Source of the DNA: an uncultured bacterium
Lineage (GTDB): Bacteria; Patescibacteriota; Minisyncoccia; Moranbacterales; UBA2206
Direction: 5' to 3'
NCBI GenBank assembly: GCA_903937035.1
Contig: CAIZXS010000005.1
Coordinates: 62,746 to 126,745 of the forward strand
Length of the DNA: 64,000 nucleotides
Numbering within the stretch: position 1 is the first letter of the stretch; each line of letters starts with the position of its first letter. The notes under the pieces were generated by a model. It did no database searches, was not told where the DNA came from, and was given only the letters and a program-made list of their open reading frames with translations. Of the stretch, positions 1 through 64,000 are shown one piece after another. The position numbers and the translations under genes are program-made.

Positions 1-2277
1 TGAGAAATCTTTTTCCTTGCACTCATCCTTTGGAGCGCTGTCAGTGGAGTAGCCCTGGTCTTTGAGCCAATTTTTTATACCATCCTCCCAATTTTCAAAC
101 TGAGGATCATCTTTGGGGTTTTTAAGGGGATCTCCTCGAACATCATTCTTATTAATGTAATAAAGAATGCTATGTGCATCGGAAAATTTCTTCTTTTTTG
201 TTTTACTCTCTGGGCAAGCGTCATTAGCTAGGCAATATTTGTCATTTTCGCCAGGAATTTCACAAACCTTTAATTCCTTTTTCATTTCCAATTTACCATC
301 AAGGATGTCTTTGTTGGTTTCCTCTGGTTCATATTTTGGAAAATCCTCTGAGTTGTAGTTTTTTAGGGTTTGATCCATAAAACTACGCCAAATTGGAGCG
401 GCAACGAGAATTCCATCAGCACCTTGTTTCATCGTAGAATGATCATTGTTTCCCGCCCAAACTCCCACAGCTAATGATGGCGTGTATCCCATTGTCCAAC
501 CATCACGCCACTCATTGGTGGTTCCGGTTTTTGCAGCCACAGGACGATCGCTGAAGCTGAGGGGATTTTTGTCACCAAAAACCGGAGCGCGAAGACTGTT
601 TGTGGATAATATATAATCAATCATGGCAATATATTTTTCTTCTATTACTTTCTCTCCCTGACCTGTTGTGTATTTTTCTAGTGTGTTTCCTTTGCTGTCT
701 TCAATGCGTAGTATGGCTGTTTTATTATGGCGAATGCCACCTGTTGCAAAGGTGGAAAAGGCATTAACATGGTCCAATAGTTTAACTTCTCCACCGCCAA
801 GCACGAGGGATAATCCGTAGCGGTCAGGCTCATTTAGTGTTGTGATGCCCATATTTTTAGCTGTGGATACGGAGTCTTTTGCACCAGCTAAGTAGAGCGT
901 TTTTACTGCTGGAACATTTAATGACCTCGCTAAGGCATCTTTCATTTGCATGAGACCACTATTTTTCCCGTCATAATTTTTTGGATTGTAAACTTTTCCA
1001 TCTTCTGTGCTAAAGTTAGTGTCCGTGTCCCATATATTGGTTTCCGGGGTAAAGCCTTTTATAAAAGCAGTTAAATAGACGTAGGGCTTAAAGGATGAGC
1101 CTGGCTGCAAAAGGGAGTTGGCTACATTAACGTTTGGCTCAAAAAGGCAACTTTTTCCTGGTGTGCAGCCCTTTGGTTCACTTGGAGCAAAATAATCCTT
1201 ACTGCCAACCATTGCAAGTATTTGCCCGGTTTTGGGATCCATTGCAACTAAACCTGCATTGGATGCGCCATACGTTTTTGTGTTTTTATCCGCGCCTTCC
1301 TTAACAGCTTTTTCTGCTATTTGTTGTTTTTCCCAGTCAAGTGTTGTGTAAACCTTGAAACCGCCTTGTTCAACAGCTGTATCACCATATTTTTGTTGTA
1401 AATAATCTTTGATATACATCACAAAATGAGGAGCGGCAATGATATTTTTTTGTATTTGTATTTTACTCAAAGTTGACTCTTCTATTGCTGCATTAGCCTG
1501 GTCTTCTGTTATATAACCTAATCTCGCCATGGTTTTTAGGGCAAAGTTTTTTCTCCCAATGAGGGCGTCTGTGTGTGAACCATATGGAGAATAGTAGGCA
1601 GTAGCCTGTGGTAGGGCGGAAATGAGCGCTGCTTCATCGAGAGTCAGGTCTTTAGCTGGTTTTCCAAAGAATGTTTGAGCGGCGGCTTCAATGCCGTAGG
1701 CGTTTGAGCCATAGGGGATTTCATTGAGGTACATCGCCAAGATTTCATCTTTTGAGAATTTTGTCTCTACTTCAAGTGAAAGAATAACTTCCTTGATTTT
1801 TCTCACAAGTGTTTTTTCGTTTGAAAGAAGGGAGTTTTTGACAAATTGTTGGGTTATAGTTGACCCTCCTTGGGCCTTACCAAAATTAATAATGTCCTTA
1901 AAAATCGAGCGAAGAATGGAGGTTAGTTTTATTCCATGATGATTGTAAAAATCTTGGTCCTCAAGGCTGATGGTGGCATATTTTAGGACATCAGGCATTT
2001 CATTGAAAGCAATTTGAGTTCTTTTTTCTTCACCATGAACCTCATATAGTAAGTGTTCTCCGGTGCGGTCATAAATCTTTGTTGATTCGGCAATGAAGCG
2101 ATTGTTAATTTTTCCCGGATCGGGGAGATCTTTTGAAAAATAGGCAAATATACCGATAGTTGCCAAGAGGCCAACACCAGCGAGGATGCCAAAAAGTTTA
2201 AGGAGGAGTTTCCATGGAATATGGAATTTTCTCTCTTTCAAATAGGTAGAGTTTTTGGGTGAAAAAATATTTTGCAT
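1..2277 (-). CDS. Class A penicillin-binding protein (PBP1A-like transglycosylase/transpeptidase), C-terminus off window
   Basis: Manual translation of the minus strand from ATG at 2277..2275 gives MQNIFSPKNSTYLKERKFHIPWKLLLKLFGILAGVGLLA (N-terminal TM anchor). Around 1740 the same frame reads LAMYLNEIPYGSNAYGIEAA, the glycosyltransferase family 51 signature. The frame stays open to position 1, so it is absent from the ORF track (no stop in window). Confidence 0.8.
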   Translation of the reverse strand, partial: MQNIFSPKNSTYLKERKFHIPWKLLLKLFGILAGVGLLATIGIFAYFSKDLPDPGKINNRFIAESTKIYDRTGEHLLYEVHGEEKRTQIAFNEMPDVLKYATISLEDQDFYNHHGIKLTSILRSIFKDIINFGKAQGGSTITQQFVKNSLLSNEKTLVRKIKEVILSLEVETKFSKDEILAMYLNEIPYGSNAYGIEAAAQTFFGKPAKDLTLDEAALISALPQATAYYSPYGSHTDALIGRKNFALKTMARLGYITEDQANAAIEESTLSKIQIQKNIIAAPHFVMYIKDYLQQKYGDTAVEQGGFKVYTTLDWEKQQIAEKAVKEGADKNTKTYGASNAGLVAMDPKTGQILAMVGSKDYFAPSEPKGCTPGKSCLFEPNVNVANSLLQPGSSFKPYVYLTAFIKGFTPETNIWDTDTNFSTEDGKVYNPKNYDGKNSGLMQMKDALARSLNVPAVKTLYLAGAKDSVSTAKNMGITTLNEPDRYGLSLVLGGGEVKLLDHVNAFSTFATGGIRHNKTAILRIEDSKGNTLEKYTTGQGEKVIEEKYIAMIDYILSTNSLRAPVFGDKNPLSFSDRPVAAKTGTTNEWRDGWTMGYTPSLAVGVWAGNNDHSTMKQGADGILVAAPIWRSFMDQTLKNYNSEDFPKYEPEETNKDILDGKLEMKKELKVCEIPGENDKYCLANDACPESKTKKKKFSDAHSILYYINKNDVRGDPLKNPKDDPQFENWEDGIKNWLKDQGYSTDSAPKDECKEKDFS

Positions 2278-2359
2278 ATAATAAAATTAAACCTTTTAGG
2301 TCGCTTATAGTTTAATCTAGATTTAGGGAAATATCAAGAAGAGGGGAGGTTGGTTTGAT

Positions 2360-3319
2360 TTAGGTTTCTGATAGTTTTTTCTTGAAAATATCAAGAAGTT
2401 CTTGGTACATTTCTAGCATATAGGGTTTTTCTTCTGGGGTAAAAAATAGTCCAGGCATAGAGTTTAATTCAACTATCCAGGGTTTTTTGTTTTCATCAAA
2501 CATAAAATCAATAGAATATATGCGAGGGCTGAATGTGGCGAAAACGGTATGGGCATAAGTAATAATTGGCTGTAATGATTTGGGCAATTTTTCTTTGGGC
2601 ACAATAATAAGTGAGCCGCCTTGTGCAAGATTAGCTAGGAAGCTTCCATCTTTTGGTTCTCTGATATAGGCATAGATTAATTTATTATTAACAAAAACCA
2701 ATCTAAGGTCATGCATTTTTTTTGATACGCCCGGCACGCCACAAGAAGAGTCAATAAACTCTTGCACAATATTTTCTTTTTCTATTTTCTTAATTTTGCT
2801 AGTATTTTTTTTGCCCATGATTTGAACATCTTTCCCACCACTCTCACTAATCGGCTTTAGGACAATCTTTGTGGAATGAATTTGTGGGAGAATGTTTTTT
2901 AGTTCGCCTAAATTTTTTATGACCCAGCTTTTTTTTGACCATTTATCAAAAATTAGGCTAGTGGTCAGTTTATCATCAATAAGATTGGTAAATCTCAAGT
3001 CATTAATAAAGGGATATCGCTCACCAATCAATTCTTTTTTATAGTAAACTTCTAGGCGCGATTTTGTTTTATCATAAATCAAATCTGGCTGGATGTTTTT
3101 AACCTTTTTCCAATTAGCGCCCTCACCTTCAAATACCCAGGCATATTTAAAAAGCTGTTTCTTGTAATCGTACCACTCATAAGAGGCGCGATACATCTGG
3201 ATGTTATTTTTTTTACAAAGAGAGTAAAAATATTCATAAGAATATTGATAATCTTTATTGCTAAAGGGCTTGGCTTTTTTCCAATCGCTCTTACCAAAAA
3301 GGATCATTACTTTTTTCAT
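2360..3319 (-). CDS. ATP-grasp ligase, RimK-like (fourth of four tandem ATP-grasp genes)
   Basis: 319 aa. C-terminal motif IDFMFDENKKPWIVELNSMPGL matches the ATP-grasp E-x-N...PG signature. Overlaps the upstream gene by 4 nt (3316..3319). Confidence 0.6.
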   Translation of the reverse strand: MKKVMILFGKSDWKKAKPFSNKDYQYSYEYFYSLCKKNNIQMYRASYEWYDYKKQLFKYAWVFEGEGANWKKVKNIQPDLIYDKTKSRLEVYYKKELIGERYPFINDLRFTNLIDDKLTTSLIFDKWSKKSWVIKNLGELKNILPQIHSTKIVLKPISESGGKDVQIMGKKNTSKIKKIEKENIVQEFIDSSCGVPGVSKKMHDLRLVFVNNKLIYAYIREPKDGSFLANLAQGGSLIIVPKEKLPKSLQPIITYAHTVFATFSPRIYSIDFMFDENKKPWIVELNSMPGLFFTPEEKPYMLEMYQELLDIFKKKLSET

Positions 3320-4233
3320 ATATTTAAGGAAATTAGTTGAATTATTTTTTCAGCCACATTTATTTTTGGGTACACCGATTGGAATCCATCGAGTCCGAAA
3401 AATAAATTAACCTCAATTATTAAAAATCCATTGCTTGTTGATAGGATGTCCAGCCCAGCCAGCTCGAGACCCATTTTTTTGCACACGCCAACAGCAAAGC
3501 GGCTCATTTTTGAATTGCTATATTTTTCCACATGCCCTCCGAGAGAGTAGTTGTTTTTCCATTGTCCATTTTGAGCGCTCCTTTTCATTATGCCTAAACA
3601 TTTTCCGCCAACAACTAGCGCTCTGTAATCAGCTTCGTTTTTGACGTAGGGTTGAAAAATCGTATTGGTATTTCTTCGGTTTTCAATAAAGGCAGCTAGT
3701 TCTTTTTCATTTTTTAATTTCCACACACTACTTCCGCCGCCGCCATAGCTTTCTTTAGCAACAAGGGGGAAATGAAAGCCTTGGTTTTTTAAAAAATAAA
3801 AAACGCGTTCTTTTTTATTATCGCAAAAATGGATAGTTGGAATAGCTGGGATTTTTCGCGAAGCAAATATGTGCATCTGAGAAAACTTATTATAGAACGG
3901 ATATTGTTGAAAAAACTTAGAATTCGGAGTATAGATATTTTTATCTTTCAGTATGTCGAGCAAAACACTATATTCATTTTCCAGATTAAAGGGAATTTCT
4001 ACTCCGCTAGTTTTTTTTATGATTGGGAAGCGAAAGATGTCGAAAATAACGGAATTTATTTTTCTTAGGTTTAATTTATTTTTTCCAATATATACATCTT
4101 TTTTAAAAAAAGAAAGCTCGGACCATTTTGCGTATATATGGGGAATATTTGTTTTGTTCAAGGTAGGTATTATTTGCTGTTTTGAGCTAGATTCCTCACC
4201 AATACCTATTAACAGAATTTTTTTCATAGACAA
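3316..4233 (-). CDS. ATP-grasp ligase, RimK-like
   Basis: 305 aa. Glycine-rich loop ESYGGGGSSVWKL. C-terminal AGLDILSTSNGFLIIEVNLFFGLDG resembles RimK AGVDIL...MEVNASPGLEG. Confidence 0.65.
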   Translation of the reverse strand: MSMKKILLIGIGEESSSKQQIIPTLNKTNIPHIYAKWSELSFFKKDVYIGKNKLNLRKINSVIFDIFRFPIIKKTSGVEIPFNLENEYSVLLDILKDKNIYTPNSKFFQQYPFYNKFSQMHIFASRKIPAIPTIHFCDNKKERVFYFLKNQGFHFPLVAKESYGGGGSSVWKLKNEKELAAFIENRRNTNTIFQPYVKNEADYRALVVGGKCLGIMKRSAQNGQWKNNYSLGGHVEKYSNSKMSRFAVGVCKKMGLELAGLDILSTSNGFLIIEVNLFFGLDGFQSVYPKINVAEKIIQLISLNI

Positions 4234-4278
4234 GTCATATCTAATAAGGCCTTATTATTGTGTCCCAAGCTTTGGTCT

Positions 4279-5256
4279 TTATTTTTCAGATAGGTTACTT
4301 TTTTGTGTTGTACTGAGCTTTAAAATAAAATTGATAATATCCCTGATCACGTTTCTAGATTTTCCAGAAGTTGGATTATAATGGATGTAGATGTCGGGTT
4401 TTCCATTTATTTCTAGAATCCCAAATGTTTGATTAGCTGGGTCGGCGGAAATATCCTCGCAAATTATATCAATGCCGGCGAGATAATCGCCAATGGCGTC
4501 AGCAGCCTTGGAACAGATGGAGATAATTTTTGCATTAACTATATCCGTCACATCTCGAGTTTCTCCTCCTTCAGCTAGAGAGGAGCTTTTTTTAATTGAA
4601 GCGATTTCTCCTGCAGCCAGGATGTGATTAAGGGAAAATCCCTGCTCGCTTAATATTTTTTTCAAAGTTCTGTCTATGGGCGTCTTTCTGTGAGTGCTTT
4701 TTTGTTTTTCCTCAATGAGTTTTTCAATGGTAGAAAGGCCATCACCAAAAACTCTTGGCGGAATCATCTCTAATGCTCCAATAACCTTTTCATCTAACAT
4801 AAGAACGCGATATTCTTTGCCAAAAATCATCTCCTGGGCGATAAGAGTTCTGAAATTAGAAATCTCACTCGTTAATATGGAGATTGCTTCTTCTGAGTTT
4901 TTAATGTAAGGAAAAATTCCCTGGCTATTGGAGCCAGAGGAGTCTTTGATGATGATGGGAAATTTGAGGCCAGAAAGCTTGCTGGCAATATCTTTTTTTT
5001 GAAAGTTTTTTCTGAAAAAGAAAACCGTTTCTGGTGTTGGAAGGGAGCGTCTTCGCAGTAGTGTATAGGTTAAGTCTTTGTGTGTTGTTGCTCCTGCTAT
5101 GCTAATGAAGTTTTTGGCAATTCTGAATTTTCTTGTAATTAAAAAAGCCTTCCCTCGGACATGGATATAGTAGCAGCCTCGCTCAGGAATGACCTCCTCA
5201 AATGTTCCTCCCATTTCCTCGACAACTTTTCTGATCAGTGGTGGATTTTTTATCAT
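4279..5256 (-). CDS. ATP-grasp ligase, RimK/cyanophycin-synthetase-like
   Basis: 325 aa. LAGIDIICED...FGILEINGKPDI ATP-grasp signature. Directly abuts the upstream gene (5257). Confidence 0.6.
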   Translation of the reverse strand: MIKNPPLIRKVVEEMGGTFEEVIPERGCYYIHVRGKAFLITRKFRIAKNFISIAGATTHKDLTYTLLRRRSLPTPETVFFFRKNFQKKDIASKLSGLKFPIIIKDSSGSNSQGIFPYIKNSEEAISILTSEISNFRTLIAQEMIFGKEYRVLMLDEKVIGALEMIPPRVFGDGLSTIEKLIEEKQKSTHRKTPIDRTLKKILSEQGFSLNHILAAGEIASIKKSSSLAEGGETRDVTDIVNAKIISICSKAADAIGDYLAGIDIICEDISADPANQTFGILEINGKPDIYIHYNPTSGKSRNVIRDIINFILKLSTTQKSNLSEK

Positions 5257-6663
5257 TTACTTACTTGTATCAATTAAAAACTTTTTCAAATTAACCTTGC
5301 CAATAATCATTGGATATTGCATGTGGGATCGATCAACTATAGTCATCTTTGTGGAAGTAGTGATATTGTCCATGACAAATTCAATATTTATCATTGGGCG
5401 GTATGTATAGCCATGAGAGGATTTGACGGGAATAGCGGAAATGATATCGGGAATTTTTTCATATAATTTTCGACGCTCATCTCTGTTGGTATTTTTCAAA
5501 TCATCATAGGAAATGTTTAATTTTTCAAACTCCTCTAGCGCGCTGCCATAGCCCAGTTGTTGAGCCAATGCGTTGTCTATTGATGACCAATCAGCGCCTG
5601 TGTCAATCTTGGCTTCTATTTCGATTTCTTTTCCGTCCTTGCCAATAAGCCTTACTTTTTCTATTGCGCCGATTACTTTTTTTCCCGAAATTTCTTCCAG
5701 TTCTTCTTCGATTTCTCCTCCAAAGAGATCCATGCCAACGCGAATACCTTTTTTGACAGTTTTGATTTTGATACCAGCCGCTTTTTTCAATCGTCCCTTT
5801 AGTCCATCAAGATTAGCAACTTGAATGGCAAGGCCAGGGCGTGCATTTAATTCCAAAATTACTGGTCCTCGCTCTTTGTCTATTGCTACGTCAACCCCAA
5901 GAAAACCTAGGTTGGAAATTTCTTGTGAGCGAACAGCAATATTTAAGATGTCCATCCAATAGGGGATTTTGATTCCCGAAAGTAAGAGTCTTGTGCCAGG
6001 AACGTATTCAATAATTTTTTGTTTTCCAAGGACCGCTGTCGTTGTTACGCCAGAAGCAAGGTCGATGCCGACACCAATTGCACCTTGCGCCAGGTTAGCT
6101 TTTCCATGTGATTCTTTGGTGGGGAGGCGCAACATTGCCATGATGGGCATTTTATTGAAAACAATAATGCGAATATCTGGGATGCCTTTATATGCGTAGG
6201 GCTTAAAGAGTTTTAAAAGTTTTAAGCGTTCTTCGAAAAAGGCAATATCAGGAATCCCAGAAAGTGAATACGAGCCGTCTAGAATATTCCGTGTATGGTT
6301 TTTGAGGTCATTAATCGTAATAATTGAGCCATCGGCCTTCACCCAAGCATCATCTCTGCGCTTTTTTCGTCCATAAACAACGACAATGCCTTCACCGCCA
6401 AATCCGCGATTAGGTTTTAAAACAAAGCTATCGGGTAATTTTTGCCAATCAAAACCATCCAAATCTTCTAGAGATTTGATTTGAGAGATAAGGGCGGGAA
6501 CAGCAATATCATTTTTCTTGAGTACCCTTTTGCTCAGAAGTTTGTTGTCAGCCAGTCTTTTGGCGCTAACACGGTTGAATGGACGAATGTATTCCAGATT
6601 TCTGGCATTCATTCCGAGAATTCCCCGGCTTTTTTTGATAAATTCAAACATATAGTTTATCAC
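5257..6663 (-). CDS. Fusion protein: alpha-L-glutamate-ligase-like ATP-grasp (ATPgrasp_ST type) + C-terminal retropepsin-like RimB-type putative zinc protease domain (PF05618-like)
   Basis: 468 aa. N-terminus ILGMNARNLEYIRPFN and VILELNARPGLAIQ (ATP-grasp). C-terminus EIEIEAKIDTGADWSSID (D-T-G-A aspartic-protease-like motif) and YRPMINIEFVMDNITTSTKMTIVDRSHMQYPMIIGKVNLKKFLIDTS, matching the RimK-associated protease family pattern. Confidence 0.55.
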   Translation of the reverse strand: MINYMFEFIKKSRGILGMNARNLEYIRPFNRVSAKRLADNKLLSKRVLKKNDIAVPALISQIKSLEDLDGFDWQKLPDSFVLKPNRGFGGEGIVVVYGRKKRRDDAWVKADGSIITINDLKNHTRNILDGSYSLSGIPDIAFFEERLKLLKLFKPYAYKGIPDIRIIVFNKMPIMAMLRLPTKESHGKANLAQGAIGVGIDLASGVTTTAVLGKQKIIEYVPGTRLLLSGIKIPYWMDILNIAVRSQEISNLGFLGVDVAIDKERGPVILELNARPGLAIQVANLDGLKGRLKKAAGIKIKTVKKGIRVGMDLFGGEIEEELEEISGKKVIGAIEKVRLIGKDGKEIEIEAKIDTGADWSSIDNALAQQLGYGSALEEFEKLNISYDDLKNTNRDERRKLYEKIPDIISAIPVKSSHGYTYRPMINIEFVMDNITTSTKMTIVDRSHMQYPMIIGKVNLKKFLIDTSK

Positions 6664-6789
6664 ACACTAACTTCGTGCTGGCACAAAGTGCCAAATAGCT
6701 TTTTATAATAGGTAAATAATTTTTTTCCAACATTTTATTTAACCCCCCCAGTGGTTGCTGATAAAAGCATGGAGTTAGTGTGGGACCGG

Positions 6790-7455
6790 TTAGCTTCTCT
6801 TAATAATCTCCCCAAAGCGCAAATATTCACTGAGGCGCAGCCCTGTCCACTTACCAATGATAACGTTAAGCGGAATTGTGAGAAGAATAACCCATGGGTA
6901 AAAAGCGATAAAATGAATCAAGACTTCCCAGCTAGCAATATAAAAGCCGAGGATGGAAATTAGCAGTGTTTCTGTTGCCAGGAGAATGGCGGCGCGGTCG
7001 CCTTTTTCAATTTGAACGGCAATAAACTTTTCCACCAAAGTAATCATGATAAGAATAGGAAAAATCGAGACAGAGGCGAGTCCAGTTCTTTTTAAGCTTC
7101 CGCCAATCGCGAGCATCAAAAGAATGGAAAGAGCAACAATTGTAAGCATGATGGCCACTCGGGGAAGATAGAGAAGGCGAAAAGATTTAAGGGCAATTCG
7201 CATAAGCATCCCAATGAGAATGATCATTACAAAAATTAAAATCCCATATCTGAGCCCATCCGTCGCTAGAAAGGCGAAAGTGACCAAAAGCGGAGTGTAG
7301 ATTCCAAAAGCCTTAATCCCAATCACTTGGCGCAAAAAAGCGATAAGAGTGGCAATAATCGGTAGCATGAGGATTAGCTTGATTGTTTCAAAGGGCACGC
7401 CCTCATTTAAAAAGAACGTCAAAATAGGGCTAACACTGAAATTGATTTCATTCAT
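6790..7455 (-). CDS. Polytopic membrane protein, ~7 TM helices (possibly 7TM_transglut-like, no transglutaminase domain)
   Basis: 221 aa with seven hydrophobic segments. Start overlaps the ruvC stop by 4 nt (ATGA at 7452..7455), suggesting translational coupling. Lies immediately upstream of the ATP-grasp genes. Confidence 0.4.
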   Translation of the reverse strand: MNEINFSVSPILTFFLNEGVPFETIKLILMLPIIATLIAFLRQVIGIKAFGIYTPLLVTFAFLATDGLRYGILIFVMIILIGMLMRIALKSFRLLYLPRVAIMLTIVALSILLMLAIGGSLKRTGLASVSIFPILIMITLVEKFIAVQIEKGDRAAILLATETLLISILGFYIASWEVLIHFIAFYPWVILLTIPLNVIIGKWTGLRLSEYLRFGEIIKRS

Positions 7456-7946
7456 GATGCATTTTTTAAACTAATTATAGCTCGACTATTGGCGTGACAC
7501 ACAGCAATCGCCAGTGCGTCAGCCACATCATCAGGCTTAGGAATTGCGTTTAGGTGTAATACGCTTTTGATCATTTGTTGCATTTGCTTTTTTTCCGCCC
7601 GGCCATAGCCCGTGAGGGCTTGCTTGACTTGAAGCGGTGTGTAACCAAACACTCTAACACTATTTTGGCGTAAAGTCAAGAGAATTGCCCCGCGGGATTG
7701 CGCGACTTGAATGACGGTTTTTTGGTTCTTGAAAAAAAAGAGCGTTTCAATAGCGGCTTCTGTTGGTTGGTGCTCTCTGATTATTCCCGCTAAATCATCA
7801 GAAACCTCGAGAATTCGCTCATCATCACTGTCATTCTTTGAGGTGCTGATGTGCCCATAGGCCAAAGGCAAGAGTTTATCACCCCTAATTTCAATAATTG
7901 CCCATCCAGTAGTGGCTGTGCCGGGGTCAATTCCGAGAATTTTCAT
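7452..7946 (-). CDS. ruvC: Crossover junction endodeoxyribonuclease RuvC
   Basis: 164 aa. MKILGIDPGTATTGWAIIE...AIPKPDDVADALAIAVCHA, a typical RuvC resolvase fold signature. Confidence 0.9.
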   Translation of the reverse strand: MKILGIDPGTATTGWAIIEIRGDKLLPLAYGHISTSKNDSDDERILEVSDDLAGIIREHQPTEAAIETLFFFKNQKTVIQVAQSRGAILLTLRQNSVRVFGYTPLQVKQALTGYGRAEKKQMQQMIKSVLHLNAIPKPDDVADALAIAVCHANSRAIISLKNAS

Positions 7947-7951
7947 TGTTT

Positions 7952-8668
7952 TTAGCCTAAATTGCTATAAATTTCACTCACATCATCATGGTCATCCAGA
8001 AGTTCCATGAGATTTTCGTAGGTTTCACGCATTTTTGCGTCAACCGTTATGGTAGTTTTGGGTAGATAAATTAGACCCGAGTCAATTATTTTAAGGTTTT
8101 CCTCAGCAAGGCTTTCTCGCACTTTGGCAAAATCTTTCTGATCGGTGATTATATTCAATACGCCTTCTTCCAAAATCGTGTCTTTGGCGCCAGCTTCAAT
8201 GGCGAGCATTTCCAGCTCGTCCGCTTCTTTTCCCTCAAGATCAATGCTGATGTTGCCAACTTGTTCAAAGTTCCACATCGCCGAGCCTTTTTCGCCTAAC
8301 TTGGAATTGTTTTTAGTGAGAATTGTTTTAACTTCCGATACAGTACGGTTTTTATTGTCTGTTGTACAGGAAATGAGGAGCATGAGCTCTCCTGGTCCAA
8401 CCGCTTCATAGAGAATTGCTTCAATCATCGCCCCCTTGATTTCGCCCGTTCCACGCTTAATGGCTCTTTCAATATTTTCTTTGGGCATATTCATCTCTCG
8501 TGCGCGATCAACCGCCATTCTAAGCTGAAAGTTTGATTCGAGCTTCCCTCCACCGTCTCTTGCCGCAATTGTGACTAACTTTCCGTATTTAGTGAAAATT
8601 TTGCCACGCTTAGCGTCGTTTATGCCTTTTCGTTGTTTTATTCCCGCCCAGTGTGAATGTCCTGACAT
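7952..8668 (-). CDS. yebC: YebC/PmpR family DNA-binding transcriptional regulator
   Basis: MSGHSHWAGIKQRKG...KNRTVSEVK family hallmark. The ORF track extends to 8704, but the conserved family N-terminus MSGHSHW begins at 8668. Confidence 0.85.
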   Translation of the reverse strand: MSGHSHWAGIKQRKGINDAKRGKIFTKYGKLVTIAARDGGGKLESNFQLRMAVDRAREMNMPKENIERAIKRGTGEIKGAMIEAILYEAVGPGELMLLISCTTDNKNRTVSEVKTILTKNNSKLGEKGSAMWNFEQVGNISIDLEGKEADELEMLAIEAGAKDTILEEGVLNIITDQKDFAKVRESLAEENLKIIDSGLIYLPKTTITVDAKMRETYENLMELLDDHDDVSEIYSNLG

Positions 8669-9090
8669 AAGCTCATGAAGCATAAAACATATAGCATGTA
8701 ACAAAATACAAATTGCTAGGCGTTTTGCGCTTTTTCGTTAACTATTTTATAGTTCTAGCTTAGCACTTTAATATGAAAAATTCAAGCAAAAATGATTGAC
8801 AAGAATGGTTTTATGTGCTCGAATAAATAGTCTAAGTTGGTTTTTTAAGGCTTAGAACAAGGCTAGCTCAGTTAGTTGATAAAAAGGAGCTAGAGTTTTT
8901 TGGCAAGAATGCTTTTTTAGTTCAAGGCTTATAGCACAAAAACTAAACCTATTTCCCTTTTATTATTTTTAAGGGCAAAAATATTAAAATATTTTAAAAA
9001 AGTTTTCCGCTGTGGGCGGATTTTTTTGTGGGAACTTATCTTGGTTTGATTTGTGAGAATGAGAATTGATTTCTGTGATTAAAAAATTTA

Positions 9091-9123
9091 GAAATAAAAA
9101 AAGCCAGGGTTGTCATGCCTGGC
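9091..9123 (-). terminator. Rho-independent terminator downstream of 9177..9476 gene
   Basis: Hairpin gccaggg-tgtcat-gcctggc (9103..9123), preceded on the plus strand by an A run (a T run on the minus strand). Confidence 0.5.
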
Positions 9124-9176
9124 GTAGCTTCTTTGGGCTAATCACGATTTGCAGTTAAGAATAATAAATCTAAAGA

Positions 9177-9476
9177 TTATGCCCTAGAATAGATTTTAAT
9201 TTCCCATTTCTTCTCTGCGCATTCAGTGCAAAAATATTGACCATCAAATTTTTTCACCAGGATTTTTTTTATGGCGGCTCCAATTCTTGATCTGGTACTC
9301 ACAAGCTCCATCAAGGCCATATTTACGAGCTCCTTGATGGTGATGAAGGTTTGCCTGCCATCACCTCCGCAGTTGGCGCAGTTATGAAAAACTGATTTTT
9401 GCTCAAGCAAAACATCTGCCTCAAAGCAACTATTGTCGCAGGTGATACTAATCCTGTTTTTTATTTTTGGCATCAT
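9177..9476 (-). CDS. Small zinc-ribbon protein (CxxxC/CxxC x3), function unknown
   Basis: 99 aa with Cys pairs CDNSC, CANC and CTEC. Own terminator downstream. Confidence 0.45.
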   Translation of the reverse strand: MMPKIKNRISITCDNSCFEADVLLEQKSVFHNCANCGGDGRQTFITIKELVNMALMELVSTRSRIGAAIKKILVKKFDGQYFCTECAEKKWEIKIYSRA

Positions 9477-9585
9477 TGCTCCCTTATATTTCTAGCGTTG
9501 TAGGGGTATATGTTAAATAGCAATTCAATTTGATTCTAATAAGGTACTATAGTTTAATATTTAGTAGAAGTCAATAGTGAAAGGT

Positions 9586-11625
9586 TTAAAATATTAAAAT
9601 AATTTCATTCAACTTCGCATTTATTTTTTTCCAAAATTGGTTTGGTGATTTTGCGCTTGTCGTTTTTTGAGAAATATTTTTAGTGGTTGCGGCTCCCAAA
9701 ACTAGACCTTGATTCGGCAATAACTTTTTAGATGGAGAAATATTTGATCCGGCGAAAAGCAAGGCGATTTGTTTTTCTCGTTTTGCACTCCAGCTTGGGT
9801 TTTCACTATATTTTCCTAAATCAGATAGAGCGAAGTCGGCCTTTTCTTGTTCTAGCTCTGGTGTGCTGTTTGCATTGCCCTCTGAATTATTTAATTCTGT
9901 TTCCTGACCAATAGCTGCCACTTCTGTATTATTTTGTGAGATAATTTTAGTATTAGGTAATGTCTCTGTTTCTGCATTATTTTGATCATTTGTCCATTGC
10001 CAATCATTGCCGTCTTTTCGGTAGAGCTCATCTTCTAAGATCGAATCATCTTTGCGGTCATATTTGAGTTTGTCAGCCACCTTGCCATTAGGATATCGCA
10101 GTTCAATCTTGGCTTGCTTGTTGCCGAGGGAGAATGCACAGAAATCACGTGTCAGTTTTTTTATTTCTCCAGCTTTTAGAATAAATTTCTTGTTGATTGG
10201 ATGGTTGTAGAGATTTTTCCAGCCAGTGGCAATGCTCCAACCCTTGAGATTAACTTTTTTCTTGGTGTCGTTCCGAACTTCTAGCCACTCATATTTTGAA
10301 TCTTTTCCCTTGGGATTTGGCGAAAGAGAAATGATACGAACCTTGGCTTTGCCAAATTTTTCCACTACAACTTTAAAATTAAGCACATTATCTTCGCCAT
10401 CACCAGTGATTTTTAGTGAGGCCGCATAAGCACCTGCTTTTTCATATTTATGGCGGGTTTTTTGGAGATAGCTTTTGTGTCCATCACCGAAATCCCAAGT
10501 GAAATGTTTTGCTTTCTCATTAGCCTTTGCCTCAAAGTTGGCATAAATTCCAACATAGATCGTTTTATCTTTTTCAATTTGGGAGGATAAGAGCTCATCA
10601 AATTGATTTTCTACTCCTTTTGTGTCTTTGCTCGTCCATTGCCAAGCGGAGCCGTTCCAGGCATAGGCGTAGTCGTATTTTGGTTTCACATAACTTACGG
10701 AATCGATAGAATTTTCTTTTGTGCCATCTTTGGGCACAAGAAAAGCTGTGTCTGGCGAGGTGTTATTAAATTCGAAAGTTCCTTCCAGATAAACTAGCTC
10801 TTTTGGCGCAATTAGTTTTTCAGGAAAAGTAACTTTATGATTTTTTTCATCTTCAATCCACATCCCCGAAAGAGAAATAGTTTCATCTGAAATATTAACT
10901 ATCTCCACAAATTCTTTTTCAGCGTTTTTTGTTTTTGGTGCTGGAAAAATCTCGTTGATTTTGAGCTTGCCAGTGTAGGTATCTTTTTTTTCTTTGGTTG
11001 TATCATCTTTTGGCCCATCTGATTTTCCAGAATTTTTTCCCACTAAATTAGTGGGGGATGGATTGTTTTGTGACGAAAAATCCTTAATGTTATCACCCGT
11101 ATCTTGAAAGTTTTTTCTTTCAATACTTTCTCCCTCAGCAGGATTTATGGCTGGATTATTTTCATAATCCTTAGCTGTTCCAAATCCAACCTTATCAACT
11201 AGAACTGCGCTGGCATCATATAGGAGAATGGTGTTGTTGCTGGAAATTGAATAAGAAGATCCTGAATAAGGCAGATCAGCGGAAACAGTATCCCTATAGT
11301 CAGAATGAGCGATTAAGAAATATTTACGAGAAGATAGGATCCCTGAAAATTTGGATGAAGAAATTAGATTGCTTTCTGTTCCTGTTGAGGTTTTCTTAGT
11401 TAATTTGTAGCCGGAAAGATTAATTTCTAAATCAGTTGGGTTGTATAGCTCTATAAATTCTTCCGTTGATTTTCCTGTCCCGCCGCCAGTTTGAATTTCA
11501 CTAATGATCAGATGTGAAACAACTTCTTCAGCCAAACAGTTTTTCCCAAAACAAAAAATCGCCACCGCTAAAAAAGGTAAAAATATAAACAAACTTATTT
11601 TTGTTTTTATATTTTTATTTTTCAC
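9586..11625 (-). CDS. Secreted protein with three lamin-tail domains (LTD) and one PKD domain
   Basis: 679 aa. Signal peptide KISLFIFLPFLAVAIFCF. LTD motifs ISEIQTGGG..EFIELYNPTDLEINLSGYKL, KINEIFPAP..EFVEIVNISDETISLSGMWI and VRIISLSPNPKG..EWLEVRNDTKKKVNLKGWSI. PKD motif HFTWDFGDGH...YEKAGAYAASLKITGDGED. Confidence 0.7.
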   Translation of the reverse strand: MKNKNIKTKISLFIFLPFLAVAIFCFGKNCLAEEVVSHLIISEIQTGGGTGKSTEEFIELYNPTDLEINLSGYKLTKKTSTGTESNLISSSKFSGILSSRKYFLIAHSDYRDTVSADLPYSGSSYSISSNNTILLYDASAVLVDKVGFGTAKDYENNPAINPAEGESIERKNFQDTGDNIKDFSSQNNPSPTNLVGKNSGKSDGPKDDTTKEKKDTYTGKLKINEIFPAPKTKNAEKEFVEIVNISDETISLSGMWIEDEKNHKVTFPEKLIAPKELVYLEGTFEFNNTSPDTAFLVPKDGTKENSIDSVSYVKPKYDYAYAWNGSAWQWTSKDTKGVENQFDELLSSQIEKDKTIYVGIYANFEAKANEKAKHFTWDFGDGHKSYLQKTRHKYEKAGAYAASLKITGDGEDNVLNFKVVVEKFGKAKVRIISLSPNPKGKDSKYEWLEVRNDTKKKVNLKGWSIATGWKNLYNHPINKKFILKAGEIKKLTRDFCAFSLGNKQAKIELRYPNGKVADKLKYDRKDDSILEDELYRKDGNDWQWTNDQNNAETETLPNTKIISQNNTEVAAIGQETELNNSEGNANSTPELEQEKADFALSDLGKYSENPSWSAKREKQIALLFAGSNISPSKKLLPNQGLVLGAATTKNISQKTTSAKSPNQFWKKINAKLNEIILIF

Positions 11626-11659
11626 CCTCCTTACTCCTTAAAACTAAAAAGTCAAAAAG

Positions 11660-12247
11660 CTAACGCAATTCATCATGAATTTCCCTGCGGATTACCGCGC
11701 CAAGCTCATGAGCCTCCTTTTTCTCATAGGTCTTTTGCAGATTCATTATAAGATCTTTAATTGCATAGGGGTCGGGGACATTGTGGAAGACGAAGCGTTC
11801 TTTTTCTGCGGCAGTCTGAATGTATAGGTCGCCATAATTGAGAAAGGTGGGAATGATTCCAAGAACTTCTACTGTGATATCTTGGATATTTTCCAGTTCA
11901 AGTTCGCTCACGCCACGAGAAAAGAGGCCCCGTTGTTCGATATTTACGATTCGTTCGTTAGTAACAATCCAAACGTCGAAATAATAATCAATCCAAATCA
12001 CAAAAAAGAGCATCCAAGTGAAAGTCAGGAATGAATTTTGAATAAAATATAGCAGATTGGCACCGAGAATTTCATTGAATGATGGTAAGAAAAGAGGAAC
12101 GAAGGTGAAACTTCCAAAAAAAAGAAGCAGCATCGCAAAGATTATGACAAACTGGCTCAGAATATCAAACCAATGGCGGTGTACTACCATAAGAATCCCT
12201 TCATTTGGTTTTTGCCCTTTGAAATGGAACTGGTTAAAATTTTGCAT
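11660..12247 (-). CDS. YdbS/YdbT-like membrane protein with bacterial PH (bPH_2) domain
   Basis: 195 aa, two N-terminal TM helices followed by VWIVTNERIVNIEQRGLFSR.. (bPH_2-like). Confidence 0.5.
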   Translation of the reverse strand: MQNFNQFHFKGQKPNEGILMVVHRHWFDILSQFVIIFAMLLLFFGSFTFVPLFLPSFNEILGANLLYFIQNSFLTFTWMLFFVIWIDYYFDVWIVTNERIVNIEQRGLFSRGVSELELENIQDITVEVLGIIPTFLNYGDLYIQTAAEKERFVFHNVPDPYAIKDLIMNLQKTYEKKEAHELGAVIRREIHDELR

Positions 12248-12249
12248 AG

Positions 12250-12489
12250 TTAAAAAGTGTTGAAATTATTGGAAAATATTTGGGAGATGATGTTATTCCA
12301 GTCAACAGAAGAAAAGAGCACTACGTTTGAAATTAGTAGGAAAAATGAAATAACTGAAAAAACAGTTACAATAACATGGCTGAAATGAGGATTGATAGCG
12401 TATTTAATTAGATGATAGGCGATAAAAAAAGAAATTAAAAAAAAGCTCAAAAGAAAGACGGCATACAGGCAAAAAATAATAATAAGCAT
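12250..12489 (-). CDS. Small hydrophobic protein (2 TM), hypothetical
   Basis: 79 aa ORF filling the gap between ruvB and the bPH_2 gene. Purely hydrophobic. Confidence 0.3.
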   Translation of the reverse strand: MLIIIFCLYAVFLLSFFLISFFIAYHLIKYAINPHFSHVIVTVFSVISFFLLISNVVLFSSVDWNNIISQIFSNNFNTF

Positions 12490-12505
12490 GGTAAGGCTAA
12501 AAAAA

Positions 12506-13522
12506 TTAAACTATTTTTGTGGGAAATTTAATTCCAAGGTGATTATAGGCTGCTTCAGTGGCAATTCTTCCCCGTGGTGTGCGGTTAAGAAAGCCTATTT
12601 GTAAGAGGTATGGCTCATAAACATCTTCAATCGTTTTGATTTCTTCTGATGTAGCTGCGGCAACGGTTGACAGGCCAACTGGACCGCCGGAAAATTTCTC
12701 AATAATGGTGCGAAGGATGTGTTTGTCGGCTGGCTCAAGACCCAACTCATCAACATCAATCATTTCTAGTGCTTCTCTGGCTCGTACGCTGTCTATGGTG
12801 GGATAATTTTTGATTTGAGAGAAATCTCTTACGCGCTTCAATAGGCGGTTCGCTACGCGAGGTGTACAACGGGCACATTTGGCGATTTCTGAGAGCCCGG
12901 TATCTTCCATTGGAACATCGAGAATTTTTCCAGAACGCCTGAGGATTCGTTCAATTTCTCCTTTTTCATAAAATTCCAAGCGATGAATGGCGCCAAAGCG
13001 GTTGCGCAGGGGATTGGAAAGCGAGCCAAGTTTTGTTGTTGCGCCGATCAGGGTAAATTTTGGCAAATCAAGTTGAATTGTGCGAGCAGATGGGCCCTTG
13101 CCAATCACAATGTCCAACTTAAAATCTTCCATTGCTGGGTAGAGCACTTCCTCGATAGATTTGTTGAGCCTGTGAATTTCATCAATAAAAAGAATGTCAC
13201 CATCTTGCAAATTGGTTAGAATAGAACCAAAATCGCCCACGCGTTCAATGGCTGGGCCGGAAGTGGTCTTAATGCTCACTCCGAGTTCTTTTGCGATAAT
13301 GTTGGCGAGCGTTGTTTTACCAAGTCCAGCTGGTCCATATAAAAGAACATGCTCAATCTGCTCTTTTCTCTTTTTGGCTGCTTGAATGAGGATGTCGAGG
13401 TTTTTTTTGACTTTTTCCTGCCCAACATACTCAGAAAAGCTTTGTGGACGCAAAGTATTATCCAAATTCAGATCTTCAATTTGTTCGTGGGAGTTTGTGA
13501 TCATAATAAGGCTATTATACAC
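12506..13522 (-). CDS. ruvB: Holliday junction branch migration helicase RuvB
   Basis: 338 aa. Walker [18 protein letters not shown], sensor/arginine-finger regions, C-terminal winged helix. Confidence 0.92.
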
Positions 13523-13774
13523 CTATTTGACAAAAGTCCAAAGGTGTGCTAGATTAGGAAGTCAGTGATTTTATATTTTTAATATATTGGCATTGGCAAG
13601 CAGTAAATTGCAGGCAATTGGTGGCTTCTATCTTTTGTCATCAATATGGGGAACTTTTTTCAAGACATGGGTAAAATGGTTGGCTTACTCCTTGAGCATA
13701 CTGACTGCGTTATTCCTCGATTTTGTTTCTTTTCTTGGGCTCCTAGTTCGAGATTTTTGCCTGCAGATTAGTGA

Positions 13775-13804
13775 TAATAAAAAGTGGCTATAGCCACTTT
13801 TTAT
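13775..13804 (-). terminator. Bidirectional rho-independent terminator after the tandem GspE gene
   Basis: Perfect palindrome agtggctatagccact, flanked by an A run upstream and a T run downstream. Confidence 0.55.
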
Positions 13805-13827
13805 GTTGTCTTGAATTTTTAGATTTT

Positions 13828-16800
13828 CTATATCTCTGTTACTCTTTCCACTTCCTCCAAAGTAGTCTCACCCTCTAAAACTTTCAAAATTCCATCTTGT
13901 GGCATTGTGATCATGCCTTCTTCCATGGCTTTTTGATTGAGTTCAGATGTGACTGCTCCTCGCATGACAGCTTCTTGGATTTCGCGGGAGAATGTAAATA
14001 TTTCACTGATGGTTGTGCGGCCCTTATAGCCAATGTGATTGCATTTATCGCAGCCATTGGGTTTGTGAATCTCTGATATTTCCGGGATTTCTACGCCTGC
14101 TTTTAGACTGATCGTTTTTAGGACTTTTTCCATCTTCTGTTTCTTTTCTTCAGTCGGAGCGATTTTTATTTTGCACTCACAGAGTGTGCGGACCAAGCGT
14201 TGAGCGATAAAAGCGTTGACTCCAGAGACAATATCCTCCGGTGCAACGCCCATATTGAGCATTCTAGCTACTGCTCCGGCAGCATTGTTGGTGTGGAGGG
14301 TGGAAAGTACGAGATGCCCCGTGAGAGCGGCTTGAACGGCAATGCTCGCGGTTTCATTGTCGCGGATTTCACCAATCATCATTATGTCGGGATTTTGGCG
14401 AAGCAGGGCGCGCAGGGCTGTGGAGAAAGTATAACCATCTTTTTCGCTGACGGGAGTTTGCAAGATACCTTCCATCTGATATTCGATTGGATCTTCCACG
14501 GTGATGATTTTGATTTCAGGATTTTTAATTAAATTCAAAATAGCATAGAGTGTAGTGGTTTTCCCGCTGCCAGTCGGTCCAGTATTCAAGACGACGCCAT
14601 TTGGTTTTGATACTTCAATTTTTATTTTTTCCAAATTTTGCTTTCTGATTCCTAGCTTATCCAAGTTCAGCTCCACAGATGATTTACTGAGAAGTCGCAT
14701 TACAACTGTTTCTCCAAACCCACCCAAAATTATAGACACACGGATGTCAACAGTCTTTTCTTTTAATTCTGTTAACTCTTCATCAAAACTGATACTAAAG
14801 CGACTATCGATTACACCTTGCCTCGCTTCAGTTTTCACGCCACTGAGCAGCTTGATCTGGCCCAAAAAGGTCGTGTATTCAGTAAGAGGAAGAGAGGCGA
14901 TTGTTTGGAGGATGCCATCAATGCGGAAGCGGATTTTGACGCTTTCCTTTTCTGGTTCAATGTGAATGTCTCCTACACTCAAAATTTGAGCAGCGGAAAA
15001 AATGATCTTAATGGTGTCTGTGATTTTTGTTCCAACAAGGAGCGTTTGCATTTTTTCAAAATCATTAACATTGTCCTTGGTTTTGTCAAAAAACTCCTTT
15101 TTAATCGGCAAGGTACTGCCTAGGATTTGTGACATTAATTTTTCATAAATACTTTCCAAAAAGTCCCCTTGTCCAGTGACTTTTTTCACCTCGTCAATGG
15201 AGGTGACACCACTTACGGCTTTTAGGATTCCATCTTGGAGCATTGTTACCATGCCTTCTTCAAGAACGGCCATCGTTATTTCTGTTTCACCAGCCAAATC
15301 AAGAATCAGTTTTTCTGTTTCCGGACTAATTGTGAGAACTTCAAAAATACCCATTCGTCCTTTATAACCAGTATTACCACATTTAAGGCAACCTTTTGGG
15401 CGATAGAGTTGATCAATGCTTTTGGGAATTTCCACTTTCGCTCGTGGAGAAATGATGGATAAAATTCTTTTGATTGAATCAATTGTTTCTTTGGCGGGAA
15501 CATAGGATTCTTTGCAGCTACAAAGCTTGCGAACTAGTCGTTGCCCGATAACGGCGTTTACTGCTGGGGCGATGAAAGAAGGCTTGACGCCCATTTCAAC
15601 GAGACGGGGAATGGAGGCAATTGCACTATTGGTATGAAAAGTGGAAAGCACGAGATGTCCAGTGAGGGCAGAGTTGATGGCGATGTCAGCTGTTTCATCA
15701 TCGCGGATTTCACCAACTAGAATAATATCTGGATCTTGACGCACGATTGCGCGAAGACCGGTGGCAAAAGTGTAGCCACGAGCTTTTTCGATCTGAGTTT
15801 GGGAGACTCCTTTGACTTGGTACTCGATTGGATCTTCGATGGTGATAATCTTTTTATCTGGAGTGTTTAGCTTGCTGATAATGGCATAAAGAGTGGTAGT
15901 TTTTCCGCTGCCAGTTGGCCCTGTAGTGAGGATCATGCCATTTGGGGCTTCGATTTGCTTTTGAACTGTTTCATAGGCTAATCCCTGCAATCCGAGCTGC
16001 TCAATGTTGACATTGATCGAATCTGGATCAAGGAGTCGCATTACGATGGACTCTCCAAAGCTGCCAGGAATCGATGAAGCGCGGATAGCAATTTTTTTAT
16101 TTGATAGATTGACCTCAAAAGTTCCGTCTTGCGCCATATCAGAAAGATTGAGTTTCATGCCAGACATCATCTTGATTCTTGTCGCGATTCTTTTGTGGAT
16201 ATTGAGTGGAAAAAAAGCCACATCCTGGAGTACTCCGTCGATTCGATAGCGCAAGCGAAAATCTTTTTCTTCTGGCTCAATGTGAACATCGGATGCTCCT
16301 AGTGAATATGCTCCGGCCATGATGGTGTTCATGACGTCGGTTATAGGCATTTCCTTGATTCTGTCTTTTAGGACAATCAGGTTTTTTAGGGCTGTTTCAA
16401 ATTCACCAAGTTCGCTGTCATCAATTGTTAGACTTAACTGATCAAGGATTTCAGCGAAAACAATTTTTTTGTATTTTTCCAAAACTCGATCAAAGTTGTA
16501 ACTTGAAATAACAAAGAGTTTTGTTTGTATCCCGAGTTTTTCGGAAAAAGCTTTAAGGAATTCTCTCGTGTCTTCTCTCGTGGGGTCGGTGGTTACGATT
16601 GTGGCAAGCTTGCTTTTTCGTTGGATGGCGGCAATGCCGAATTTTCTGGCAGCACTTTCTTCAATCAATTTCAAGCTATCAATGGAAACGGGAACAATGT
16701 TGGTGTCAATATAGGGGAGTTCAAGTTGGGCAGCAAATTGCGCTGTCTTTTCCTCTTCTGATTGATGCTGCAGCTTGGAAACTAATTTGCTTGAAGTGGC

Positions 16801-16848
16801 TTTTTTTTCTTCTTCTGCCCCAACTGTTTTTTTTGTTATTTTTATCAT
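13828..16848 (-). CDS. Type II/IV secretion system ATPase (GspE/PilB family) with two complete tandem ATPase cores in one polypeptide
   Basis: 1006 aa. N-terminal T2SE_Nter-like region. Two Walker A boxes (TGPTGSGKTTTLYAI twice), two Asp boxes, two His boxes (LVLSTFHTN / LVLSTLHTN) and two tetracysteine motifs (CSCK..CLKCGNTGYKGR and CECK..CDKCNHIGYKGR). Confidence 0.85.
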   Translation of the reverse strand: MIKITKKTVGAEEEKKATSSKLVSKLQHQSEEEKTAQFAAQLELPYIDTNIVPVSIDSLKLIEESAARKFGIAAIQRKSKLATIVTTDPTREDTREFLKAFSEKLGIQTKLFVISSYNFDRVLEKYKKIVFAEILDQLSLTIDDSELGEFETALKNLIVLKDRIKEMPITDVMNTIMAGAYSLGASDVHIEPEEKDFRLRYRIDGVLQDVAFFPLNIHKRIATRIKMMSGMKLNLSDMAQDGTFEVNLSNKKIAIRASSIPGSFGESIVMRLLDPDSINVNIEQLGLQGLAYETVQKQIEAPNGMILTTGPTGSGKTTTLYAIISKLNTPDKKIITIEDPIEYQVKGVSQTQIEKARGYTFATGLRAIVRQDPDIILVGEIRDDETADIAINSALTGHLVLSTFHTNSAIASIPRLVEMGVKPSFIAPAVNAVIGQRLVRKLCSCKESYVPAKETIDSIKRILSIISPRAKVEIPKSIDQLYRPKGCLKCGNTGYKGRMGIFEVLTISPETEKLILDLAGETEITMAVLEEGMVTMLQDGILKAVSGVTSIDEVKKVTGQGDFLESIYEKLMSQILGSTLPIKKEFFDKTKDNVNDFEKMQTLLVGTKITDTIKIIFSAAQILSVGDIHIEPEKESVKIRFRIDGILQTIASLPLTEYTTFLGQIKLLSGVKTEARQGVIDSRFSISFDEELTELKEKTVDIRVSIILGGFGETVVMRLLSKSSVELNLDKLGIRKQNLEKIKIEVSKPNGVVLNTGPTGSGKTTTLYAILNLIKNPEIKIITVEDPIEYQMEGILQTPVSEKDGYTFSTALRALLRQNPDIMMIGEIRDNETASIAVQAALTGHLVLSTLHTNNAAGAVARMLNMGVAPEDIVSGVNAFIAQRLVRTLCECKIKIAPTEEKKQKMEKVLKTISLKAGVEIPEISEIHKPNGCDKCNHIGYKGRTTISEIFTFSREIQEAVMRGAVTSELNQKAMEEGMITMPQDGILKVLEGETTLEEVERVTEI

Positions 16849-16912
16849 ATTTTTACCATTAAACCCGAAAAAATTATTTTTTTATAGCTCTATTCTAGCA
16901 TGAAAAGAGAAA

Positions 16913-16949
16913 ACAAAAAAACAGCCTCAGACATTCGGGGCTGTTTTTT
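16913..16949 (-). terminator. Bidirectional terminator downstream of the DHH gene
   Basis: A run, then hairpin cagcctcagacattcggggctg, then T run. Confidence 0.5.
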
Positions 16950-16973
16950 CTGGAACGGTTTTTTGATACTAAA

Positions 16974-18116
16974 TTAAGTATTTATGAGTTGGGTACTTTC
17001 AATTTTGTCTCGAATGATTCTCGCGGTTAACATTAAATCGCTCTCGGTAGATTTAATTTCTAGCGCCTCATTGATTATGGGTTGTCCAAAAAGCAAGGAG
17101 ATTTTTCGAAGCAGCTCGTTGGTTGCTGCTTTGATAATAGCGATTGAGCTATTTGGGGCATTGCTATATATAATCATGAAAATTTGACCGTCGCTATAGT
17201 TCTCTTGTAGTTTTTCCAAAATTATCGGTAGGCTTTCTGGGCTGGTTCGGCTTTGAACAAAATCATCCAGAGAGAGGCTGGCCCAAGCTAGTTTGGTTTT
17301 TTCTTCCCAATTTAGCTTGCTCATGACTCTCCCGAGTAGTTTTAGGATTGATAGTGGCTGAGTTTTGTAGAGCCAGCGAATGATGCCTTGCTGATCGGCG
17401 CCTCGATCCATGAGATCGGCGGCGGCGAGTAGGGCTTTTGGCGTGGTGTTTTTCTTTTGGAAATTTCCAGTGGCACCAATGATTCCCGTCATGAGGCAAG
17501 TTGCTACATTTTTGTCAAAACTAGAAGGATCTACGCTTTCTAGTATTGGCTTTAAAATTTCTGCGCAAGATGAGGCTGTAATATCAACTAAATTGATTTG
17601 TCCAAAATTTTCATTGTTACTTCTGTGATCGATATTTATAATAGGAACCTCGAAGAATAGATCTGAGTTGTTGATGTAAACTGTTCCTAGGCTTTCTAAG
17701 TCTGGGCTATCTAAAATAACAATGAGGTCATATTTGAATTTGGCTAGGATGAAAGAAAAGTCTCTTGGATCAATTGAGCCTTTTTCAGGCGTAAGATAGA
17801 CGTTAAAAGAATCGCCAATTGTTTCTTGGCGCAGTCCCATGATTTTATTGCGACTAGTATCGAACGACAGGACGAATTCGCGCGCACCTGATATTTCTGA
17901 AATGATATTTTTCGGACCTGGGAGGAAGTCAATCTTTGCTTCAGAGGGTTTTTTATTTGAAACGATTGTGGCGGAAATGTTCTTGTTTTCCAAAAAAAAA
18001 TTCAATGCCCAGGCGCTTCCAATTGCGTCAAAGCTGGGATTTTCAGGAATGAAAATGAGCACATCCTTGGCGCCAGTGATGAATTTATAAAATTGTTCTT
18101 GTGGATCTAGGCTCAT
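16974..18116 (-). CDS. DHH-family phosphoesterase-like protein (NrnA-like architecture, motifs partly degenerate)
   Basis: 380 aa. VLIFIPENPSFDAIGSAWAL (motif I region) and NIDHRSN (DHH-like motif III reading DHR). C-terminal DHHA1-like region without a clean GGGH. Confidence 0.5.
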   Translation of the reverse strand: MSLDPQEQFYKFITGAKDVLIFIPENPSFDAIGSAWALNFFLENKNISATIVSNKKPSEAKIDFLPGPKNIISEISGAREFVLSFDTSRNKIMGLRQETIGDSFNVYLTPEKGSIDPRDFSFILAKFKYDLIVILDSPDLESLGTVYINNSDLFFEVPIINIDHRSNNENFGQINLVDITASSCAEILKPILESVDPSSFDKNVATCLMTGIIGATGNFQKKNTTPKALLAAADLMDRGADQQGIIRWLYKTQPLSILKLLGRVMSKLNWEEKTKLAWASLSLDDFVQSRTSPESLPIILEKLQENYSDGQIFMIIYSNAPNSSIAIIKAATNELLRKISLLFGQPIINEALEIKSTESDLMLTARIIRDKIESTQLINT

Positions 18117-18212
18117 AGAAAAAATAGGGGTTAGGTTTTTAGGTAGTATTTCAAGGTAGCAGGGATTTTTGTGAGTGTCAAATGGGAGTGTTTTGTGGAT
18201 ATTTTTCCGAAC

Positions 18213-18240
18213 AAAAAAGAGCCCTAATCAATAAGGGCTC
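18213..18240 (-). terminator. Rho-independent terminator after ispG
   Basis: Minus-strand hairpin gagcccttattgattagggctc followed by a T run. Confidence 0.55.
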
Positions 18241-18259
18241 CTAAAGGAGGGCTAATAAA

Positions 18260-19312
18260 TTATAATTTCTCGATTTCTTCCAAGAGTGTCTTGAGAATAT
18301 CCTTTTCCTGAACTGATTTAATTACCTTGCCTTTGGCAAATATCGCACCCATGCCTTTTCCGCCAGCCACGCCAATGTCGGCTTCACGCGCTTCACCAGG
18401 GCCGTTGACCACACAGCCCATAACAGCGATATGGATATCTTTGTCAATATTTTTCACCGCTGCTTCAACTTTTTCAGCCAAGTCGATGAGAGCAATTTGG
18501 GTTCGTCCACAAGTTGGGCAGCTGGTAACGGTTACACCTTTTTTTCTCAGTTTTAGTGATTTTAAAATCTCCCATGCCACTTTCATTTCTTCAACAGGAC
18601 TTGCCGTGAGTGAAACACGCAGAGTGGCGCCGATGCCTTCATAGAGGAGAATTCCAAGACCAATCGACGACATAATTGTTCCACGGAAAATTGTACCGGC
18701 TTCGGTGATACCAATGTGCATTGGGTAGTCAACTTTTTTGGACAAAAGGCGATAGGCTTCAACCGTTCTTTCAATGTCCGAGGCTTTCATGGAAATTAAG
18801 ATGTCTTTAAATTTATATTTTTCCAAAATTCGAATATGGCGCATGGCTGATTCAACCATCCCTGCTGCCGTGACCTTGTCTTTGTATTTTTTTAGTATGT
18901 CTTTTTCCAAAGAGCCGCCGTTAATGCCAATCCGAATTGGAATTTTGTTTTTCTTGCAAGCCATTACCACTGCCCTTATTTTGTCTTCTGTTCCTATATT
19001 TCCCGGATTGATGCGAACTTTGTCAATACCTTGCGCAATAACTTCGAGTGCTAATTTGTGATCAAAATGAATGTCGGCCACAAGTGGAATGTGAATTAGT
19101 TTTTTGATTTTCCCCACAGCTTTTGCTGCTTCCATGTCCAAAATGGCTACGCGCACAATCTCGCAGCCAGCTTTTTCTAGCTCCAAAATTTGTTTCACGG
19201 TTGCCTTGATATCTCGCGTATCGGTGTTGCACATTGATTGTACGCGCACAGGATTTCCACCGCCCAGCTTGTATGGTCCAACTTTGACGACGCGGGATTT
19301 GTATTTTTTCAT
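18260..19312 (-). CDS. ispG: 4-hydroxy-3-methylbut-2-en-1-yl diphosphate synthase IspG/GcpE
   Basis: 350 aa. MKKYKSRVVKVGPYKLGGGNPVRVQSMCNTDT.., C-terminal Fe-S cysteines CPTCGR. Confidence 0.9.
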   Translation of the reverse strand: MKKYKSRVVKVGPYKLGGGNPVRVQSMCNTDTRDIKATVKQILELEKAGCEIVRVAILDMEAAKAVGKIKKLIHIPLVADIHFDHKLALEVIAQGIDKVRINPGNIGTEDKIRAVVMACKKNKIPIRIGINGGSLEKDILKKYKDKVTAAGMVESAMRHIRILEKYKFKDILISMKASDIERTVEAYRLLSKKVDYPMHIGITEAGTIFRGTIMSSIGLGILLYEGIGATLRVSLTASPVEEMKVAWEILKSLKLRKKGVTVTSCPTCGRTQIALIDLAEKVEAAVKNIDKDIHIAVMGCVVNGPGEAREADIGVAGGKGMGAIFAKGKVIKSVQEKDILKTLLEEIEKL

Positions 19313-19334
19313 GTAATTAGGATGTTTTAAAAAT

Positions 19335-20204
19335 TTAGGCTATTTCTATAAAAAACTGTGGGTAATATTTTTGGAGAATCTCTCTTGCTCTGAGCACATC
19401 CCTCTTTGTTTCAAAAATTCCGAAGACCGTTGGTCCCTTGCCAGTAAGGGATACTCCAATTGCGCCAAAAGAAATGAGTGCTTTTTCTAGTGTTTCTGAA
19501 ATTGGGTATTTTTTCTTAGCTACGATTGAGAAGTCATTATACAGGCATCGGCTCATTTCATTCAGGTTGGAGCTATTTTTCACAAATTTAGCAGAAAGAT
19601 TTTTTCTTTTTGGGTTGTTCATAAAAAGCAAATCTTTGTCGAGCTCGGAGTATGCCCAGGGGGTGGAAATTTCTCCAGCAGGATTGATGACTAGAATATT
19701 AAGTTTTGGAAAACTTTTGATTTCTTTGATTTTCTCTCCCATGCCACAAATGAGGGCAGCGCGAGAATTTGAGATAAAAAAAGGGATATCTTTTCCGACT
19801 TCTGCGGCTATATCGATGAGCTCTCTTTGGGATAAAATATTTTTAAAATGAGTATTGAGGGTTAAGATAACCGCTGCGCCGTTGGAACTTCCCCCGGCCA
19901 TTCCAGCCGATAGTGGAATGTTTTTCTCGATGAATATCCTTAGCCCGACGGATTTTCCTGTTTTTTTAAAAAAACGTTCAGCAATTTTCCAGCAAATATT
20001 CTTTTCGTCAATCGGGACAGCAGGGATATTGCAAATGATTTCAATACCATTTTTATTTTCATCAAAAATAAGCTCAATTTTATCGAAAAGATTCTCTGTT
20101 TTTAGCATCACTGAGCGAAGTTCATGAAAACCACTAGGTAGTTTTTTTGTCACCTCCAGAGTCAAGTTTAGTTTAGCGGGTGATTTCACTTTAATTTTTT
20201 TCAT
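19335..20204 (-). CDS. ispE: 4-diphosphocytidyl-2-C-methyl-D-erythritol kinase IspE
   Basis: 289 aa. KVKSPAKLNLTLEV, GHMP kinase motif PLSAGMAGGSSNGAA. Confidence 0.85.
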   Translation of the reverse strand: MKKIKVKSPAKLNLTLEVTKKLPSGFHELRSVMLKTENLFDKIELIFDENKNGIEIICNIPAVPIDEKNICWKIAERFFKKTGKSVGLRIFIEKNIPLSAGMAGGSSNGAAVILTLNTHFKNILSQRELIDIAAEVGKDIPFFISNSRAALICGMGEKIKEIKSFPKLNILVINPAGEISTPWAYSELDKDLLFMNNPKRKNLSAKFVKNSSNLNEMSRCLYNDFSIVAKKKYPISETLEKALISFGAIGVSLTGKGPTVFGIFETKRDVLRAREILQKYYPQFFIEIA

Positions 20205-20679
20205 CCTTGACCAGACTAATAATTACAAAAACCTGGATTCCTTCACCTTTTCCGAAAGCGGTCAGTTTTTCTCCCGAAGTAGCATTGATTCCAATTTGAG
20301 ACTTTTCAATTTCTAGGAGCTTGGTTAAACTTTCCTTCATTTTTTCTTCTAGTGGGATTATTTTTGGTCTTTGGCATTCCAAAGAAATCCCAATATTATT
20401 AATCACATATCCTCTTTCTTTTATATGGCGCATGGCTACTTTTAAATATTCACGGCTATCATTAATTCCCGCTTGATTCATTTTATCCGCATAGATAGAA
20501 AAAGACTCTCCTCCAATTGCCTGTTCTAACGCGCGACAAATCGCGTGAATTACAGCATCGCCATCAGAATTTCCCTCAAGGCTGGGCTCATTTTCAATTT
20601 CAATTCCACCTAAAATTAATTTTTTGTCCGGATTCCCTGAAAATTTATGAGAATCTTGTCCTAGTCCAACTCGAAACAT
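20191..20679 (-). CDS. ispF: 2-C-methyl-D-erythritol 2,4-cyclodiphosphate synthase IspF
   Basis: 162 aa. MFRVGLGQDSHKF.. and GNSDGDAVIHA. Confidence 0.9.
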   Translation of the reverse strand: MFRVGLGQDSHKFSGNPDKKLILGGIEIENEPSLEGNSDGDAVIHAICRALEQAIGGESFSIYADKMNQAGINDSREYLKVAMRHIKERGYVINNIGISLECQRPKIIPLEEKMKESLTKLLEIEKSQIGINATSGEKLTAFGKGEGIQVFVIISLVKDEKN

Positions 20680-20683
20680 ATTT

Positions 20684-21385
20684 TTAATAGTTTTTTAGGA
20701 TTAATTTTGCCAATTCCAAATCTAGTGGCGTTGTTAATTTAAAGTTATTTTTTGAGGCTTCAATTATTTTCACTTTTTTCCCAAATCTTTCAACAAGGCT
20801 TACATCGTCAGTGCCCAGAAAATTATCAGAGTTGGCTTTTTGAAAAGCTTTTTTTGCCAGGGTAAATTGAATTGCTTGTGGAGTTTGCATGTTCCAAAGT
20901 TTTGATCTGTCGAGAACTTGGATGGAAAGGCCATATTTATTGACTTCTCGAATAGTATCCTTTGTTCTGTGGGCAACGGCGCAAGCGCCACGCTTTCTTG
21001 CTTCCATGACACAAGAATGCAACTCCAAATTAGTTACAAAAGGGTTCGCTCCATTGTGGAAAATCAATATTAGCCCTTGTTTGCCTTTGTTGTCAAACGA
21101 AGTGTCAATAAAGTCAATCCCGGCATAACTCGAATCTTGTCTCTCTTTTCCGCCAGGAATTATTCCCAGTATTTTTTTAAATTTATATTTTTTAACGATT
21201 TTCTCGAAAGTGTTTCGGTCTTTTTCTTGAGCTACCAAAACAATGCCGTCGATATCTTTCGATTTTTCGAATGCTTCTAATACATAAAAAATAATCGGTT
21301 TTCCTCCGAGAGTAATAAGCGTTTTATTTTTCCCCGCGCCCATTCTTTTTCCAATTCCAGAAGCGAGGATGATTCCAATATTCAT
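20684..21385 (-). CDS. ispD: 2-C-methyl-D-erythritol 4-phosphate cytidylyltransferase IspD
   Basis: 233 aa. MNIGIILASGIGKRMG N-terminal nucleotidyltransferase motif. Confidence 0.85.
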   Translation of the reverse strand: MNIGIILASGIGKRMGAGKNKTLITLGGKPIIFYVLEAFEKSKDIDGIVLVAQEKDRNTFEKIVKKYKFKKILGIIPGGKERQDSSYAGIDFIDTSFDNKGKQGLILIFHNGANPFVTNLELHSCVMEARKRGACAVAHRTKDTIREVNKYGLSIQVLDRSKLWNMQTPQAIQFTLAKKAFQKANSDNFLGTDDVSLVERFGKKVKIIEASKNNFKLTTPLDLELAKLILKNY

Positions 21386-21392
21386 AGGCGTG

Positions 21393-22535
21393 TTATTTTG
21401 AAAACTCTAAAAATTCTTTTGCCATTTCTCTTGCGTCAGTTATTGCTTTCTCAATATCAGTCAATTCTGGGCTAAAAACTGGATTATGTGCATCCATAAC
21501 TTTTTTAATTACAGTCTGGATGTCGAGGAACCGACACTCATGTTTTAGGAATTTTTCAACCATATAATCATTGGCTGCGTTCATGGCTGCCGGCAATGTC
21601 CCCCCAATTCTAGCAGCTTTGAGTGCAAATCCCAAGCAGGGAAATCTTTCGAGATCCGGTTCTTTGAAGGTTAGGCTCTTGGAAAAATCCCAACGCTTAA
21701 TGGGAGCATCCCAGCGTTCAGGATAGGAAAGTGCGTATTGGATTGGCAAGCGCATATCTGGATCAGAGAGTTGAGCAATAACGCTTGCATCAGAATATTC
21801 CACCATGGAGTGTATGATGCTTTCTGGATGGATAACTACTTTTATTTTTTCGATCGGCATGTTATAGAGCCACATTGCCTCAATCACTTCAAATCCTTTA
21901 TTCATCAGTGTGGCAGAGTCGATAGTAATTTTTTTGCCCATGCTCCATGTCTTATGTCCCAGCGCTTCTTCTACGGTCACGGACGGCATTTCTTCTTTAG
22001 TCTTGTCGCGCAGGGCGCCTCCTGAACATGTGATAATTAGCTGGTGAACTGTTTTTGGATTTTCTCCATTCAAACATTGAAAGAGGGCTGAATGCTCAGA
22101 ATCAATCGGCATCAGTTTGATGTTATTTTTTTTCACTTCTCGCATCACAAGCTCTCCTGCTGCGACCAGTGTTTCTTTATTGGCAAGAGCAATGTCCTTT
22201 TTGTGTTTGATAGCTTCCAATGTGGCTTTTATTCCTGAAAGGCTGACAAGGGAATTGATGAGCGTATCATATTCGGAAAGCGCGGCAATTTTAATTGAAG
22301 CATCCTCTCCTGAAAAAACAGGAATGTTTATCTGTTTTTCCAGTTCCTTGGCTTTTTTCTCATTAGCCACTCCAGCAAAAAGCGGATGATATTTTTCTAT
22401 TTGAGTCTTTAGTAGGGTAATATTATTATTGGCACTAAGCGCAATAATCTTGAATTTGTCAGGATATTGGTCCACCACGTCAAGCACTTGTGTTCCGACA
22501 TTTCCCGTACTACCAAGAATAGCGAGTTTTTTCAT
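21393..22535 (-). CDS. dxr: 1-deoxy-D-xylulose 5-phosphate reductoisomerase Dxr
   Basis: 380 aa. MKKLAILGSTGNVGTQVLDVV NADPH-binding N-terminus and conserved C-terminal domain. Confidence 0.9.
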   Translation of the reverse strand: MKKLAILGSTGNVGTQVLDVVDQYPDKFKIIALSANNNITLLKTQIEKYHPLFAGVANEKKAKELEKQINIPVFSGEDASIKIAALSEYDTLINSLVSLSGIKATLEAIKHKKDIALANKETLVAAGELVMREVKKNNIKLMPIDSEHSALFQCLNGENPKTVHQLIITCSGGALRDKTKEEMPSVTVEEALGHKTWSMGKKITIDSATLMNKGFEVIEAMWLYNMPIEKIKVVIHPESIIHSMVEYSDASVIAQLSDPDMRLPIQYALSYPERWDAPIKRWDFSKSLTFKEPDLERFPCLGFALKAARIGGTLPAAMNAANDYMVEKFLKHECRFLDIQTVIKKVMDAHNPVFSPELTDIEKAITDAREMAKEFLEFSK

Positions 22536-22661
22536 ATATTTTTGAAAAGTTTATATAGGCAGTTCAATTAGCTCCATTATAGCCGAACGGTTTCTTTTGT
22601 AAACTTGCTCAAAGAAAGGCGGGACGCTTTTCTTTTTTTCAAAATCCGCTAAACTTGAAAT

Positions 22662-23156
22662 ATGAAAACTGAATTTGTCACACAAAATTTTAAAGAAACA
22701 AGAGAACTGGGAAAACTCTTAGCAAATGAGCTTAAAGGCGGGGAAGTGATCTGTCTTTTTGGTGAGTTGGGAGCCGGCAAAACTACTTTTACCCAAGGGC
22801 TATTAGAAGGTTTGGGGGCGGAAAAACCCTACACTAGTCCAACATTTGTTGTTATGAAGGAATATAAGACAGAAGTCAGGAGACAGAAGTCAGTGAACAG
22901 TAGAATTGGCAATGTGTATCATTTTGATGCGTATCGGGTCGAAGCTGAAGATATTTTAAACCTGGGTTGGGAGGAAATAATCACGGAGGAGAGCAATGTT
23001 TGCATTGTTGAGTGGGCGGATAAGCTGGAAAAAATCGTTCCGGAGCGGGCGATTTGGATTGGCTTTGAGTGGCTGGATGACAAGAGACGAAAGCTATTGA
23101 TCGGGAAAAAGACCAAAAACTTGCTAAAATCCCAAAAGCATGCTAAAAATACTTAA
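22662..23156 (+). CDS. tsaE: tRNA threonylcarbamoyladenosine biosynthesis protein TsaE (YjeE ATPase)
   Basis: 164 aa. P-loop FGELGAGKTTFTQGLLEGLG and VYHFDAYRVE motif. Confidence 0.8.
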   Translation: MKTEFVTQNFKETRELGKLLANELKGGEVICLFGELGAGKTTFTQGLLEGLGAEKPYTSPTFVVMKEYKTEVRRQKSVNSRIGNVYHFDAYRVEAEDILNLGWEEIITEESNVCIVEWADKLEKIVPERAIWIGFEWLDDKRRKLLIGKKTKNLLKSQKHAKNT

Positions 23157-23196
23157 GTGTGAAGGAACTTAATTTATAAATAATCTAGAGAAAACT

Positions 23197-23469
23197 ATGC
23201 CAATTAAGAAATCAGCTAAGAAATATATGCGGGTGACTGAGCGGAAGACCGAGAAAAACCGCAAAATTAAAGGTGCTTTCAAGAGCGCAGTGAAATATAC
23301 CAAGGAAGCTCTTGCCAAAGCTGATGGCGCAAAAGCGACAGAATACCTTAAAAAATCCATCAAAGCGATTGATAAGGCCGTAGAAAAGAATGTAATGCAT
23401 AAAAATACTGCTGCCAGAAAAAAATCACGACTAAATAAGGCCGTGAAAGCCTTAGTGCTAAAGAAATAA
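23197..23469 (+). CDS. rpsT: 30S ribosomal protein S20
   Basis: 90 aa. MPIKKSAKKYMRVTERKTEKNRKIKGAFKSAVK.., lysine/alanine-rich S20 pattern. Confidence 0.9.
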   Translation: MPIKKSAKKYMRVTERKTEKNRKIKGAFKSAVKYTKEALAKADGAKATEYLKKSIKAIDKAVEKNVMHKNTAARKKSRLNKAVKALVLKK

Positions 23470-23493
23470 GTTTTTTTTACTTTGAAATAAAAA

Positions 23494-23523
23494 AACCATC
23501 CCAGGATTAGGGATGGTTTTTTG
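23494..23523 (+). terminator. Rho-independent terminator after rpsT
   Basis: aaccatccc-aggattag-ggatggtt hairpin followed by a T run. Confidence 0.6.
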
Positions 23524-23530
23524 TGTTTTA

Positions 23531-23679
23531 TGTCATCCTGAGCGTAGCGTAGTGGAGTCGAAGGATCTACCTTGCGCCATCTAGAGCCTGATTTATATTT
23601 GCAAAGCTTAGGGTGGTGACTAGCAGATCCTTCGACTGCATAAATTTCCTGGTGAAAATTTATTCCGCTCAGGATGACA
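23531..23679. repeat. Repeat family A, copy 1 (inverted-repeat element, ~149 bp)
   Basis: Starts tgtcatcctgagcgtagcgtagtggagtcgaaggatct and ends agatccttcgactgc...cgctcaggatgaca. The 14-bp termini are perfect reverse complements, and inner arms gtcgaaggatct/agatccttcgac are also complementary. Confidence 0.7.
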
Positions 23680-23699
23680 ATATTTTTTTTAGGATTGAT

Positions 23700-24674
23700 T
23701 TACAACTCCACAATAAACTTATCCAGCGATAACTTTATATCCGCTTGGCCAGTTTTTATTTTCGTATCAAGCGTACCTAGCTTTTTATAAATAGAGGTTA
23801 GCTTATTTTCACCAAAATTCTTAGCTTGCATGTAGCTCTTTTTCACTACAAAGGGATGAAGCTTGGTAATTTTGGCAATTTCAAACTCACTAAAAATGCC
23901 ATCTTCCTGAAGTGACGCGATGCGCAGGAGATTTCTGAATTGATAGACAAACATTGAAAAAAGATAGAAGGGATCGTCGCCATTATCGAGATGACGATGA
24001 AATAATTCTAGCGCCTTTTTCTTTCTATTGGCACTAAGCGCTTCAATTGTTTCGAAGATATTATTATCCAAATCAGCCTTAGTTAGGAGATCGATTGCCT
24101 CGGCGCTAATCATGGAAGACCCGGAGAAGCTGATTAATTTCTCCAGTTCTTGAGTGAGTAGTGCTGTGTCATTTCCGACGAAGGTAATTAATTTTTCTAG
24201 GGCGTCTTTGGCGATGGACGCTTCAGGGGAGGAGATTTTGATGCTATCTACAATCCATTGATTTAGCTTTGTGCCAGAGAGTTTCTCGAAATTTTGCTTT
24301 CTTGATTGCACTAAGAGAAATTTAAATAGAGCATTGTTTTTTCGAGGAATCCCTTCTTCCCAAAAAAGTACGACCAAATCGGGGTCAACTTTTATTTTTT
24401 CAGCGTGTTCTTTTAGGAATTTTAGTATCTTTGCTTGCTCGTCAGTTGGCGATTCTATGATGATTCTTTTGGCGATAAATAATTTTTTTGAAGAAAAGAG
24501 TCCTGAGGCAGAAAGGGTGGCTTTCATTTTCTCGTATGCACTATCCTTTGAATCTTTGGCATCAAACAAAGACAAACCCGCGCGGGATTTGTCATTGAGA
24601 GAAAACTTATTTTTTATTTCTAGTACTTTCTCATAGGATCTGAAAGTATCTTCACCGTAGAAAAAAATAATCAT
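23700..24674 (-). CDS. holA: DNA polymerase III delta subunit HolA
   Basis: 324 aa. MIIFFYGEDTF..SYEKVLEIK start and overall delta-subunit pattern. Identity from family-level resemblance only. Confidence 0.65.
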   Translation of the reverse strand: MIIFFYGEDTFRSYEKVLEIKNKFSLNDKSRAGLSLFDAKDSKDSAYEKMKATLSASGLFSSKKLFIAKRIIIESPTDEQAKILKFLKEHAEKIKVDPDLVVLFWEEGIPRKNNALFKFLLVQSRKQNFEKLSGTKLNQWIVDSIKISSPEASIAKDALEKLITFVGNDTALLTQELEKLISFSGSSMISAEAIDLLTKADLDNNIFETIEALSANRKKKALELFHRHLDNGDDPFYLFSMFVYQFRNLLRIASLQEDGIFSEFEIAKITKLHPFVVKKSYMQAKNFGENKLTSIYKKLGTLDTKIKTGQADIKLSLDKFIVEL

Positions 24675-24708
24675 TTGGTTTTTTTAGATTGGAGCGCTCT
24701 AGTGGGAA

Positions 24709-25806
24709 CTAGGCGGCTGGAACCCATTTTAGGGCTTGTCCTGGTTCTAGGATTTCAACCCAGATTTGTCCAGGAACGAATTGTACCTCTTGACCGCTTG
24801 CGTCATAGAAGAAAAGTTTATTTTTGGCGTCAGATTTATCCTTTTTCCATGTTCCGGTTTCTTGTTTGCCGTTCATGTAGTAGAAAGCTTCACCTGAATC
24901 TGAGGTATCAAACCATGGATCGCCAAGTTGTACATTGTTGTATTGCTCACCATCAATTAGTTGATCAGATTTTGCCATCAAGACAACAACATTTTTTGGT
25001 GCAAGTCTTTTGTTGTTATTTCTGTCCGTGTCGGCTACATCAGCCCATGTTCTTAGCCAGGAATTTGTTCCTTTGTCGTAATCATATTCAACATCATAGG
25101 GCTTGGCAAAGGCAACACGCAGGTGGCCTCCAGTTGGTCTTTGGTCAAGTGGCGCTTCTTCTTTATGCGCATAGCCAACAAATTTATTTTCCATATTAAA
25201 TCCGAAATTTTTTGCTCCTTCTAGTAATTTGGCAAATTTAGCATAGCCAGTATCTACGCCCCTTGCCATCCCGGTTTTTCTGTAACAATATTGTTCAGCT
25301 GATCTTCCTGCATCGTTGTTGCAGTTCATATCGTCATAAATCTTGCTATTTAAGACTTCCTTGAACTTTTCAATGTCTGAGCGTCCCCAATGCACGAAGA
25401 TCGCATCAAGTCCTTCTGCGAGATTAAGAAAATCGTGACGTGCGCTACGCATTGAACCGACATCCTCCGGGTCTCCGCAAACGTAAACTCCCATAAGGCG
25501 GGTAATTGAGGCGGTGATAACTGGCATTTCGAAAACCATATCTGCATCAGAGAAGCCTGATGCCGGGCGGGCAGAGACGTCTGCTGGTTGCATGACGGCT
25601 ACGGCTCGACGTTTACGATTTTCACAGGGTAGTCCAGAAAGGTAACTGACTTCCTCGGAGTTTTTCGGCGTGGTTGTGTCGATTTTTTGGTTAATATTGA
25701 TTTGCTTCTTTTCTGGCTGTTTTTTGTTTTTGATAAGCAAAAATGCACCAGCTGCAATAATGATTATTGCGATAATAGCAATAATGATTTTTGACTTTTT
25801 TTCCAT
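24709..25806 (-). CDS. DUF3048 (YerB-like) secreted/membrane-anchored protein
   Basis: 365 aa. N-terminal TM anchor, then RRAVAVMQPADVSARPASGFSDADMVFEMPV matching the DUF3048 N-terminal signature. Confidence 0.5.
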   Translation of the reverse strand: MEKKSKIIIAIIAIIIIAAGAFLLIKNKKQPEKKQININQKIDTTTPKNSEEVSYLSGLPCENRKRRAVAVMQPADVSARPASGFSDADMVFEMPVITASITRLMGVYVCGDPEDVGSMRSARHDFLNLAEGLDAIFVHWGRSDIEKFKEVLNSKIYDDMNCNNDAGRSAEQYCYRKTGMARGVDTGYAKFAKLLEGAKNFGFNMENKFVGYAHKEEAPLDQRPTGGHLRVAFAKPYDVEYDYDKGTNSWLRTWADVADTDRNNNKRLAPKNVVVLMAKSDQLIDGEQYNNVQLGDPWFDTSDSGEAFYYMNGKQETGTWKKDKSDAKNKLFFYDASGQEVQFVPGQIWVEILEPGQALKWVPAA

Positions 25807-25897
25807 GGGTATTTAGATTTAAAAATTACCTCACTATTATACAGTAAAATTTGAAAATAAGGAAAGGGTGGCATTTAAGGGGAATTTTATGTGCTTA

Positions 25898-25926
25898 TTG
25901 ACAATATTTAAGCATTTGCTATATTT
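25898..25926 (+). promoter_or_regulatory. Candidate sigma70-type promoter for the Cys-rich small-protein operon
   Basis: TTGACA (25898..25903), 16-17 nt spacer, TATATT. Lies ~240 nt upstream of the first ORF. Confidence 0.35.
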
Positions 25927-26160
25927 AGCGCATGCATAGTTTGATTTTTCAAACAACCAAGCGAGTCAATAATATGACCGGGATTACCCCAGGTCGGCTT
26001 TGGTTTTTGAAAAATGAAATGTAGCGCATAAAAAAGAATCTCATTTTTGAAAAATCTAAGCCGGTTCCCAGGGACTCGGTTTTTTGTTTTTTAACAACAA
26101 AAAATAGTGTAAATATTTGGTATATATTGCTTCAACCTTAAATGAAGAGGGGGATGGGCT

Positions 26161-26502
26161 ATGAATTGCACAACGTGCAAAAATTACAGTGGGACTTGCG
26201 GAAACTTTCCTCCATTATCGGAATGGAAAGGAGATGGCTTCGGGTGTTGGGATCCTCGTGATTGGGATGCTCCAGTGAGAAGGCTGTCAAAAAGCAAACC
26301 AATCGTGAGCTCAACTAGGCTCGCGTCTTTGTTTAATGCTGTGGACGCAACTAACGGCGACAACGTGGTAATGCCAGAAGCAATTTGTTCAAACATTGTT
26401 TGCTCAAAAAGAAGTTGGTGCTGTGAAGAAATCGCCGAAAGATGCAAAAAGTTTTCGCCAATGGTCGAAGTGAGAAAGATTTCATGTCAAAGAGAGGGTT
26501 GA
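26161..26502 (+). CDS. Small cysteine-rich protein (N-terminal CxxC), paralog 1 of 3
   Basis: 113 aa. MNCTTCKNYSGTCGNF...GFGCWDP with 11 Cys in total. SD-like sequence upstream. Confidence 0.45.
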   Translation: MNCTTCKNYSGTCGNFPPLSEWKGDGFGCWDPRDWDAPVRRLSKSKPIVSSTRLASLFNAVDATNGDNVVMPEAICSNIVCSKRSWCCEEIAERCKKFSPMVEVRKISCQREG

Positions 26503-26517
26503 GAAAAGGGGGTGAAC

Positions 26518-26700
26518 ATGATTAAGAGTTGCGCTGAATGCGAAATGGCAAATCCAGGCCATCCAAGAGGACTCTGGTGTCCCTTCTATGATCTGGTTGT
26601 AAAAAACCCTGACGAGTTATTTAAAACATGCAGCCTGAAAGACTGTTTGTTTCCAAGAAAGGAGGCAGCAAATGATGCTCTGCGGGAATTGTCGGTGTAG
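26518..26700 (+). CDS. Small cysteine-rich protein (N-terminal CxxC), paralog 2 of 3
   Basis: 61 aa from MIKSCAECEMANPGHPRGLWCPFYD. aagggggtgaac SD upstream. The ORF-track start at 26512 is 2 codons earlier. Confidence 0.45.
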   Translation: MIKSCAECEMANPGHPRGLWCPFYDLVVKNPDELFKTCSLKDCLFPRKEAANDALRELSV

Positions 26701-26881
26701 TAAGTTTGTGTGGTATATGTCAAAAAATATTTGTCGGGCTAATAGAAAAGAAAGAATTATCGAAAACCCAAAAAAAATGGCAGAAGAATGTGGTTATTTT
26801 GTTCCAAGGGATGATGAGGAGGATGGTTGCGGTGACCGCAGTCATTCTCCTCAAGTGAAAAGAGGTGGCCCATGGAACTAG
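26672..26881 (+). CDS. Small cysteine-rich protein (N-terminal CxxC), paralog 3 of 3
   Basis: 69 aa. MMLCGNCRCSKF... aggagg SD upstream. Overlaps the previous ORF by 29 nt. Confidence 0.45.
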   Translation: MMLCGNCRCSKFVWYMSKNICRANRKERIIENPKKMAEECGYFVPRDDEEDGCGDRSHSPQVKRGGPWN

Positions 26882-26896
26882 ACACCTTTCTAGTGA

Positions 26897-26939
26897 GGCG
26901 GGAATTCTGAATTGAGAATTCCCGCCGTTTATTTTTTTC
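26897..26939 (+). terminator. Rho-independent terminator after the Cys-rich operon
   Basis: ggcgggaattc-tgaattga-gaattcccgcc perfect 11-bp stem followed by gtttattttttt. Confidence 0.7.
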
Positions 26940-26979
26940 AAAGACTTTTCGTGCTAGAATAGGGCTATAAAAAATTAAA

Positions 26980-28785
26980 ATGAACTATATGAAAAAAATT
27001 GCTCTCGGTTTGATTTTAATGGCTTCTGTTTTTTTATCAAATAACGTTGAGGCGCGGACAAATGTCATGGACTGGTACCTTAAAAATTTTGAGTCAGAAA
27101 TTAAGGTCAATAAGGATTCAACACTTCTCGTTACGGAAAAAATCACCGCTGATTGTGGCAATGCCTCTGGTAAGCATGGAATTTTTCGGACCTTGCCGAC
27201 AGTTTTTCGAACGACAGATAAAACAATCGCAATGCCGATTGAGCTTCTCGGTATCACAGATTTTAATGGCAATAGTTTGCACTATTCCACGCAAACTGAT
27301 TATTCAAATAAAACAGTAACTTGGAAAATTGGTGATCCTAACCGAACGGTGACGGGTGAGAATAATTATCTCATAACGTATAAAGTTAAAAATGCCGTTC
27401 TTTTTGATAAATCCGATTTTGATGAATTATATTGGAATTTGAATGGTAATTTTTGGGATCTGGAAACCGACAGTTTCACTGGCAAAATAGTCCTTCCATC
27501 AGAAATCACAAAAAGCAACACTCAAGTTGATTATTATACTGGCAGCTTGAATAGTAAGGGAAAGGATGGGGCTAGCTATTCTTGGCTTACTAATAATATT
27601 TTACAGTTTAAATCCAATAAGACTTTGTTGGTTGGCGAAGGCATCACAGCCTCTATTGCGTTCCCCAAAAATATTATTATGCCGTATGTGCCAACTTTTT
27701 GGGAAAAGTATGCGTTATATTTATGGTTAATTATCCCGCTTGTAGCGTTTGCTATTTGTTTTAGTGTTTGGGATAGATATGGAAAAGATCCGGAAGGTAA
27801 AAAAACAATTATCGCTGAGTTTGATATTCCTGAGAAGCTTTCTCCTTTGGAGCTCGGAACACTTTTCACTAATGGAAAACTGAAGACGGAGTTTATATCT
27901 GCCTCTATCATTAACTTGGCAGTTAAAAAAGTAATTCAAATTGAACAGACGGAAGGACTAGATTCTCTCAATGTTGGTTTGGCGAAAGAGGGAATTTCGA
28001 AACTTTCCGATGGGCAAAAATCTTTTGCAGATAAAGCTTTGAATTTCTTTCATATTGGGGAAGATTTTCGCTTGAAAATTATCAATAGAGATTTGATTTC
28101 AGAACTGGCAAGTCCTGAAAAAAAGTTAATACAGGAAATGTTTGGTGCAAAGGATGAAATCATGCTTTCCGGACTCAAAAATGAATTTTACAAAAGCCTT
28201 CCTGAGATTAAAAAGGTGACGTTGGATAGTCTAGAAAAAAAGCAGTTGATTGAAAAAACCGGCCTGACTTTTCAGATGATTTTTCTGGTTGCCGGATTTA
28301 TTTTAGCCTTTTCAACCTTTATTTTTACATCCATCTCTCTTTCAATTTTGCCTGCCATGATTTTGACTACGATTATGGTTTTTATTTTTTCCTTTTTAAT
28401 GCCCAAGAGAACGCCTGCTGGAGCTGAGGTGTATTGGAAAACTAAGGGTTTTAAGCTTTATATGGAAACAGCCGAAAAATATCGCGAGCAGTTTAATGAA
28501 AGGGAAAATATTTTTGAAAAACTTTTGCCCTATGCCATTATGTTTGGCATGACGAAATTGTGGATCAAAAAAATGAAGGAAATTTATGGCGAAGACTATT
28601 TCAATGCCTATCACCCGATGTGGTTCGTAGGCGGCAGCATGGCAAACTTTGATGCCGACAGTTTTGCTTCGCGTGTGGACAGTCTTTCTTCGGCTATGGC
28701 TTCTAATGTTTCTTCTGGCTCAGGTGCTGGCGGCGGCGGAGGATCAGGTGGAGGCGGAGGCGGGGGAGGCGGGGGAGGATGGTAG
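26980..28785 (+). CDS. DUF2207-family membrane protein with C-terminal poly-glycine tail
   Basis: 601 aa. Signal peptide, large extracellular N-domain, TM helices near residues 240 and 440-480, C-terminus SGSGAGGGGGSGGGGGGGGGGGW, typical of DUF2207. Confidence 0.6.
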   Translation: MNYMKKIALGLILMASVFLSNNVEARTNVMDWYLKNFESEIKVNKDSTLLVTEKITADCGNASGKHGIFRTLPTVFRTTDKTIAMPIELLGITDFNGNSLHYSTQTDYSNKTVTWKIGDPNRTVTGENNYLITYKVKNAVLFDKSDFDELYWNLNGNFWDLETDSFTGKIVLPSEITKSNTQVDYYTGSLNSKGKDGASYSWLTNNILQFKSNKTLLVGEGITASIAFPKNIIMPYVPTFWEKYALYLWLIIPLVAFAICFSVWDRYGKDPEGKKTIIAEFDIPEKLSPLELGTLFTNGKLKTEFISASIINLAVKKVIQIEQTEGLDSLNVGLAKEGISKLSDGQKSFADKALNFFHIGEDFRLKIINRDLISELASPEKKLIQEMFGAKDEIMLSGLKNEFYKSLPEIKKVTLDSLEKKQLIEKTGLTFQMIFLVAGFILAFSTFIFTSISLSILPAMILTTIMVFIFSFLMPKRTPAGAEVYWKTKGFKLYMETAEKYREQFNERENIFEKLLPYAIMFGMTKLWIKKMKEIYGEDYFNAYHPMWFVGGSMANFDADSFASRVDSLSSAMASNVSSGSGAGGGGGSGGGGGGGGGGGW

Positions 28786-28791
28786 GAATTG

Positions 28792-28926
28792 TGTCATTCT
28801 GAGCGTAGCACAGCGGAGTCGAAGAATCTGCTTGCTATAATCCCAATTTTTACTATAAATCACTAAGTCAGTAATAATGGTCAGTAGGTCCTTCGGCTAC
28901 GTCTGAGTACAGATTTCGCTCAGGAT
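28792..28926. repeat. Repeat family A, copy 2 (3-prime end degenerate)
   Basis: tgtcattctgagcgtagcacagcggagtcgaagaatctg ... tcgctcaggat. It lacks the terminal gaca. Lies between the DUF2207 stop and the DUF1653 start. Confidence 0.6.
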
Positions 28927-28934
28927 AAAAAATT

Positions 28935-29153
28935 ATGCAACTCGGAAAATATCAACATTACAAAGGAAAATATTATGAAGTGTTAGGCGTGGCACATCAT
29001 AGCGAAACATTGGAGGAATTGGTTGTTTATCGTGCGCTCTATGTCAGCCCTGAATTTGGAGAAAATGCATTATGGGTTCGACCGAAGAAAATGTTTTTGG
29101 AAGAGGTTATTATTGAAGGCAAAAGAGTTCCGCGGTTTGAATTTATAAAATAG
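28935..29153 (+). CDS. DUF1653-family small protein
   Basis: 72 aa. MQLGKYQHYKGKYYEVLGVAHHSETLEELVVYRALY...WVRPKKMF matches my recollection of the DUF1653 pattern. Confidence 0.5.
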   Translation: MQLGKYQHYKGKYYEVLGVAHHSETLEELVVYRALYVSPEFGENALWVRPKKMFLEEVIIEGKRVPRFEFIK

Positions 29154-29162
29154 AATCACCAT

Positions 29163-29190
29163 AAAGACGTCCCACTGGGATGTCTTTTGT
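29163..29190 (+). terminator. Rho-independent terminator after DUF1653 gene
   Basis: aagacgtccca-ctg-ggatgtctt hairpin (one G-U pair) followed by ttgtt. Confidence 0.5.
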
Positions 29191-29213
29191 TATAAAACAG
29201 ACAGCCCGCCAAA

Positions 29214-29385
29214 ATCCACCTCACCCTTTTACCTTCAAGCCGTTGAAGGTAAAATCTCCTTAGCAAGGAGAGGGGACGGAACGCAGAGATGTTGGGTGTA
29301 TTTATGGTGATTTTAGAATGGAAAGATGCTGAAGTAGGCCTTCTCCTTATCAAGGAGAAGGTGGTCGAAGACCGGATGAGGTGAG
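29214..29385. repeat. Repeat family B, copy 1 (extended, opposite orientation to copies 2 and 3)
   Basis: atccacctcaccc ... ctccttagcaaggagagg ... ggccttctccttatcaaggagaaggtggtcgaagaccggatgaggtg, the reverse complement of the B3 consensus plus extra hairpin accttcaagccgttgaaggt. Confidence 0.65.
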
Positions 29386-29386
29386 T

Positions 29387-30325
29387 TTACTTCTGACACC
29401 CCGCGCAGTAAAATACACTCCTTTGCGCCATCTTTTTACGCAAAACTAATCCACCGCATTTGGCAGGACAAGGCAATTTATCTCGACGATAAACTTTAAG
29501 CATTTCTTGAAAATGTCCCGGTGCGCCGTCTGAATCGCGATAATCACTGTCCGATGTTCCGCGCATTTTGATGGCGAGCTTTAGAATTTTTTTTGTTGCA
29601 AGAAAGATTTTTTTTCGTTCAACTTTTTCGAGACTTTCATTTTTGCGCTCCGGCAGAACGCCAGCAGTAAAAAGAATTTCACTGCGATAGATGTTGCCGA
29701 TGCCCGAGACGATGCTTTGGTCGAGAAGAAAAATGCCAATGAGCATTTTTGGTTTTGCATCCAATAGTGCGTTAAATTTAGCGAGAGTGAAATCGGTGCT
29801 CATAGCATCAATCCCAATCTTTTTTTCCGCTAAATATTTTTCGAGCGCTTTGGTTTCCAAGAGTCGCATCGTGGCAAATTTCCGCAAATCAGAAAATTCC
29901 AGAGTCCTATTCTTATTCAAATACCAAATGTGATGAATATATTGATTAACTTTGTCGTCGAAGAAACTCACCTCATCCGCCCTACAGGCACCTTCTCCTT
30001 GGTAAGGAGAGGGGCTTTTTGTATTTTGTTCCCTCTTCTTACTGAGGAGATGGTTAGGGTGAGGTGGATTTGACTTCACGAGCAAATGCCCAGTCATCCT
30101 CAGATGAATATGCAAAGACTTTCCGCCAGAAAGATTGAGAAATATATTTTTTCCCACTCGCTCAGCCAAAAGAATTTTTTTGTTTTTCATCTCACGCTTA
30201 AATTTTTCCAAAACCGTACCTTTAATGGCAGATGGAAAATCAGACCAGAATTTTGTAATGGTAGCGCCTTTAATTTTCTTATTCAAATCCGCCACAACTG
30301 TTTCAACCTCAGGTAGTTCGGGCAT
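29387..30325 (-). CDS. mutM: Formamidopyrimidine-DNA glycosylase (Fpg/MutM) carrying an in-frame ~34-aa insertion derived from repeat family B
   Basis: 312 aa. MPELPEVETV N-terminus (catalytic Pro2, Glu3), H2TH region and C-terminal zinc finger CPAKCGG...CAGCQK. Residues ~83-116 (VKSNPPHPNHLLSKKREQNTKSPSPYQGEGACRA) are encoded by the repeat B copy. Confidence 0.8.
   Translation of the reverse strand: MPELPEVETVVADLNKKIKGATITKFWSDFPSAIKGTVLEKFKREMKNKKILLAERVGKNIFLNLSGGKSLHIHLRMTGHLLVKSNPPHPNHLLSKKREQNTKSPSPYQGEGACRADEVSFFDDKVNQYIHHIWYLNKNRTLEFSDLRKFATMRLLETKALEKYLAEKKIGIDAMSTDFTLAKFNALLDAKPKMLIGIFLLDQSIVSGIGNIYRSEILFTAGVLPERKNESLEKVERKKIFLATKKILKLAIKMRGTSDSDYRDSDGAPGHFQEMLKVYRRDKLPCPAKCGGLVLRKKMAQRSVFYCAGCQK
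29968..30068. repeat. Repeat family B, copy 2 (inside the fpg coding sequence, in frame)
   Basis: cacctcatccgccctacaggcaccttctccttggtaaggagaggggc...ccctcttcttactgaggagatggttagggtgaggtgga, with terminal inverted repeats cacctca/tgaggtgg and two internal palindromes. Confidence 0.7.
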
Positions 30326-30329
30326 AAAT

Positions 30330-31094
30330 TTAGCTTAATTGATTATTCAACTCTGGCGATTTGCTTGGAATCATATGCCACATCGTCCTGTGGATGCTCA
30401 AAAGGCTTTCATAAATCTTCTGGCTTTCGATAATTAGTCCAAACTGTTCTTCGAAAGACATGATGCCAACTTTATTATATCCATAAAGATTGATGCTGAC
30501 TGTAATTTTGAAAAATTCTGAATTGACCGCCTTGAACCGGCGGAATTGTACAGTATTCTTTTTGGCAATTTCTTTGAATTTTTCGGTGTCTGGATGGAGA
30601 CTATTGACCCAGACCTTATTCTTTATTCGAATAGGGATGTAAATATCATCAACCCATTTGGCATCAAAATTTGAGAGCCATGTTTCTGAATACCAAGAGT
30701 ATGTCTCTTTGACCGAGCTATTGGCGATAGCCCTAAATACCTCCTTGATTCCTTCTTCCCCTTCAAAAAAGCGAATGATTGGCTTTTTATCAATCAAGTT
30801 GGTGATGGAAAGCAGTTGTGGCATTAGTTTATCGACTGCTTCCATTTTTTCTACCAGCGTATGTTTAATTTTCTTAGGATTTTCGGCGTAGTATATTGAC
30901 TTCCCTTTCTTTTTATAGTGGCTAACCAGCCCCTTCTTGCCCAGTGAGGTCAAAACTAAATAGACCGTGGTTCTTTTGACTCCTGATTTTCTCGATAAGC
31001 GTTCGACGCTGGTCTCTCCTAGTTCCAAAGCGGCCAAATAGACTTTGGCCTCGTTGGCGCTGAGATCTAGCTTTTCTAGTTCATTAAAAAGCAT
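30330..31094 (-). CDS. TrmB-family transcriptional regulator (paralog 1 of 3)
   Basis: 254 aa. N-terminal wHTH LDLSANEAKVYLAALELGETSVERLSRKSGVKRTTVYLVL typical of TrmB. C-terminal effector domain. Confidence 0.6.
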   Translation of the reverse strand: MLFNELEKLDLSANEAKVYLAALELGETSVERLSRKSGVKRTTVYLVLTSLGKKGLVSHYKKKGKSIYYAENPKKIKHTLVEKMEAVDKLMPQLLSITNLIDKKPIIRFFEGEEGIKEVFRAIANSSVKETYSWYSETWLSNFDAKWVDDIYIPIRIKNKVWVNSLHPDTEKFKEIAKKNTVQFRRFKAVNSEFFKITVSINLYGYNKVGIMSFEEQFGLIIESQKIYESLLSIHRTMWHMIPSKSPELNNQLS

Positions 31095-31308
31095 AATTTG
31101 ATTTTATTGTTTATTTTGTCATCAAAAATGACAACAAATATAGTCTAGCATAGAGGCTTAATTGAAGCAAGTATAGTGCTATAGGAAAAGAGTATATCCA
31201 TAATCTATGGACAATTTAACAATTTTCTAGTATACTACGCTGTTAGGATAAATTGTCCAAAGGATCCAGATAAAATCTTAGCCAAAATAATTATTAAGCC
31301 AAAAACCT

Positions 31309-31509
31309 ATGCAAATGATCTTGAACAGCGGAATGCGGATTGATGATCCTCCGGATATGTCGGAAAAAACCAGAAAATATCTTAATCAGTTCTGGCACTT
31401 TCCTTCCAAGGAGGATGTGATAAAAGAAAAAGATAAGCACTATAACTTTGAATGCAAGAGAGAATGGCAAAGAAGAGATGATCAGACTGAAAATGAAATT
31501 AATCCGTAG
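31309..31509 (+). CDS. Conserved small protein (MSEKTRKYLNQFWHFPSKED family), paralog 1
   Basis: 66 aa. 52 of 66 residues align with ORF 33704..33907, including identical MSEKTRKYLNQFW.FPSKE. Conserved upstream context taagcNaaaaaccNatg. Confidence 0.5.
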   Translation: MQMILNSGMRIDDPPDMSEKTRKYLNQFWHFPSKEDVIKEKDKHYNFECKREWQRRDDQTENEINP

Positions 31510-31958
31510 ATTCTAGTGGAAGATAGAAAGCACTTCTGTCTTCCCTAGAGTTTATCTGGGTCTAGATGGCTCGCAGTTACTTAAAAACAGAATAATTCGA
31601 CCAAGGCTCGGATTTGCATAGTGCGGATTCATTTGGGAGTTATTTTGGCTGAGAAAACATTATCGCCTGTATCGGTGGGATAGAAATGGAGCAGGGGGAA
31701 AATGGGAAACAGAGAGGATGTGAGTAGGATGAATAGTCCAGAGTATTCAGCTTACTGTAGTTATTGGGTTAATTCTAATAACTCTTATTCAAAGAAAAGT
31801 AATAATAAGGACGAAGAGCCATGGCACCTGAGGGGCTATGATAGGGATGACCCCTATACGCGTCACCTCAAGGGGGAGGATTAATAACAGGCTTGAGGCA
31901 ATCAAGTGAGAATCATCACAATTTATTCGTTCCATTTAATTAATATAAGGAGGTGGTC

Positions 31959-32477
31959 ATGAAAAAAATGAAAATTCTTATTGTTGATGACAAGAAAGAG
32001 AATATTACCGCCGCAAAAGTTGCTGCGGAAAAGTTTGGTCTTTGCGATGTTACGTATGCCTCTAGTGCCAAAGAAGTGATGGAGATTATCGTGACAGTGT
32101 ATGAAACCGAAAAAACTTTTTTTGATCTCGTGATTAGCGATCTTGAGATGGAGGAAGAAGAAAGTGGGATGATGGTTATGATTAAAAGCGCTGAATATCT
32201 TGCGCTGGCCATTATTGTTACTGGACGGGAAAAGGGAGGGCACGGTCACGGACCAAGCACGAAAATTCAACCGACGGGAAGGGTGGTTGATGGTAGAAAA
32301 GATGATTGTTGTGTTTGGGAAAAGGTTTTTCATGAAATCGAGAAAACCTGCACAGAAGAGCCCTATAAGCAAATTCTTGAATCGCTACAAAGCTACAAGA
32401 AATTCGTCACCAGGCCGTCTAGCGAAATTGGCAAGCTGGTGTTGACCGATTATGGCGTATACTTCAAGCGCTATTAG
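31959..32477 (+). CDS. Orphan response regulator receiver domain protein with uncharacterised C-terminal extension
   Basis: MKKMKILIVDDKKEN...FDLVISDLEM (REC domain acidic pocket and phospho-acceptor Asp). SD taaggagg 5 nt upstream of ATG 31959. Confidence 0.55.
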   Translation: MKKMKILIVDDKKENITAAKVAAEKFGLCDVTYASSAKEVMEIIVTVYETEKTFFDLVISDLEMEEEESGMMVMIKSAEYLALAIIVTGREKGGHGHGPSTKIQPTGRVVDGRKDDCCVWEKVFHEIEKTCTEEPYKQILESLQSYKKFVTRPSSEIGKLVLTDYGVYFKRY

Positions 32478-32549
32478 AATCTACGAAGAATACGATTTTT
32501 AAAAGGGAACCGTCCATCACGACCGTTCCCTTTTTTCTATGTTCAAAAT

Positions 32550-33296
32550 CTATTTTTTTGCCATCTTCCAAAGTAAATCAAAATAGGATAGATAGGATTT
32601 GCGAAAATCTTCGTTTTTTATTTCAATGCAAAACATATCTTCACCACTGCCTGTGCCATAGGAATTGAGGGTGATGGAATCGTGCCAGATGTCAAAAGAT
32701 GTCGGTGAGGAATAGCCTTCCGGCAAAAAGCGATATTCCGAATTGGCGCGTTTCACGAGCTTCGCTTCTTCGGAGCCGATATTGCCAAAAATCAGCCTTG
32801 TTTTAATATTTTTTTTCGTGCGGATGCGATTGCTTCTTTCAAATACGCCGGATTTCTGCATCAATTCTTTGAACCGCATTGCTGCGCCAGTGACAACCAG
32901 ATATTCAGAATTGATTGGCATTAAATCATCTTTTCGCATAATCAATTCGCGATAAGCTTTTGCGCCTTCATAGATCCTGATTTCTTGGCCTTTCTTCTGG
33001 CCGACCAATTTTGCATTGATTTCTTCCATCAAATTCTTAGCCACAACTTCTTGTTGCCTAATGTTATCCAAAATATTTTGCGGATTGGCGATGCGAAAAA
33101 CCAAGCGGTTATTTTTGGTGGTTTTTAGCACCATTTTTTTATTCTCGAGTCCATCCAGCGCGTCATAGGCAACTTGTCGATGCATTCCTAGTTTTTTGAT
33201 TAAGGGGCCAACCGTATTTTCGCCCAATTCTAAAAGCGCATTATAGATTTTAATCTCATTGGGTGTGAGTCCAAGTTGTTTTAGTTCGTTTTCCAT
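32550..33296 (-). CDS. TrmB-family transcriptional regulator (paralog 2 of 3)
   Basis: 248 aa. LGLTPNEIKIYNALLELGENTVGPLIKKLGMHRQVAYDAL wHTH. C-terminus ends ..YFDLLWKMAKK like paralog 3. Confidence 0.6.
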   Translation of the reverse strand: MENELKQLGLTPNEIKIYNALLELGENTVGPLIKKLGMHRQVAYDALDGLENKKMVLKTTKNNRLVFRIANPQNILDNIRQQEVVAKNLMEEINAKLVGQKKGQEIRIYEGAKAYRELIMRKDDLMPINSEYLVVTGAAMRFKELMQKSGVFERSNRIRTKKNIKTRLIFGNIGSEEAKLVKRANSEYRFLPEGYSSPTSFDIWHDSITLNSYGTGSGEDMFCIEIKNEDFRKSYLSYFDLLWKMAKK

Positions 33297-33310
33297 AGAT
33301 TTTAATTAAA

Positions 33311-33414
33311 TCCACCTCATCCGGCCTACGGCCACCTTCTCCTTGGTAAGGAGAAGGGCTCTTTTTGCATTCGTTTCCTCTCCTTACTAAGGAGAGGGCT
33401 AGGGTGAGGTGGAT
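33311..33414. repeat. Repeat family B, copy 3 (intergenic)
   Basis: tccacctcatccggcctacggccaccttctccttggtaaggagaagggc...cctctccttactaaggagagggctagggtgaggtgga. Terminal inverted repeats plus two internal perfect palindromes (ccttctcctt-ggt-aaggagaagg and cctctcctta-ct-aaggagagg). Confidence 0.7.
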
Positions 33415-33703
33415 TCTAAAAAAGTCTTATTTAATTATCATCACCCCAAAACTGACCATATTTCAAAAATCCCTTATTCTGGCTTAATTATACATCAGTT
33501 TAAAACTTATGTCAACATCGTCGCAATAATACTGTTGACAATAATCGATTTATCTGGTAAGCTTTTGAGTCAAGTTGAGAGAGGGCTCTCGAGGAGACAG
33601 GGTAATTTAACCTTATTGTTGAGTCAAGATATTCAAAATAAGCCTTAAAAAGGGCATATGTGAATAGAGAAGCTTTACAATGCTAATCTTTAAGCTAAAA
33701 ACC

Positions 33704-33907
33704 ATGAAAATGCTCTTAAATAATGGAAGTGTAATCAATAATGCTCCAATTATGTCAGAAAAGACCAGAAAATATCTTAATCAGTTTTGGCGCTTTCCTT
33801 CCAAAGAAGAAACTGAAAAAGAGAAGGAGAAATATTATATCGTTGAATGTAGTAAAAAGTCGCAAACAACAGATGAATTTGTAGTTGAGCATGATATCTG
33901 CATATAG
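33704..33907 (+). CDS. Conserved small protein (MSEKTRKYLNQFWRFPSKEE family), paralog 2
   Basis: Aligned start MKMLLNNG matches MQMILNSG of paralog 1. The ORF track starts 8 codons earlier at 33680. Confidence 0.5.
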   Translation: MKMLLNNGSVINNAPIMSEKTRKYLNQFWRFPSKEETEKEKEKYYIVECSKKSQTTDEFVVEHDICI

Positions 33908-34008
33908 GTTCCAGTCGAAGACAGAAAAAGCTTCTGTCTTCCCTGGAGTTTATCTAAATTCTTAGGTAGCTCGTAGTTTTTGAACATTTAAAATTGGAGG
34001 AATGAAGA

Positions 34009-34572
34009 ATGCAGATTAAATCAGTAGGTTTCTTCGGCGGCACGAACCTGCAGGATGGTTCGGTGGGGTATCTAATCCTTGAAGACTTGGGGAAGCAGCT
34101 GGCGCTTATCGGAATTGAAGTAATAACTGGCGCGCTCAGTGGCGCCATGGAAGCGCCGGCAAAAGGTGCAACTTCTGTTGAAAACGGAAAGGCCAGAGGG
34201 TATACCTTTCTGGGACTGGGTTGCAACAAGTATATTAATGAGCCGGTTGATTGTTCCACTTTCTGCGGGGAGGCCCTGGTAATGGAGTTGCAGTACGGAG
34301 TTCGCTTAGGGTACCTACTCTCCTCTGATGCATTTGTTGTCACAGAGGGAAACGCGGGGACATTGGTTGAGGTCATGGCCATCATGAACTTTAACTCTCG
34401 GGGCTGGAAGCCCCAAAAAAAAGTGGCCTTCATTGACCCTAGTGGGAATTGGACTAAAACACTTAACATGCTCAAGGAGAATGGTTTTATCTCTGAGAGC
34501 GCGTTGTTGCCCGTTAAAATTTTTGAAAGTTCTAAGATTCAGGAGATTATCAACTGGATTTGCGAGAAGTAA
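34009..34572 (+). CDS. LOG/TIGR00730-like Rossmann-fold protein (lysine-decarboxylase-like family), noticeably GC-richer than flanks
   Basis: 187 aa. ITGALSGAMEAPAKGA (GGG-x-G-x-M-like loop) and VVTEGNAGTLVEVMAI (PGG-x-GT-x-EE-like motif). aggaatgaagaatg SD-like sequence upstream. Confidence 0.45.
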   Translation: MQIKSVGFFGGTNLQDGSVGYLILEDLGKQLALIGIEVITGALSGAMEAPAKGATSVENGKARGYTFLGLGCNKYINEPVDCSTFCGEALVMELQYGVRLGYLLSSDAFVVTEGNAGTLVEVMAIMNFNSRGWKPQKKVAFIDPSGNWTKTLNMLKENGFISESALLPVKIFESSKIQEIINWICEK

Positions 34573-34701
34573 ATAATTGTTCTTTTTGAAAGGAGGTGAT
34601 CGTAGAGTTGAAGTCTTTGATTGAACTAATCAAAGACTTCCTCACACTAGAGCTTGAAAAAATCGAGCTTTGATATGAGTTAATAATAAATTTAAATAAT
34701 T

Positions 34702-36108
34702 ATGAAAAAATTACACAGAAAGTCACCAAATAGCCATCTTTTCACTGAAGAGGATTTCCACTTGTGCGAGCTGACACAAACGTTTAGCGTCAGTAATATT
34801 TGGCTGGAAAAAGGCATGCAAAATCAGATTGCAACTTATGATTTAATGATTCGCGATATGCCGAAAAATAGGAGTTTTTTTGTGGCAAGCGGACTGGAAG
34901 AATTGGTCAGTCATGTTTTGAAAAATCGCTATTCCAAGGAGGATATTCGATACCTGCAAAAATTGAAAGTGATCACGCCAAAATTTGCCGCGTACCTGAA
35001 AAAGTTTAAATTTAGCGGAGACATTTGGGCGATGCCGGAAGGAACTATTTTTTTCCCCGGCGAACCGATTGTGCGCATTACCGGACCAATCATTGAGGGG
35101 AATATTATGACCATTCTTCTCATCAATTCGATTGTCAGTAATACTATTTTTACTTCTAAGGTAATCCGACCGCTTATTGCAGCTCAAGGTCGATTAGTGA
35201 TTGGCCCGGGGATGCTGCGAGCACAAAGTTTTGAGTCTGGCATGAAAGCCAGTCGCGCGTCATATATCTGTGGACTAGCACAAAATCTTATGGCACTTCA
35301 CAGGAAATATAATCTTAGGCAGTCTGCGCCAATGGCCTATTCCTATCATGCGTTCATGAAATCTTTTGATGGTGAAATTGAAGCCATGCGAGCAATGACC
35401 AACATCTTCCCAGCTGCCTATTTCATGGTGGATACTTATGATTTTGATGAGGGACTCAAAAATGCAATTAAGGTTGCCAAGGAATTGGAAATGCGTGGTA
35501 AACGACTAGCGGGGATAACGATTGATAGCGGAGATTTGGTTGCGCTTTCCAAAAAAGTCCGTCGCGAGCTTAATCGACATGGCTTGCAGTATGTCAAAAT
35601 TTCGGTGGCCAGCAATTTGGATGAGTATAAAATTGCCAAAATGATGAAGCAGGGAATTGCAGCCGATAGTTTTCTTTGTCAGACGGAAATGATTACCGTA
35701 ACAGATGAACCAAAATTGGAAGCTATTTTCAAGCTGGCCGAAATTCGTGATGGCAAAACAATTAAGCATATGGCCAAATTGACCCCAGGGAAATTATCAC
35801 TTCCCGGTCGAAAGCAAGTTTATCGGATCTATGACAAAAAAGGCAAATTTAAAAAAGATATCATCGGATTAGAAAATGAAAAAAATGGTGGCGTTCCGCT
35901 ACTATTGCCAATAATTCAAAAAGGCAAAGTAGCCTATAAATTCCCAACATTAGATGAAATCGCCCTGCACGTCAAAAACCAGATTCAGAAACTTCCTGAA
36001 AACTTGTTGGATGTGACGAAGACGAATCCGTATGAAGTGGGAATTAGTAGGAATGTTTTGAAAATATTGGATGATCTGAGAAAAAAACATCAAAGTCATA
36101 ATGGATAG
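34702..36108 (+). CDS. pncB: Nicotinate phosphoribosyltransferase
   Basis: 468 aa. FMVDTYDFDEG and GITIDSGDLVALS motifs of the NAPRTase family. Confidence 0.75.
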   Translation: MKKLHRKSPNSHLFTEEDFHLCELTQTFSVSNIWLEKGMQNQIATYDLMIRDMPKNRSFFVASGLEELVSHVLKNRYSKEDIRYLQKLKVITPKFAAYLKKFKFSGDIWAMPEGTIFFPGEPIVRITGPIIEGNIMTILLINSIVSNTIFTSKVIRPLIAAQGRLVIGPGMLRAQSFESGMKASRASYICGLAQNLMALHRKYNLRQSAPMAYSYHAFMKSFDGEIEAMRAMTNIFPAAYFMVDTYDFDEGLKNAIKVAKELEMRGKRLAGITIDSGDLVALSKKVRRELNRHGLQYVKISVASNLDEYKIAKMMKQGIAADSFLCQTEMITVTDEPKLEAIFKLAEIRDGKTIKHMAKLTPGKLSLPGRKQVYRIYDKKGKFKKDIIGLENEKNGGVPLLLPIIQKGKVAYKFPTLDEIALHVKNQIQKLPENLLDVTKTNPYEVGISRNVLKILDDLRKKHQSHNG

Positions 36109-36164
36109 TTGCTGTTTGTTGATAGGATAATAAAAACCCAGTACTTTAAAAAAAGGAGAGCAAT

Positions 36165-36482
36165 ATGTATAAAAAAGTTATTATTATGGCGGCTTTGGTA
36201 CTACTGTTGGTATTTGTCACGCAGTCTCAATTGCATGCGGAATCTAAGACATACGAAATTACTGGAATATTGCAAGACGTAATATTCAATTTTGATGGGC
36301 CATCATTCACTGCCTTTTGCCTTAAGGGTGGCAAGACTAGAATGATCGTAATTGCCGATGTTCCAAGGGAGATTGCTCTCGAAAGGGGAAAAATGTGTGT
36401 TGTGCGATATGCTGAGGGCGATGATGGATTCTATCATTTTTTAAGCATCGAATATAAAAGCGATGTGACAAAAGCACCATAA
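36165..36482 (+). CDS. Small secreted protein, hypothetical
   Basis: 105 aa. Signal peptide MYKKVIIMAALVLLLVFVTQSQLHA. aggagagcaat SD-like sequence upstream. Confidence 0.45.
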   Translation: MYKKVIIMAALVLLLVFVTQSQLHAESKTYEITGILQDVIFNFDGPSFTAFCLKGGKTRMIVIADVPREIALERGKMCVVRYAEGDDGFYHFLSIEYKSDVTKAP

Positions 36483-36498
36483 AAATTTAGGAGTAAAT

Positions 36499-37242
36499 AT
36501 GCCAAATAGACAAGACAGTATGTTTGCGGATACTGCCGCAATGTATGATGCTAAGGCTAATGAATATGCCGAGGCAGCAAGGCGAGAGTTGCGAGAGCTC
36601 ACGCTTCAACCAGCGTTGATCAAGCACCTGGGCAATCTGAGCGGAAAGAGGGTATTGGATATCGGTTGTGCAACCGGAAATTCGAGTCGCCTGGCTCTTT
36701 CGTGCGGAGCGCAGGAAGTGGTCGGTATAGATTTCTCAGAAAAAGAAATTGTTACCGCGAGAGAAATTGATAAGGGCAGGTCGATCAAGTATTTTGTTCG
36801 AAATGCTGCGGATGATTTGAGCGATTTGGGAAAATTTGATTTCGTAACAGCCATCTTGTCTGTGCATTACTGCACTGAACGAGCGATGCTGGAAAAAATG
36901 TTTCGTAATGTGCAAAAAGTGCGCAAGCCCAATGGAAAATTTCTGGCAGTCGTGGTCCCGTTCTCTTCTTATGATGGTTATGGAGTGAAAATCTCATCAC
37001 CAACCGGCCAAGAAGGCGAGCCTTCGAATGTTTCTCTTTCAGATTTTCAGGGCAAGAAGTTTTTGGACTTCGATGATATTTATTGGAGCGAGAAAACATA
37101 CCAGGAAGTCCTGAAAAAAATCGGTTTTTCTGTCGAGTGGCTTCCGTGCATTGTGTCGGGAGAGGGAATCCAAAAATACGGCGAAGGCTTTTGGCAGAAG
37201 TTTCTGGATGACCCAATCTATAAAATATTTTTGGCAAAATAA
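36499..37242 (+). CDS. Class I SAM-dependent methyltransferase
   Basis: 247 aa. Motif I VLDIGCATGNSS and post-I acidic residue IDFSE. Confidence 0.7.
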   Translation: MPNRQDSMFADTAAMYDAKANEYAEAARRELRELTLQPALIKHLGNLSGKRVLDIGCATGNSSRLALSCGAQEVVGIDFSEKEIVTAREIDKGRSIKYFVRNAADDLSDLGKFDFVTAILSVHYCTERAMLEKMFRNVQKVRKPNGKFLAVVVPFSSYDGYGVKISSPTGQEGEPSNVSLSDFQGKKFLDFDDIYWSEKTYQEVLKKIGFSVEWLPCIVSGEGIQKYGEGFWQKFLDDPIYKIFLAK

Positions 37243-37270
37243 GAAAGGAGAAAAAGATTTCTTTTGCAGG

Positions 37271-37312
37271 GAAAATTAAAAGGAGTTGCATGGCGTTGCG
37301 ACTCCTTTTTTC
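37271..37312. terminator. Bidirectional terminator between the convergent methyltransferase and polA genes
   Basis: A run, then ggagttgcatggcgttgcgactcc hairpin, then T run. Confidence 0.55.
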
Positions 37313-37340
37313 TTTGCTTTTTTTCTGGCGGAAGTGTGAG

Positions 37341-40067
37341 TTATAGTTCTCCCCAATTATCTCCAATTTCAACATTGGCGACTAGTGGAACGCGGAGTGT
37401 GTAGGCTTTTTCTAGAATCGTTTTGATTTTTTGTGCCACTTCCTCGGCCAGCTCTTCCTTTACTTCCAAAATAATTTCATCGTGCACTTGGAGAAGCATT
37501 GCGACATCAGAATTATTTTCAAATTCTTTCGCCACATGGAGCATGGCGATTTTCATAATATCAGACGCGAGGCCTTGAATAGGCATATTGATCGCCATGC
37601 GTTCGGCGGCACTTTGGACTTGAAAGTTGGATGAATTAATTTCGGGGATATAGCGACGCCGGCCGATTTCTGTTTCGACGTAGCCGAATTTTTTGGCAAA
37701 TTCTTTGGTTTCGCGCATGTAATTGGCGACACCTTGGAATTTTTCAAAATAGGCGTCGATAAATCGTTTAGCATCATCACGCGAGATGCCGGCGCGAGCG
37801 GAAAAACCAAATGAGCCCATGCCATAAATAACACCGAAATTTAATTCTTTGGCAGTGCGACGAATCTTGTCCGTTACTTGTGAAGGTGTCAAATTATTGA
37901 TTTCAGCCGCGGTGGCGCGGTGGATGTCTTCGCCATTGTGGAATAGCTCAATCATTTTTTTATCTCCACTTACATGTGCCACAACGCGCAAATCAATTTG
38001 TGAATAATCGGCGCTGACTAATTTGTAACCATCTTCGGCGACAAAAGCGGTGCGAAGAAGTTGTCCGAGATCGGTGCGTGTGGGAATATTTTGCAAATTT
38101 GGATCGGATGAGGAGAGACGACCAGTCGCTGTGACGGCTTGATTGAAAGTGGAATGCAAGCGTGAATTTTTGTCGACCATCAGTGGTAATGTGTCGAGAT
38201 AGGTATTTTTTAGTTTGGTGATTTCCCGGAATTCTTCAATTTTTTCAATAATTTTATGCTCACCGCGCAGTTTGTCTAGTTCTGCGGAAGCGGTGGAGAT
38301 GACGCCGGATTTCCCCTTTTTGATGTTACCGACAGGCAGCTGCATTTTTTCAAACAAAACTTCTGAGAGTTGTTTTGGCGAAGCAATATTAAACGTCGTG
38401 CCAGACATTAAATAAATATTTTCTTCCAGTTTTGCAATGCGTTTGGTGATCGTCTGCGAAATGCCGGAAAAAATCAGCGTGTTTAATTTGATACCCTTTA
38501 TTTCCATTTGTGCTAAAACCTTAGCAAGGGGGATTTCTAATTTAGCATAGACTTCACTGAGTGTATTTTTTACCGCATTATTATTTTCAACCTGTTCAGC
38601 ACTGATTTTTTCGATTGCCTCTTTATGGATTTTTTTTAGTTTGAAAATGTAGTCTGCGATAGCACAATTTTTCTGAACTATTTCTTGGGCACTTTCAATT
38701 TCAAGCCCGAGTTGTCCCTTTTTTAAATCCTCTTTCATTTCTTCTTGCAAAAATTCCGCCACAAGATCGGAAAGAGTTATTTTTCTGCCCGGACTGAGGA
38801 CATAGCTGCTAAGTAAGATATCAAAATAGTTTCCAGCTAAGTTGATCCCAGCCTTTTGCAAAATCTCAAAATCACTCTTAAGGTCAAAGCAAATTTTCTC
38901 CGACTGAGGATTTTCCAAGAGTTTTTTTATCTCGGAAAATATTTCTGTATTTTCTAGATCAAAATAAATTGCCCGGCCAGTTTTATAGCCAATGGCAATG
39001 CCGGAGAGGGTACTGGTATGGGCGGTCGCCCCGTTAGTTTTTAGTTTTATAGCTAATTCTTCTTGGTCCATCAAGCTTTTCATTAGTTCTCGGAAGTTGC
39101 TTTGGTTGGCTAGCTCAAATTTAAAGTCTTTTACGCCATCAGTTTTTTTCAAGGCGGGATTGCTATCGTTCGTTTTTGTTTCGGGGATATTGCCGAGCAA
39201 GCGTTTTTTGAGACTATGAAAATTCAGCTCAGTAAAAAGTGCCACTAATTTTTCTTTATCAAAATCTTTTGTTATGGACTTTTCCAGATCAAGCGTGACT
39301 GGAACCTCTCGGGAAATCGTGGCGAGACCCTTGCTTTGAATGGCAATCAAGCGATCTTTTTCTAATTTTTCGCGCACTGGTTTTTTGATCTCTTCCAAAT
39401 GGGCATAAACATTTTCCAATGTGCCATAGGTTTTTAAAAGATCAATAGCGGTTTTCTCGCCAATCCCTTTTACGCCAGGAATATTATCCGATGGATCACC
39501 GCGCAGACCCTTGTAGTCAATCAATTGTTCCGGCGCAAGTGAAAAGCGTTCAAAAATTTCTGCCTTGCCATAGAGCACGGAATCAGTCAGGCCTCGGCGC
39601 ATTGTGTAAACTTTTGTAACATCATCAACGAGTTGCAAAGTATCCATGTCACCAGTGACAATAATCGTTTGTAATTCTTTGCTGTTTTCTTTGGCTTGTT
39701 TTGCTAGCGTGCCAATCACATCATCAGCCTCAAAACCGCTGACAGCATAGATTGGAATGCCAAACGCCTCGGTCACTTCTTTGACACGGGGGATCTGGGC
39801 ATATAGTGCATCATCCGCCTTCACGCGCGTTGCCTTATACTCCGCATATTCGATGTGGCGAAAAGTTGGTCCGGCCAAATCAAAGGTGGCAATGATATAT
39901 TTCGGCTCGAATTTAGCAATAATGGAAAGCAACGTCGAAGCAAAGCCATAAACCGCATTCACTAGCTCGCCATTTTTCGTTGTGAAGGGGGGGAGAGCGT
40001 GATATGACCGATGAATGATGGCATTGCCATCAATGAGGATGAGTTTTTCGGGTTTGATTTCAGGCAT
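37341..40067 (-). CDS. polA: DNA polymerase I
   Basis: 908 aa. 5-3 exonuclease N-terminus LILIDGNAIIHRSYHA.., polymerase motifs RRTAKELNFGVIYGMG (motif B) and LLQVHDEIILE (motif C). Confidence 0.92.
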   Translation of the reverse strand: MPEIKPEKLILIDGNAIIHRSYHALPPFTTKNGELVNAVYGFASTLLSIIAKFEPKYIIATFDLAGPTFRHIEYAEYKATRVKADDALYAQIPRVKEVTEAFGIPIYAVSGFEADDVIGTLAKQAKENSKELQTIIVTGDMDTLQLVDDVTKVYTMRRGLTDSVLYGKAEIFERFSLAPEQLIDYKGLRGDPSDNIPGVKGIGEKTAIDLLKTYGTLENVYAHLEEIKKPVREKLEKDRLIAIQSKGLATISREVPVTLDLEKSITKDFDKEKLVALFTELNFHSLKKRLLGNIPETKTNDSNPALKKTDGVKDFKFELANQSNFRELMKSLMDQEELAIKLKTNGATAHTSTLSGIAIGYKTGRAIYFDLENTEIFSEIKKLLENPQSEKICFDLKSDFEILQKAGINLAGNYFDILLSSYVLSPGRKITLSDLVAEFLQEEMKEDLKKGQLGLEIESAQEIVQKNCAIADYIFKLKKIHKEAIEKISAEQVENNNAVKNTLSEVYAKLEIPLAKVLAQMEIKGIKLNTLIFSGISQTITKRIAKLEENIYLMSGTTFNIASPKQLSEVLFEKMQLPVGNIKKGKSGVISTASAELDKLRGEHKIIEKIEEFREITKLKNTYLDTLPLMVDKNSRLHSTFNQAVTATGRLSSSDPNLQNIPTRTDLGQLLRTAFVAEDGYKLVSADYSQIDLRVVAHVSGDKKMIELFHNGEDIHRATAAEINNLTPSQVTDKIRRTAKELNFGVIYGMGSFGFSARAGISRDDAKRFIDAYFEKFQGVANYMRETKEFAKKFGYVETEIGRRRYIPEINSSNFQVQSAAERMAINMPIQGLASDIMKIAMLHVAKEFENNSDVAMLLQVHDEIILEVKEELAEEVAQKIKTILEKAYTLRVPLVANVEIGDNWGEL

Positions 40068-40144
40068 AGTGGTTAAATAAAAAAGCCATTAAAATTTAAT
40101 GGCTTAATTATAGCAATTGAAACGAAAAAATGCACTATTGATTG

Positions 40145-40345
40145 CTATTCGCGTTCTTCAATAAATTCTTCTCCTGTCTCCGGGTCGACTCTGTCCAGAT
40201 ATTCTTGCTCTCTTTGTTGTTCTAGGGTAAATCCCTGAGCTTGTTTTTCGCGTAGTTGCGCTAAATCTTCCTCAGTTTTCTTTCTAGCTTTTTCTTCTAG
40301 TTGTTTTCTGACTTCGTCAGCTGAGGGCATTGATAATTCTCCCAT
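40145..40345 (-). CDS. Small acidic coiled-coil protein, hypothetical
   Basis: 66 aa (or 61 aa from the second Met, which has a ggaga SD 8 nt upstream). Same strand as, and immediately downstream of, TrmB paralog 3. Confidence 0.3.
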   Translation of the reverse strand: MGELSMPSADEVRKQLEEKARKKTEEDLAQLREKQAQGFTLEQQREQEYLDRVDPETGEEFIEERE

Positions 40346-40469
40346 ATGTTTTGTTGCTATTAATTATTTAAGACTAACTCTTAGCAATTTAAGTATAGCA
40401 GATTTTTACTCCCGAAGGAATGAGTTACGCTTCCTAGTTAAGGTGGAATAATTATAAAACGAAAGTCAA

Positions 40470-41279
40470 CTATGTAGGTGCCATCTTCCACAACGCTTCA
40501 AACCAAGCACGGTTCATCCCATAGATATTTTTGTCTTCGATGAGGATGGAGATGGTATTGCTTTTGTCAAAAATCTGGTAGGAAATTTTGCCGTCATAAA
40601 TTTGGATGTTGGATTTGAACGGATCAATAAGATCATTGAGATAGCGGATTTCTGTGATCGCGTCATATTTATCATCCGACGTGCCAAAGGTAATTTCCGG
40701 TTTTTTCCCCGCGCGTAGAATGCGTTTTTTGAGGCCTTTATATTTTCTTTTTCTTTTATACTCATCATTGATTGCCTTAAACTTTTCTTCCGTTTGCATG
40801 GCGTTGGTGTTTATGAAAAGCAAAATTTCTGTTTTGGAGGTGAGGGTATCGTCGAGAATTTTTTGCATCCCTTCTTCACCTTCATAGAATTTCACCCCAG
40901 GTTTATTGAGCGTAATGTTATAGCTGGAAATGAGACTGGGCAGAGTATCTTCAAAAGTTTTTTTATCTTGATTGAGTTCAGCTTCTTTGTTCTCCAGAAT
41001 TTTCTCCAAATTACGCGGATGAGTCGCGCGCCACTTCGCCACTTCTTTTTCCTTTTCGATTTTTTCCACCAGATTTAGCGCAAGCAGTTCTTCCAGGGCT
41101 TTATAGGCCACTCCGCGTGGATGGTTAGCAATCTTTGCCACATCGCTGGCCTTCGTTTCGCCATGCTCAAACAAGCAATCCAGCACAGCGGATTGGGTTT
41201 TGGTGAGGCCGAATTTTTGGAGTTGGTCGTTAAACATTAGGTTGTTCGCTTCATGAACCCCGCCTTCTAGCGGGGACAT
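40470..41279 (-). CDS. TrmB-family transcriptional regulator (paralog 3 of 3)
   Basis: 269 aa. FGLTKTQSAVLDCLFEHGETKASDVAKIANHPRGVAYKAL wHTH. C-terminus ..WFEALWKMAPT. Confidence 0.55.
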   Translation of the reverse strand: MSPLEGGVHEANNLMFNDQLQKFGLTKTQSAVLDCLFEHGETKASDVAKIANHPRGVAYKALEELLALNLVEKIEKEKEVAKWRATHPRNLEKILENKEAELNQDKKTFEDTLPSLISSYNITLNKPGVKFYEGEEGMQKILDDTLTSKTEILLFINTNAMQTEEKFKAINDEYKRKRKYKGLKKRILRAGKKPEITFGTSDDKYDAITEIRYLNDLIDPFKSNIQIYDGKISYQIFDKSNTISILIEDKNIYGMNRAWFEALWKMAPT

Positions 41280-41302
41280 ACGAATTAGTATTCGCCATGG
41301 AC

Positions 41303-41340
41303 AGGAGCTGAGCTTCTGGAGCTCCAGAAGCTCAGCTCCT
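41303..41340. promoter_or_regulatory. Perfect 19+19 bp palindrome immediately upstream of TrmB paralog 3 (candidate operator)
   Basis: aggagctgagcttctggagc|gctccagaagctcagctcct. No T run on either side, so it is unlikely to be an intrinsic terminator. Confidence 0.4.
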
Positions 41341-41386
41341 GTTTCGCTAGCTATTATTTAAGGTGCCAAATTGGAACCTTAGAAAT

Positions 41387-42088
41387 TTAATCCTTTTCTA
41401 TAGTATTGTCATAAAATCCAATTCTCTTTTTTGGCTCAGTATCTTCTTTCATCAGCCGCGCAATCATTTGAAAAACAACCTTGAAACTCTTGTCATATTT
41501 ATTTTCCATCAGCTCAACTTTTTCACGCAGTTGCTTGTGAGTGGACAAAATCTCTCGCAGTTTTACAAAAGTCCGCACAATTTGGATACTAACCGCCACC
41601 GCGCGCTTGCTTTTGAGAACGGCAGAAAGCATCGCGACGCCTTGCTCGGTGAAAACATAGGGAGCATATTTCAGATGTTGTCCACGACCTTTCTTCAAGG
41701 TCACAAATTGTGACCTTGAAGATTTGTTATTGTTTAAGATTCCATTTTGGAATCTTAAAGATTTTTTGTCACTTGAGGTCACAAATTGTGACTGCAAGTT
41801 TTCATCGTTCAAGGTGCCATTTTGGTACCTTGAAAATGCGGTAGCCTCTTTTTCACTTAATTGAAACATGAAATCTTTTGGAAATCGGTCAATATTTCTT
41901 TTAACAGCTTTATTTAAATTTCCTGTGATTACGCCATAAAGTTCAGCTAAATCTCGGTCAAACATCACCTTTTCCCCGCGAATAAAGTAAATTTGGCTCA
42001 TTATGCGTTCATCGGGGACTGCACTTGAGGTTCCATTTTGGAAGCTCAAGTTTTCTTTCTTGGCCATATTTTTTGATTTTTTAGACAT
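41387..42088 (-). CDS. ORF6N-domain protein (phage anti-repressor/Rha-like family) with internal in-frame duplication
   Basis: 233 aa. IYFIRGEKVMFDRDLAELYGVITGNLNKAVKRNIDRFPKDFMFQLSEKE is the ORF6N N-domain. C-terminal region has YAPYVFTEQGVAMLSAVLKSKRAV. There is an extra ~38-aa insert with FQNG/SQFVT repeats. Confidence 0.6.
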   Translation of the reverse strand: MSKKSKNMAKKENLSFQNGTSSAVPDERIMSQIYFIRGEKVMFDRDLAELYGVITGNLNKAVKRNIDRFPKDFMFQLSEKEATAFSRYQNGTLNDENLQSQFVTSSDKKSLRFQNGILNNNKSSRSQFVTLKKGRGQHLKYAPYVFTEQGVAMLSAVLKSKRAVAVSIQIVRTFVKLREILSTHKQLREKVELMENKYDKSFKVVFQMIARLMKEDTEPKKRIGFYDNTIEKD

Positions 42089-43336
42089 TTTATACTCTAA
42101 TTCTAGCAGGTTTTTGCATCTTTGTCAACATTGAAAATGACAATATGCAAGTTAAGATAAGCCAAAATAGTCTTTTATGTTAGGGGGAATGGTGACAAAA
42201 GTCTAAAAATGCCATAGTTTCTATGGACAAAATGGTGAAATTCTGATATACTACGCAGTCAAGATGAATCACCGAAAAGAGAAGGTGGTCGAAGAAGAGA
42301 GAATCTTCACTTGATAAACAAGAGTACCTTAAATCAAATAATGTATCCCAATTGTCCTGGAATCTCCCAATCTTCGAAAGAAGAAAAGGAATCCAAGACG
42401 AAACGGATCATTGAATGGCACAACGAAACAGCCGGCATACCAAAGTCCTATGCAATCCTAAAAGGATAAAGAAGAGAGAAAAGATAGTTCCATAAATCAA
42501 TATCATTGATTTGTAGAATTTCTTTAGGACACGGCCAACAAGGTTGTTTCACATTTCGCGAGCCATCGCGAGATGGAAAGTGGTCTCCGGTTCTAATTTT
42601 TTTTTGGAATCGGAAGCAGGCTTTCCAAAAAAAGCCTAAAGTACATTTGATTTACAAATAGTAAAGAAGAAGAGAGCTAAAGATGAATTTTTTTTCAAAA
42701 AAAATACCAATTCGTCTTTAGAAAAATGTCAGTGATAGTTCATTTTGATTTTTCGTCAAAATCTCTCTTCTTCGAAAATCAAAAGAGCTTGTCTCACAAA
42801 TGGTTTTCATCGCGAAAGTTTCCATTTTTGAGCGAAAATTGTGAAAGACGAGGAGGAATATTGAACATATTCCGACGAATCTTGAACAATTTGCAGCCAA
42901 AAATGGGAGCTTGTAGTAGGAAAGCATTTGCGAGACAGGCTCTATATCACTGGCATTTTTGTGAATTGAAGGAGAGAGCAATTCATAAAAAAAGAAATGT
43001 TCTTTAACAATTGAATAGAAATTAGATTGATTTTTCCCCGCAAGGTTCTTTTTCGAAAAGAATCTGACGGGGGAAATGTCAATTAAAAAAAACTCTTTTT
43101 TCGAAAGTAAAGTTGCGATAAATCCTTGAGTAATGGGACGCGACGAAGGCAATGGAGTTTTGTCGGAGTAATTGTTTAATAAAAGTCCACCAAAAAAAGG
43201 ACATAATAAAAGCGAGAAAGACGAGACAGAGGAGCCACGGGAAAAGGAAAAAAATTGGACTTTCAGTGAAGTGCTTAGTCAGCACTGAGAAAGTCCCGGC
43301 CACATAGCGGCCGTAATTCTTCGAAAGGAGGATGCT

Positions 43337-43921
43337 ATGAATACAATGAGAACAGTATTATTGAGATCCCACTGGACAGAGTTAGTCATTGGGGTTTGTA
43401 ACCTCAATGACCGCCCCGACCCCCTTTGGGCTACCGCCTCTGGTTGCGGTGGCTGGGAAACTGGTTTGGACGGGGGTGGAAATGTCCACTCCCCGTCAGA
43501 ATGGGGAGTTATTTTTTCTCGGGCCCACTGGGACCGGGAAGGGGTGGAGGACCTCTGGGTTCTCCGAGTTCATGAAAAATTTTCCCAGGAGCATAATGAC
43601 CACTCTTGGGAGGCGGTGTACCGGCACCGCAACCCAGCCAAGCTGGGAAAAAATCCTCCCAATTGGGAGGATGATGGCTTCTGGGAAGAAGCCGTCATGA
43701 ACAAAGAACTCTGGGAGCGGGTCGAAAACCCACCCCTGGATGTTCTGGGGGTGCTACAAAGGGCACTCGCTTTGTCCCGCCGGTCGTGGGGGCAAGGGAA
43801 TTTTGATAGACTCTTTGGCGAGGAGGAGTCACCTGCTTCGGCGGGTGATGTTGTTGAAGGAATAATCGTCGTACCTCGGGCAAAGTCCCGATACGACGAG
43901 GAGTATGAAAGCGAAGTTTAG
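43337..43921 (+). CDS. Hypothetical Trp-rich protein encoded in a GC-rich island
   Basis: 194 aa. Strong SD gaaaggagg 6 nt upstream. Composition visibly GC-richer than the surrounding genome. W/G/R/E-rich product with no recognisable motif. Confidence 0.4.
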   Translation: MNTMRTVLLRSHWTELVIGVCNLNDRPDPLWATASGCGGWETGLDGGGNVHSPSEWGVIFSRAHWDREGVEDLWVLRVHEKFSQEHNDHSWEAVYRHRNPAKLGKNPPNWEDDGFWEEAVMNKELWERVENPPLDVLGVLQRALALSRRSWGQGNFDRLFGEEESPASAGDVVEGIIVVPRAKSRYDEEYESEV

Positions 43922-44321
43922 CTTTCATGATCCCGACACTGACAAGTCGCTAAACTGTCACGAGAGAGCCACTTGTTAAAACTTCTTTGAACCGTCTTCA
44001 TAAAATTGTCCAGCGTTGAGTTATCCATACTCAAAGCACCATGGGACCCACGCCACCGATTCAGTCGGTCGGCAAGAAGGCGGCAAGGTAATTTCTTTTG
44101 TCTAGTTCTTTCCCAAAAAGAAACTAGACGCCCAATCCGAGTCGGGCAAAAGACTGGGATAGCTGGCTCCGGCGATCGGATGGGCAAAACCACAAATAGC
44201 GGAAAGGATGTCCACCATGACACTTTTCCGCTTTTTTATTGGGGAAAATTTAGAAATTTTGATAAATTGCGCTATTATAATAAAATTAGCTTGCAACAGT
44301 TTAATATTTAAAATAAAAAAT

Positions 44322-45524
44322 ATGTTTTCAAGAAAATTAGAATCCATTTCGCCGGAAGAGAGAAAAGAAATAAAAGAAAAAATAAAAAAAGAAACAGATG
44401 ATATGTTGGCAGGATTAAATGAACATGGTGCTATTATTGATATTAAGCTGGCAATGTCAAAACAGGCGATAAAAGATTCCAGAAAACGGGCCGATATTCA
44501 GAGAAAGATAAAAGAAATGGAAAATATTGGTCAACCAAATGAAAACGAACTGGAAGAAGCCATGGGAAAAGCAGAAGTTCTAGTCAGAAAAGAGGAACGG
44601 CTTAATTTTATTTTTCAAAAATATGAAGAATTGATTAGTTTGGCAAATAGAGGTGATCAGGCGCTAAGAAGAACTATCTTGAAAGATGGGCAAAAGAGCG
44701 TTCCTGCTCGTTTATCAGTGGTTGTTTTGGAAAAAATAAAAAAAGATTTTCAGTTTTTTCTTCCCTTCAAACAGGAGAACTTTTTTTTGAAAAAAGTGAA
44801 AAAGTTTTTTTCTGAAGCTAAGCTAGAAAACTCGAAAGAATTCAGCGAGCAGGAATTGGATGAATTGATTAAACAAATAAAGAAAAAAGAAACAGAGATA
44901 GAGCTTATTTCCGCCTTGCTCACCGCGACCAAAAAAGCCGGGGCGGAGCAGAATGTTTCGGGGATAAAAGGCGTGGAGTTGGAAGTTGTTGATGGAAAAA
45001 AATTGGCAGAAAATGAGCCGTTAGCGGAAAAATTAACAGTGATGTATCGTGCGAATAATTCGCATAAATCAGAAAAAGATCTGGAAAGATTGCTGGGTGA
45101 TTTTGAAAAACATAAGCAATATGAGCCAAAATTTAATTTAATTTATTTTGACAGGGAAAATAAAACTAATCCAAAAAAGTCTTTGGAAAATTTAGTCGGT
45201 TTTATGCGTTCATCCGGCTGCATTACAAAATTTGAAGAGCAGCCGCTCGTTGAATTGCCGGAAGGCGAGCGCTATCTCGGCGCGATGAATATTGACCCGA
45301 TTTTGCAAAAATTCTATTTCGGGGAAAACTTTTTGCGTGAGATTATGGAAAAAGAATTTTCCAGCGGTACGAAAAAACTGATCGCGCATGTGCCGGAAAA
45401 TGGACCGTCACATAAAATTGTTAAACTGCTGGGTTTTGAGACTGTGGCCGAAGAAGGGGATTATCGGGATGATGCCGGCGATATTATCGCGAAGAGATTG
45501 CGGGTGGAGTTGGCGAGAGACTGA
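44322..45524 (+). CDS. Hypothetical K/E-rich coiled-coil protein
   Basis: About 400 aa from MFSRKLESISPEERKEIKEK. The ORF-track start at 44208 lies inside an AT-rich promoter-like stretch, so ATG 44322 is the more plausible start. Confidence 0.45.
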   Translation: MFSRKLESISPEERKEIKEKIKKETDDMLAGLNEHGAIIDIKLAMSKQAIKDSRKRADIQRKIKEMENIGQPNENELEEAMGKAEVLVRKEERLNFIFQKYEELISLANRGDQALRRTILKDGQKSVPARLSVVVLEKIKKDFQFFLPFKQENFFLKKVKKFFSEAKLENSKEFSEQELDELIKQIKKKETEIELISALLTATKKAGAEQNVSGIKGVELEVVDGKKLAENEPLAEKLTVMYRANNSHKSEKDLERLLGDFEKHKQYEPKFNLIYFDRENKTNPKKSLENLVGFMRSSGCITKFEEQPLVELPEGERYLGAMNIDPILQKFYFGENFLREIMEKEFSSGTKKLIAHVPENGPSHKIVKLLGFETVAEEGDYRDDAGDIIAKRLRVELARD

Positions 45525-45677
45525 AATCAGTTTTATTTTATGTGAAATTCCTTTACTGGCCCTTTGTGCGTCCCCTCTCAGGGATGGAGGCTGATATGCA
45601 TGGAAATTATTAAGCCAGGGTATTTGCGTGCAATTTTTCTTTGTCTCATATATAATGCAAAATATGAAGCTAAAAAT

Positions 45678-46259
45678 ATGATTGGAAAAATCAGAGGAAA
45701 AATTGAATCAATCAAAGAAAGTTATGTCATTATTGATGTGCATGATATTGGCTATAAGGTTCAGATGAATAGCTATTCTTTGGCGAAAATTGCTGGCACT
45801 GAAGTGGTGGAGCTTTTCATCTACACGCATGTGCGTGAAGACGTGCTGGCGCTTTATGGCTTTATTACCGAAGAGGAGCAAGAGATGTTTGAGCTTTTGA
45901 TTTCGATTTCTGGTATCGGCCCAAAGGCGGCTTCGAGCATCTTGGCGATCGCCAGTCCAAAAACGATCAAAGCTGCTATTGTTAATGAGGATCCGTCAAT
46001 TTTGACTAAAGTTTCCGGTATCGGCAAGAAAACGGCTGGTCGGGTGATTTTGGAATTGAAAAATAAAGTGGGAACGATTTCGCAGGATGATCAAGATGAA
46101 ACGACGGGTGATTCTAATGCAATTGAGGCTTTGATGGCAATGGGGTATAGTGCCTATGAAGCGCGCGAAGCTTTGAAAGTTGTTCCGGCGGATGTTCAGG
46201 ATATTGGAAAGCGAGTGGGCATGGCACTAAAAAACATTGGTAAGAATAGAAAAAATTAA
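45678..46259 (+). CDS. ruvA: Holliday junction DNA helicase RuvA
   Basis: MIGKIRGKIESIKESYVIIDVHDIGYKV.. OB-fold N-terminus, HhH motifs ISGIGPKAA / VSGIGKKTA, C-terminal domain III. The ORF track starts 38 codons earlier. Confidence 0.85.
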   Translation: MIGKIRGKIESIKESYVIIDVHDIGYKVQMNSYSLAKIAGTEVVELFIYTHVREDVLALYGFITEEEQEMFELLISISGIGPKAASSILAIASPKTIKAAIVNEDPSILTKVSGIGKKTAGRVILELKNKVGTISQDDQDETTGDSNAIEALMAMGYSAYEAREALKVVPADVQDIGKRVGMALKNIGKNRKN

Positions 46260-46277
46260 TTTGTTAATATTAATAAA

Positions 46278-46817
46278 ATGAACAAGCAAAAAATTGCTAT
46301 TGGCGCGGTAACTTTTATTGCAATGCTGGTAATTTCTGGTTGCGGACCAGATTTGGGGAAAACAATCATAGAAAAAACGATTGAATCGCAAACAGGCGGA
46401 AAGGTGAGTATTGACTCTGATAAGGGTGAGGTAAATATTAAGTCAGATCAGGGAGATTTGAGTGTGTCTGGAAATGGAACAGCTTCATTGAACAAGGATT
46501 TTCCCAAAGATATCTATATTGCTCCAGATGCTAAAGTAATAATGTCGCTTGCAAATGGCGAGAATAAAAGCTATTCAGTTGTCTATACTACAGCTATGAA
46601 ATCAGATGAAATTTATGTGAAGTATAAAGAAGAACTAATGGCAAAAGGCTGGACAACTGATCCGCAAACAGAGATTGTTTTCCAGGATTCTAAGACAATG
46701 CAATATAAAAATGGAGCAAAGAGGTTGACTCTAATCATGGGGCTTAGCCAGGAGTCACAATTTGAAGGCAGGACGCATGTGCAGGTGATTGGTGCGGAAG
46801 ATCAGTCGGGAAATTAG
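46278..46817 (+). CDS. Lipoprotein, hypothetical
   Basis: 179 aa. Signal peptide with lipobox MLVISGC. Confidence 0.5.
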   Translation: MNKQKIAIGAVTFIAMLVISGCGPDLGKTIIEKTIESQTGGKVSIDSDKGEVNIKSDQGDLSVSGNGTASLNKDFPKDIYIAPDAKVIMSLANGENKSYSVVYTTAMKSDEIYVKYKEELMAKGWTTDPQTEIVFQDSKTMQYKNGAKRLTLIMGLSQESQFEGRTHVQVIGAEDQSGN

Positions 46818-46835
46818 TTTTTAGTTTTTTGTAGT

Positions 46836-47816
46836 ATGGAAGAGGAAAAAAAGGCAAAATCAGTGCAAGAAAATTCTCCCTCAGGAGAATTTTTGCAGTC
46901 GAACGAATGGCTGATGTTTCAGGAAAGTGTTGGGCGAAAAACTTTCAATCTTGCTGGCAAGAATTTTTCGGCGAACATCATTGAGCACAGGCTTCCAATA
47001 GCTGGAAAGTATCTATATATTCCTAAAGGGCCAATCTTTTCATGTAACATGCAGCATATAACATGTAGCATTGATGAATTAATAAAGCTTGCAAAAGAAA
47101 ATAAGGCGGGGTGGATTCGGATTGAGCTGGAGACAGAAGAAATTTTGGAAATAGTTAGGAAAAATATAGACTATAAAATTGTCAAAGCCCCGCATGATGT
47201 GCAGCCGAAAGAAATTTTTGTCATAGATATTTCTAAGAGCGAAGATGAATTATTGGCTGAAATGAAGCCCAAAACACGATATAATGTGAAGTTGGCGGAG
47301 AAGAGGGGTGTGATAGTGAGCAGTGGCCAGCGAACAGTGACCAGCAAAAATGTTGATGAATTTTTGAGACTTACGCAAGTAATGGCGAAGAGACAGGGGA
47401 TTGTTGCGCATCCGGCAGAGTATTATCGCAAAATGATTGAAAATATTTCTGGTGACATCTTGAAACTATATGTTGCGGAATATGAAGGAAGAGTTATTGC
47501 GGCTAATCTCGTTGTGTTTTTTGGTGAAGCTTGTGTTTATCTTCACGGTGCGTCGGATGATGATTATAGGAACGTCATGGCGCCCTACCTTTTGCAGTGG
47601 CAGCAAATTCAAGACGCGAAAGAGGCGGGTTGTGTGAGATATGATTTCGGGGGAGTTTCCGCGATCAATTGGCAGGGGATTACTAAATTTAAACTTGGCT
47701 TTTCGCCAAAAACAATGCCAACTATTTTCCCTGGTAGTTACGATATCGTTATTAGTATGACAAAATATCGATTATATCGAAGTATCCAGAGATTAAGGCG
47801 TCTGCGCAGGGACTGA
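46836..47816 (+). CDS. FemAB-family aminoacyltransferase (peptidoglycan interpeptide bridge formation)
   Basis: 326 aa. KTRYNVKLAEKRGV and YLHGASDDDYRNVMAPYLLQWQQIQDAKEAGCVRYDFGGV resemble FemX/FemAB acyltransferase-fold signatures. Confidence 0.6.
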   Translation: MEEEKKAKSVQENSPSGEFLQSNEWLMFQESVGRKTFNLAGKNFSANIIEHRLPIAGKYLYIPKGPIFSCNMQHITCSIDELIKLAKENKAGWIRIELETEEILEIVRKNIDYKIVKAPHDVQPKEIFVIDISKSEDELLAEMKPKTRYNVKLAEKRGVIVSSGQRTVTSKNVDEFLRLTQVMAKRQGIVAHPAEYYRKMIENISGDILKLYVAEYEGRVIAANLVVFFGEACVYLHGASDDDYRNVMAPYLLQWQQIQDAKEAGCVRYDFGGVSAINWQGITKFKLGFSPKTMPTIFPGSYDIVISMTKYRLYRSIQRLRRLRRD

Positions 47817-47872
47817 TATTTTCAGGCGTGTTGCCTTTTTGTCTAAGAGCAGAACTTTCTTGTTAGCTGGTG

Positions 47873-47900
47873 CTTTACAATTTTCATAAATACTATACAA
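47873..47900 (+). promoter_or_regulatory. Candidate promoter for the surface-protein cluster
   Basis: TTACAA, 16 nt spacer, TACAAT, located ~65 nt upstream of 47966. Confidence 0.3.
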
Positions 47901-47965
47901 TTTATATAGTAGTAGGTTTAGTGAAGACTTTGGTCTATTTAAAAAAAGTTTAAAATAAAAAAAAT

Positions 47966-48610
47966 ATGAAAAAGACGATTAAGATGACGTTGGCGAGTAG
48001 TGTGGTGCTAATGCTACTTTTTGTTATTCTTGAGCCACAACTAACAAAAGCCGTTAGTGATTCCGTTACTGTTTCTCAATCAGTTACCGCCGAGATCACC
48101 ATTTCTTCTCCGTCTGACGTGACAATGTCAAGTATTGCTGGTATCACTGGCGGAACCGGAACAGGGTCGGCCATTTGGAACGTCAAGACTAATAATTCCA
48201 CAGGATTTAATATGGCATTGAAGGCTGGCGCGGCCCCAGCACTTGCTAGCGGTGGAAATAATTTTGCTGATTACGGGGAGGCCACTCCCGATACACCTGA
48301 TTATACTTGGTCGATTGCAGCCACTGATTCAGAATTTGGTTATACGGTTGAACCAGCAACAGCTGGTGACGCTACAGTGATGTTCCGGGATAATGGGACA
48401 ACGACTTGTGGAACAGGAGCTAATCAGACTGCTGACAAATGTTGGATCAAGTTTAAGACAACTGATGTAATTGGGATTAACCGGTCTAGCGTAACAACTG
48501 CAGCTGGAGAAGACGAGGTGGTGAAATTCCAAGCTCAATCTGGCGCATCGCACTTTCAACCACAAGGAACATATACAGCTACCATTACCGCGACTGCCTT
48601 GGTTAACTAA
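47966..48610 (+). CDS. Secreted beta-rich surface subunit, SCPU/DUF4402-like (type 1 domain)
   Basis: 214 aa. Signal peptide. C-terminal strand GTYTATITATALVN resembles the G-x-Y-x-G-x-F-T-V-T-V-x-Y-N end of DUF4402/spore-coat-U-like fimbrial proteins. Paralogous to the C-half of 52762..53514. Confidence 0.45.
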   Translation: MKKTIKMTLASSVVLMLLFVILEPQLTKAVSDSVTVSQSVTAEITISSPSDVTMSSIAGITGGTGTGSAIWNVKTNNSTGFNMALKAGAAPALASGGNNFADYGEATPDTPDYTWSIAATDSEFGYTVEPATAGDATVMFRDNGTTTCGTGANQTADKCWIKFKTTDVIGINRSSVTTAAGEDEVVKFQAQSGASHFQPQGTYTATITATALVN

Positions 48611-48647
48611 GTAGATTTCAGATGCAGGGGGTCGGTCTAATATATCT

Positions 48648-49622
48648 ATGAAAAAACTATTACTTTTCTTTTTTGCGATTTGTCTTTTTAGCAAAATTGG
48701 GGCTGCCCCAGTTTTTGCTTATAAAATAGAAGCTTTGGACGACTCTGAGACTAAGGGTGATTTTGTTTTGGGACCAGGTAAGACGGAGCTTTTTATGAAT
48801 CCGGGAGAGACCTATACAAAGGAGCTGATGATAACCAATCGTCTAGGTCGTACGATGGAGTTTGGTGTAATCGTTGAGGATTTTAAGGGTTCGAAAAATC
48901 CAGAAGAGAGTGTAAATCTTTTGGGTGATGAGCGAGGACCATTTTCTTTGCGCGACTATATTAAACCGGAAATTACCAAATTCACATTGAAAAATAATGA
49001 AAGGATTCTTTTGCCGACAGTCATTGCGATTCCGGCTGGTTCTGAACCGGGTGGTCTCTACGCATCTGTTTTAGTGGTCACCAATCCATCGGAAGAGGAA
49101 TTGAAAAAAGAGGATGAGAATAAAGGAAAAACAAAACTTATTTCTCGCTTGGGCACGCTATTTTTTGTGCGCGTAAAGGGTACTGCTAAGGAAGAGGGAG
49201 TTCTCAAGAGTTTTAATGTTAAAGATAATAAGCTTTTTTTTGAAAAAGCACCAGTATCCTTGGAAGTTCTTTTTGAAAATACTGGCAGTGTTCATTTGAT
49301 GCCTTATGGCTCGATTGAGATCAAAAATATTTTGGGTCAAAAAATTGATGAGATTAATGTTGATCCATGGTTTATTATGCCCGGGTCAATGCGGTCACGA
49401 GTGATTGAGTGGAGCGGGAAGAAACTATTATTTGGTAGATATACAGCTGAATTGGTTGAAAATAGAGGGTATGGGGATATTTTAGATAAAAAATCAATTA
49501 GCTTTTGGATTATTCCTTGGAAAGTTGTTTTAGCTATACTTTTCTTTTTATTCCTACTTAGCTGGTTTTTTCGCTGGGTGGGACGTCAATTTCATTTTGA
49601 AGTCAAGAGAAAGAAAAAATAA
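48648..49622 (+). CDS. DUF916/DUF3324-like cell-surface protein with C-terminal TM anchor (CscA-like), paralog 1
   Basis: 324 aa. Signal peptide, EPGGLYASVLVVTNP and FENTGSVHLMPYGSIEIKN beta-sandwich motifs, C-terminal TM VVLAILFFLFLLSWFF followed by basic tail RKKK. Confidence 0.45.
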   Translation: MKKLLLFFFAICLFSKIGAAPVFAYKIEALDDSETKGDFVLGPGKTELFMNPGETYTKELMITNRLGRTMEFGVIVEDFKGSKNPEESVNLLGDERGPFSLRDYIKPEITKFTLKNNERILLPTVIAIPAGSEPGGLYASVLVVTNPSEEELKKEDENKGKTKLISRLGTLFFVRVKGTAKEEGVLKSFNVKDNKLFFEKAPVSLEVLFENTGSVHLMPYGSIEIKNILGQKIDEINVDPWFIMPGSMRSRVIEWSGKKLLFGRYTAELVENRGYGDILDKKSISFWIIPWKVVLAILFFLFLLSWFFRWVGRQFHFEVKRKKK

Positions 49623-49639
49623 ATAAAAAAACCTATTCA

Positions 49640-50344
49640 ATGAAGTATTATATTGCCGTTTTCTTTTTAGTGTTATTTGCTTTTGGCGCTCCCTGTTTTT
49701 CATTGGCTGGAATGAGCAGTCAAAATTTTTCCATCCAAGCTGATGCGATTGATGTTGGAGGTACGCGTTCTTCATCTGGGGGAGTTTCTTTGAATGATTC
49801 GCTCGATGAGCTGGCAACGGGAGAATCAAGGAGTCTTTCTTTTATGGCGGATATCGGTTTTTGGCCAATGGTGGGCAATGATGAGGTTATCTCTTTCACC
49901 GTGACAGACGCGATAGCTAGCTTGGGAACACTTAGTCATTCGGCAGTGAGATATGACACAGCTACTTTCCGCGCTGCAACAACAGCCAAGGGCGGTTATT
50001 CTATCCAGTTTTTTGGGGTACCATTAACTTCTGGGGGTAATTTGATTAGTGCGCTGAGCACACCAACGCCTTCTGCGACTGACACGGAACAGTTTGGGTT
50101 TAACTTAGTGGCCAATAATTCCCCAGCGGTGGGCGTTGACCCTGTGGGTGGATCAGGTCAAGCTGCAGTTGGCTATAATACGCCAGATAGCTTCAAGTTT
50201 GTCTCTGGTGAAACAATTGCTCAAGCAGCTTTGCCCTCTAACTTTACCAACTACACAATGTCAATCATCAGTAACATTACAGGAATAACTGACGCGGGAA
50301 ATTATGCCACAAACCTAACCGTTGTTGTGACAGGAAGGTATTAG
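49640..50344 (+). CDS. Secreted beta-rich surface subunit with N-module MSSQNFSIQAD.. (type 2 domain)
   Basis: 234 aa. Signal peptide. The N-module is shared with 52762..53514. C-terminal strand GNYATNLTVVVTGRY. Confidence 0.45.
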   Translation: MKYYIAVFFLVLFAFGAPCFSLAGMSSQNFSIQADAIDVGGTRSSSGGVSLNDSLDELATGESRSLSFMADIGFWPMVGNDEVISFTVTDAIASLGTLSHSAVRYDTATFRAATTAKGGYSIQFFGVPLTSGGNLISALSTPTPSATDTEQFGFNLVANNSPAVGVDPVGGSGQAAVGYNTPDSFKFVSGETIAQAALPSNFTNYTMSIISNITGITDAGNYATNLTVVVTGRY

Positions 50345-50436
50345 TTGATTTTGAAAAAAATAGCTTTACTCTTTTATTATTTTTGGTATAATAAAATAGA
50401 TGGAGAAAATATAAATAATATATTAGTAAAAACAAA

Positions 50437-51522
50437 ATGCAACAAAAAAAAGGATTCATTGTTGGCTTGGGGGTTATGGTGCTTATTACGCTTGGAGTGT
50501 TTATTCTGAAAGCTCAAGCCGCATCACTTACAACAGCAAGAGTTTATCTTAATCGAAATGCAGAAAATCTCACCACAGGCGTGGCACACGAAATCCAATT
50601 TACCCCAGCGACAGCTGTCTCTGGTGGGGCGGGAGTGAATAAAGTAATTTTGGTTTTTCCAGATGCTGATGATGGTAAGTGGTGTGCCACTGCGGGAGCA
50701 CTTGTTGTCACGACTACAGGACTAAAAGATACAGCTACTGCGCTTCCTGGCACTCCGACAGCTGCTTGCGTAAAAGGAGTGGGCGCTGCCAGCTACGACA
50801 CTATCACAATCAGCGCCGTTGATGATTTATCCGCTGCAACACTTTATGGTGTAAAACTGACAGATACTGGAGTGGGAAAACTCGGTACGCCGGCTAATAC
50901 AACATCAGGCATCATCACGATGAAAACCAATAACAATACGATTGACATTGATAGTACTAATTTTGTTATTGACATTCTTGCTAGCGATCAAATTTCTATC
51001 TCAGGTGTGGTTGACCCAACTTTGACTTTTTCTATTTCAGATAGCTCAATTGGTTTTGGAACAATTACTTCAGCTGCTGTGAGATATGTCACAGCAGATT
51101 TGCTGGGTAGCGCGACTGAAGCGACCAACGGGTTGCCATCGACAGTAACTGTTTCAACTAATGGTACTGGTGGTGTTGTAGTAGAAATCAAGGATACTAA
51201 TGCTAATTCAGCTTCTGGTCTCTATAGCAATGCTGGATCAGGAAAGACGATCGCTTCTGCTGCTAGTACTGCTGTTACCTTAGGGAATGAAGGTTTCGGA
51301 GTATATGGAAAAAATTCCAGCAACATTACGCTCAGCGAAGCGTTTGACAATGACAGCACCGCTGATCTGGCAATTAGCACAACTTTTCAAACTATTGCTT
51401 CAACAGCTGGTCCTGTTAGTTCCGGCTCATTTGATATCTCAGCCAAGGCTGGCGTGTCCGGTTCGACTCCTGCTGGTAGCTATGCCGATACGCTGACAGT
51501 TGTTGCAACAGGAAAATTCTAA
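50437..51522 (+). CDS. Secreted/anchored beta-rich surface subunit (type 2-like domain, larger)
   Basis: 361 aa. N-terminal TM/signal. Region TFSISDSSIGFGTITSAAVRYVTADL parallels ISFTVTDAIASLGTLSHSAVRYDTATF of the preceding gene. C-terminal GSYADTLTVVATGKF. Confidence 0.45.
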   Translation: MQQKKGFIVGLGVMVLITLGVFILKAQAASLTTARVYLNRNAENLTTGVAHEIQFTPATAVSGGAGVNKVILVFPDADDGKWCATAGALVVTTTGLKDTATALPGTPTAACVKGVGAASYDTITISAVDDLSAATLYGVKLTDTGVGKLGTPANTTSGIITMKTNNNTIDIDSTNFVIDILASDQISISGVVDPTLTFSISDSSIGFGTITSAAVRYVTADLLGSATEATNGLPSTVTVSTNGTGGVVVEIKDTNANSASGLYSNAGSGKTIASAASTAVTLGNEGFGVYGKNSSNITLSEAFDNDSTADLAISTTFQTIASTAGPVSSGSFDISAKAGVSGSTPAGSYADTLTVVATGKF

Positions 51523-51545
51523 ATTAATCCTTACTCTTAAATCAA

Positions 51546-52535
51546 ATGACTGCGAAAAATAAATTTCTTGCTTTTCTTAGAATCGGTGCATTTCTTTACT
51601 TTATTTTTCTGGGAAAAGGAGCATTTGCTCTCACAATTTCTCCTCCAGTGAGGGAGATGACAGGGGACCCAGGAACAAAAATCAGTGGGATTATAAAGCT
51701 TTACAATGAAACCAATAAGGACCTTTCCGTTACTCCTTCGCAGTCAGACTTTGGCGCCAAGGAAACTGGTGACGGCGAGCCAGAATTTTTTGAGTTGAGC
51801 GGAGAAAAATCAAAAGATTTAGCCAGTTGGATTAAGGTTCCCGCTGGTCCTTTTGCAGTTAGATCGCTTGATTGGCAAAATATTATTTTTGAAATTGATA
51901 TCCCAAAAGATGCTGAGCCCGGAGGTCACTATGCTGCAGTTTTCTTCAGTCCGCAGCAATCAGAGAAAGACAATAATGGATCAGTTAGTGTTGACTATAG
52001 AACTGGGACATTGATTCTTCTCACGGTTTCGGGAAAAATGAATGAAAGTGGAAATTTGAAAAGTTTCTCTCTGAAAGATGGCAAAAAATTCTATGATCAC
52101 ATTCCGGTTAATTTTGAATTGAATGTTGAAAACAAGGGCAATGTTCATTTTAAACCAGCGGGAAATATCATTGTTAAAAGTATGTTTGGCGGAAATATCG
52201 CTGAGCTGCCAGTCTTGAAGGTTGATTCTGGTGGAAATGTTTTGCCCAGAAGCAGCCGTCGATTTGAGATTGTTTGGGGTGATTCGGATGAAAAGAAAAT
52301 GCCTAAAACTTTTTGGGAAAAGGCTAGATATGAATGGGCTAATTTTTATGTCGGAAGATATAGTGCGCTTGCGAGTGTGACGCTTCCTGGAAGCGGTCAG
52401 GTGACTTCCAATGTTTCATTCTGGGTTTTTCCTTGGCAGTTGCTTATTGTGCTGGCCATTGGACTGGTTGTGTTATTGTTTGCGTTTAGAACGTATAACC
52501 GTTGGATTATCAAAAAAGCCAGAGAGAAAAAATAA
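51546..52535 (+). CDS. DUF916/DUF3324-like cell-surface protein with C-terminal TM anchor, paralog 2
   Basis: 329 aa. EPGGHYAAVFFSP, FELNVENKGNVHFKPAGNIIVKS, C-terminal TM LLIVLAIGLVVLLFAF plus basic tail. Collinear with 48648..49622. Confidence 0.45.
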   Translation: MTAKNKFLAFLRIGAFLYFIFLGKGAFALTISPPVREMTGDPGTKISGIIKLYNETNKDLSVTPSQSDFGAKETGDGEPEFFELSGEKSKDLASWIKVPAGPFAVRSLDWQNIIFEIDIPKDAEPGGHYAAVFFSPQQSEKDNNGSVSVDYRTGTLILLTVSGKMNESGNLKSFSLKDGKKFYDHIPVNFELNVENKGNVHFKPAGNIIVKSMFGGNIAELPVLKVDSGGNVLPRSSRRFEIVWGDSDEKKMPKTFWEKARYEWANFYVGRYSALASVTLPGSGQVTSNVSFWVFPWQLLIVLAIGLVVLLFAFRTYNRWIIKKAREKK

Positions 52536-52581
52536 AAAAGTATTAAGGATTTCTATTTATATAAAAAATAACCCCCCCTAT

Positions 52582-52720
52582 TGTCATTCTGAGCGTAGCG
52601 CAGCGAAGTCGAAGAATCTGCTATGAGTTATTCTAATCCTTGCTATATTATAGAAAGCTTATGGTAGTGGATGGCAGATCCTTCGACTGCGTCCGAGTAC
52701 GGACTTCGCTCAGGATGACA
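52582..52720. repeat. Repeat family A, copy 3
   Basis: tgtcattctgagcgtagcgcagcgaagtcgaagaatctg ... gcagatccttcgactgcgtccgagtacggacttcgctcaggatgaca. Preceded by a C7 homopolymer. Confidence 0.7.
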
Positions 52721-52761
52721 TTTTTATTTAAATGCGCAAGTCCTTTTTTCAAAAGTTCGCT

Positions 52762-53514
52762 ATGAAAATTTATTTTGCTCTATTTATTCTTTTCTTTGGT
52801 CTTGGGACTGCCTCGGTTTTTGCTGCAATGAGCAGTCCAAATTTTTCTATTCAAAGTGATGATGTTTCCGTGGCCGGTTCTCGTTCTGAATCGTCCAATT
52901 TTCGTGCTGAGGATACTTTGGGCGAGTTAGCTACCGGAGATTCATCTAGCGCTTCCTATCGCTTGCGATCGGGCTATCAAAGTATGCAAGAGGTGTATCT
53001 TGCACTAAGCGCTCCATCGGATGTGACGATGACCCCAACTATTCCTGGTGTGAGTGGTGGCTCTGGCAATGGTTCTGTTTTTTGGACTGTGACAACAGAT
53101 AATCTAGCAGGCTATTCTTTTTATGTTAGAGCAGGAGCAGCCCCAGCTCTCACTAAATTAGGTAACCCTGGCGTATTTTTTGATGACTATACTCCTGGCG
53201 CAGCTCCTGATTATGCCTGGCAAGTTGATTCGACAAAAGCCGAATTTGGCTTCACCCCGGAAGGGTCTGATATTGTGCAAAAATTTCGTGATAATGGATC
53301 ATCTTGCAACACAGGAACATTTGATACGCCAGATGCTTGTTGGTATAATTTTGTTGCATCTAACCCGGGCGAGCTGATTGCTCACTCAGCCGGTTCCAAT
53401 CATCCAACTGGCATTGCCACCACCGTCAAGGTGGAGGCTCAATCGAATTCTTCTCATTTGCAAGAGGCTGGGACCTATCAAGTAACAATCACCGTGACAG
53501 CATTGGCAAATTAA
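52762..53514 (+). CDS. Secreted mosaic surface subunit: N-module of the 49640 type + C-terminal domain of the 47966 type
   Basis: Start taken at MKIYFALFILFF (signal peptide). The ORF track starts 10 codons earlier at 52732. AAMSSPNFSIQSDD...GELATGDSSSAS parallels 49640. LALSAPSDVTMTP...GTYQVTITVTALAN parallels 47966. Confidence 0.45.
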   Translation: MKIYFALFILFFGLGTASVFAAMSSPNFSIQSDDVSVAGSRSESSNFRAEDTLGELATGDSSSASYRLRSGYQSMQEVYLALSAPSDVTMTPTIPGVSGGSGNGSVFWTVTTDNLAGYSFYVRAGAAPALTKLGNPGVFFDDYTPGAAPDYAWQVDSTKAEFGFTPEGSDIVQKFRDNGSSCNTGTFDTPDACWYNFVASNPGELIAHSAGSNHPTGIATTVKVEAQSNSSHLQEAGTYQVTITVTALAN

Positions 53515-53538
53515 AAAAATATTAAATTAAAATTTGAT

Positions 53539-54777
53539 ATGGATAAATTGAAATTATTCATTAGGCAAAAATCAGCAATCAGAAAATTAATGAGCTTAAC
53601 CTTTCTTTTAACCTTTCTTTGGATGGATTTTTTTGTTTTCGGTGTGATAATTGGAAAACCCCTAACCTTTGCTCAGGCAGAGAGCACGATTCGCGTTGGG
53701 CTAAGAGTTCTTCCTTCGAATCCTATTGAAAATACTGAAAAAATAATTCCAAATAATGAGAAGCATGAATCATTGTCAGACTTAAGATCTTCCAGTTTTC
53801 GCTTGATTTCTTCTGTTGAAAATACAGATAAGAGTCTTCAGCTAAATGAAACCTCTCAGCCTGGTGAAAAATCTGATCAAGTCATGGAGTCAGATGGAGT
53901 TGTTTTGGGGAAATCAATTGTGGATTTTCAGGGCAAGGCGATTTATCCAAATTCAAATGTGCTCCTAGAGATTAGATCTTCTCCATTTTTAACTTCAGTA
54001 ATCAGTGATAGTCAGGGAAATTGGACTTGGACTAACTGGTGTCATCCTCTTGAAGATGGAGAGCATTGGCTGGAAGCGAGCAATGTTTCCCCCTTTGACT
54101 TATCAGGAAAAAGAGATATTTTCATACAAAGGTTTAAATTTTTTGTCAAAAACCAAGTAGATAGTAAACTAACTGACCAATTAGCACTTGAGAAATTAAT
54201 ATCCACAGCGGGTACTGATGGTGTAGCCGATATATTGGGCAAGGGGAATGTGAAAGATTTGTATTTGTTTAATATTGCCCTCCTAAACAAGAAAGAATAT
54301 AATCCACAAGATGAAATGTTTTTGCAATTGCTATTTAATCCTCTTGGACAAATTTCCGATAAAGAAGCCTTGATAAAATATGAAATTTATGGCGTAGACG
54401 AAAATGGCAGTATCGACCAGCCTCTTTTGGAGCTAAATGACAAAATAGAGCTTGCCGAAAATAAGGCTTTTCTAAAAAAAATTAAGTTACAAAAAGAGAT
54501 CACTGGTAACGAGTATTTTATTAAGGTAATGGCCTATATTGGTGGCAATGAATACGTTCAATCAGCTAAATTTGGAATAGCTCCCAAGATATTGCTTCAG
54601 GTGGGTGAAGTGAAGATAGATCAAGATAAATTTAGTAAGATCATTGTCTGGAATTCTTTGGTGGTTGTGGGTTTTGCAATCATAGTCCTTCTGTTGATGA
54701 TTTTTGAGTATCACCAGATGTCTCAATCTGATCTGATTAACGCTAAGATGTTAAAAAAACGACACTATTTTTCTTAG
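53539..54777 (+). CDS. Membrane-anchored protein with Ig-like domain, hypothetical
   Basis: 412 aa. N-terminal TM/signal, KSIVDFQGKAIYPNSNVLLEIRSSPFLTSVISDSQGNWTW (bacterial Ig-like pattern), C-terminal TM IIVWNSLVVVGFAIIVLLLMIF. Confidence 0.4.
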   Translation: MDKLKLFIRQKSAIRKLMSLTFLLTFLWMDFFVFGVIIGKPLTFAQAESTIRVGLRVLPSNPIENTEKIIPNNEKHESLSDLRSSSFRLISSVENTDKSLQLNETSQPGEKSDQVMESDGVVLGKSIVDFQGKAIYPNSNVLLEIRSSPFLTSVISDSQGNWTWTNWCHPLEDGEHWLEASNVSPFDLSGKRDIFIQRFKFFVKNQVDSKLTDQLALEKLISTAGTDGVADILGKGNVKDLYLFNIALLNKKEYNPQDEMFLQLLFNPLGQISDKEALIKYEIYGVDENGSIDQPLLELNDKIELAENKAFLKKIKLQKEITGNEYFIKVMAYIGGNEYVQSAKFGIAPKILLQVGEVKIDQDKFSKIIVWNSLVVVGFAIIVLLLMIFEYHQMSQSDLINAKMLKKRHYFS

Positions 54778-54807
54778 TGAGTGTATTAATTTTTAATAAA
54801 TAAAAAT

Positions 54808-55110
54808 ATGGAACACGTGGCTTGTCTTATCAATCTATGTAATGCCCTGTTTTTGATGGCAATCATACTTTTTACCGTGATTATTATAATAAAAACAGAA
54901 AAAGAGCTGAAAAAAGTTTTTGAATTATTTTTTGTTTCTTTTTCGATTTTATTTTTATCAAGTGTTTTCGGGCTAAATCGTTTCTTTGAAATCATTACAC
55001 CGGTTGAAGCGGAGTTGGCGCTAGTTATTTCTCGGTTAATTTCTCTAATTTTTGTTTTTTTTGCGTGTTTTTTAATGATGAAATTGGTAAAAAATATGCA
55101 ATCAAAGTGA
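54808..55110 (+). CDS. Small integral membrane protein, hypothetical
   Basis: 100 aa, three hydrophobic helices. Own terminator downstream. Confidence 0.35.
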   Translation: MEHVACLINLCNALFLMAIILFTVIIIIKTEKELKKVFELFFVSFSILFLSSVFGLNRFFEIITPVEAELALVISRLISLIFVFFACFLMMKLVKNMQSK

Positions 55111-55209
55111 AAGTGATTAGTGTGGTAGTTGAGATGGGCTACCAGGCTTAACTTTTGGCCTAAATCTGCTATAATTAAAGAGTTATAAGTGTCTTCAAGG
55201 GGGATGCGA

Positions 55210-55240
55210 AAGACGGGTGAGCCCGTCTTTTTGTTTGTTC
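55210..55240 (+). terminator. Rho-independent terminator ~20 nt upstream of the giant gene start
   Basis: aagacgggtgagcccgtctt hairpin followed by tttgtttgtt. Confidence 0.55.
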
Positions 55241-55261
55241 CTTGAAAATTTGCACTAAAAT

Positions 55262-58200
55262 ATGCCGCCGCTAAAACAAAAAAATCAAAACACAATATCT
55301 TTTCAAAAGACCTCCTTCGTGTTGATTTTCTTGGCAGTTGTTTTCCTCGTTGGCGTGAAAAATTCTCAGGCGGTAATTTCTGAGAAGATTAATTATCAAG
55401 GAAAATTGACTGATTCGAGTAACGTAACTGTAGCTGACGGAGCATATGACATTGTTTTCAATCTTTACACGACTGCTGGTGGTGGTTCTCCAATTTGGAC
55501 AGAGTCTTGGACAAACTCAGCCCTTTTCACAAATTCTGGAACAACTTTCACAAATAATGGTTGCGCGGCAGGAGTGGATCGCATGGCCTATACTGGAGAC
55601 ACTAACGAGGGAACACTTTCAGCGGGACAATATCTTTGGAATACAACCAAAAAGGAATCAGCCGTAATTGAGTCTGTGAGCACTTCCGGTTCTGGCGGGT
55701 ATATTTGTTTTTATGATCCCTATTCAACTTGGGCAAGTAGTGATGCTATTTCTAACCGCATCTATGTCCGCAGTGGAATTTTTTCCACTATGCTTGGAAG
55801 CGTGCAAAGTCTCAGTGCAATTGATTTCAATCAAACGCTCTATCTAGGAGTGACAATCGGAGGTGATCCAGAAATGCAACCAAGAAAAGTGATTGGTTCT
55901 GCTCCATCAGCTTTTACAGCCAAAACATTGAATAATAATGGCACTGCAACAATAGCCACCAATGCCGGGGCGACAATTAGCATTGGCAATACAACTGGAG
56001 CAGCTACTGTGCTTTCCGGCGGAGCATCTTCTTGGGCTAACACGAGTGGAAACCTGACTGTTTCTACGGTGACTTCCGGAACGCTCGCTGTGACATCAGC
56101 TGGAGCACTTAATTTGTCTGCCGCTGCCGCTTCGACTGCAACGCTCGCCAATGTTGCTGATGCATTTAATTTTGATAGCAACACTCTTTCTGTTGATGCT
56201 CTGAATAATCGAATCGGAATTGGGACGGCTGCTCCAACCGCATTTTTGGACATAGCAGCATCCACAACTGGCGCTGCTAGCTTGCGTTTGCAAACAGGAG
56301 TTGCTCCGACAACTCCGAATATCGGTGATATGTGGTTTAATGGGACTAATCTATATTTCAGAAAAGATGGTACAACATCGCAAGACTTGTTGGCTTCAAG
56401 TGGTAGCGGACCTTGGACTGACGGCACTGGCGTTACATATATAACTGACACAGCAGAGGACTTGGCAATCGGCGCAGCAACATTGGTTGCGCCTTTTTCC
56501 GTTGATGTTTCCCTGAATACTGCTCGCATCGGTACTGGAGCGACTAATAATGGAATTCTAAACATGTATGCCTCAGATGGTGATACTGGTTCGCTTGCTT
56601 ATACCACCGACGATGCTTGGACTTTCACGGGTGGTAATGTGGGAATTGGCACTACTCAACCATGGAGTGCTCTTCATGTCACTAGTAGTGTATTGTGGGG
56701 TTCAAATGTTTATCTCGAAGCCACCAATGCTGGTGCGGATTTTCCAGTTTGGACATTTAAGAAATCCAGAGCAGGCGCTTCGGTGAATGCTTGGGATTCA
56801 TTGGGGGAGATGAAATTTGCTGGAGTCAACAGCACGGGAAGTTCAGATTCTGATTTTGGAACTATTATTGGTATTGCGGAAGATCCAACTTCGGGTTCAG
56901 AAGATGGAAATTTTATGTTTTCTGTTGTCAGAGGTGGTGCAATGATTGAACAAGCAAGATTTAGTGGGCCGGAGGGAGTTAATTTTAATTACCAGAACTC
57001 TCCCAATGTTGATTTTACGGTTTCAGGAGACACAATCAGTCAACTCATATTCGCTGATGCCAGCACAGACACAATTGGGATTGGTGTTGCTGCGCCAAAA
57101 GCTTTTCTGTCACTAGCCGGTGCTACGGCTGGAAAATCTTCCCTGAATATTGCTACTGGCACTGCTCCAACCGGCGGTAATCTCTATGATGGTGATATGT
57201 GGTATGAAACTGGGCATCTCTATTTCCGCGATACGACAACGAAAGACCTCTTAGCTGGAGGAGGAATGGCAATTGGAGGAACAATCTCAAATAGTCCCAA
57301 TGATACGTCAATACTATTCGTGAACGGTTCAGTTCTCGCCCAAGATACCAATTTTACTTGGAACACAACTAATGATGAATTGGGAATTGGAGTGGCTCCG
57401 ACATATAGAGTTGATGTTGCAACGGCGGTGGCAAGTGATCGTGGAGTTAATATTTCCAATACTGCTGCAACAGGAACAAACTATGGTATCTTTTCTTCCG
57501 TCACCGGCGCAGCGACTGCTAATTATGGTGGAAATTTTGCATCCAGTGGCGCTGTTACCAATTATGGCGTGAATATTGCTGGCATGACAGGGTCGGCTAC
57601 AGCTTTGAATAACTATGGCGTATATGTGGGAACCATTACGAGCACCAGCTCAACCAATGCGGTTAATTATGGAATATATGTCAATGGAATAACTGGAGTT
57701 ACAGCCGAGGATAATGCTACAAACGTTGACTTATACCTAGGAAATATCACTGGCTCAACCACAACTTCAAGTAATATTGGACTCAAGATGGGAACCATCA
57801 CAAGCACCTCTGGAACCGGATCGAACTACGGAATTCAATTAGGTGCCATTTCTGGCGCAACAAATAATTCCTATGGCATTTCACTTAATACCTTGACCGG
57901 AGGCGTTCTGACCAACACTCAAATTGCGACTGGCCAGATCACTGTAACAGGCGCAGTGACTGGAAGCTATGCTCTTAATCTGGGTGGGTTGACGGGAACA
58001 GCTAACGCAGCGACTAACGCTGGAATCAATCTTGGTGCAATAAATTCCGCCGGAACAACGAGCACAAACTATGGAATTCGCTTGAGCACAATGACCGGAG
58101 GAACAACCGCAAATTATCAAATTGCGACTGGCGCGCTCACAAACACTGGTACGACCAACATTCAGCTCGATTTAGGCGGACTTTCTGGTTCTGTTGCATC

Positions 58201-61200
58201 TTCGAATAATTATGGAATTAGACTTGGCGCAATCAGCTCAGCCGGAACCACTTCGAATAATTATGGAATTAGTCTTGGAACATTGACTGGTGGCACGACT
58301 TCCAACACGCAAATTGCCACAGGCGCAATCACAATTACCTCTGTTTCTAACTACGGATTAAATATCGGCGGACTTTCTGGCTCTGTTGCTTCTTCTAATA
58401 ATTATGGCATCAATGTTGGCGCAATCAGTTCTGCTGGAGCAACTTCCAATAATTATGGAATGAATATCACATCAATCACTGGTGGTGTAACGGCTAACTA
58501 TGGTTTAAATGTCGGCGCAATCACAACCACTGGTGCGACCAATTCTTATGGTTTGAATGTGGCTGCAATGACTGGCACGGGAGCATCTAGTTATGGATTA
58601 AATGTGATGGCGGCGACTGCCACGGGAACAAACGTGTTTGGTATGCAAATTAATGGAGCGACTGGTGGCTCAGCTAATAGTTATGGCTTAAACGTGACGG
58701 TGCCGATCAATGCTACTGGGCACAAGGCAGGCATTGAAATTGGAGCAGCTTCCACAGCAAGTGGAAATTGGGCGCTTTATTCTGGTGATACAAACGGATC
58801 ATATCTAGCGGGAAATTTAGGCCTTGGAACAGCAGTGACCACAACTTCATTTCTCAGTCTGGGTGCCCATACCACTGCAAAATCAAGTCTAAATATTCCA
58901 TCTTCTGGTGGCGCTGTTCTTTCTGCTCCTGTTATTGGGGATATGTGGTTTAATGGAACCAGTCTATATTTTAGGAAAGATGGTTCAACTTCGAGCGACC
59001 TTCTTGCTGCTGGGGCTGGAATGTCGATTGGTGGAAGTATTAGTAGCTCAACTTCTGGTTCTATTCTCTATGCTAATAGTTCCAACCAAATGGCTCAGGA
59101 TAATGCTAACTTTTTTTGGGATGCAACGAACAAGCGCCTAGGAATTGGAACAACTGCTCCATCACAAGCGTTGACAGTTAATGGAAGCATCAGGTTGGCT
59201 GCTGGCGTGACAAATAGCTTAGTCTTTCAAGATGGAACGACAATGACGACGGCTGCTGCCACCTCCACTGGCTATACGAGTACAACTGATTTGAACTTTG
59301 CGGCGGACAGTGATACTAATGGTTCTGGTACGATGTTTTTTGCTACTAATGGCCTGGAAAGAATACGTGTCACAAATGCTGGACTAGTTGGTGTCGGCAC
59401 AGCATCAGGAACCGCGCAATTAGCAGTCAATACAACTGGTACAAACAATCTTTTGCAATTGCAAAAAGCTGGACTGGATAAGTTTGTAGTGGATAATAAG
59501 GGTGGCGTGACAGTCAACGGAACATCAGCAAATAACGTCAAGACAACTACTGGAACAACCAATGTGACAGATTTTTCCTTTACTGGCTCAACCTTTACTA
59601 ATGTCACTTCGCAAAATGATGAAGTTGATATTGATGCCGGATCGGTGGTAACAACTTTCTCATCAGCCGCGGCTAATACTGCAGTCAATGCTGGAGCGGG
59701 ATCACATAGTATCGTGCGTGATGATGGCAGAGTAATTGTTGTTCATGGCGGTGGCGCAGCGACTGGATCATCGTGGGACGGATCATCTGCGACGATGACT
59801 TCAGTCACCGTTGCTTCGGCTGCTTCAGTTGGAGCAGGCGCAATCTCTCTGAAGCGTCCTAACGGAAGGTATCTTCTGGTGCACGGTAATGGTTCGGCTG
59901 GACTTTCTTCTGTTTATGACCCTTGGAATATTACAGCAGCCGCTGCTGGCCCAGCAGTTTGTGGAGGTGGGGCAACAACAACGGGAACTAATGCTTTTAT
60001 GCGACCAGATGGAAAATATGTCATTATGTGCGGAGGTTTGACAGCTTGGGGTGTCTATGATCCTTCGGCTGCTGTCGCAGCTGGATACACTGCAGGCACA
60101 GTAGTCGCTTCAGCTTTTGGCGCTGGCGCTTTTGCGATCCAAAGAGATGATGGAACGTTTTTAGTTTTTCGCGGAGGCAGCACAACCACACATTGGATTT
60201 ATAATCCTTTTGCTGGTGCGACTGGAACCTGGACAATAAACCCAATCACAACTAATATGCCAACAATTTCTACTGGAGCTTTTGCTATCCGTAGGAATGA
60301 TGGAAAATATTTGATTGTGGGAGGAGCGATTAATACTTCAACTATCTATAACCCAACGACAACGACTTCTAATTCTGGTGCGGGAGCTTTTGAGCTCATT
60401 AATGGTGGTGTAGCAGCAGCCGGTTTCGGGCCAATCACCACTGCTCTTGCAGACGCTGCTCAAGTAGTGCGTCGACAAGATGGGAAATATCTGATGGTGC
60501 ATGGTGGCGCTTCAACGCTAACTGATATCATTGATCCATCTGTCACGACCAATCAAATGTTTTTAGCTGGAACAGCCCTTAATAATGCCATGGGTGCTGG
60601 CGGACATTTTGTTCCGAGGCCAGACGGAAAATATGCCATCATTCGCGGAGGCGCTGCAACCCCAGTCGATACTTATGATATGGGCTTTGTGATGGGAGGG
60701 AATGGATCAGGATCGCAACTTTCGAGTTATGAAACGGAATGTATGACAGCGACCTCACTTAATCAATCTTCCACACTCAACTGGACAGCTAATATGGAAG
60801 GAACGCTTATTTTTCAGGTAAAAACAGGAACAGGTTCTTGTTCTGGAGCTTATAAGAACATTCTAAATAGTGGGGATTTAATTCGTCCTGTGGCAGGAGA
60901 TAATCGCGTTCAAGTTAAGGTTTTTTTCAAGCGCCCATTTTTTATCGGTTACGACCAGGAGTGGTCTTTGTGGCGTGGTCTTAGCCAGCCACGTTATCGT
61001 GCGAAAGTGGCCGATCCAACACTATATGACATTAAGGTTGATAATTCCTCTCAGCTACATCGCTCCCTGTTTGACTTTGGTATTGGAACAAATAATGCCA
61101 CTACCGATCCATCTGGACCAGTATCTTCGAATTTGAATGTGACTATGGATGGTAAATTACAGTTAGCAGCTGGTGTCGGAATGCAAAATCTTGCCCCAAC

Positions 61201-64000
61201 TACTGTTCCCTCTCCTACTCTTGGACTTGCTTATGGTGGCGCCTATGCAACACAGTCAGCTCTCACGACCGGTGCCTTAGAGGGCACTATCGTGATGAGA
61301 CGTCCAGATGGAACCTTTTTGGTTATTGCGGGTAATGCAGCGACAGCTAATGCGCAAGTATATGATCAAAATACAGGTGTATTTACCGCTAATGCTAATG
61401 GGGTGTATGGTGCTACTTGTAGTGGTAATTGTGTACCAACAACATACGCCAAAAGAGGAGCTCTTGCTTTCAAGCGTCCTGATGGAAAATATTTAGTGGT
61501 ACTTGGTGGTGCTTCTACTACGACAAACATATATGATCCAGTCGCAAGCACATTCACTGCTGGGCCAGCAGTTACTGCTAATGTTGCTCGTGGATCGCAA
61601 GTAATTCCACTACCTAATGGTCGGGTGCTTATTATTCATGGAAACACAACTGCAACAACATCTATTTATGACCCAATTCAAAATATAATGCTTATTGGTC
61701 CATCGTCGCCAGTGAATGTTGGTCCAGGATCATTAGTGATTCCTAATGTTAATGGTACTTGGCTTCTTATTCCTGGTCTTCCGGATACTGGTACGGACAC
61801 AGCAATTACCTGTGGAACGCCCGTTACAACATCAACCATCTTTGATTCATATTCTATGCTATTTTCTCCAACAGCTTCAGCGCCAACGATTGTTACGGGA
61901 ACTGGTCCGGGAGCGCTTGCTTTACAGCGTTCTGATGGGTTATGGGTTATCACAAAAGGTGGTGCCGTAGTGACGACATGCGCTACCACGGTACTTACTA
62001 CTCATATATACAATCCAACCACTGGAAAGATTGTTGCTGGTCCAAGTGTAATAACCCAAGCTCCTGGGCAAGGTAGTCATGTAATACAGCGCCCCGATGG
62101 AAATAGAATAATTGTAAATGGTGGAGGAACAGCGACATCGCAGGTATATATAGAAAAAGATATTGCAGCAACACATGCTTTTGGTGAACAAATTGGTCTT
62201 TTCGTAGCCGGCGGACCAGCTCCTGCTGCCATTGGATCAGGATCAGTTTCTTTTCAGAGGGATGATGGAAAGCAAGTAACGATTTCTGGCGGAACAACCA
62301 CTACTGCCATATCTGTTGGTACTGTCAATACGGGCGTGCAAATGCTTGATTTGGGCTGGGCGGCGACAGGGGCATATCGGACAGAACAAATCAATGTTTC
62401 TGATCTCAGCACCGACTCAACACTTAACTGGAAAGCGACACCAAATATGAACAACATTTCAGCTGAAGTGCGCACAGCCACAAGTCAGCTTGGACTTCAA
62501 TTGGCCACTTCTCGCGATATCACAACATCCGGTGGTCTCATTAATCCTGGCGGATCAGAAACTTGGATTCAGATTCAATTTAATTTCAAGCGAATATTCC
62601 CAAATAATCCTGGAATTTGGAGTGATGTGTGGTGGAATGGTGGCTCGACAATGGCATTTAATTTGCGTACTATTACTAATCCGACTCTCAGTGAATTCAA
62701 GGTAAGTAAGGATGTCGATTTGGTTAACTTAAAATCAGACGGTTTGTCGATGTTTCGGGTTGGAACTAATGGTAGCATCTATACTTCTGCGACTGGAGTG
62801 ATTAATTCTGGTGGCGCCGACTTGGCTGAAAATTATACTTCAAATGATGCGTTGGAAAAAGGCGAAATTGTGGCGATTGATCCATCTGATAATCATAATG
62901 TTAAACGTTCTGCGTTGCCATATCAAAATGATCTTTTGGGAGTGGTTTCGACTGCTCCGGGTTTTGTGGCTGGCTCATATACCAAGGATTCTCATCCAAT
63001 TGCGCTGGTTGGACGCGTGCCGGTCAAGGTTTCTTCCGAAAATGGAATGATTCGCGAAGGTGATCGCATTACATCAGCTTCAATTCCTGGATTTGGTATG
63101 CGCGCGACATTCAGTGGGCGAGTAATTGGAACTGCGCTTGAATCAATGGATTCGGTTAATCTGGAAACTTGTCCAGCTGGTGGATATATCATGCCCAATG
63201 CAAAATGTGGTGAGATTATGGTTTTTGTTAATCTGGTGGATTATTCTGGAATGTCAGTGGACACATTGATGGCTGAGTCGAATGATGACACTGAGTCTGA
63301 AACAGAAACAGTTGATCAAAGTTCGCCTTTTGCTCAATTTGCAACGCAAGGAAAAATCCTAAATTTCTTGAAGAAAATGCGAGCAACTCAAACTAATTAC
63401 CGAGGTAGCGATATTTTGACCAGCAACGTGAGTGCAATTGGTCAAGTCGTTAGCCCGCTTATTGTGACAGACACTTTGATTGCCAAAAATATCAAAGCGG
63501 AAAATATTGAAGGGTTGCAATTTATCCAAACCGGAATCACTGACGCACAAAATGGCGTCTCAACCAACGCCACGGAAGTCAAAAACTTGGGACAACAATT
63601 GATTGACCTGCAAACTATGATGAAAGCGTTGACTGACAAATCCAATGGTGTAGATGCTGACGCGGTCAAAGAGATGGCAGTTAGCTATGGCTTGGTGGAG
63701 AGTGGACCGGCAGAATTCAAAGGACAGGCAATATTTAAGGCGATTGCAGAGTTTGTTGACAAGGTAATTTTCAGAAACAATGTTGAATTTGCTGGTCAAG
63801 TGATCTTTAATGAGGATTCAGCCGGATATGCCATTGTGAATAAAGGTGAGAATAGCGTGAAAGTAGAATTTGCCAAGGAATATGCCAATGTGCCAATCAT
63901 CAATGCCAGCCTTTCCGTGCAAGACATTAAAGATGAGGAATTGCGCAGTGCGACAGAAGATTTGATTTTGGCAACAGATGTTAAATATTTAATCACGAAT
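55262..64000 (+). CDS. Giant secreted/surface protein (>2900 aa, C-terminus off window) with NYGI-type beta-helix-like repeats, recurrent IGDMWFNGTxLYFRKDG modules and >=14 Kelch-like repeats
   Basis: Manual translation from ATG 55262 (in-frame TAA 6 nt upstream) stays open to the window end. N-terminal TM/signal ISFQKTSFVLIFLAVVFLVGVKNSQA. Repeats such as GAISSAGTTSNNYGIRLG. Kelch-like units of the form R-x-DGKYL-V-x-GG ... IYDP. Conserved (N/K)xLGIGTxAP..L.V motifs. Confidence 0.8.
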   Translation, partial: MPPLKQKNQNTISFQKTSFVLIFLAVVFLVGVKNSQAVISEKINYQGKLTDSSNVTVADGAYDIVFNLYTTAGGGSPIWTESWTNSALFTNSGTTFTNNGCAAGVDRMAYTGDTNEGTLSAGQYLWNTTKKESAVIESVSTSGSGGYICFYDPYSTWASSDAISNRIYVRSGIFSTMLGSVQSLSAIDFNQTLYLGVTIGGDPEMQPRKVIGSAPSAFTAKTLNNNGTATIATNAGATISIGNTTGAATVLSGGASSWANTSGNLTVSTVTSGTLAVTSAGALNLSAAAASTATLANVADAFNFDSNTLSVDALNNRIGIGTAAPTAFLDIAASTTGAASLRLQTGVAPTTPNIGDMWFNGTNLYFRKDGTTSQDLLASSGSGPWTDGTGVTYITDTAEDLAIGAATLVAPFSVDVSLNTARIGTGATNNGILNMYASDGDTGSLAYTTDDAWTFTGGNVGIGTTQPWSALHVTSSVLWGSNVYLEATNAGADFPVWTFKKSRAGASVNAWDSLGEMKFAGVNSTGSSDSDFGTIIGIAEDPTSGSEDGNFMFSVVRGGAMIEQARFSGPEGVNFNYQNSPNVDFTVSGDTISQLIFADASTDTIGIGVAAPKAFLSLAGATAGKSSLNIATGTAPTGGNLYDGDMWYETGHLYFRDTTTKDLLAGGGMAIGGTISNSPNDTSILFVNGSVLAQDTNFTWNTTNDELGIGVAPTYRVDVATAVASDRGVNISNTAATGTNYGIFSSVTGAATANYGGNFASSGAVTNYGVNIAGMTGSATALNNYGVYVGTITSTSSTNAVNYGIYVNGITGVTAEDNATNVDLYLGNITGSTTTSSNIGLKMGTITSTSGTGSNYGIQLGAISGATNNSYGISLNTLTGGVLTNTQIATGQITVTGAVTGSYALNLGGLTGTANAATNAGINLGAINSAGTTSTNYGIRLSTMTGGTTANYQIATGALTNTGTTNIQLDLGGLSGSVASSNNYGIRLGAISSAGTTSNNYGISLGTLTGGTTSNTQIATGAITITSVSNYGLNIGGLSGSVASSNNYGINVGAISSAGATSNNYGMNITSITGGVTANYGLNVGAITTTGATNSYGLNVAAMTGTGASSYGLNVMAATATGTNVFGMQINGATGGSANSYGLNVTVPINATGHKAGIEIGAASTASGNWALYSGDTNGSYLAGNLGLGTAVTTTSFLSLGAHTTAKSSLNIPSSGGAVLSAPVIGDMWFNGTSLYFRKDGSTSSDLLAAGAGMSIGGSISSSTSGSILYANSSNQMAQDNANFFWDATNKRLGIGTTAPSQALTVNGSIRLAAGVTNSLVFQDGTTMTTAAATSTGYTSTTDLNFAADSDTNGSGTMFFATNGLERIRVTNAGLVGVGTASGTAQLAVNTTGTNNLLQLQKAGLDKFVVDNKGGVTVNGTSANNVKTTTGTTNVTDFSFTGSTFTNVTSQNDEVDIDAGSVVTTFSSAAANTAVNAGAGSHSIVRDDGRVIVVHGGGAATGSSWDGSSATMTSVTVASAASVGAGAISLKRPNGRYLLVHGNGSAGLSSVYDPWNITAAAAGPAVCGGGATTTGTNAFMRPDGKYVIMCGGLTAWGVYDPSAAVAAGYTAGTVVASAFGAGAFAIQRDDGTFLVFRGGSTTTHWIYNPFAGATGTWTINPITTNMPTISTGAFAIRRNDGKYLIVGGAINTSTIYNPTTTTSNSGAGAFELINGGVAAAGFGPITTALADAAQVVRRQDGKYLMVHGGASTLTDIIDPSVTTNQMFLAGTALNNAMGAGGHFVPRPDGKYAIIRGGAATPVDTYDMGFVMGGNGSGSQLSSYETECMTATSLNQSSTLNWTANMEGTLIFQVKTGTGSCSGAYKNILNSGDLIRPVAGDNRVQVKVFFKRPFFIGYDQEWSLWRGLSQPRYRAKVADPTLYDIKVDNSSQLHRSLFDFGIGTNNATTDPSGPVSSNLNVTMDGKLQLAAGVGMQNLAPTTVPSPTLGLAYGGAYATQSALTTGALEGTIVMRRPDGTFLVIAGNAATANAQVYDQNTGVFTANANGVYGATCSGNCVPTTYAKRGALAFKRPDGKYLVVLGGASTTTNIYDPVASTFTAGPAVTANVARGSQVIPLPNGRVLIIHGNTTATTSIYDPIQNIMLIGPSSPVNVGPGSLVIPNVNGTWLLIPGLPDTGTDTAITCGTPVTTSTIFDSYSMLFSPTASAPTIVTGTGPGALALQRSDGLWVITKGGAVVTTCATTVLTTHIYNPTTGKIVAGPSVITQAPGQGSHVIQRPDGNRIIVNGGGTATSQVYIEKDIAATHAFGEQIGLFVAGGPAPAAIGSGSVSFQRDDGKQVTISGGTTTTAISVGTVNTGVQMLDLGWAATGAYRTEQINVSDLSTDSTLNWKATPNMNNISAEVRTATSQLGLQLATSRDITTSGGLINPGGSETWIQIQFNFKRIFPNNPGIWSDVWWNGGSTMAFNLRTITNPTLSEFKVSKDVDLVNLKSDGLSMFRVGTNGSIYTSATGVINSGGADLAENYTSNDALEKGEIVAIDPSDNHNVKRSALPYQNDLLGVVSTAPGFVAGSYTKDSHPIALVGRVPVKVSSENGMIREGDRITSASIPGFGMRATFSGRVIGTALESMDSVNLETCPAGGYIMPNAKCGEIMVFVNLVDYSGMSVDTLMAESNDDTESETETVDQSSPFAQFATQGKILNFLKKMRATQTNYRGSDILTSNVSAIGQVVSPLIVTDTLIAKNIKAENIEGLQFIQTGITDAQNGVSTNATEVKNLGQQLIDLQTMMKALTDKSNGVDADAVKEMAVSYGLVESGPAEFKGQAIFKAIAEFVDKVIFRNNVEFAGQVIFNEDSAGYAIVNKGENSVKVEFAKEYANVPIINASLSVQDIKDEELRSATEDLILATDVKYLITN

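Follow-up and report, generated by a model that had tools for sequence, protein, structure and literature searches.

Within the window (the whole 64,000-nucleotide stretch of Moranbacteria DNA analysed here; CPR/Patescibacteria), yebC and ruvC are followed on the minus strand by a 7TM membrane protein, a ligase–protease fusion, three further ATP-grasp ligases (L2, L3, and L4), and a class A PBP (Table 1). An ORF check placed every gene of the original prediction on that strand and at its predicted position, and the profile searches upheld its RimK, ATPgrasp_ST, PF05618, and PF14402 assignments. There is a 4-nt overlap between the 7TM start codon and the ruvC stop and another between the L3 and L4 ORFs, and the fusion and L2 ORFs abut at 5256/5257 with zero gap. 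The array had been described as gap-free, which it is not, because a spacer of 126–138 nt separates the 7TM gene from the fusion. Each of the four ligases has the ATP-grasp catalytic residues (E-x-N, Asp, D-x-R, and Lys), which confirms the predicted set of four ATP-grasp enzymes, and these residues are 100% conserved within the respective families. Four consecutive intact ATP-grasp genes that are kept in relatives are far beyond what chance would give.

Table 1. Features of the locus, with positions in the window and supporting profile matches
Feature	Position	Strand	Evidence
yebC	7952-8704	-	PF01709 + PF20772; NCBIfam match
ruvC	7452-7946	-	PF02075, E = 3e-50; NCBIfam match
7TM protein, 221 aa	6790..7455	-	PF14402 7TM_transglut, E = 2e-32
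Spacer between 7TM gene and fusion	6664..6789	-	Palindromic insertion
Ligase–protease fusion	5257-6663	-	PF14397 ATPgrasp_ST, E = 5e-66; PF05618, E = 1e-10
RloC-like ATPgrasp_ST domain of fusion, aa 11-296	5764..6621	-	PF14397, TIGR02291
Glu-rich linker of fusion, aa 309-323, LFGGEIEEELEEISG	5683..5727	-	Invariant residues in alignment
RimB/RloA-like retropepsin domain of fusion, aa 326-464	5260..5676	-	PF05618
L2, CphA-G-like accessory ligase, 325 aa	4279..5256	-	TIGR02068
L3, RimK-family accessory ligase, 305 aa	3316..4233	-	PF08443, TIGR00768
L4, divergent ATP-grasp accessory ligase, 319 aa	2360..3319	-	Weak profile matches
Class A PBP, start at 2277, cut by window edge	1..2277	-	Transgly, E = 3e-57; Transpeptidase, E = 9e-23

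The 7TM protein and the ligase–protease fusion

The 7TM protein has seven hydrophobic segments and belongs to PF14402 and not to a transporter family, as predicted. It is homologous to RloB over that protein's C-terminal 7TM domain, with the transglutaminase domain absent; the NCBIfam RloB model aligns over positions 312-507 of 508, with 85 bits against a cutoff of 900 bits. Its AF2 model is a helical bundle (pLDDT 82, pTM 0.77), and its Moranbacteria homologs are 71-99% identical and ~218 aa long throughout. Arginines R86, R99, R207, and R213 are invariant and R42 is kept in at least 90% of sequences; our own reading of the helix boundaries, combined with the positive-inside rule, would place the invariant arginines on cytoplasmic loops. 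The C-terminus is basic, is not conserved as an acceptor, and is cytoplasmic, since a ligase comes after the 7TM domain in fusion proteins elsewhere. The spacer downstream of the gene is a palindromic insertion of ~130 nt with a 20-nt terminal inverted repeat (arms at 6766-6782 and 6663-6679) and an inner hairpin, and its fold z-score is only -1.46. Two related loci (L008 and L012) share the palindrome, whereas four equally close ones (L007, L009, L010, and L011) lack it and have a gap of 3-13 nt; palindromes at this site in other species are unrelated to it. The palindrome is thus lineage specific and no conserved part of the system.

The fusion almost certainly starts at the ATG at 6651, because all homologs begin MFEF. 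Its ligase domain scores 223 bits against PF14397 and 292.6 bits against TIGR02291 (“alpha-L-glutamate ligase-like”; cutoff 314.2), and alignment A1 shows no variation at K79, R161, D254, E267, and N269. In the linker, residues F310, G311, G312, E313, E315-317, E319, E320, S322, and G323 are invariant (n = 13, 65-87% identity), and a genome scan with two peptide patterns, one of them the linker motif FGGE[IV]EEE, retrieved 427 relatives. The AF2 model of the fusion is poor (pLDDT 53 overall and <50 in the linker). The protease domain, assigned to PF05618 (formerly Zn_protease, now named RimB-like), carries the AKIDTGA motif, in which D350-T-G-A is invariant, and matches PDB entries 9g58/9g59 (9g58 being a solved RloA structure) at E = 2e-8 and the NCBIfam RloA1/RloA3 models at E = 4-6e-11, far under their cutoffs. 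Residues K348, D350, R418, and R441 align with K46, D48, R114, and R137 of RloA, which mutagenesis found to be required for poly-Glu cleavage (PMC12239564). The domain has no signal peptide and is therefore cytoplasmic.

Together, the 7TM protein, ATPgrasp_ST ligase, and retropepsin form a distant, rearranged relative of Pseudomonas rloABC, for which operon genetics (2025) and protease biochemistry have been published (PMC12239564). The earlier view of a wholly uncharacterised system consequently needs revision for this core, while its reading as a peptide-ligation system stands. In P. aeruginosa, mutants without RloA proteases show envelope phenotypes and are rescued by loss of rloB or rloC, which means that the product of the ligase and the 7TM protein must be processed by the protease. 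The protease is secreted in the Rlo system and cytoplasmic in the Moranbacteria fusion, as RimB also is, and the two systems may therefore work differently.

A conserved core and a hypervariable cassette

Across ~80 Moraniibacteriota species (80 non-duplicate loci), the order yebC–ruvC–7TM–fusion…class A PBP is kept at 57–97% identity. The core is present in 80/80 sampled loci, which cover essentially every Moraniibacteriota species genome, with identities of 60-87% for the fusion and 56-97% for the 7TM protein. Behind this core, the slot between fusion and PBP holds a hypervariable cassette of zero to six genes, whose proteins, clustered at 40% identity, make up no fewer than 46 families. ATP-grasp ligases make up the majority of the scanned families, the remainder being glycosyltransferases (GT1/GT4/GT2/GT8), YdjC deacetylase, MATCAP carboxypeptidases, Mur-type ligases, and GNAT. 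At least one cassette gene is present in 63 of the 64 complete loci, the exception being one species (L077); in 57/63 the fusion is followed first by a gene of a Pfam-confirmed ATP-grasp family, in 5/63 by an unscanned ligase-sized singleton, and in 1/63 by a Mur-type ligase. The four ligases of the predicted operon are intact in the window but represent one state among many, and the total number of ATP-grasp domains reaches five in some relatives. Unrelated cargo is occasionally found in the slot, for instance an AbiEii toxin or a GNAT.

The cassette is exchanged as well as variable. GC content is lower in the cassette than in the core in 63/63 loci (mean difference 6.4 points), cassette identities do not track those of the core (rho 0.07-0.57), and the cassette phylogeny conflicts with the core phylogeny. 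Compared with locus L086, L2 of the window is 81% identical while the fusion is 66% identical; compared with L008, L3 is 41% identical and the fusion 87%. New here is this rapidly swapping cassette behind a conserved Moraniibacteriota core. Spacing within the locus is nevertheless tight (median gaps of 22 nt for 7TM–fusion, 4 nt for fusion–cassette, and 5 nt within the cassette; about 60-76 related loci), and fusion proteins elsewhere join 7TM to ligase, or the ligase–protease to MATCAP, YdjC, or a second ATP-grasp domain. Spacing and fusions show that the 7TM protein, the fusion, and the extra ligases are one functional unit. The putative transcription units are deduced from spacing, and in the window the ~130-nt hairpin insertion separates the 7TM gene from the fusion. 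All the enzymes are cytoplasmic, and none of the cassette families consists of membrane proteins, making the 7TM protein, as the unit's one polytopic membrane component, the sole candidate membrane partner or exporter.

L2, L3, and L4 come from distinct ATP-grasp families and are interchangeable cassette members that are not each other's paralogues, contrary to the predicted set of paralogous ligases. L2 best matches the G domain of cyanophycin synthetase (TIGR02068, E = 1e-50, over model positions 211-473 of 862 only; PDB CphA1 7wac/7lg5, E = 7e-30), so the three extra ligases are not simple RimK paralogues. Strictly speaking, the RimK-like label does not hold for L2. The CphA1 G domain lengthens a peptide backbone at its C-terminus. 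In the L2 family, K104, R150, D263, E282, and N284 are kept in 10/10 members. The RimK-like label fits L3, which probably starts at the ATG at 4227 and matches PF08443 (E = 2e-27), TIGR00768 (114.7 bits, cutoff 143.4 bits), and PDB RimK 7qyr (E = 9e-15), RimK enzymes being alpha-L-glutamate ligases; K160, D202, R204, D262, E274, and N276 are kept in 6/6 family members. For L4 the label holds only as a weak match, shared among RimK, ATPgrasp_ST, TTL, and YheCD (E = 4e-12 to 3e-7), and the sole PDB match is 7qys (E = 0.008). Its family, the commonest in Moranbacteria cassettes (24/163 cassette proteins), keeps K155, D204, R206, D271, E284, and N286 in 24/24 members.

The class A PBP is the conserved downstream flank, and yebC and ruvC are a conserved upstream flank outside the system. 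The predicted coupling to ruvC survives as an adjacency kept phylum-wide but not as a general overlap, which occurs in 8% of loci (median ruvC–7TM gap 46 nt). Synteny extends further, as ruvB...yebC-ruvC...PBP-dnaN-dnaA.

Proposed function and alternatives

We propose, with a probability of about 55%, that the locus is a Moranbacteria version of the 7TM/ATPgrasp_ST ligase/retropepsin amidoligase system, represented in proteobacteria by rloABC, with a core and a hypervariable tailoring cassette, and that it most likely makes and trims a variable acidic peptide or glycopeptide, independently of a template, at the inner membrane face. The RloC-like domain would dock at the cytoplasmic face of the membrane, where the inner surface of the 7TM protein is rich in Arg, and, driven by ATP, build an acidic (Glu/Asp-type) chain on a putative acceptor. 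L2, L3, and L4 might each add residues at chain carboxylates to give a species-specific hetero-oligopeptide, the fused retropepsin would cleave the acidic chain to limit its length or create new ends, and the 7TM protein may hand the product to the cell envelope or couple it there. Stepwise heteropeptide synthesis, as originally suggested, thus remains the best reading. Since the slots of other species bring different ATP-grasp or Mur-type ligases, glycosyltransferases, a sugar deacetylase, or C-terminal carboxypeptidases, a different peptide or glycopeptide would be made there. We infer that the chain is acidic, how the ligases share the work, what the 7TM protein does, and that the product is destined for the envelope, the last by analogy with Pseudomonas and Shewanella phenotypes and from the cassette glycosyltransferases and sugar deacetylase elsewhere and the PBP adjacency, which may reflect conserved synteny alone.

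A less probable but plausible alternative is reversible C-terminal tagging of one or several specific proteins with Glu or other residues by the ligases, akin to RimK acting on S6 or to the “tubulin code,” with residues removed by the retropepsin and, elsewhere, MATCAP, and with the 7TM protein as regulator, anchor, or the target itself. RimK and the cytoplasmic RimB add and remove C-terminal residues on ribosomal protein S6 in exactly this way (PMC12239564), and all the enzymes here are likewise cytoplasmic. L3 belongs to the RimK family, L4 has TTL-like matches, and C-terminal carboxypeptidases of the MATCAP type turn up repeatedly in the cassette and, in other lineages, as fusions with the ligase–protease. 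However, no candidate target lies nearby: as predicted, approximate S6 queries found no S6 gene in the window, and the basic 7TM C-terminus is not conserved as an acceptor. Tagging of one conserved protein also fits poorly with glycosyltransferases, YdjC, Mur-type ligases, and extreme cassette turnover. Tailoring of peptidoglycan precursors for the adjacent PBP, by which the cassette would supply species-specific cross-bridge chemistry through stem-peptide branch or cross-bridge residues, seems improbable to us. The predicted PBP neighbour is a conserved adjacency (3′ of the cassette on the same strand in 64/80 non-duplicate loci), stem peptides are built by ATP-grasp and Mur-type ligase classes (Ddl, MurC-F, and D-Asp ligase), and mutants of the Rlo system show cell-shape and beta-lactam phenotypes. 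Against this, the cassette–PBP gap is rarely short (median 93 nt; ≤30 nt in only 5%), and in a few loci the PBP is on the other strand or elsewhere. The PBP also stays conserved (57-94% identity across relatives) while the cassette changes completely or, in L077, is missing; matches to Ddl models are weak and far below cutoff, and PBP linkage has not been described for the proteobacterial rlo operon.

Synthesis of small soluble peptides in the cytoplasm (glutathione-like thiols or NAGGN-like osmolytes), with the 7TM protein as sensor or release channel, we judge quite improbable. L2 does match the GshAB ATP-grasp domain (E = 1.5e-35) and N-acetylglutaminylglutamine synthetase (E = 7e-22), both far below family cutoffs, and the Rlo system is tied to osmotic-stress tolerance. 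Against this, an endoprotease with conserved poly-Glu-binding residues implies long chains, RloA itself needing at least 8 consecutive Glu (PMC12239564), and osmolyte synthesis does not account for cassette glycosyltransferases and carboxypeptidases. Most improbable is that these genes form no functional unit and are merely neighbours in a compact, highly syntenic CPR genome, the fusion–PBP slot being a generic insertion hotspot. The unrelated cargo, the palindromic elements inserted close by, and flanking synteny that is kept anyway would all be expected of such a hotspot. A generic hotspot would not explain a slot that is almost never empty, begins with an ATP-grasp gene in 57/63 loci at a median gap of 4 nt, and contains chemically coherent classes (amide ligases, peptidases, and sugar enzymes). 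The spacing and the covalent fusion of these same classes to the ligase–protease in other lineages already largely refute it.

Gene layout and active sites

The original prediction described four ATP-grasp ligases, one of them fused to a protease, lying with a 7TM membrane protein downstream of yebC and ruvC. Every open reading frame was found at its predicted minus-strand coordinates, profile searches back each assignment, including that of the membrane protein to the 7TM_transglut family, and the two short overlaps, ATGA between ruvC and the 7TM gene and 4 nt between L3 and L4 (two of the three stand-alone accessory ligases), are both real. The fusion joins L2, the remaining accessory ligase, at a junction of 0 nt, but the array is not free of gaps, as a spacer of 126-138 nt parts the 7TM gene from the fusion. 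The true fusion start is almost certainly the ATG at 6651 (MFEF…), since all homologs begin there. The observation is therefore confirmed, and its interpretation as a peptide-ligation system is supported in part.

Genes and other features of the window
Feature	Position	Strand	Matches or character
Class A PBP	start 2277, continues past window edge	minus	Transgly + Transpeptidase
L4	2360-3319	minus	ATP-grasp
L3	3316-4233	minus	ATP-grasp
L2	4279-5256	minus	ATP-grasp
Ligase-protease fusion	5257-6663	minus	PF14397 ATPgrasp_ST, E = 5e-66; TIGR02291, E = 3e-87; PF05618, AKIDTGA
Spacer insertion	6664-6789	minus	~130 nt, palindromic
7TM protein, 221 aa	6790-7455	minus	PF14402 7TM_transglut, E = 2e-32
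ruvC	7452-7946	minus	PF02075
yebC	7952-8704	minus	PF01709, PF20772
99-aa ORF	9177-9476	minus	two CxxC pairs (zinc-ribbon-like); no Pfam match
1006-aa protein	13828-16848	minus	two T2SSE (PilB-like secretion ATPase) matches
MEP-pathway cluster	18260-22535	minus	IspG/GcpE, GHMP kinase (probably IspE), IspD, Dxr
Intergenic repeat, ~66 nt, three copies	23531-23596, 28792-28857, 52582-52647		start TGTCATTCTGAGCGTAGC…GAGTCGAAGAATCT
Second repeat	28875-28926, 52665-52716		~80 nt downstream of two ~66-nt copies
Hairpin repeats, 53-67 nt	29326-29392, 29964-30020, 33304-33415		direct and inverted; CCTTCTCCTTGGTAAGGAGA(G/A)GG
D2 and D18 repeat families	31302-31557, duplicated at 33697-33955
Tandem repeats, 192-nt period	57978-58485, 60008-62277		three copies; dispersed 28-38-nt motifs (…GATGGAAAATAT…)

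A check for the E-x-N Mg-binding motif found the full ATP-grasp signature (ATP-binding Lys, D-x-R, Mg-binding Asp and E-x-N) in all four ligases. The catalytic residues are K79/R161/D254/E267/N269 in the fusion, invariant in its alignment, K104/R150/D263/E282/N284 in L2 (10/10 in the family), K160/D202/R204/D262/E274/N276 in L3 (6/6) and K155/D204/R206/D271/E284/N286 in L4 (24/24). The ligase domain of the fusion scores 223 bits against PF14397 (cutoff 31.4) and 292.6 bits against TIGR02291, just under the cutoff of 314.2 because a linker replaces the last 27 model positions. For the protease domain, solved homologous structures are available (9g58 and 9g59), and the numbering of chain 9g58, counted through the alignment, is that of Pseudomonas aeruginosa RloA minus 20. 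On this basis, fusion D350 (in D-T-G-A), K348, R418 and R441, all invariant or nearly so, correspond to RloA D48, K46, R114 and R137, which mutagenesis has shown to be required for poly-Glu cleavage (PMC12239564). The domain contains no hydrophobic segments and no signal peptide, and scores 29-43 bits against NF052262-4 (cutoffs 210-280).

The linker between the two domains carries an invariant Glu-rich sequence, LFGGEIEEELEEISG, in the fusion alignment. Self-cleavage by the protease at this site is an attractive idea, but RloA needs at least eight consecutive Glu and is blocked by interruptions (PMC12239564), and the idea is no more than speculation. Alternatively, the linker may dock on the cytoplasmic side of the 7TM protein, which is rich in Arg. 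The structure model of the fusion is poor (pLDDT 53), with the linker position not resolvable in it.

The 7TM protein matches NF052267 (RloB) over positions 312-507 of 508 only, with 85 bits (cutoff 900), and so, judged by sequence, is equivalent only to RloB's C-terminal 7TM region, without the transglutaminase domain; the Moranbacteria homologs are all ~218 aa long. Its structure model is good (pLDDT 82, pTM 0.77). The C-terminus would have to be cytoplasmic because the ligase comes after the 7TM region in fusion proteins of other bacteria. Four arginines are invariant (R86, R99, R207 and R213) and R42 is conserved at 90% or more; when the positive-inside rule is applied to the helix boundaries as we read them, the invariant ones would lie on loops assigned to the cytoplasm and the N-terminus outside, in agreement with RloB, whose N-terminal transglutaminase domain is periplasmic. 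A motif resemblance to CapC/PgsC prompted a test of homology, which gave it no support: hhalign of the 7TM alignment (A3) against authentic CapC/PgsC from pXO2 and other plasmids gave a probability of 0.1% (E = 0.45), and a permissive Pfam scan matched PF14102 in 1 of 56 members (E = 6.5).

The accessory ligases had all been called RimK-like, a description that fits them unequally. L3 is, by its profile matches, a probable RimK-family member (PF08443, E = 2e-27, 96.7 bits, above cutoff; PDB 7qyr, E = 9e-15), scoring 114.7 bits against TIGR00768 (cutoff 143.4) and 55 bits against PRK10446, the S6-Glu ligase (cutoff 331). Strictly speaking, L2 is not RimK-like; its matches to TIGR02068 (E = 1e-50, model positions 211-473 of 862 only, 172 bits against a cutoff of 850) and PDB 7wac/7lg5 (E = 7e-30) identify it as a stand-alone homolog, at 325 aa, of the cyanophycin-synthetase G domain. 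L4 is a divergent ATP-grasp enzyme whose matches to RimK, ATPgrasp_ST, TTL and YheCD are all weak. Such stand-alone ligases are candidate new template-independent peptide-forming enzymes.

A conserved core with an exchangeable cassette

More than 100 homologs share 65-98% identity with the fusion, and those with a source name are labelled Candidatus Moranbacteria, Moraniibacteriota or Parcubacteria. Among GTDB species genomes, 427 relatives were found, the best 80 of which are essentially all Moraniibacteriota MAGs. Among the surveyed loci, the order yebC-ruvC-7TM-fusion-[cassette]-PBP is kept nearly everywhere, and identity to the window ranges over 60-87% (fusion), 56-97% (7TM protein) and 57-94% (PBP). 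The system is probably important to the organism, because the core is present in every sampled species of a phylum with ~1 Mb genomes and is accompanied by up to six further genes.

Gene spacing sets the limits of the unit. Median gaps are 22 nt from the 7TM gene to the fusion, 4 nt from the fusion to the first cassette gene (89% at most 30 nt) and 5 nt at junctions within the cassette, as against 46 nt from ruvC to the 7TM gene (overlapping in 8% of loci) and 93 nt from the last cassette gene to the PBP (5% at most 30 nt). The tight unit is thus 7TM-fusion-cassette, with looser neighbors in ruvC and the PBP: the proposed coupling to ruvC and association with the PBP hold for gene order but not for close spacing. 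An exhaustive HMMER search (1,973 cluster representatives) recovered other architectures, in which the 7TM region is joined to the ligase, or the ligase-protease pair to a MATCAP domain, a YdjC domain or a second ATP-grasp domain. Among records with a source name, the plain ligase-protease fusion occurs also in Kerfeldbacteria and the 7TM-ligase fusion in the cyanobacterium Oscillatoria; the MATCAP-extended form is in an AMFJ01 record labelled only "uncultured bacterium". Read as Rosetta-stone proteins, these sequences link the 7TM protein, the ligase-protease and the cassette enzyme classes.

The slot between fusion and PBP is empty in one of the 64 complete loci and holds one gene in 15, two in 18, three in 18, four in 7, five in 3 and six in 2. 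Four ligases, which the original prediction took as the hallmark of the operon, are therefore present here but are one state among many, some relatives having five ATP-grasp domains. The 163 cassette proteins, taken as longest ORFs, form 46 clusters at a 40% identity cut. Pfam matches of cluster representatives, with 13 singleton clusters left out of the scan (eight of them ligase-sized at 281-330 aa: c28, c31, c35, c36, c38, c43-45), comprise RimK-like, YheCD-like, ATPgrasp_ST-like, CphA-G-like, Ddl-like and 489-aa ATP-grasp_3 ligases, GT1/GT4, GT2 and GT8 glycosyltransferases, a YdjC-like sugar deacetylase, MATCAP/DUF1704-type carboxypeptidases, Mur-type ligases (M + C domains) and a GNAT, with occasional unrelated cargo such as AbiEii. 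No membrane protein is among the cassette families, which leaves the 7TM protein as the sole polytopic membrane component.

Several sub-modules recur, shuffled between species: L3+L4, rimK4+c2(+MurLig), ST6+GT4+MATCAP and YheCD13+rimK8+YdjC. The window's L2-L3-L4 set is found again in the related locus L008 and, with a fourth ligase added, in L086. Core GC exceeds cassette GC in 63/63 loci, the mean difference being 6.4 points; the window values are 0.334 (L4) and 0.341 (L3), against 0.400 (fusion) and 0.417 (7TM gene). Pairwise identities of cassette and fusion proteins are barely correlated (Spearman rho 0.07-0.57). The window and L086 share 66% identity in the fusion and 81% in L2, the window and L008 87% in the fusion and 41% in L3, and L008 and L010 91% in the fusion and 56% in L2, and L007, L008, L010 and L012, close relatives with fusions that are 80-87% identical, differ in their cassettes. 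The extra ligases come from a cassette that is hypervariable and exchangeable, and the core to which it is anchored is conserved across the phylum.

Some cassette families fall outside Pfam. A 632-aa protein (L026:11857-13755) has no Pfam match and an HExxH motif (LLGHENVHF), and could be a further type of metallopeptidase. Two families of ~261-266 aa, cluster 14 (L012, L025, L074) and cluster 23 (L045, L075), likewise without a Pfam match, always adjoin glycosyltransferases and MATCAP or ATP-grasp_3 genes.

Related systems, proposed function and alternatives

The closest characterized system is rloABC of P. aeruginosa (Lormand et al., mBio 2025; PMC12239564), where mutants without the three RloA proteases have defects that are suppressed when rloB or rloC is deleted. 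Both systems link genes of the same three families (7TM_transglut, ATPgrasp_ST/TIGR02291 ligase and PF05618 retropepsin) and keep the protease catalytic Asp and poly-Glu-coordinating Lys/Arg. Two defining Rlo features are nevertheless missing from the window: RloA is a stand-alone, secreted protein, whereas the window protease sits on the ligase C-terminus without a signal peptide and would be cytoplasmic, and the membrane protein is without RloB's inactive, periplasmic transglutaminase domain. All three window proteins also fall under the NCBIfam Rlo/TIGR02291 cutoffs, the invariant Glu-rich linker and the hypervariable cassette of ligases and sugar enzymes are additions, and the host belongs to the CPR, RloB being reported as 96% proteobacterial. 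Iyer et al. reportedly predicted the 7TM/ATPgrasp_ST/retropepsin triad by comparative genomics in 2009. The window system is a variant of this known Rlo-like kind, and the cassette anchored to its conserved core is its most interesting property. We consider it highly probable (about 0.85) that the locus encodes peptide ligation of the Rlo/Rim type, equipped with a variable tailoring cassette. The CPR version is a natural experiment, in which one core, differently fused, is combined with dozens of alternative cassettes; the tailoring enzymes these contain (C-terminal ligases, Mur-type ligases, sugar transferases, a deacetylase and C-terminal carboxypeptidases) constrain the chemistry of the product.

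We propose that the ligase domain docks on the 7TM protein at the inner face of the membrane and would build an acidic peptide on an acceptor, driven by ATP and without a template. L2, L3 and L4 would append further residues, the fused retropepsin would cut or trim the chain, and the 7TM protein would tie the product to the envelope. An acidic chain is suggested by the conserved poly-Glu-binding residues together with the RimK and CphA-G homologies, and an envelope destination by phenotypes in other bacteria (disruption of a RloB homolog in Shewanella changes membrane-vesicle production), the sugar enzymes in cassettes of other species and the membrane partner. With all steps taken together, the odds are slightly in favor of this mechanism. 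Cyanophycin synthetase offers a partial parallel, since CphA1 combines a polymerizing ATP-grasp domain with a built-in cryptic hydrolytic site that makes primers (PMC9262961), a functional analogy for the ligase-protease fusion. CphA1 carries its N, G and M domains in one polypeptide, whereas L2 has neither N nor M, and the retropepsin is unrelated to the N-domain site; separate Mur-type ligase genes (cf. the M domain) are present in cassettes of L015, L034 and L021 and absent from the window.

Four alternatives are less likely. Reversible C-terminal protein tagging would make the locus a relative of RimK-RimB (with RimA), which it resembles in pairing an ATP-grasp alpha-L-glutamate ligase with a cytoplasmic poly-Glu-trimming retropepsin and in the probable RimK-family membership of L3. 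It departs from that system in its ATPgrasp_ST core ligase, its 7TM partner and its several heterogeneous ligases, and, as the original prediction had noted for S6, approximate S6 queries across the 64-kb window found no S6 gene, nor did another target come to light; we regard tagging as rather unlikely. Tailoring of peptidoglycan cross-bridges for the PBP has in its favor an adjacency kept nearly everywhere, set against the loose spacing of that gene, and seems a poor prospect. Small soluble peptides are a slightly poorer prospect still. That the genes form no functional unit is very improbable given the spacing and the fusion proteins.

A broader view of the preferred Rlo/Rim-type reading, which we offer tentatively and hold to be doubtful, is that a membrane-docked ligase-protease "engine" and exchangeable ATP-grasp and Mur-type ligases, glycosyltransferases and carboxypeptidases form a modular, template-independent line for a species-specific surface (glyco)peptide, a hypervariable envelope "barcode" under diversifying selection in Moranbacteria and probably other CPR. 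The low-GC, recombining modular cassette with glycosyltransferases between conserved flanks resembles surface-variation and surface-polymer loci. Amino acids are attached to such polymers by ATP-grasp enzymes of the TupA-like family (bioRxiv 10.1101/2025.10.03.680091), and there as here ATP-grasp amidoligases keep company with sugar enzymes. Unlike surface-polymer loci, however, this one has no flippase, polymerase or ABC exporter, its ligases outnumber its sugar enzymes, and its surface product is putative. Our literature search found no description in CPR bacteria of such a variation locus or of the 7TM-fusion-cassette system. If the idea is correct, the barcode would serve host attachment or phage evasion in these episymbionts, and cassette content would also show what the Rlo system of pathogens makes.

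Two further candidates were discarded. Graspetide maturase models TIGR04185 and TIGR04187 matched only at E = 2e-4 to 7e-4 and ~20 bits (cutoffs 350-425), and for an anti-phage defence system the PADLOC models gave no match to any of the five proteins.

The spacer insertion and other window features

The spacer insertion carries a terminal inverted repeat of 20 nt and an inner GGCAC-TTT-GTGCC hairpin; L008 and L012 share it with compensatory changes, and equally close relatives lack it. Unrelated palindromes or tandem repeats occupy the same spacer in other species, among them L081/L065 (337-389 nt), L082, L038, L063 and L060. A riboswitch or leader RNA was rejected on this patchy distribution, the unrelated palindromes elsewhere, the absence of an Rfam match and a fold z-score of -1.46, and we read the spacer as a lineage-specific hairpin-type intergenic insertion. 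Its only small ORF, of 29 aa (6733..6644), was rejected as a precursor peptide, lying in the non-conserved insertion and not being kept in L008.

Upstream, the zinc-ribbon-like ORF lies between yebC and an LTD/PKD protein. The 1006-aa protein contains internal direct repeats ~1340 nt apart (D3, D4, D9), indicating a tandem ATPase duplication within the ORF, and L001 has a 1005-aa homolog at the same position. The MEP-pathway cluster, in the same orientation, is ordinary and bears on lipid-carrier supply in a reduced genome. The hairpin repeats lie on either side of ~29.3-33.4 kb, perhaps delimiting a segment that was inserted or duplicated, and the 192-nt tandem repeats and dispersed short motifs point to at least one large protein built of repeat domains (surface?) toward the window's right end.

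What the first reader, a model, noticed from the sequence alone, without database searches (positions are those of the whole stretch)
5257..6663. Single-polypeptide fusion of a glutamate-ligase-like ATP-grasp with its putative antagonistic protease
The N-terminal ~300 aa (ILGMNARNLEYI ... VILELNARPGLAIQ) look like the alpha-L-glutamate-ligase-like ATP-grasp family. The C-terminal ~140 aa (EIEIEAKIDTGADWSSID ... MQYPMIIGKVNLKKFLIDTS) match the retropepsin-like RimB/DUF785-type protease pattern. Putting a ligase and a tail-trimming protease in one protein implies tightly coupled add/remove chemistry or self-processing. In described Pseudomonas rimABK systems these are separate proteins.
Basis: partly seen in the sequence, partly recalled or inferred. 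Interest (0 to 1): 0.5.

Follow-up and report, generated by a model that had tools for sequence, protein, structure and literature searches.

The report
Rlo-type ligase–retropepsin fusion gene
This gene really does join a peptide-adding enzyme (ATP-grasp ligase) to a retrovirus-like protease that probably trims its product; the fusion is conserved across many ultra-small (CPR/Patescibacteria) bacteria and is a compact, undescribed variant of the recently characterised RloABC system, not an artefact.

Summary
Window 5257..6663 (-) is one uninterrupted ORF, probably starting at the ATG at 6651 (464 aa). It has an RloC-type ATP-grasp domain (PF14397, E 5e-66; TIGR02291, 292.6 bits) and a C-terminal retropepsin domain (PF05618, E 1e-10, above the Pfam cutoff). 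The retropepsin keeps K-x-D-T-G-A and two arginines that align with polyglutamate-binding residues of RloA.

A frameshift artefact is excluded. All 120 best protein clusters, and about 76 of the 80 best species-level genome loci, carry the same full-length fusion, down to 36% identity across many Patescibacteria lineages.

The closest described system is RloABC of Pseudomonas aeruginosa, not RimABK. A 7TM RloB-like gene without the transglutaminase domain sits immediately upstream in every fused locus where upstream DNA is present. A protease–ligase fusion in the opposite order (RimBK) is already published.

The fused protease has no signal peptide and no cysteines, so it is cytoplasmic like RimB. 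Most likely the protein is a "writer–eraser" enzyme acting at the cytoplasmic face of the 7TM partner. Self-processing at the conserved Glu-rich linker is possible but weakly supported.

Verdict: a new variant of a known kind, of moderate interest.

The parts
5257..6651 (-). Fusion gene: RloC-type ATP-grasp ligase joined to a retropepsin. It is 464 aa from the ATG at 6651; the ORF is open up to the GTG at 6663 (468 aa).
   Evidence: ORF. Homologue lengths and N-termini. Pfam and NCBIfam. AF2 model pLDDT 83.
5776..6633 (-). ATP-grasp ligase domain (aa 11-296 in 468-aa numbering). It includes the invariant Mg/ATP motif E-L-N-A-R-P-G.
   Evidence: TIGR02291 at 292.6 bits and PF14397 at E 5e-66. 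Foldseek on the model hits cyanophycin synthetase, ArgX/LysX and RimK. The motif is conserved in almost all fused homologues.
5677..5727 (-). Inter-domain linker LFGGEIEEELEEISGKK. It is modelled as disordered but is nearly invariant.
   Evidence: pLDDT is below 50 at residues 313-327 of the 464-aa model. These columns are invariant or nearly so. The motif FGGE[IV]E[EQ]EhE.[IL]SGK is kept down to about 42% overall identity but replaced in Shapirobacteria-type homologues.
5278..5676 (-). Retropepsin (RimB/RloA-like, PF05618) domain. The catalytic D-T-G is encoded at 5596-5604.
   Evidence: PF05618 at E 1e-10. A profile search hits the RloA crystal structures 9g58 and 9g59 (E 2e-7), with K-x-DTGA, R422 and R445 aligned to RloA residues. 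For the domain model, all top Foldseek hits are retropepsins. BLASTP against a canonical RloA gives E 9e-11.
6790..7455 (-). RloB-like 7TM membrane protein (221 aa) without the transglutaminase-like domain. Its start overlaps the ruvC stop (ATGA).
   Evidence: PF14402 at E 2e-32, matching only positions 312-507 of the 508-position RloB model. Hydropathy. The gene is immediately upstream of the fusion in every fused locus with upstream DNA present.
4279..5256 (-). Second ATP-grasp ligase (325 aa), similar to the ATP-grasp module of cyanophycin synthetase. Its start codon directly abuts the stop of the fusion gene.
   Evidence: TIGR02068 at E 1e-50 on profile positions 211-473. Sequence junction.
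3316..4233 (-). Third ATP-grasp ligase (305 aa), RimK family-like.
   Evidence: PF08443 at E 1.7e-27. TIGR00768 at 114.7 bits, below the 143.4 cutoff.
2360..3319 (-). Fourth ATP-grasp ligase (319 aa), RimK/TTL/YheCD-like.
   Evidence: PF08443 at E 4e-12 and PF03133 TTL at E 6.6e-9. Orthologues follow the fusion gene in many relatives.

Best explanation
The gene encodes a cytoplasmic two-domain enzyme of the Rlo type. The N-terminal RloC-like ATP-grasp ligase is the 'writer'. It would add amino acids, most plausibly alpha-linked glutamate, to a peptide or protein C-terminus or to an envelope precursor. The C-terminal retropepsin is the 'eraser'. Retropepsins are active only as homodimers, so the fusion would have to dimerise to be active. 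The dimer would cleave the acidic product and so limit or recycle it. The protease domain may also stimulate the ligase, as RimB does for RimK.

The enzyme works with the 7TM RloB-like protein encoded just upstream, which would anchor, present or export the substrate. One to three further ATP-grasp ligases downstream probably extend or diversify the product.

Shown here: domain identities, intact catalytic motifs, absence of a signal peptide, TM segment or cysteines, strict gene linkage with the 7TM gene, and wide conservation. Inferred: the chemistry (Glu addition and polyGlu cleavage), the dimerisation, the physical contact with the 7TM protein, and the substrate.
For: Domain assignments.

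Catalytic and substrate residues: K-x-D-T-G-A plus R418 and R441 (464-aa numbering) are conserved in virtually all two-domain fusions. They align with RloA K46/D48, R114 and R137, which were shown to bind and cleave polyGlu (alignment; PMC12239564). The ligase E-x-N-A-R-P-G motif is also conserved.

Location: there is no hydrophobic segment (maximum 19-residue hydropathy 1.4). By direct reading of the translation, the protease domain has no Cys. The periplasmic RloA disulfide is therefore absent, as in cytosolic RimB.

Linkage: a 7TM gene lies directly upstream in every fused locus where upstream DNA is present. Independent 7TM-ATP-grasp fusions exist (P0252, P0264), which argues for physical coupling of the ligase to the 7TM module.

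Genetics in P. aeruginosa: deleting rloB or rloC suppresses the triple rloA deletion (delta-rloA1-3). So the protease removes something that RloB and RloC make.

Precedent: RimB both trims Glu tails and stimulates RimK, and a RimBK hybrid is protease-active.
Against: No biochemical data exist for any RloC-type ligase, so its substrate and the amino acid it adds are unknown. The TIGR02291 score (292.6) is below the curated cutoff (314.2). RloA-model scores (about 42 bits) are far below their cutoffs, so orthology to RloA or RloC is not established.

In Pseudomonas the protease acts in the periplasm. A cytoplasmic protease here could mean a different substrate.

No polyGlu-containing ORF occurs in the 64-kb window. 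In about 42 related triple fusions the retropepsin-like region has lost DTG. The domain can therefore persist without catalysis, which suggests a scaffolding or regulatory role.
Confidence: 0.6

Rival explanations
1. Self-processing polyprotein or autoinhibition. The conserved, disordered, Glu-rich linker (GGEIEEELEEISGKK) would be an intramolecular substrate or pseudosubstrate of the Glu-specific retropepsin. The protease would either excise itself from the ligase, as a retroviral protease does from Gag-Pol, or stay plugged until the real substrate arrives.
For: The linker is modelled as disordered (pLDDT below 50). It is nevertheless nearly invariant in Moranbacteria and recognisable down to about 42% identity. 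RimB and RloA cleave internal polyGlu stretches.
Against: The longest Glu run is 3. RimB needs about 5-6 contiguous Glu and RloA needs at least 8, and interrupting residues abolish cleavage. The hydrophobic residues sit at i, i+4 and i+7 (I-L-I), which fits an amphipathic helix better than an extended substrate. Shapirobacteria-type fusions replace the motif with 'GEKFFEKIEEKEKKK'. Standalone RloC proteins lack any such tail.
Confidence: 0.1
2. The retropepsin domain acts mainly as a non-proteolytic module for dimerisation, substrate binding or allosteric activation of the ligase, and not as an antagonistic eraser.
For: RimB stimulates RimK ATPase activity and polyGlu synthesis independently of trimming. 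About 42 of the top 150 family representatives keep a retropepsin-like middle region that has lost DTG and carry a MATCAP metallopeptidase instead. Some two-domain homologues (for example P0188) have also lost DTG.
Against: In this protein, and in essentially all two-domain fusions, K-x-DTGA and both substrate arginines are strictly conserved. That conservation indicates selection for catalysis.
Confidence: 0.15
3. The cluster modifies a cell-envelope component such as a peptidoglycan stem or bridge, or a surface polymer, and not protein C-termini. The 7TM protein would act as exporter or flippase-like partner.
For: Pfam names PF14397 'sugar-transfer associated'. A PBP1-type transglycosylase/transpeptidase follows the ligase genes in the window (1-2286) and in most relatives. 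Pseudomonas rlo mutants have hypo-osmotic, beta-lactam and cell-shape phenotypes.
Against: The PBP linkage may simply reflect conserved synteny near dnaA/dnaN in Patescibacteria, and it is not seen in the Shapirobacteria-type loci. The protease residues match those that bind alpha-linked polyGlu peptides. This is a question about substrate identity and is compatible with the writer-eraser mechanism.
Confidence: 0.1
4. The fusion is an assembly or frameshift artefact that joins two adjacent genes.
For: Two relatives (L038, L064) show the gene split into two ORFs.
Against: All 120 best clusters from many independent assemblies are full-length fusions. About 76 of 80 species-level loci match residues 1-464. 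The junction sequence itself is conserved.
Confidence: 0.01

Closest known systems
RloABC operon of Pseudomonas aeruginosa (Lormand et al. 2025, mBio, PMC12239564)
   Same: It has the same three modules: a TIGR02291-type ATP-grasp (RloC), a PF14402 7TM membrane module (RloB) and a PF05618 retropepsin with a DTGA motif and conserved Lys/Arg substrate residues (RloA). All are encoded together. The genetic logic is that the protease counteracts a product of the other two.
   Different: Here the ligase and protease are one polypeptide, with the ligase N-terminal. The protease has no signal peptide and no disulfide cysteines, so it is cytoplasmic and not periplasmic. The RloB-like protein has only the 7TM part (221 aa against about 510 aa, with no inactive transglutaminase). 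The host is a Patescibacteria (Moranbacteria) genome, whereas RloB was reported as 96% proteobacterial. One to three extra ATP-grasp genes follow.
RimBK hybrid enzyme (Desulfotalea psychrophila DP2392; Little et al. 2025, JBC, PMC11957791)
   Same: It is a single polypeptide combining a retropepsin-like Glu-specific protease with an ATP-grasp glutamate ligase. It is cytoplasmic, and the protease part was shown to be active.
   Different: The domain order is reversed: protease N-terminal in RimBK, C-terminal here. The ligase there is RimK family, whereas here it is RloC-type (52.9 bits on the RimK model against 292.6 on TIGR02291). RimBK has no 7TM partner. It occurs mainly in Flavobacteriales and Rhodobacterales.
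RimABK system of Pseudomonas fluorescens
   Same: It uses writer-eraser logic: RimK adds C-terminal Glu residues to RpsF and RimB trims them and stimulates RimK. The protease is cytosolic and lacks the RloA disulfide.
   Different: The proteins are separate. It includes a cyclic-di-GMP phosphodiesterase, RimA. It has no membrane partner. The ribosomal protein S6 substrate is not indicated here.
Tubulin tyrosine ligase (TTL/TTLL) with MATCAP/vasohibin carboxypeptidases (functional analogy only)
   Same: An ATP-grasp-fold ligase adds amino acids to a protein C-terminal tail and a dedicated peptidase removes them. Relatives of this gene are fused to a MATCAP (PF08014) domain.
   Different: It is a eukaryotic cytoskeletal system with separate proteins. 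The window gene has no MATCAP domain.
Retroviral protease embedded in Gag-Pol
   Same: It is a retropepsin monomer embedded in a larger polypeptide and must dimerise to be active.
   Different: There is no evidence here for autoprocessing, and the specificity residues match acidic substrates.

Membership tests
RloABC system | RloC-type ATP-grasp (NCBIfam TIGR02291 at or above the curated cutoff of 314.2 bits) | tested here: inconclusive
   It is the best-scoring family by far (292.6 bits, E 3e-87, profile positions 8-290 of 317) but falls just below the cutoff. A canonical gammaproteobacterial RloC scores 445 bits.
RloABC system | Retropepsin with a DTG(A) motif and the Lys/Arg residues that coordinate polyGlu (RloA K46, D48, R114, R137) | tested here: met
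   K352-I-D354-T-G-A, R422 and R445 (468-aa numbering) are invariant and align to the corresponding RloA positions in 9g58 and 9g59.
RloABC system | RloA is a separate, secreted protein with an N-terminal signal peptide and a conserved disulfide | tested here: not met
   The protease is an internal C-terminal domain. It has no hydrophobic segment and no cysteines (sequence). RloA NCBIfam scores of about 42 bits are far below the cutoffs of 210-280.
RloABC system | RloB is an inactive transglutaminase domain (PF14400) fused to 7TM (PF14402) | tested here: not met
   Only PF14402 is present, in a 221-aa protein that matches RloB model positions 312-507. The canonical L083 protein has both domains.
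RloABC system | The 7TM module is encoded next to the ligase and protease | tested here: met
   It is immediately upstream in the window and in every fused locus with upstream DNA present.
RloABC system | Cleavage of 8 or more Glu, and a role in hypo-osmotic tolerance | not testable with these tools
   This needs biochemistry and genetics.
RimBK / RimABK | RimK-family ligase (TIGR00768 at or above 143.4 bits, or PRK10446) | tested here: not met
   52.9 bits on TIGR00768 and 16.5 bits on PRK10446.
RimBK / RimABK | RimB-type protease (NF052261) | tested here: not met
   There is no hit to NF052261 at E<=0.01, whereas the RloA1-3 models do hit. The model exists and is hit by a canonical RloA.
RimBK / RimABK | Protease domain N-terminal to the ligase (RimBK hybrid) | tested here: not met
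   The order here is ligase (aa 11-296) then protease (aa 330-462).
RimBK / RimABK | Ribosomal protein S6 (RpsF) with a C-terminal Glu as substrate | not tested
   rpsF was not looked for. No ORF in the window has a run of 5 or more consecutive Asp/Glu residues at its C-terminus.
Retropepsin fold (clan AA, family A2-like) | Retropepsin beta-barrel fold with a single DTG per chain | tested here: met
   The AF2 domain model has pLDDT 83. All of the top roughly 40 Foldseek PDB hits are retropepsins: Ddi1 RVP, RloA, RloA2, Lpg0085 and HTLV/HIV/EIAV proteases.
Retropepsin fold (clan AA, family A2-like) | Obligate homodimer forming the two-Asp active site | not testable with these tools
   Only single-chain prediction is available. 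Dimerisation is inferred from the family.
ATP-grasp superfamily | ATP-grasp fold with the Mg/ATP-binding E-x-N motif | tested here: met
   Foldseek hits cyanophycin synthetase, ArgX/LysX, RimK and Ddl at E 1e-10 to 1e-8. E-L-N-A-R-P-G is invariant.

The most novel reading that the evidence does not exclude
The fused, signal-less form could be a self-regulating 'polyprotein' writer-eraser. The invariant, disordered acidic linker (FGGEIEEEhEEISGK) would occupy the positively charged retropepsin channel as a built-in pseudosubstrate or cleavage site. Protease activity, or release of the protease, would then be gated by the ligase's acidic product at the cytoplasmic face of a minimal 7TM partner. 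If so, the Patescibacteria version would be a two-gene minimal Rlo system. It would show that Rlo chemistry can take place entirely inside the cell.
Probability: 0.1. Interest if true: 0.7.

Novelty: new variant of a known kind. Interest (0 to 1): 0.4.

Why it matters
The RloABC system was characterised only in 2025. It affects osmotic tolerance, antibiotic sensitivity, biofilm formation and cell shape in Pseudomonas, but its substrate and mechanism are unknown.

The widespread Patescibacteria variant found here reduces the system to two genes. These are a 7TM module without its periplasmic domain, and one polypeptide carrying both ligase and protease.

- It supports the view that the protease acts on the ligase's product.
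- It shows that the 7TM module, not the transglutaminase-like domain, is the constant partner of the ligase.
- It shows that the protease need not be extracytoplasmic.
- It offers a simpler protein for reconstituting the chemistry in vitro.
- It extends the Rlo-type system well beyond Proteobacteria.

Tried and rejected
- **Frameshift or assembly artefact:** rejected on the conservation data.
- **RimABK membership:** rejected. The RimK and RimB models are not met and the domain order is reversed.
- **Linker as a canonical polyGlu cleavage site:** the linker was examined across 176 homologues and in standalone RloC proteins. It has no Glu run of 5 or more, an amphipathic spacing pattern, and is not universal, so this reading was kept only as a low-probability rival.
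- **Promoter and terminator scan of 1800-9600:** no enrichment over shuffles, so uninformative.
- **Second retropepsin, MATCAP or polyGlu ORF in the window:** none found.
- **Iyer/Aravind 2009 amidoligase paper (PMC3268129):** from memory it may describe this gene neighbourhood, but it is not held, so it could not be checked.
- **Literature searches:** searches for the Pfam, TIGRFAM and COG identifiers and for '7TM / inactive transglutaminase / ATP-grasp' found no description of the fusion in Patescibacteria.
- **Whole-protein Foldseek:** the top 50 hits were all ATP-grasp enzymes, so the C-terminal domain was modelled and searched separately.
Full report
**Observation**

The window carries one uninterrupted ORF at 5257..6663 on the minus strand, 468 aa from a GTG. 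Close homologues are almost all about 464 aa and begin 'MFEF/MFDF'. The real start is therefore probably the ATG at 6651.

Pfam places PF14397 (ATPgrasp_ST) on aa 21-294 (E 5e-66). It places PF05618 (Zn_protease, now called RimB-like) on aa 330-462 (E 9.7e-11, 42.2 bits against a gathering cutoff of 27).

NCBIfam places TIGR02291 'alpha-L-glutamate ligase-like protein' on aa 11-296 (292.6 bits against a cutoff of 314.2). It places the retropepsin models RloA3, RloA1 and RloA2 on aa 326-464 (43, 42 and 29 bits, far below their cutoffs). There is no hit to the RimB model at E<=0.01.

**Not an artefact**

All 120 best 90%-identity clusters (65-98% identity) carry both PF14397 and PF05618. They come from JGI, NCBI, ENA and Logan assemblies, and most are named Candidatus Moranbacteria or Parcubacteria.

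A scan of one genome per GTDB species found at least 584 relatives. Of the best 80 loci, about 76 match query residues 1-464, down to 36% identity. Their record titles name Moran-, Paceibacteria, Dojkabacteria/WS6, Kerfeld-, Falkow-, Levy-, Shapiro- and Portnoybacteria. Some MAGs carry other labels. The first unfused hits (residues 2-290 only) are a gammaproteobacterium and an Alcaligenaceae MAG.

Only two loci (L038, L064) have the gene split into two ORFs.

**Structure and catalytic residues**

An AF2 model of the whole protein has mean pLDDT 83. The N-terminal domain matches cyanophycin synthetase, ArgX/LysX, RimK and Ddl (Foldseek E 1e-10 to 1e-8). The ATP-grasp Mg/ATP motif E-L-N-A-R-P-G is invariant.

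The C-terminal domain was modelled alone (pLDDT 83). Its top hits are all retropepsins: Ddi1 RVP domains, RloA2 (9g59), Lpg0085/DUF785 (2pma), RloA (9g58), and the HTLV, EIAV and HIV proteases.

A profile of the family hits the two RloA crystal structures by sequence (E 2e-7 and 1e-4). K-x-D-T-G-A, '..Y-R-P..' and '..D-R-S..YP.(I/L)IG' are aligned. These positions correspond to RloA K46/D48, R114 and R137, which were shown experimentally to bind and cleave polyglutamate (PMC12239564). They are conserved in virtually all two-domain fusions.

The fused protein has no hydrophobic segment (maximum 19-residue hydropathy 1.4). Its protease domain contains no cysteine. The disulfide typical of periplasmic RloA is therefore absent, as it is in cytosolic RimB. 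The protease is thus cytoplasmic.

**Genomic context**

- **Upstream.** The gene directly upstream (6790..7455, -) is a 221-aa PF14402 '7TM_transglut' protein. It matches only the C-terminal 7TM part (positions 312-507 of 508) of the RloB model. Its ATG overlaps the ruvC stop.
- **Downstream.** With no intergenic gap, three further ATP-grasp genes follow. They are cyanophycin-synthetase-like (4279..5256), RimK-like (3316..4233) and RimK/TTL/YheCD-like (2360..3319). A PBP1-type gene then runs off the window (1..2286).
- **In relatives.** Across 80 related loci, the 7TM gene is immediately upstream of the fusion wherever upstream DNA is present. ruvC usually precedes it. One to three variable ATP-grasp genes, sometimes with a MATCAP-like peptidase, follow, and then PBP1.
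- **The 7TM N-terminal domain varies.** It is absent in Moranbacteria, a PKD domain in Kerfeld- and Falkowbacteria, and the canonical inactive transglutaminase in a gammaproteobacterial locus. That locus has separate rloA (203 aa), rloB (528 aa) and rloC (318 aa; 445 bits on TIGR02291).
- **Other fusions.** Independent 7TM-ATP-grasp fusions also exist.

**What is known**

RloABC was described in 2025 (PMC12239564). RloA proteases are secreted retropepsins that cleave stretches of at least 8 Glu. RloB is an inner-membrane protein with an inactive transglutaminase and 7TM. RloC is a cytosolic ATP-grasp protein. Deleting rloB or rloC suppresses the defects of the triple protease mutant, which implies that the protease removes something made by RloB and RloC. 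RloB was reported as 96% proteobacterial.

RimB, the cytosolic paralogue, trims Glu tails added by RimK to RpsF and also stimulates RimK. A RimBK hybrid with the protease at the N-terminus is known from Desulfotalea, Flavobacteriales and Rhodobacterales and is proteolytically active (PMC11957791).

A ligase-protease fusion is therefore not new in principle. I found no description of the RloC-type-ligase::retropepsin fusion, of its pairing with a 7TM-only RloB, or of its Patescibacteria-wide distribution. The Iyer/Aravind 2009 amidoligase survey, which may mention this neighbourhood, could not be read.

**Mechanism**

The best-supported reading is a cytoplasmic writer-eraser enzyme acting with the 7TM partner.

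- The ligase adds amino acids, by analogy glutamate.
- The retropepsin must dimerise to form a two-Asp site. It would then cleave the acidic product and may also activate the ligase.
- The extra ligases would extend or vary the product.

The chemistry, the dimerisation, the contact with the 7TM protein and the substrate are all inferred.

The linker LFGGEIEEELEEISGKK is intriguing. It is modelled as disordered yet is nearly invariant, and it is recognisable down to about 42% identity. However:

- It has at most three consecutive Glu.
- Its hydrophobic residues are spaced i, i+4, i+7, which suggests an amphipathic helix.
- It is replaced in Shapirobacteria-type fusions.
- It is absent from standalone RloC proteins.

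Self-cleavage or pseudosubstrate inhibition is therefore only a low-probability rival.

**Wider family**

I classified the top 150 representatives at 50% identity (1972 hits at E<=1e-3) by architecture:

| Architecture | Count |
|---|---|
| ATP-grasp + retropepsin with intact D[TS]G | 33 |
| The same, plus a MATCAP domain | 4 |
| About 790-aa triple fusions: retropepsin-like middle region without DTG, plus MATCAP (PF08014) | 42 |
| ATP-grasp + a degenerate retropepsin-like or other C-terminal extension | 16 |
| Standalone ligases | 39 |
| 7TM-ligase fusions | 4 |
| Fragments | 12 |

This pattern fits a ligase that is repeatedly coupled to a peptidase. It also shows that the retropepsin module can persist without catalysis. 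That supports a secondary structural or regulatory role.

**Verdict**

This is a new variant of a known kind: an Rlo-type system with a RimB-like cytoplasmic protease fused to the ligase. Interest is moderate. It is not very surprising given RimBK, but it is useful as a minimal and widely conserved form of a system whose mechanism is still open.

Noticed in passing
L063:6977-9421 (Dojkabacteria); proteins P0134, P0137, P0142, P0147 and others: A large group of triple fusions, about 780-820 aa: RloC-type ATP-grasp, then a retropepsin-like middle region, then a MATCAP (PF08014, tubulin-detyrosinase-like) metallopeptidase. In 42 of 46 such representatives the DTG motif is lost, as if MATCAP had replaced the retropepsin as the 'eraser'. 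A 7TM gene is again upstream in L063.
   Followed up: partly
window 2360-5256 (-): Three further ATP-grasp ligase genes (cyanophycin-synthetase-like, RimK-like, TTL/YheCD-like) follow the fusion gene directly, giving four ligases in a row. The number and type of these extra ligases vary from one to three among relatives, like a variable cassette beside the constant 7TM + fusion pair.
   Followed up: partly
L003:5112-8011 and L004:3249-6604: In a Moranbacteria relative, the fusion gene is followed by a DUF3541 protein, a TTL-like ATP-grasp and a separate MATCAP (PF08014) gene. This looks like a second candidate ligase/peptidase pair in the same neighbourhood.
   Followed up: no
P0252, P0264, P0268, P0270; L046:5386-7014, L049:3362-4957: Other architectures of the same system. 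Some proteins have the 7TM module fused directly to the ATP-grasp ligase. In Kerfeld- and Falkowbacteria, the 7TM proteins have a PKD domain as their N-terminal domain, not an inactive transglutaminase.
   Followed up: partly
L039:7119-7664: A standalone retropepsin ORF (182 aa) lies immediately downstream of the fused gene in one Paceibacteria MAG. That locus therefore has both a fused and a free protease.
   Followed up: no
L038:6995-8537 and L064:3042-4455: In these two relatives the fusion gene is split into two overlapping ORFs. This is probably a frameshift, either an assembly error or a pseudogene.
   Followed up: no
window 7452-7455: The ruvC stop and the start of the 7TM gene overlap (ATGA). 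The order yebC-ruvC-7TM-fusion is conserved in most relatives, so the Rlo-like genes may be co-transcribed with DNA-repair genes.
   Followed up: partly
window 13828-16848 (-): A 1006-aa protein that appears to contain two tandem PilB/GspE-type (T2SSE) secretion ATPase modules in one polypeptide. The orthologue in L001 has an MshEN domain plus two T2SSE hits.
   Followed up: no
window 9586-11625 (-): A 679-aa protein with a probable N-terminal signal or anchor sequence. It has three repeats resembling lamin-tail-domain motifs ('..EFIELYNPT..', '..EFVEIVNIS..', '..EWLEVRNDT..'). This rests on my reading of the translation only and was not searched.
   Followed up: no

Follow-up and report, generated by a model that had tools for sequence, protein, structure and literature searches.

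One gene in the window (the whole stretch of DNA analysed, 64 kb long) encodes a PilB/GspE-type secretion ATPase in which the entire motor core is duplicated in tandem and in frame, as originally predicted. In our preferred reading, to which we give a probability of roughly 55%, this is a functional doubled motor ATPase that arose by duplication in place, and three chains would form a pseudo-hexameric ring, with the cores in the order A-B-A-B-A-B, that acts on a PilC-type platform to build a type IV filament.

Two complete cores in one reading frame

The ATPase is read from an ATG start to a stop codon at 13828–13830, without interruption (Table 1). Pfam recovers T2SSE in two stretches (E 5e-226), and the halves align with 47% identity over 397 aa (E 5e-133), far past chance. 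The repeat period is 447 aa and the repeated unit consists of the pre-N2D linker, N2D and CTD. As had been proposed, the N-terminal domain is confined to the first copy, with T2SSE_N/MshEN found by Pfam only once; no second N1 domain was found by Pfam ahead of core 2, where the pre-N2D linker is duplicated instead. Accordingly, hhalign identifies the inter-core linker as a homologue of the pre-N2D linker of core 1. The linker motif is common to the main-family doubles and to both linkers of P0015, a diverged three-core relative. The junction between the cores had been placed at around 15250–15400, which needs correction: it is formed by residues 561–608, nearer the 3′ end of the gene.

Table 1 Features of the two-core ATPase gene and its surroundings, in window coordinates
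Feature	Position (nt)	Strand	Details
Two-core PilB/GspE-type ATPase, whole gene, 1006 aa	13828–16848	−	One ORF; Pfam T2SSE ×2 and MshEN; NCBIfam GspE/PilB
N1 domain (T2SSE_N/MshEN, aa 42–126), single copy	16471–16725	−	Pfam PF05157, E 1.2e-5, one stretch
Core 1, aa 166–560	15169–16353	−	N2D-1 15994–16353; CTD-1 15169–15993
Codon T243, core 1	16120–16122	−	PQDGR arginine position (G. metallireducens PilB R257); Thr/His/Asn in the clade of the query
Walker A, core 1	15898–15921	−	
Asp box, core 1	15823–15837	−	
GEIRD, core 1	15700–15714	−	
His box, core 1	15634–15663	−	
Zn cysteines, core 1	within 15379–15522	−	
Inter-core linker, aa 561–608	15025–15168	−	Conserved motif GDFLESIYEKLM; largely helical in the AF2 model
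Core 2, aa 609–1006	13831–15024	−	N2D-2 14653–15024; CTD-2 13831–14652
Codon R683, core 2	14800–14802	−	
Walker A, core 2	14557–14580	−	
Asp box, core 2	14482–14496	−	
GEIRD, core 2	14359–14373	−	
His box, core 2	14293–14322	−	
Zn cysteines, core 2	within 14041–14181	−	
DHH/NrnA-like gene, upstream neighbour, 380 aa	16974–18116	−	Degenerate catalytic motifs; Pfam DHH 2.9e-8
Hairpin right after the ATPase stop codon	13777–13804	.	12-bp palindromic stem; consensus scan only

The query scores above the cut-offs of two NCBIfam equivalog models, PilB TIGR02538 (867 bits, cut-off 676) and GspE TIGR02533 (876 bits, cut-off 630); since both scores are sums over two cores, neither the PilB nor the GspE assignment is specific. 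In an AF2 model of the full-length protein (mean pLDDT 77), the cores match PilF (5OIU) and PilB (5TSH and 5ZFR) in Foldseek at TM scores of 0.85–0.90 and rmsd of 2.6–3.6 Å, and each modelled core is the N2D+CTD fold of the PilB/GspE clade. The linker region at residues 580–610 is modelled with a pLDDT of 84–89, and the full-length pTM of 0.44 makes the relative placement of the domains unreliable. A separate model of the fragment CTD-1+linker+N2D-2 (residues 286–735), built from an alignment of 18 sequences, reached a mean pLDDT of 49.

Several lines of evidence indicate that the architecture is genuine. The competing explanation, in which adjacent paralogs were collapsed or joined through a stop codon lost in assembly or annotation, was prompted solely by the unusual architecture, and we found no positive evidence for it. 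First, the two halves share DNA repeats of at most 156 nt with at most 71% identity and, with proteins that are only 47% identical, reads could not be confused between them. Second, 118 of the best 120 matches from NCBI, JGI, ENA and Logan assemblies are 1004–1024 aa long, 65–98% identical to the query and built in the same way; more than 118 full-length ortholog clusters, representing independent assemblies from many samples and assemblers, underlie this conservation, and clustering at the 50% level adds 13–14 more full-length two-core representatives with identities down to 39%. Third, the linker bears a conserved motif of its own. Low dN/dS ratios (0.04–0.09 in core 1, 0.03–0.12 in core 2 and 0.08–0.21 in the linker) are a weaker point because dS is near saturation and the values are rough, and they indicate that both cores are under strong purifying selection. 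An artefact thus has next to no probability, and these sequence comparisons have effectively refuted it already. The two-core architecture is ancient, and it is found widely among Moranbacteria and other Paceibacterota.

Catalytic state of the two cores

Every motif of the secretion-ATPase core occurs twice. Walker A (GPTGSGKTTTLYA, GPTGSGKT) is found at residues 310 and 757, with both copies present in 118 of 119 orthologs; the Asp box (EDPIE) lies at 338 and 785, GEIRD (within DPDxxxxGEIRD) at 379 and 826, and the His box (TGHLVLST.H) at 396 and 843. In the family alignment, neither core varies in its Asp box, GEIRD or His box, and the deep relatives have these motifs and the P-loop lysine twice as well. 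Each core also has four invariant cysteines—C443, C445, C487 and C490 in the first, C890, C892, C933 and C936 in the second—that make up a putative Zn-binding motif specific to the PilB/GspE and BfpD clade. The first cysteine pair of each core is CxC in the query, not CxxC, which is the spacing in many relatives.

The arginines that act between subunits are likewise retained. Numbering of the G. metallireducens (Gm) protein was mapped through an alignment with 5TSG, with a 20-residue tag offset. The arginine fingers, R271 and R286 in Gm, are R256 and R271 of core 1 and R703 and R718 of core 2, all invariant, and the inter-unit arginine at the ring interface, Gm R455, is matched by R440 and R887. 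Neither half is degenerate in sequence: both keep their canonical catalytic residues, the two arginine fingers included, in 118–119 of 119 orthologs, and the original prediction withstands the check for a degenerate site that had been attached to it. Judged from sequence, neither core has lost any residue with a known essential part in binding ATP, in hydrolysing it or in sensing between units.

The cores are nevertheless not interchangeable: 127 positions are conserved and identical between them, and 27 are conserved within each core yet differ between the two. The clearest difference is at the PQDGR arginine. Its equivalent, R257 in Gm PilB, bridges to the Asp-box glutamate (E357, which coordinates Mg) in the open interface bound to an ATP analogue. 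In the query this arginine is present in core 2 (R683) and is replaced by T243 in core 1. It is found in 38 of 41 operon PilBs, 20 of 21 other single-core proteins and 23 of 24 second cores, as against 9 of 24 first cores; core 1 of the basal doubles retains it, and the loss is limited to core 1 of the clade of the query. We considered whether T243 marks a lost arginine finger and ruled this out, as the 5TSG mapping places the fingers at the xRVS and VxRLL arginines, both of which are kept. The R257 equivalent is conserved in the clade without being one of its defining residues, so its loss marks a variant and leaves membership in the PilB/GspE clade intact.

The same substitution is an argument for reading one core, probably core 1, as a pseudo-ATPase or regulatory domain that binds nucleotide without hydrolysing it while the other core does the work. 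This reading also has a precedent in P0140, an independently evolved two-core protein whose core 1 is clearly dead, with the Walker A lysine replaced by threonine and a degenerate Asp box. We consider it improbable for the query, where the Walker A lysine, Asp-box and GEIRD glutamates, His box and both arginine fingers of core 1 are invariant and where the basal doubles still have the arginine in core 1. Further, core 1 is if anything the better conserved of the two (0.87 versus 0.83, within a range of 0.79–0.87 for the cores overall and compared with 0.63 for the linker) and has the lower dN.

Lineage and gene neighbourhood

The doubled ATPase is, by its placement in neighbour-joining trees (the method used throughout), an orphan PilB paralog lineage separate from the PilB of the pilB-pilC-pilin operons of Patescibacteria: both query cores fall in one orphan clade, apart from the operon-type proteins, with 98% bootstrap support. 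A single-core relative, P0139, occupies the same slot between DHH and RuvB genes and groups with core 1 (79% bootstrap). A single origin of core 2 has weak support in the tree (42% bootstrap) and is favoured by the shared linker motif. In our preferred scenario, an ancestral gene with one core, already at this chromosomal position, would have undergone an in-frame duplication of its motor unit; that the similarity of the halves reaches into the pre-N2D linker also favours such an origin in place.

Two-core designs have also arisen independently in P0127 and P0128, and P0140 is an unrelated fusion that joins two T2SSF stretches and two ATPase cores in one chain. The repeat period is 429–450 aa in every lineage, independent duplications included. 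Among the top-scoring matches, only two-core proteins and the three-core P0015 were found, and no four-core protein. Four single-core sequences nested among the core-1 and core-2 sequences (P0155, P0157, P0179 and P0242) come from contigs of 1.9–3.5 kb and are probably truncated doubles, and were therefore left out as evidence.

The gene lies, as had been noted, between ruvB (12506–13522) and a DHH-family gene, the slot that the orphan lineage occupies in Moranbacteria. The DHH-like protein scores 7.6e-8 against the NCBIfam NrnA model, far under the cut-off. Its gene is directly upstream in 17 double or triple loci and adjoins two single-core orthologs as well (L008 and L088); it and the ATPase gene form a conserved pair that may be co-transcribed. 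The hairpin after the ATPase stop codon is a possible end of the transcription unit. In the same consensus scan, a terminator-like site matching the hairpin lies upstream of the DHH gene (18217–18242, minus strand), none lies in the spacer between the DHH and ATPase genes, and the two remaining sites on the minus strand fall within the DHH gene itself.

The claim that no pilC, pilM or prepilin gene flanks the ATPase held throughout the 64-kb window in searches with Pfam, a leader-peptide regular expression and tblastn with verified PilC seeds; Pfam found no pilT or pilD in the window either. The same pattern recurs in related genomes, where no pilC, pilin, pilM or pilT was found within 6–10 kb at 29 double or triple loci. 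At 42 single-core Patescibacteria loci, pilC is present and the make-up of the operon was confirmed by Pfam. A PilC profile search returned no match named Moranbacteria. One 19,281-bp contig was considered as carrying both a double and PilC, but it proved distinct from the contig with the double and has an ordinary pilB-pilC-pilin operon. A scan of the genome collection, capped at 600 stretches and 80 loci, yielded no pair of loci from a single assembly, a result of little weight at that depth.

These observations raise the alternative that the orphan proteins no longer serve pilus biogenesis and have a role free of PilC and pilins, for instance in handling nucleic acids or in DNA uptake, alongside the DHH-like neighbour and the Ruv genes. 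The separation of the orphan clade, the lack of pilC and pilins around all 29 loci, the stable pairing with a DHH-like pseudo-enzyme and the proximity of ruvB, yebC and ruvC all speak for it, as do the neighbours of the ABY1-type relatives: a conserved multi-pass membrane protein, a Translin-family protein and a metallophosphoesterase. We regard this alternative as unlikely overall. All signatures of the PilB/GspE clade are kept, including the Zn tetracysteine and the machine-docking N1 domain, and neighbourhood in reduced genomes is mostly housekeeping synteny that may carry no functional meaning. Additionally, PilC is near-universal in CPR bacteria (2152 genomes, compared with 1985 for gyrB) and PilB paralogs are common there, at about 1.8 per genome. 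On these CPR-wide statistics, the doubled ATPase would most likely drive a PilC-type platform encoded elsewhere in the genome and, through it, the building of a type IV filament, either a pilus or a DNA-uptake pilus. The neighbouring DHH-like protein, catalytically dead by its motifs, could be a regulatory partner.

Elsewhere in the window, Rfam detected no RNA family, and the seemingly ORF-free stretch at 55.3–64 kb, considered as a non-coding or RNA region, is in fact a single very large open frame that continues past the end of the window.

Ring geometry and relation to known motors

Three chains of the doubled ATPase would together supply one ring of six cores, and two chains of the three-core relative would do the same. 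A ring of six is suggested by the core counts among the top-scoring matches, two and three, both divisors of six. Such a ring would have only three N1 domains and two chemically distinct types of site in alternation. The predicted trimer of dimers with non-equivalent sites is consistent with what we find, the non-equivalence resting on the 27 fixed differences between the cores and on the loss of the arginine in core 1 only. As core 1 lacks the R257 equivalent, the two types of site would probably differ at the nucleotide-exchange step.

A different geometry is known from other ring ATPases, whose tandem ATPase domains usually stack. p97, ClpB and KaiC form two stacked rings, and these proteins, like dynein with its six AAA modules per chain, consist of covalently joined P-loop modules whose sites are free to specialise. 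By analogy, six chains of the query could form two coaxial hexamers, a core-1 ring and a core-2 ring, and the linker, at about 48 aa, could span between them. We think this arrangement unlikely for a PilB-type motor, whose N2D face has to dock on the membrane platform, out of reach of a second ring beneath. The restriction to two-core and three-core proteins and the single N1 domain per chain also count against it; the retention of the ring-interface arginine in both cores (R440 and R887) is compatible with either model. The p97, ClpB and KaiC modules belong to unrelated branches, and those of the query are PilT-like T2SSE domains, not AAA+ or KaiC domains. A single ring of three chains is the more likely geometry for the query, closer in spirit to the single-chain ring of dynein.

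Compared with PilB and PilF of known structure (G. metallireducens 5TSG, 5TSH and 6OLJ; G. sulfurreducens 5ZFR; T. thermophilus PilF 5OIU and 5IT5), each query core is alike in fold and motifs, with 39–43% identity, and the N-terminal T2SSE_N domain is shared. Known PilBs are homohexamers of single-core chains, whereas the query has two cores per chain, and all closely related solved chains (E ≤ 1e-20) contain a single ATPase core. The query further differs from PilB in its conserved inter-core linker, its single N1 domain for two cores, the lack of adjacent pilC and pilin genes and the loss of the R257 equivalent in core 1. GspE (V. cholerae EpsE 1P9R and 4KSR; V. vulnificus 4PHT) shares clade and motifs with the query and works in a type II secretion system, a context that the query lacks; CPR bacteria have no outer membrane and no secretin. 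GspE hexamers were obtained only through an engineered Hcp1 fusion, whereas the subunits of the query are linked to each other naturally.

Further afield, PilT and PilU rings in the C3 ‘OCOCOC’ state (6OJY, 6OK2 and 9N32) alternate open and closed interfaces, the pattern that an A-B-A-B-A-B ring would favour. They are homohexamers in which the alternation is conformational only; PilT has neither N1 domain nor Zn motif, and each query core is far closer to PilB (E 1e-100) than to PilT (E 1e-33). The same machine offers a precedent for internal duplication in PilC/GspF, a pseudo-dimer that is proposed to form a trimer under the ATPase hexamer; this family, with TadB and TadC as fission products, is a different one, and in the query the duplication is in the motor and not in the platform. 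In the model of Pelicic (2023), the ATPase hexamer acts on a PilC trimer with two Cyt domains per PilC. The 3 × 2 layout of the proposed ring mirrors this trimer of two-domain chains.

We also entertain, more tentatively than the preferred reading, that the doubled and tripled orphan PilBs and their dead DHH/NrnA-like partner constitute an unrecognised machine of Paceibacterota: a concatenated ring with specialised alternate sites that serves either as a non-pilus motor or as a second, differently geared motor on a PilC platform. If so, the independent two-core designs (P0127, P0128 and the T2SSF-fused P0140) would point to the pairing of adjacent subunits as a basic functional unit of these motors.

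In the open-access literature searched, we found nothing relevant on fused, tandem or duplicated PilB or GspE. The architecture bears on three questions about PilB, GspE and PilT: whether sites fire in a C2 ‘CCOCCO’ or a C3 ‘OCOCOC’ pattern, whether hetero-hexamers form, and how a six-fold motor meets a duplicated PilC. Two non-identical cores hard-wired side by side, or three in P0015, offer a direct handle on all three, as either type of site is open to mutation on its own, with no linker to engineer, and a stoichiometry of 3 × 2 or 2 × 3 can be read by mass. Pili are considered central to the way CPR bacteria live as episymbionts, and with this family these bacteria carry an additional, orphan line of PilB encoded apart from the pilus operon. 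Were the query merely another PilB paralog of ordinary behaviour, it would be a modest architectural curiosity. Internal repeats of another kind occur in T. thermophilus PilF, whose 913 aa hold three N-terminal GSPII domains and one ATPase core.

Architecture and authenticity of the gene

The ATPase gene is a single ORF in which Pfam detects T2SSE twice, bearing out the original prediction of two secretion-ATPase cores in one polypeptide. As also foreseen, the N-terminal T2SSE_N/MshEN domain occurs once, and every hallmark motif (Walker A, Asp box, GEIRD, His box and cysteines) recurs in the same frame. The two cores align over 397 residues with 47% identity (E 5e-133). In profile alignment this homology reaches upstream into the short linker preceding each N2D domain; the duplicated unit, which repeats every 447 aa, therefore comprises linker, N2D and CTD. 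The inter-core junction had been placed at ~15250-15400 and in fact lies slightly downstream.

Several lines of evidence establish that the two-core gene is no assembly artefact. First, DNA similarity between the halves is confined to three stretches of 86-156 nt that are 71% identical, so reads could not have been collapsed between them, the artefact that had been considered. Second, 118 of the 120 best database matches are 1004-1024 aa long and 65-98% identical to the query; their sources are assemblies from NCBI, JGI, ENA and Logan, and they carry the label 'GspE/PulE family protein' of Moranbacteria, Parcubacteria or Pacebacteria. Searching all 1.84 billion representatives clustered at 50% identity added 13-14 full-length two-core proteins with identities down to 36-39%, including some 'Paceibacterota' and one 2015 GenBank entry. 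Third, both motif sets are retained in 118-119 of 119 orthologs, and, where it could be estimated, core 1 has a dN/dS of 0.04-0.09 and core 2 one of 0.03-0.12, rough values with dS close to saturation.

The multi-core protein is clearly a PilB/GspE-clade ATPase and so of a known kind; its multi-core architecture is undescribed in the literature searched. Neither full-text searches nor reviews and primers of the field mention PilB/GspE ATPases that are fused, in tandem or duplicated, and heterohexamers are raised only as an open idea in a 2019 primer. Two-core sequences have been public since 2012-2015 under generic names.

Coordinates of features in the window, in the 1006-aa protein (aa) and at related loci (L numbers, each in its own coordinates)
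Feature	Location	Strand	Remarks
Two-core ATPase gene	window 13828-16848	-	1006 aa
T2SSE_N/MshEN	aa 42-126		
Walker A GPTGSGKT	aa 310, 757		
Asp box EDPIE	aa 338, 785		
GEIRD	aa 379, 826		
His box	aa 396, 843		
Cysteines			4 per half
Inter-core junction	window 15025-15168		aa 561-608
DHH/NrnA-like neighbour	window 16974-18116	-	
DHH/NrnA-like relatives	L001 8592-9722; L003 8782-9909; L004 8719-9876; L008 85-1233		
Three-core protein P0015	L003 10001-14383		JGI 3300022698 Ga0248662_100121; DHH-like gene upstream
Fusion protein P0140	L009 10001-13144		GCA_964384625.1 CAYLNH010000035.1
T4SS_pilin-matching protein	L008 4605-5819		404 aa
Falkowbacteria/Buchananbacteria-type orphan PilB loci	L060 4904-9999; L062 4798-10034; L030 4806-8292; L032 4909-7653		
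ATP-grasp cluster	window 2360-7455	-	Same order at L001 19738-23021, L004 19056-22104
MEP-pathway run	window 18260-22535	-	
TrmB-family regulator paralogs	window 30330-31094, 32550-33296, 40470-41279	-	~250 aa
ORF6N-domain gene	window 41387-42088		
Seven consecutive ORFs	window 47966-54777	+	
Single open frame	window 55259-64000	+	>2914 codons

Genomic context and duplication history

As claimed, ruvB lies on one side of the gene and a DHH-family gene on the other. A survey of one genome per GTDB species yielded at least 80 loci. Moranbacteria-type genomes show a strongly conserved order (tsaE | DHH-like, ATPase, ruvB, bPH_2, LTD protein, yebC, ruvC), with the DHH-like gene immediately upstream of the ATPase in 17 loci with two- or three-core proteins. 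A true single-core protein of 565 aa (P0139), on a 30-kb contig, occupies the same DHH-PilB-RuvB slot; the duplication thus took place in situ. In many other Patescibacteria, PilBs of 583-585 aa are followed by pilC and at least three prepilin genes (Pfam-verified). A tblastn search with PilC seeds gave matches at 42 single-core loci, and none in the 64-kb window or at 29 two- and three-core loci.

The catalytic motifs of the DHH/NrnA-like neighbour are degenerate: motif I reads PENPSFD in place of PDxD, the DHH motif has become DHR, DHK, DNH or DYR, motif IV DTG has become GAT or SAT, and GGGH is absent. The degenerate gene is conserved beside the orphan PilB, the lineage outside pilB-pilC-pilin operons, whether single- or two-core, and its product is a candidate pseudo-enzyme partner of the ATPase.

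At L008, which carries a single-core syntenic ortholog, a protein with a T4SS_pilin (PF18895) match is encoded after ruvB. At Falkowbacteria/Buchananbacteria-type loci, a conserved predicted membrane protein of 325-344 aa (N-terminus M..YR..LKQAW...YLWFFGLFA; no Pfam family above threshold) precedes the single or double orphan PilB. A Translin-family protein follows it in L060, L062 and L030, with a metallophosphoesterase directly after the Translin-family gene in L060 and L062 and further downstream in L030.

In a neighbour-joining tree of the separated cores (200 bootstraps), all cores of two-core proteins and a set of operon-less single-core PilBs form one orphan clade apart from operon-type PilBs (98%), which places the two-core ATPase in an uncharacterised orphan PilB lineage. 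Within it, the single-core proteins of L028-L036 group with core 1 of Falkowbacteria-type doubles (98%), and all second cores are monophyletic at 42%. A linker motif, GD-F/Y-L/I-E-x-I/L-Y..., is common to the main two-core family and supports a single origin of core 2 there, as the tree does weakly; such an origin would entail later core-2 losses in some lineages.

In every two-core lineage compared, the repeat period is 429-450 aa. P0015 (1460 aa, 51% identity), a form found on one contig only, has three complete cores. Its middle core is a chimera, with a core-2-like N2D that resembles core 3 and a C-terminal part resembling core 1, and the copies have diverged to 54-58% identity; unequal crossover long ago, and not an assembly error, leaves such a signature. 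Proteins of four or more cores were absent among the top-scoring matches of either search, where their summed score would rank them. In P0128 (L007) and P0140 the two cores are sister sequences (100% and 97% bootstrap), as they are in P0127 in the first tree only, and all three proteins lack the main-family linker motif; together these traits point to separate duplication events. For P0128, which has the ruvB neighbour in common with the main family, gene conversion is an alternative.

P0140 (1047 aa) is encoded in a high-GC non-CPR genome, where its gene immediately follows a pair for an ECF sigma factor and its anti-sigma. From N- to C-terminus it consists of two soluble T2SSF (PilC-type) stretches without a TM segment, a dead core in which Thr replaces the Walker A Lys, and an intact core. 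Its duplication arose independently of that in the CPR family.

Core differences and a possible ring

Residues were mapped onto Geobacter metallireducens (Gm) PilB through PDB alignment (residue number is chain index minus 20, verified with E357 and T327). Both halves retain their catalytic residues: the canonical arginine fingers (Gm R271 and R286) are invariant in each core, as is the equivalent of the inter-unit arginine (Gm R455). The PQDGR arginine (Gm R257), which forms a bridge to the Glu of the Asp box when AMP-PNP occupies the open interface, is present in 38/41 operon-type PilBs, 20/21 other single-core PilBs and 23/24 second cores, and in 9/24 first cores of doubles. Thr, His or Asn replaces it in core 1 of the query and its clade, and it is still there in core 1 of more basal doubles. 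Among aligned core positions, 127 are conserved and identical across cores, and another 27 are conserved in either core taken alone but carry different residues in the two; both cores are therefore constrained, yet non-equivalent.

In the rigid 'packing unit' of PilB, the N2D of one chain pairs with the CTD of the next, and nucleotide sensing takes place between units. Three two-core chains would build one six-core ring, A-B-A-B-A-B. Two stacked rings are less favoured, since the cores are connected by a structured ~48-aa linker, N1 occurs once per chain, and chains are seen with two or three cores only. The single alternating ring would be compatible with a C3 'OCOCOC' state like that of PilT4 and PilU (as given in structure entry names), and in it the C2 'CCOCCO' cycle of PilB would switch between A-type and B-type steps. 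For the three-core protein, a two-chain A-B-C-A-B-C ring would match exact C2 symmetry.

In a published proposal, the ATPase hexamer drives a PilC trimer with two Cyt domains per PilC; the 3 x 2 ATPase layout would mirror this trimer of two-domain chains. The P0140 fusion, with its two T2SSF stretches and two cores, may be a Rosetta-stone-like hint of 2:2 platform:motor pairing. Published CPR-wide counts list 2152 genomes with PilC, versus 1985 with gyrB, 1983 with EF-Ts and 1999 with PilT, and an activated-sludge study whose bins include two Moranbacteria reports type IV pili generally; a PilC platform is thus very probably available alongside the doubled ATPase. PilB paralogs commonly coexist in CPR genomes (~1.8 family proteins per genome in the same counts).

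Other features of the window

Downstream of ruvC, a conserved cluster codes for a 7TM_transglut membrane protein along with three or four ATP-grasp proteins that are RimK-like; one of these carries a fused Zn-protease (RimB-like) domain. Its content suggests a system for peptide ligation or modification. In this reduced genome a contiguous series of ispG-, ispE-, ispF-, ispD- and dxr-like ORFs, assigned from translations only, lies immediately upstream of the DHH-like gene and the ATPase. Three TrmB-family paralogs within 11 kb adjoin an ORF6N-domain gene.

None of seven ORFs in a row falls into a Pfam family. Four of them code for secreted proteins rich in Ser, Thr and Gly whose C-termini resemble one another (...TVTALAN, ...VVATGKF, ...VVVTGRY). 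Another two combine a signal peptide with a C-terminal TM helix and a basic tail, and the seventh, of 412 aa, is anchored at its C-terminus. As a group they resemble a cluster for a cell-surface filament or adhesin; type IV pilins they are not. The last stretch of the window matches no Rfam family, and its apparent lack of ORFs comes from one frame that exits the window end; the encoded product, presumably a giant surface protein, opens with a segment that is signal- or TM-like.
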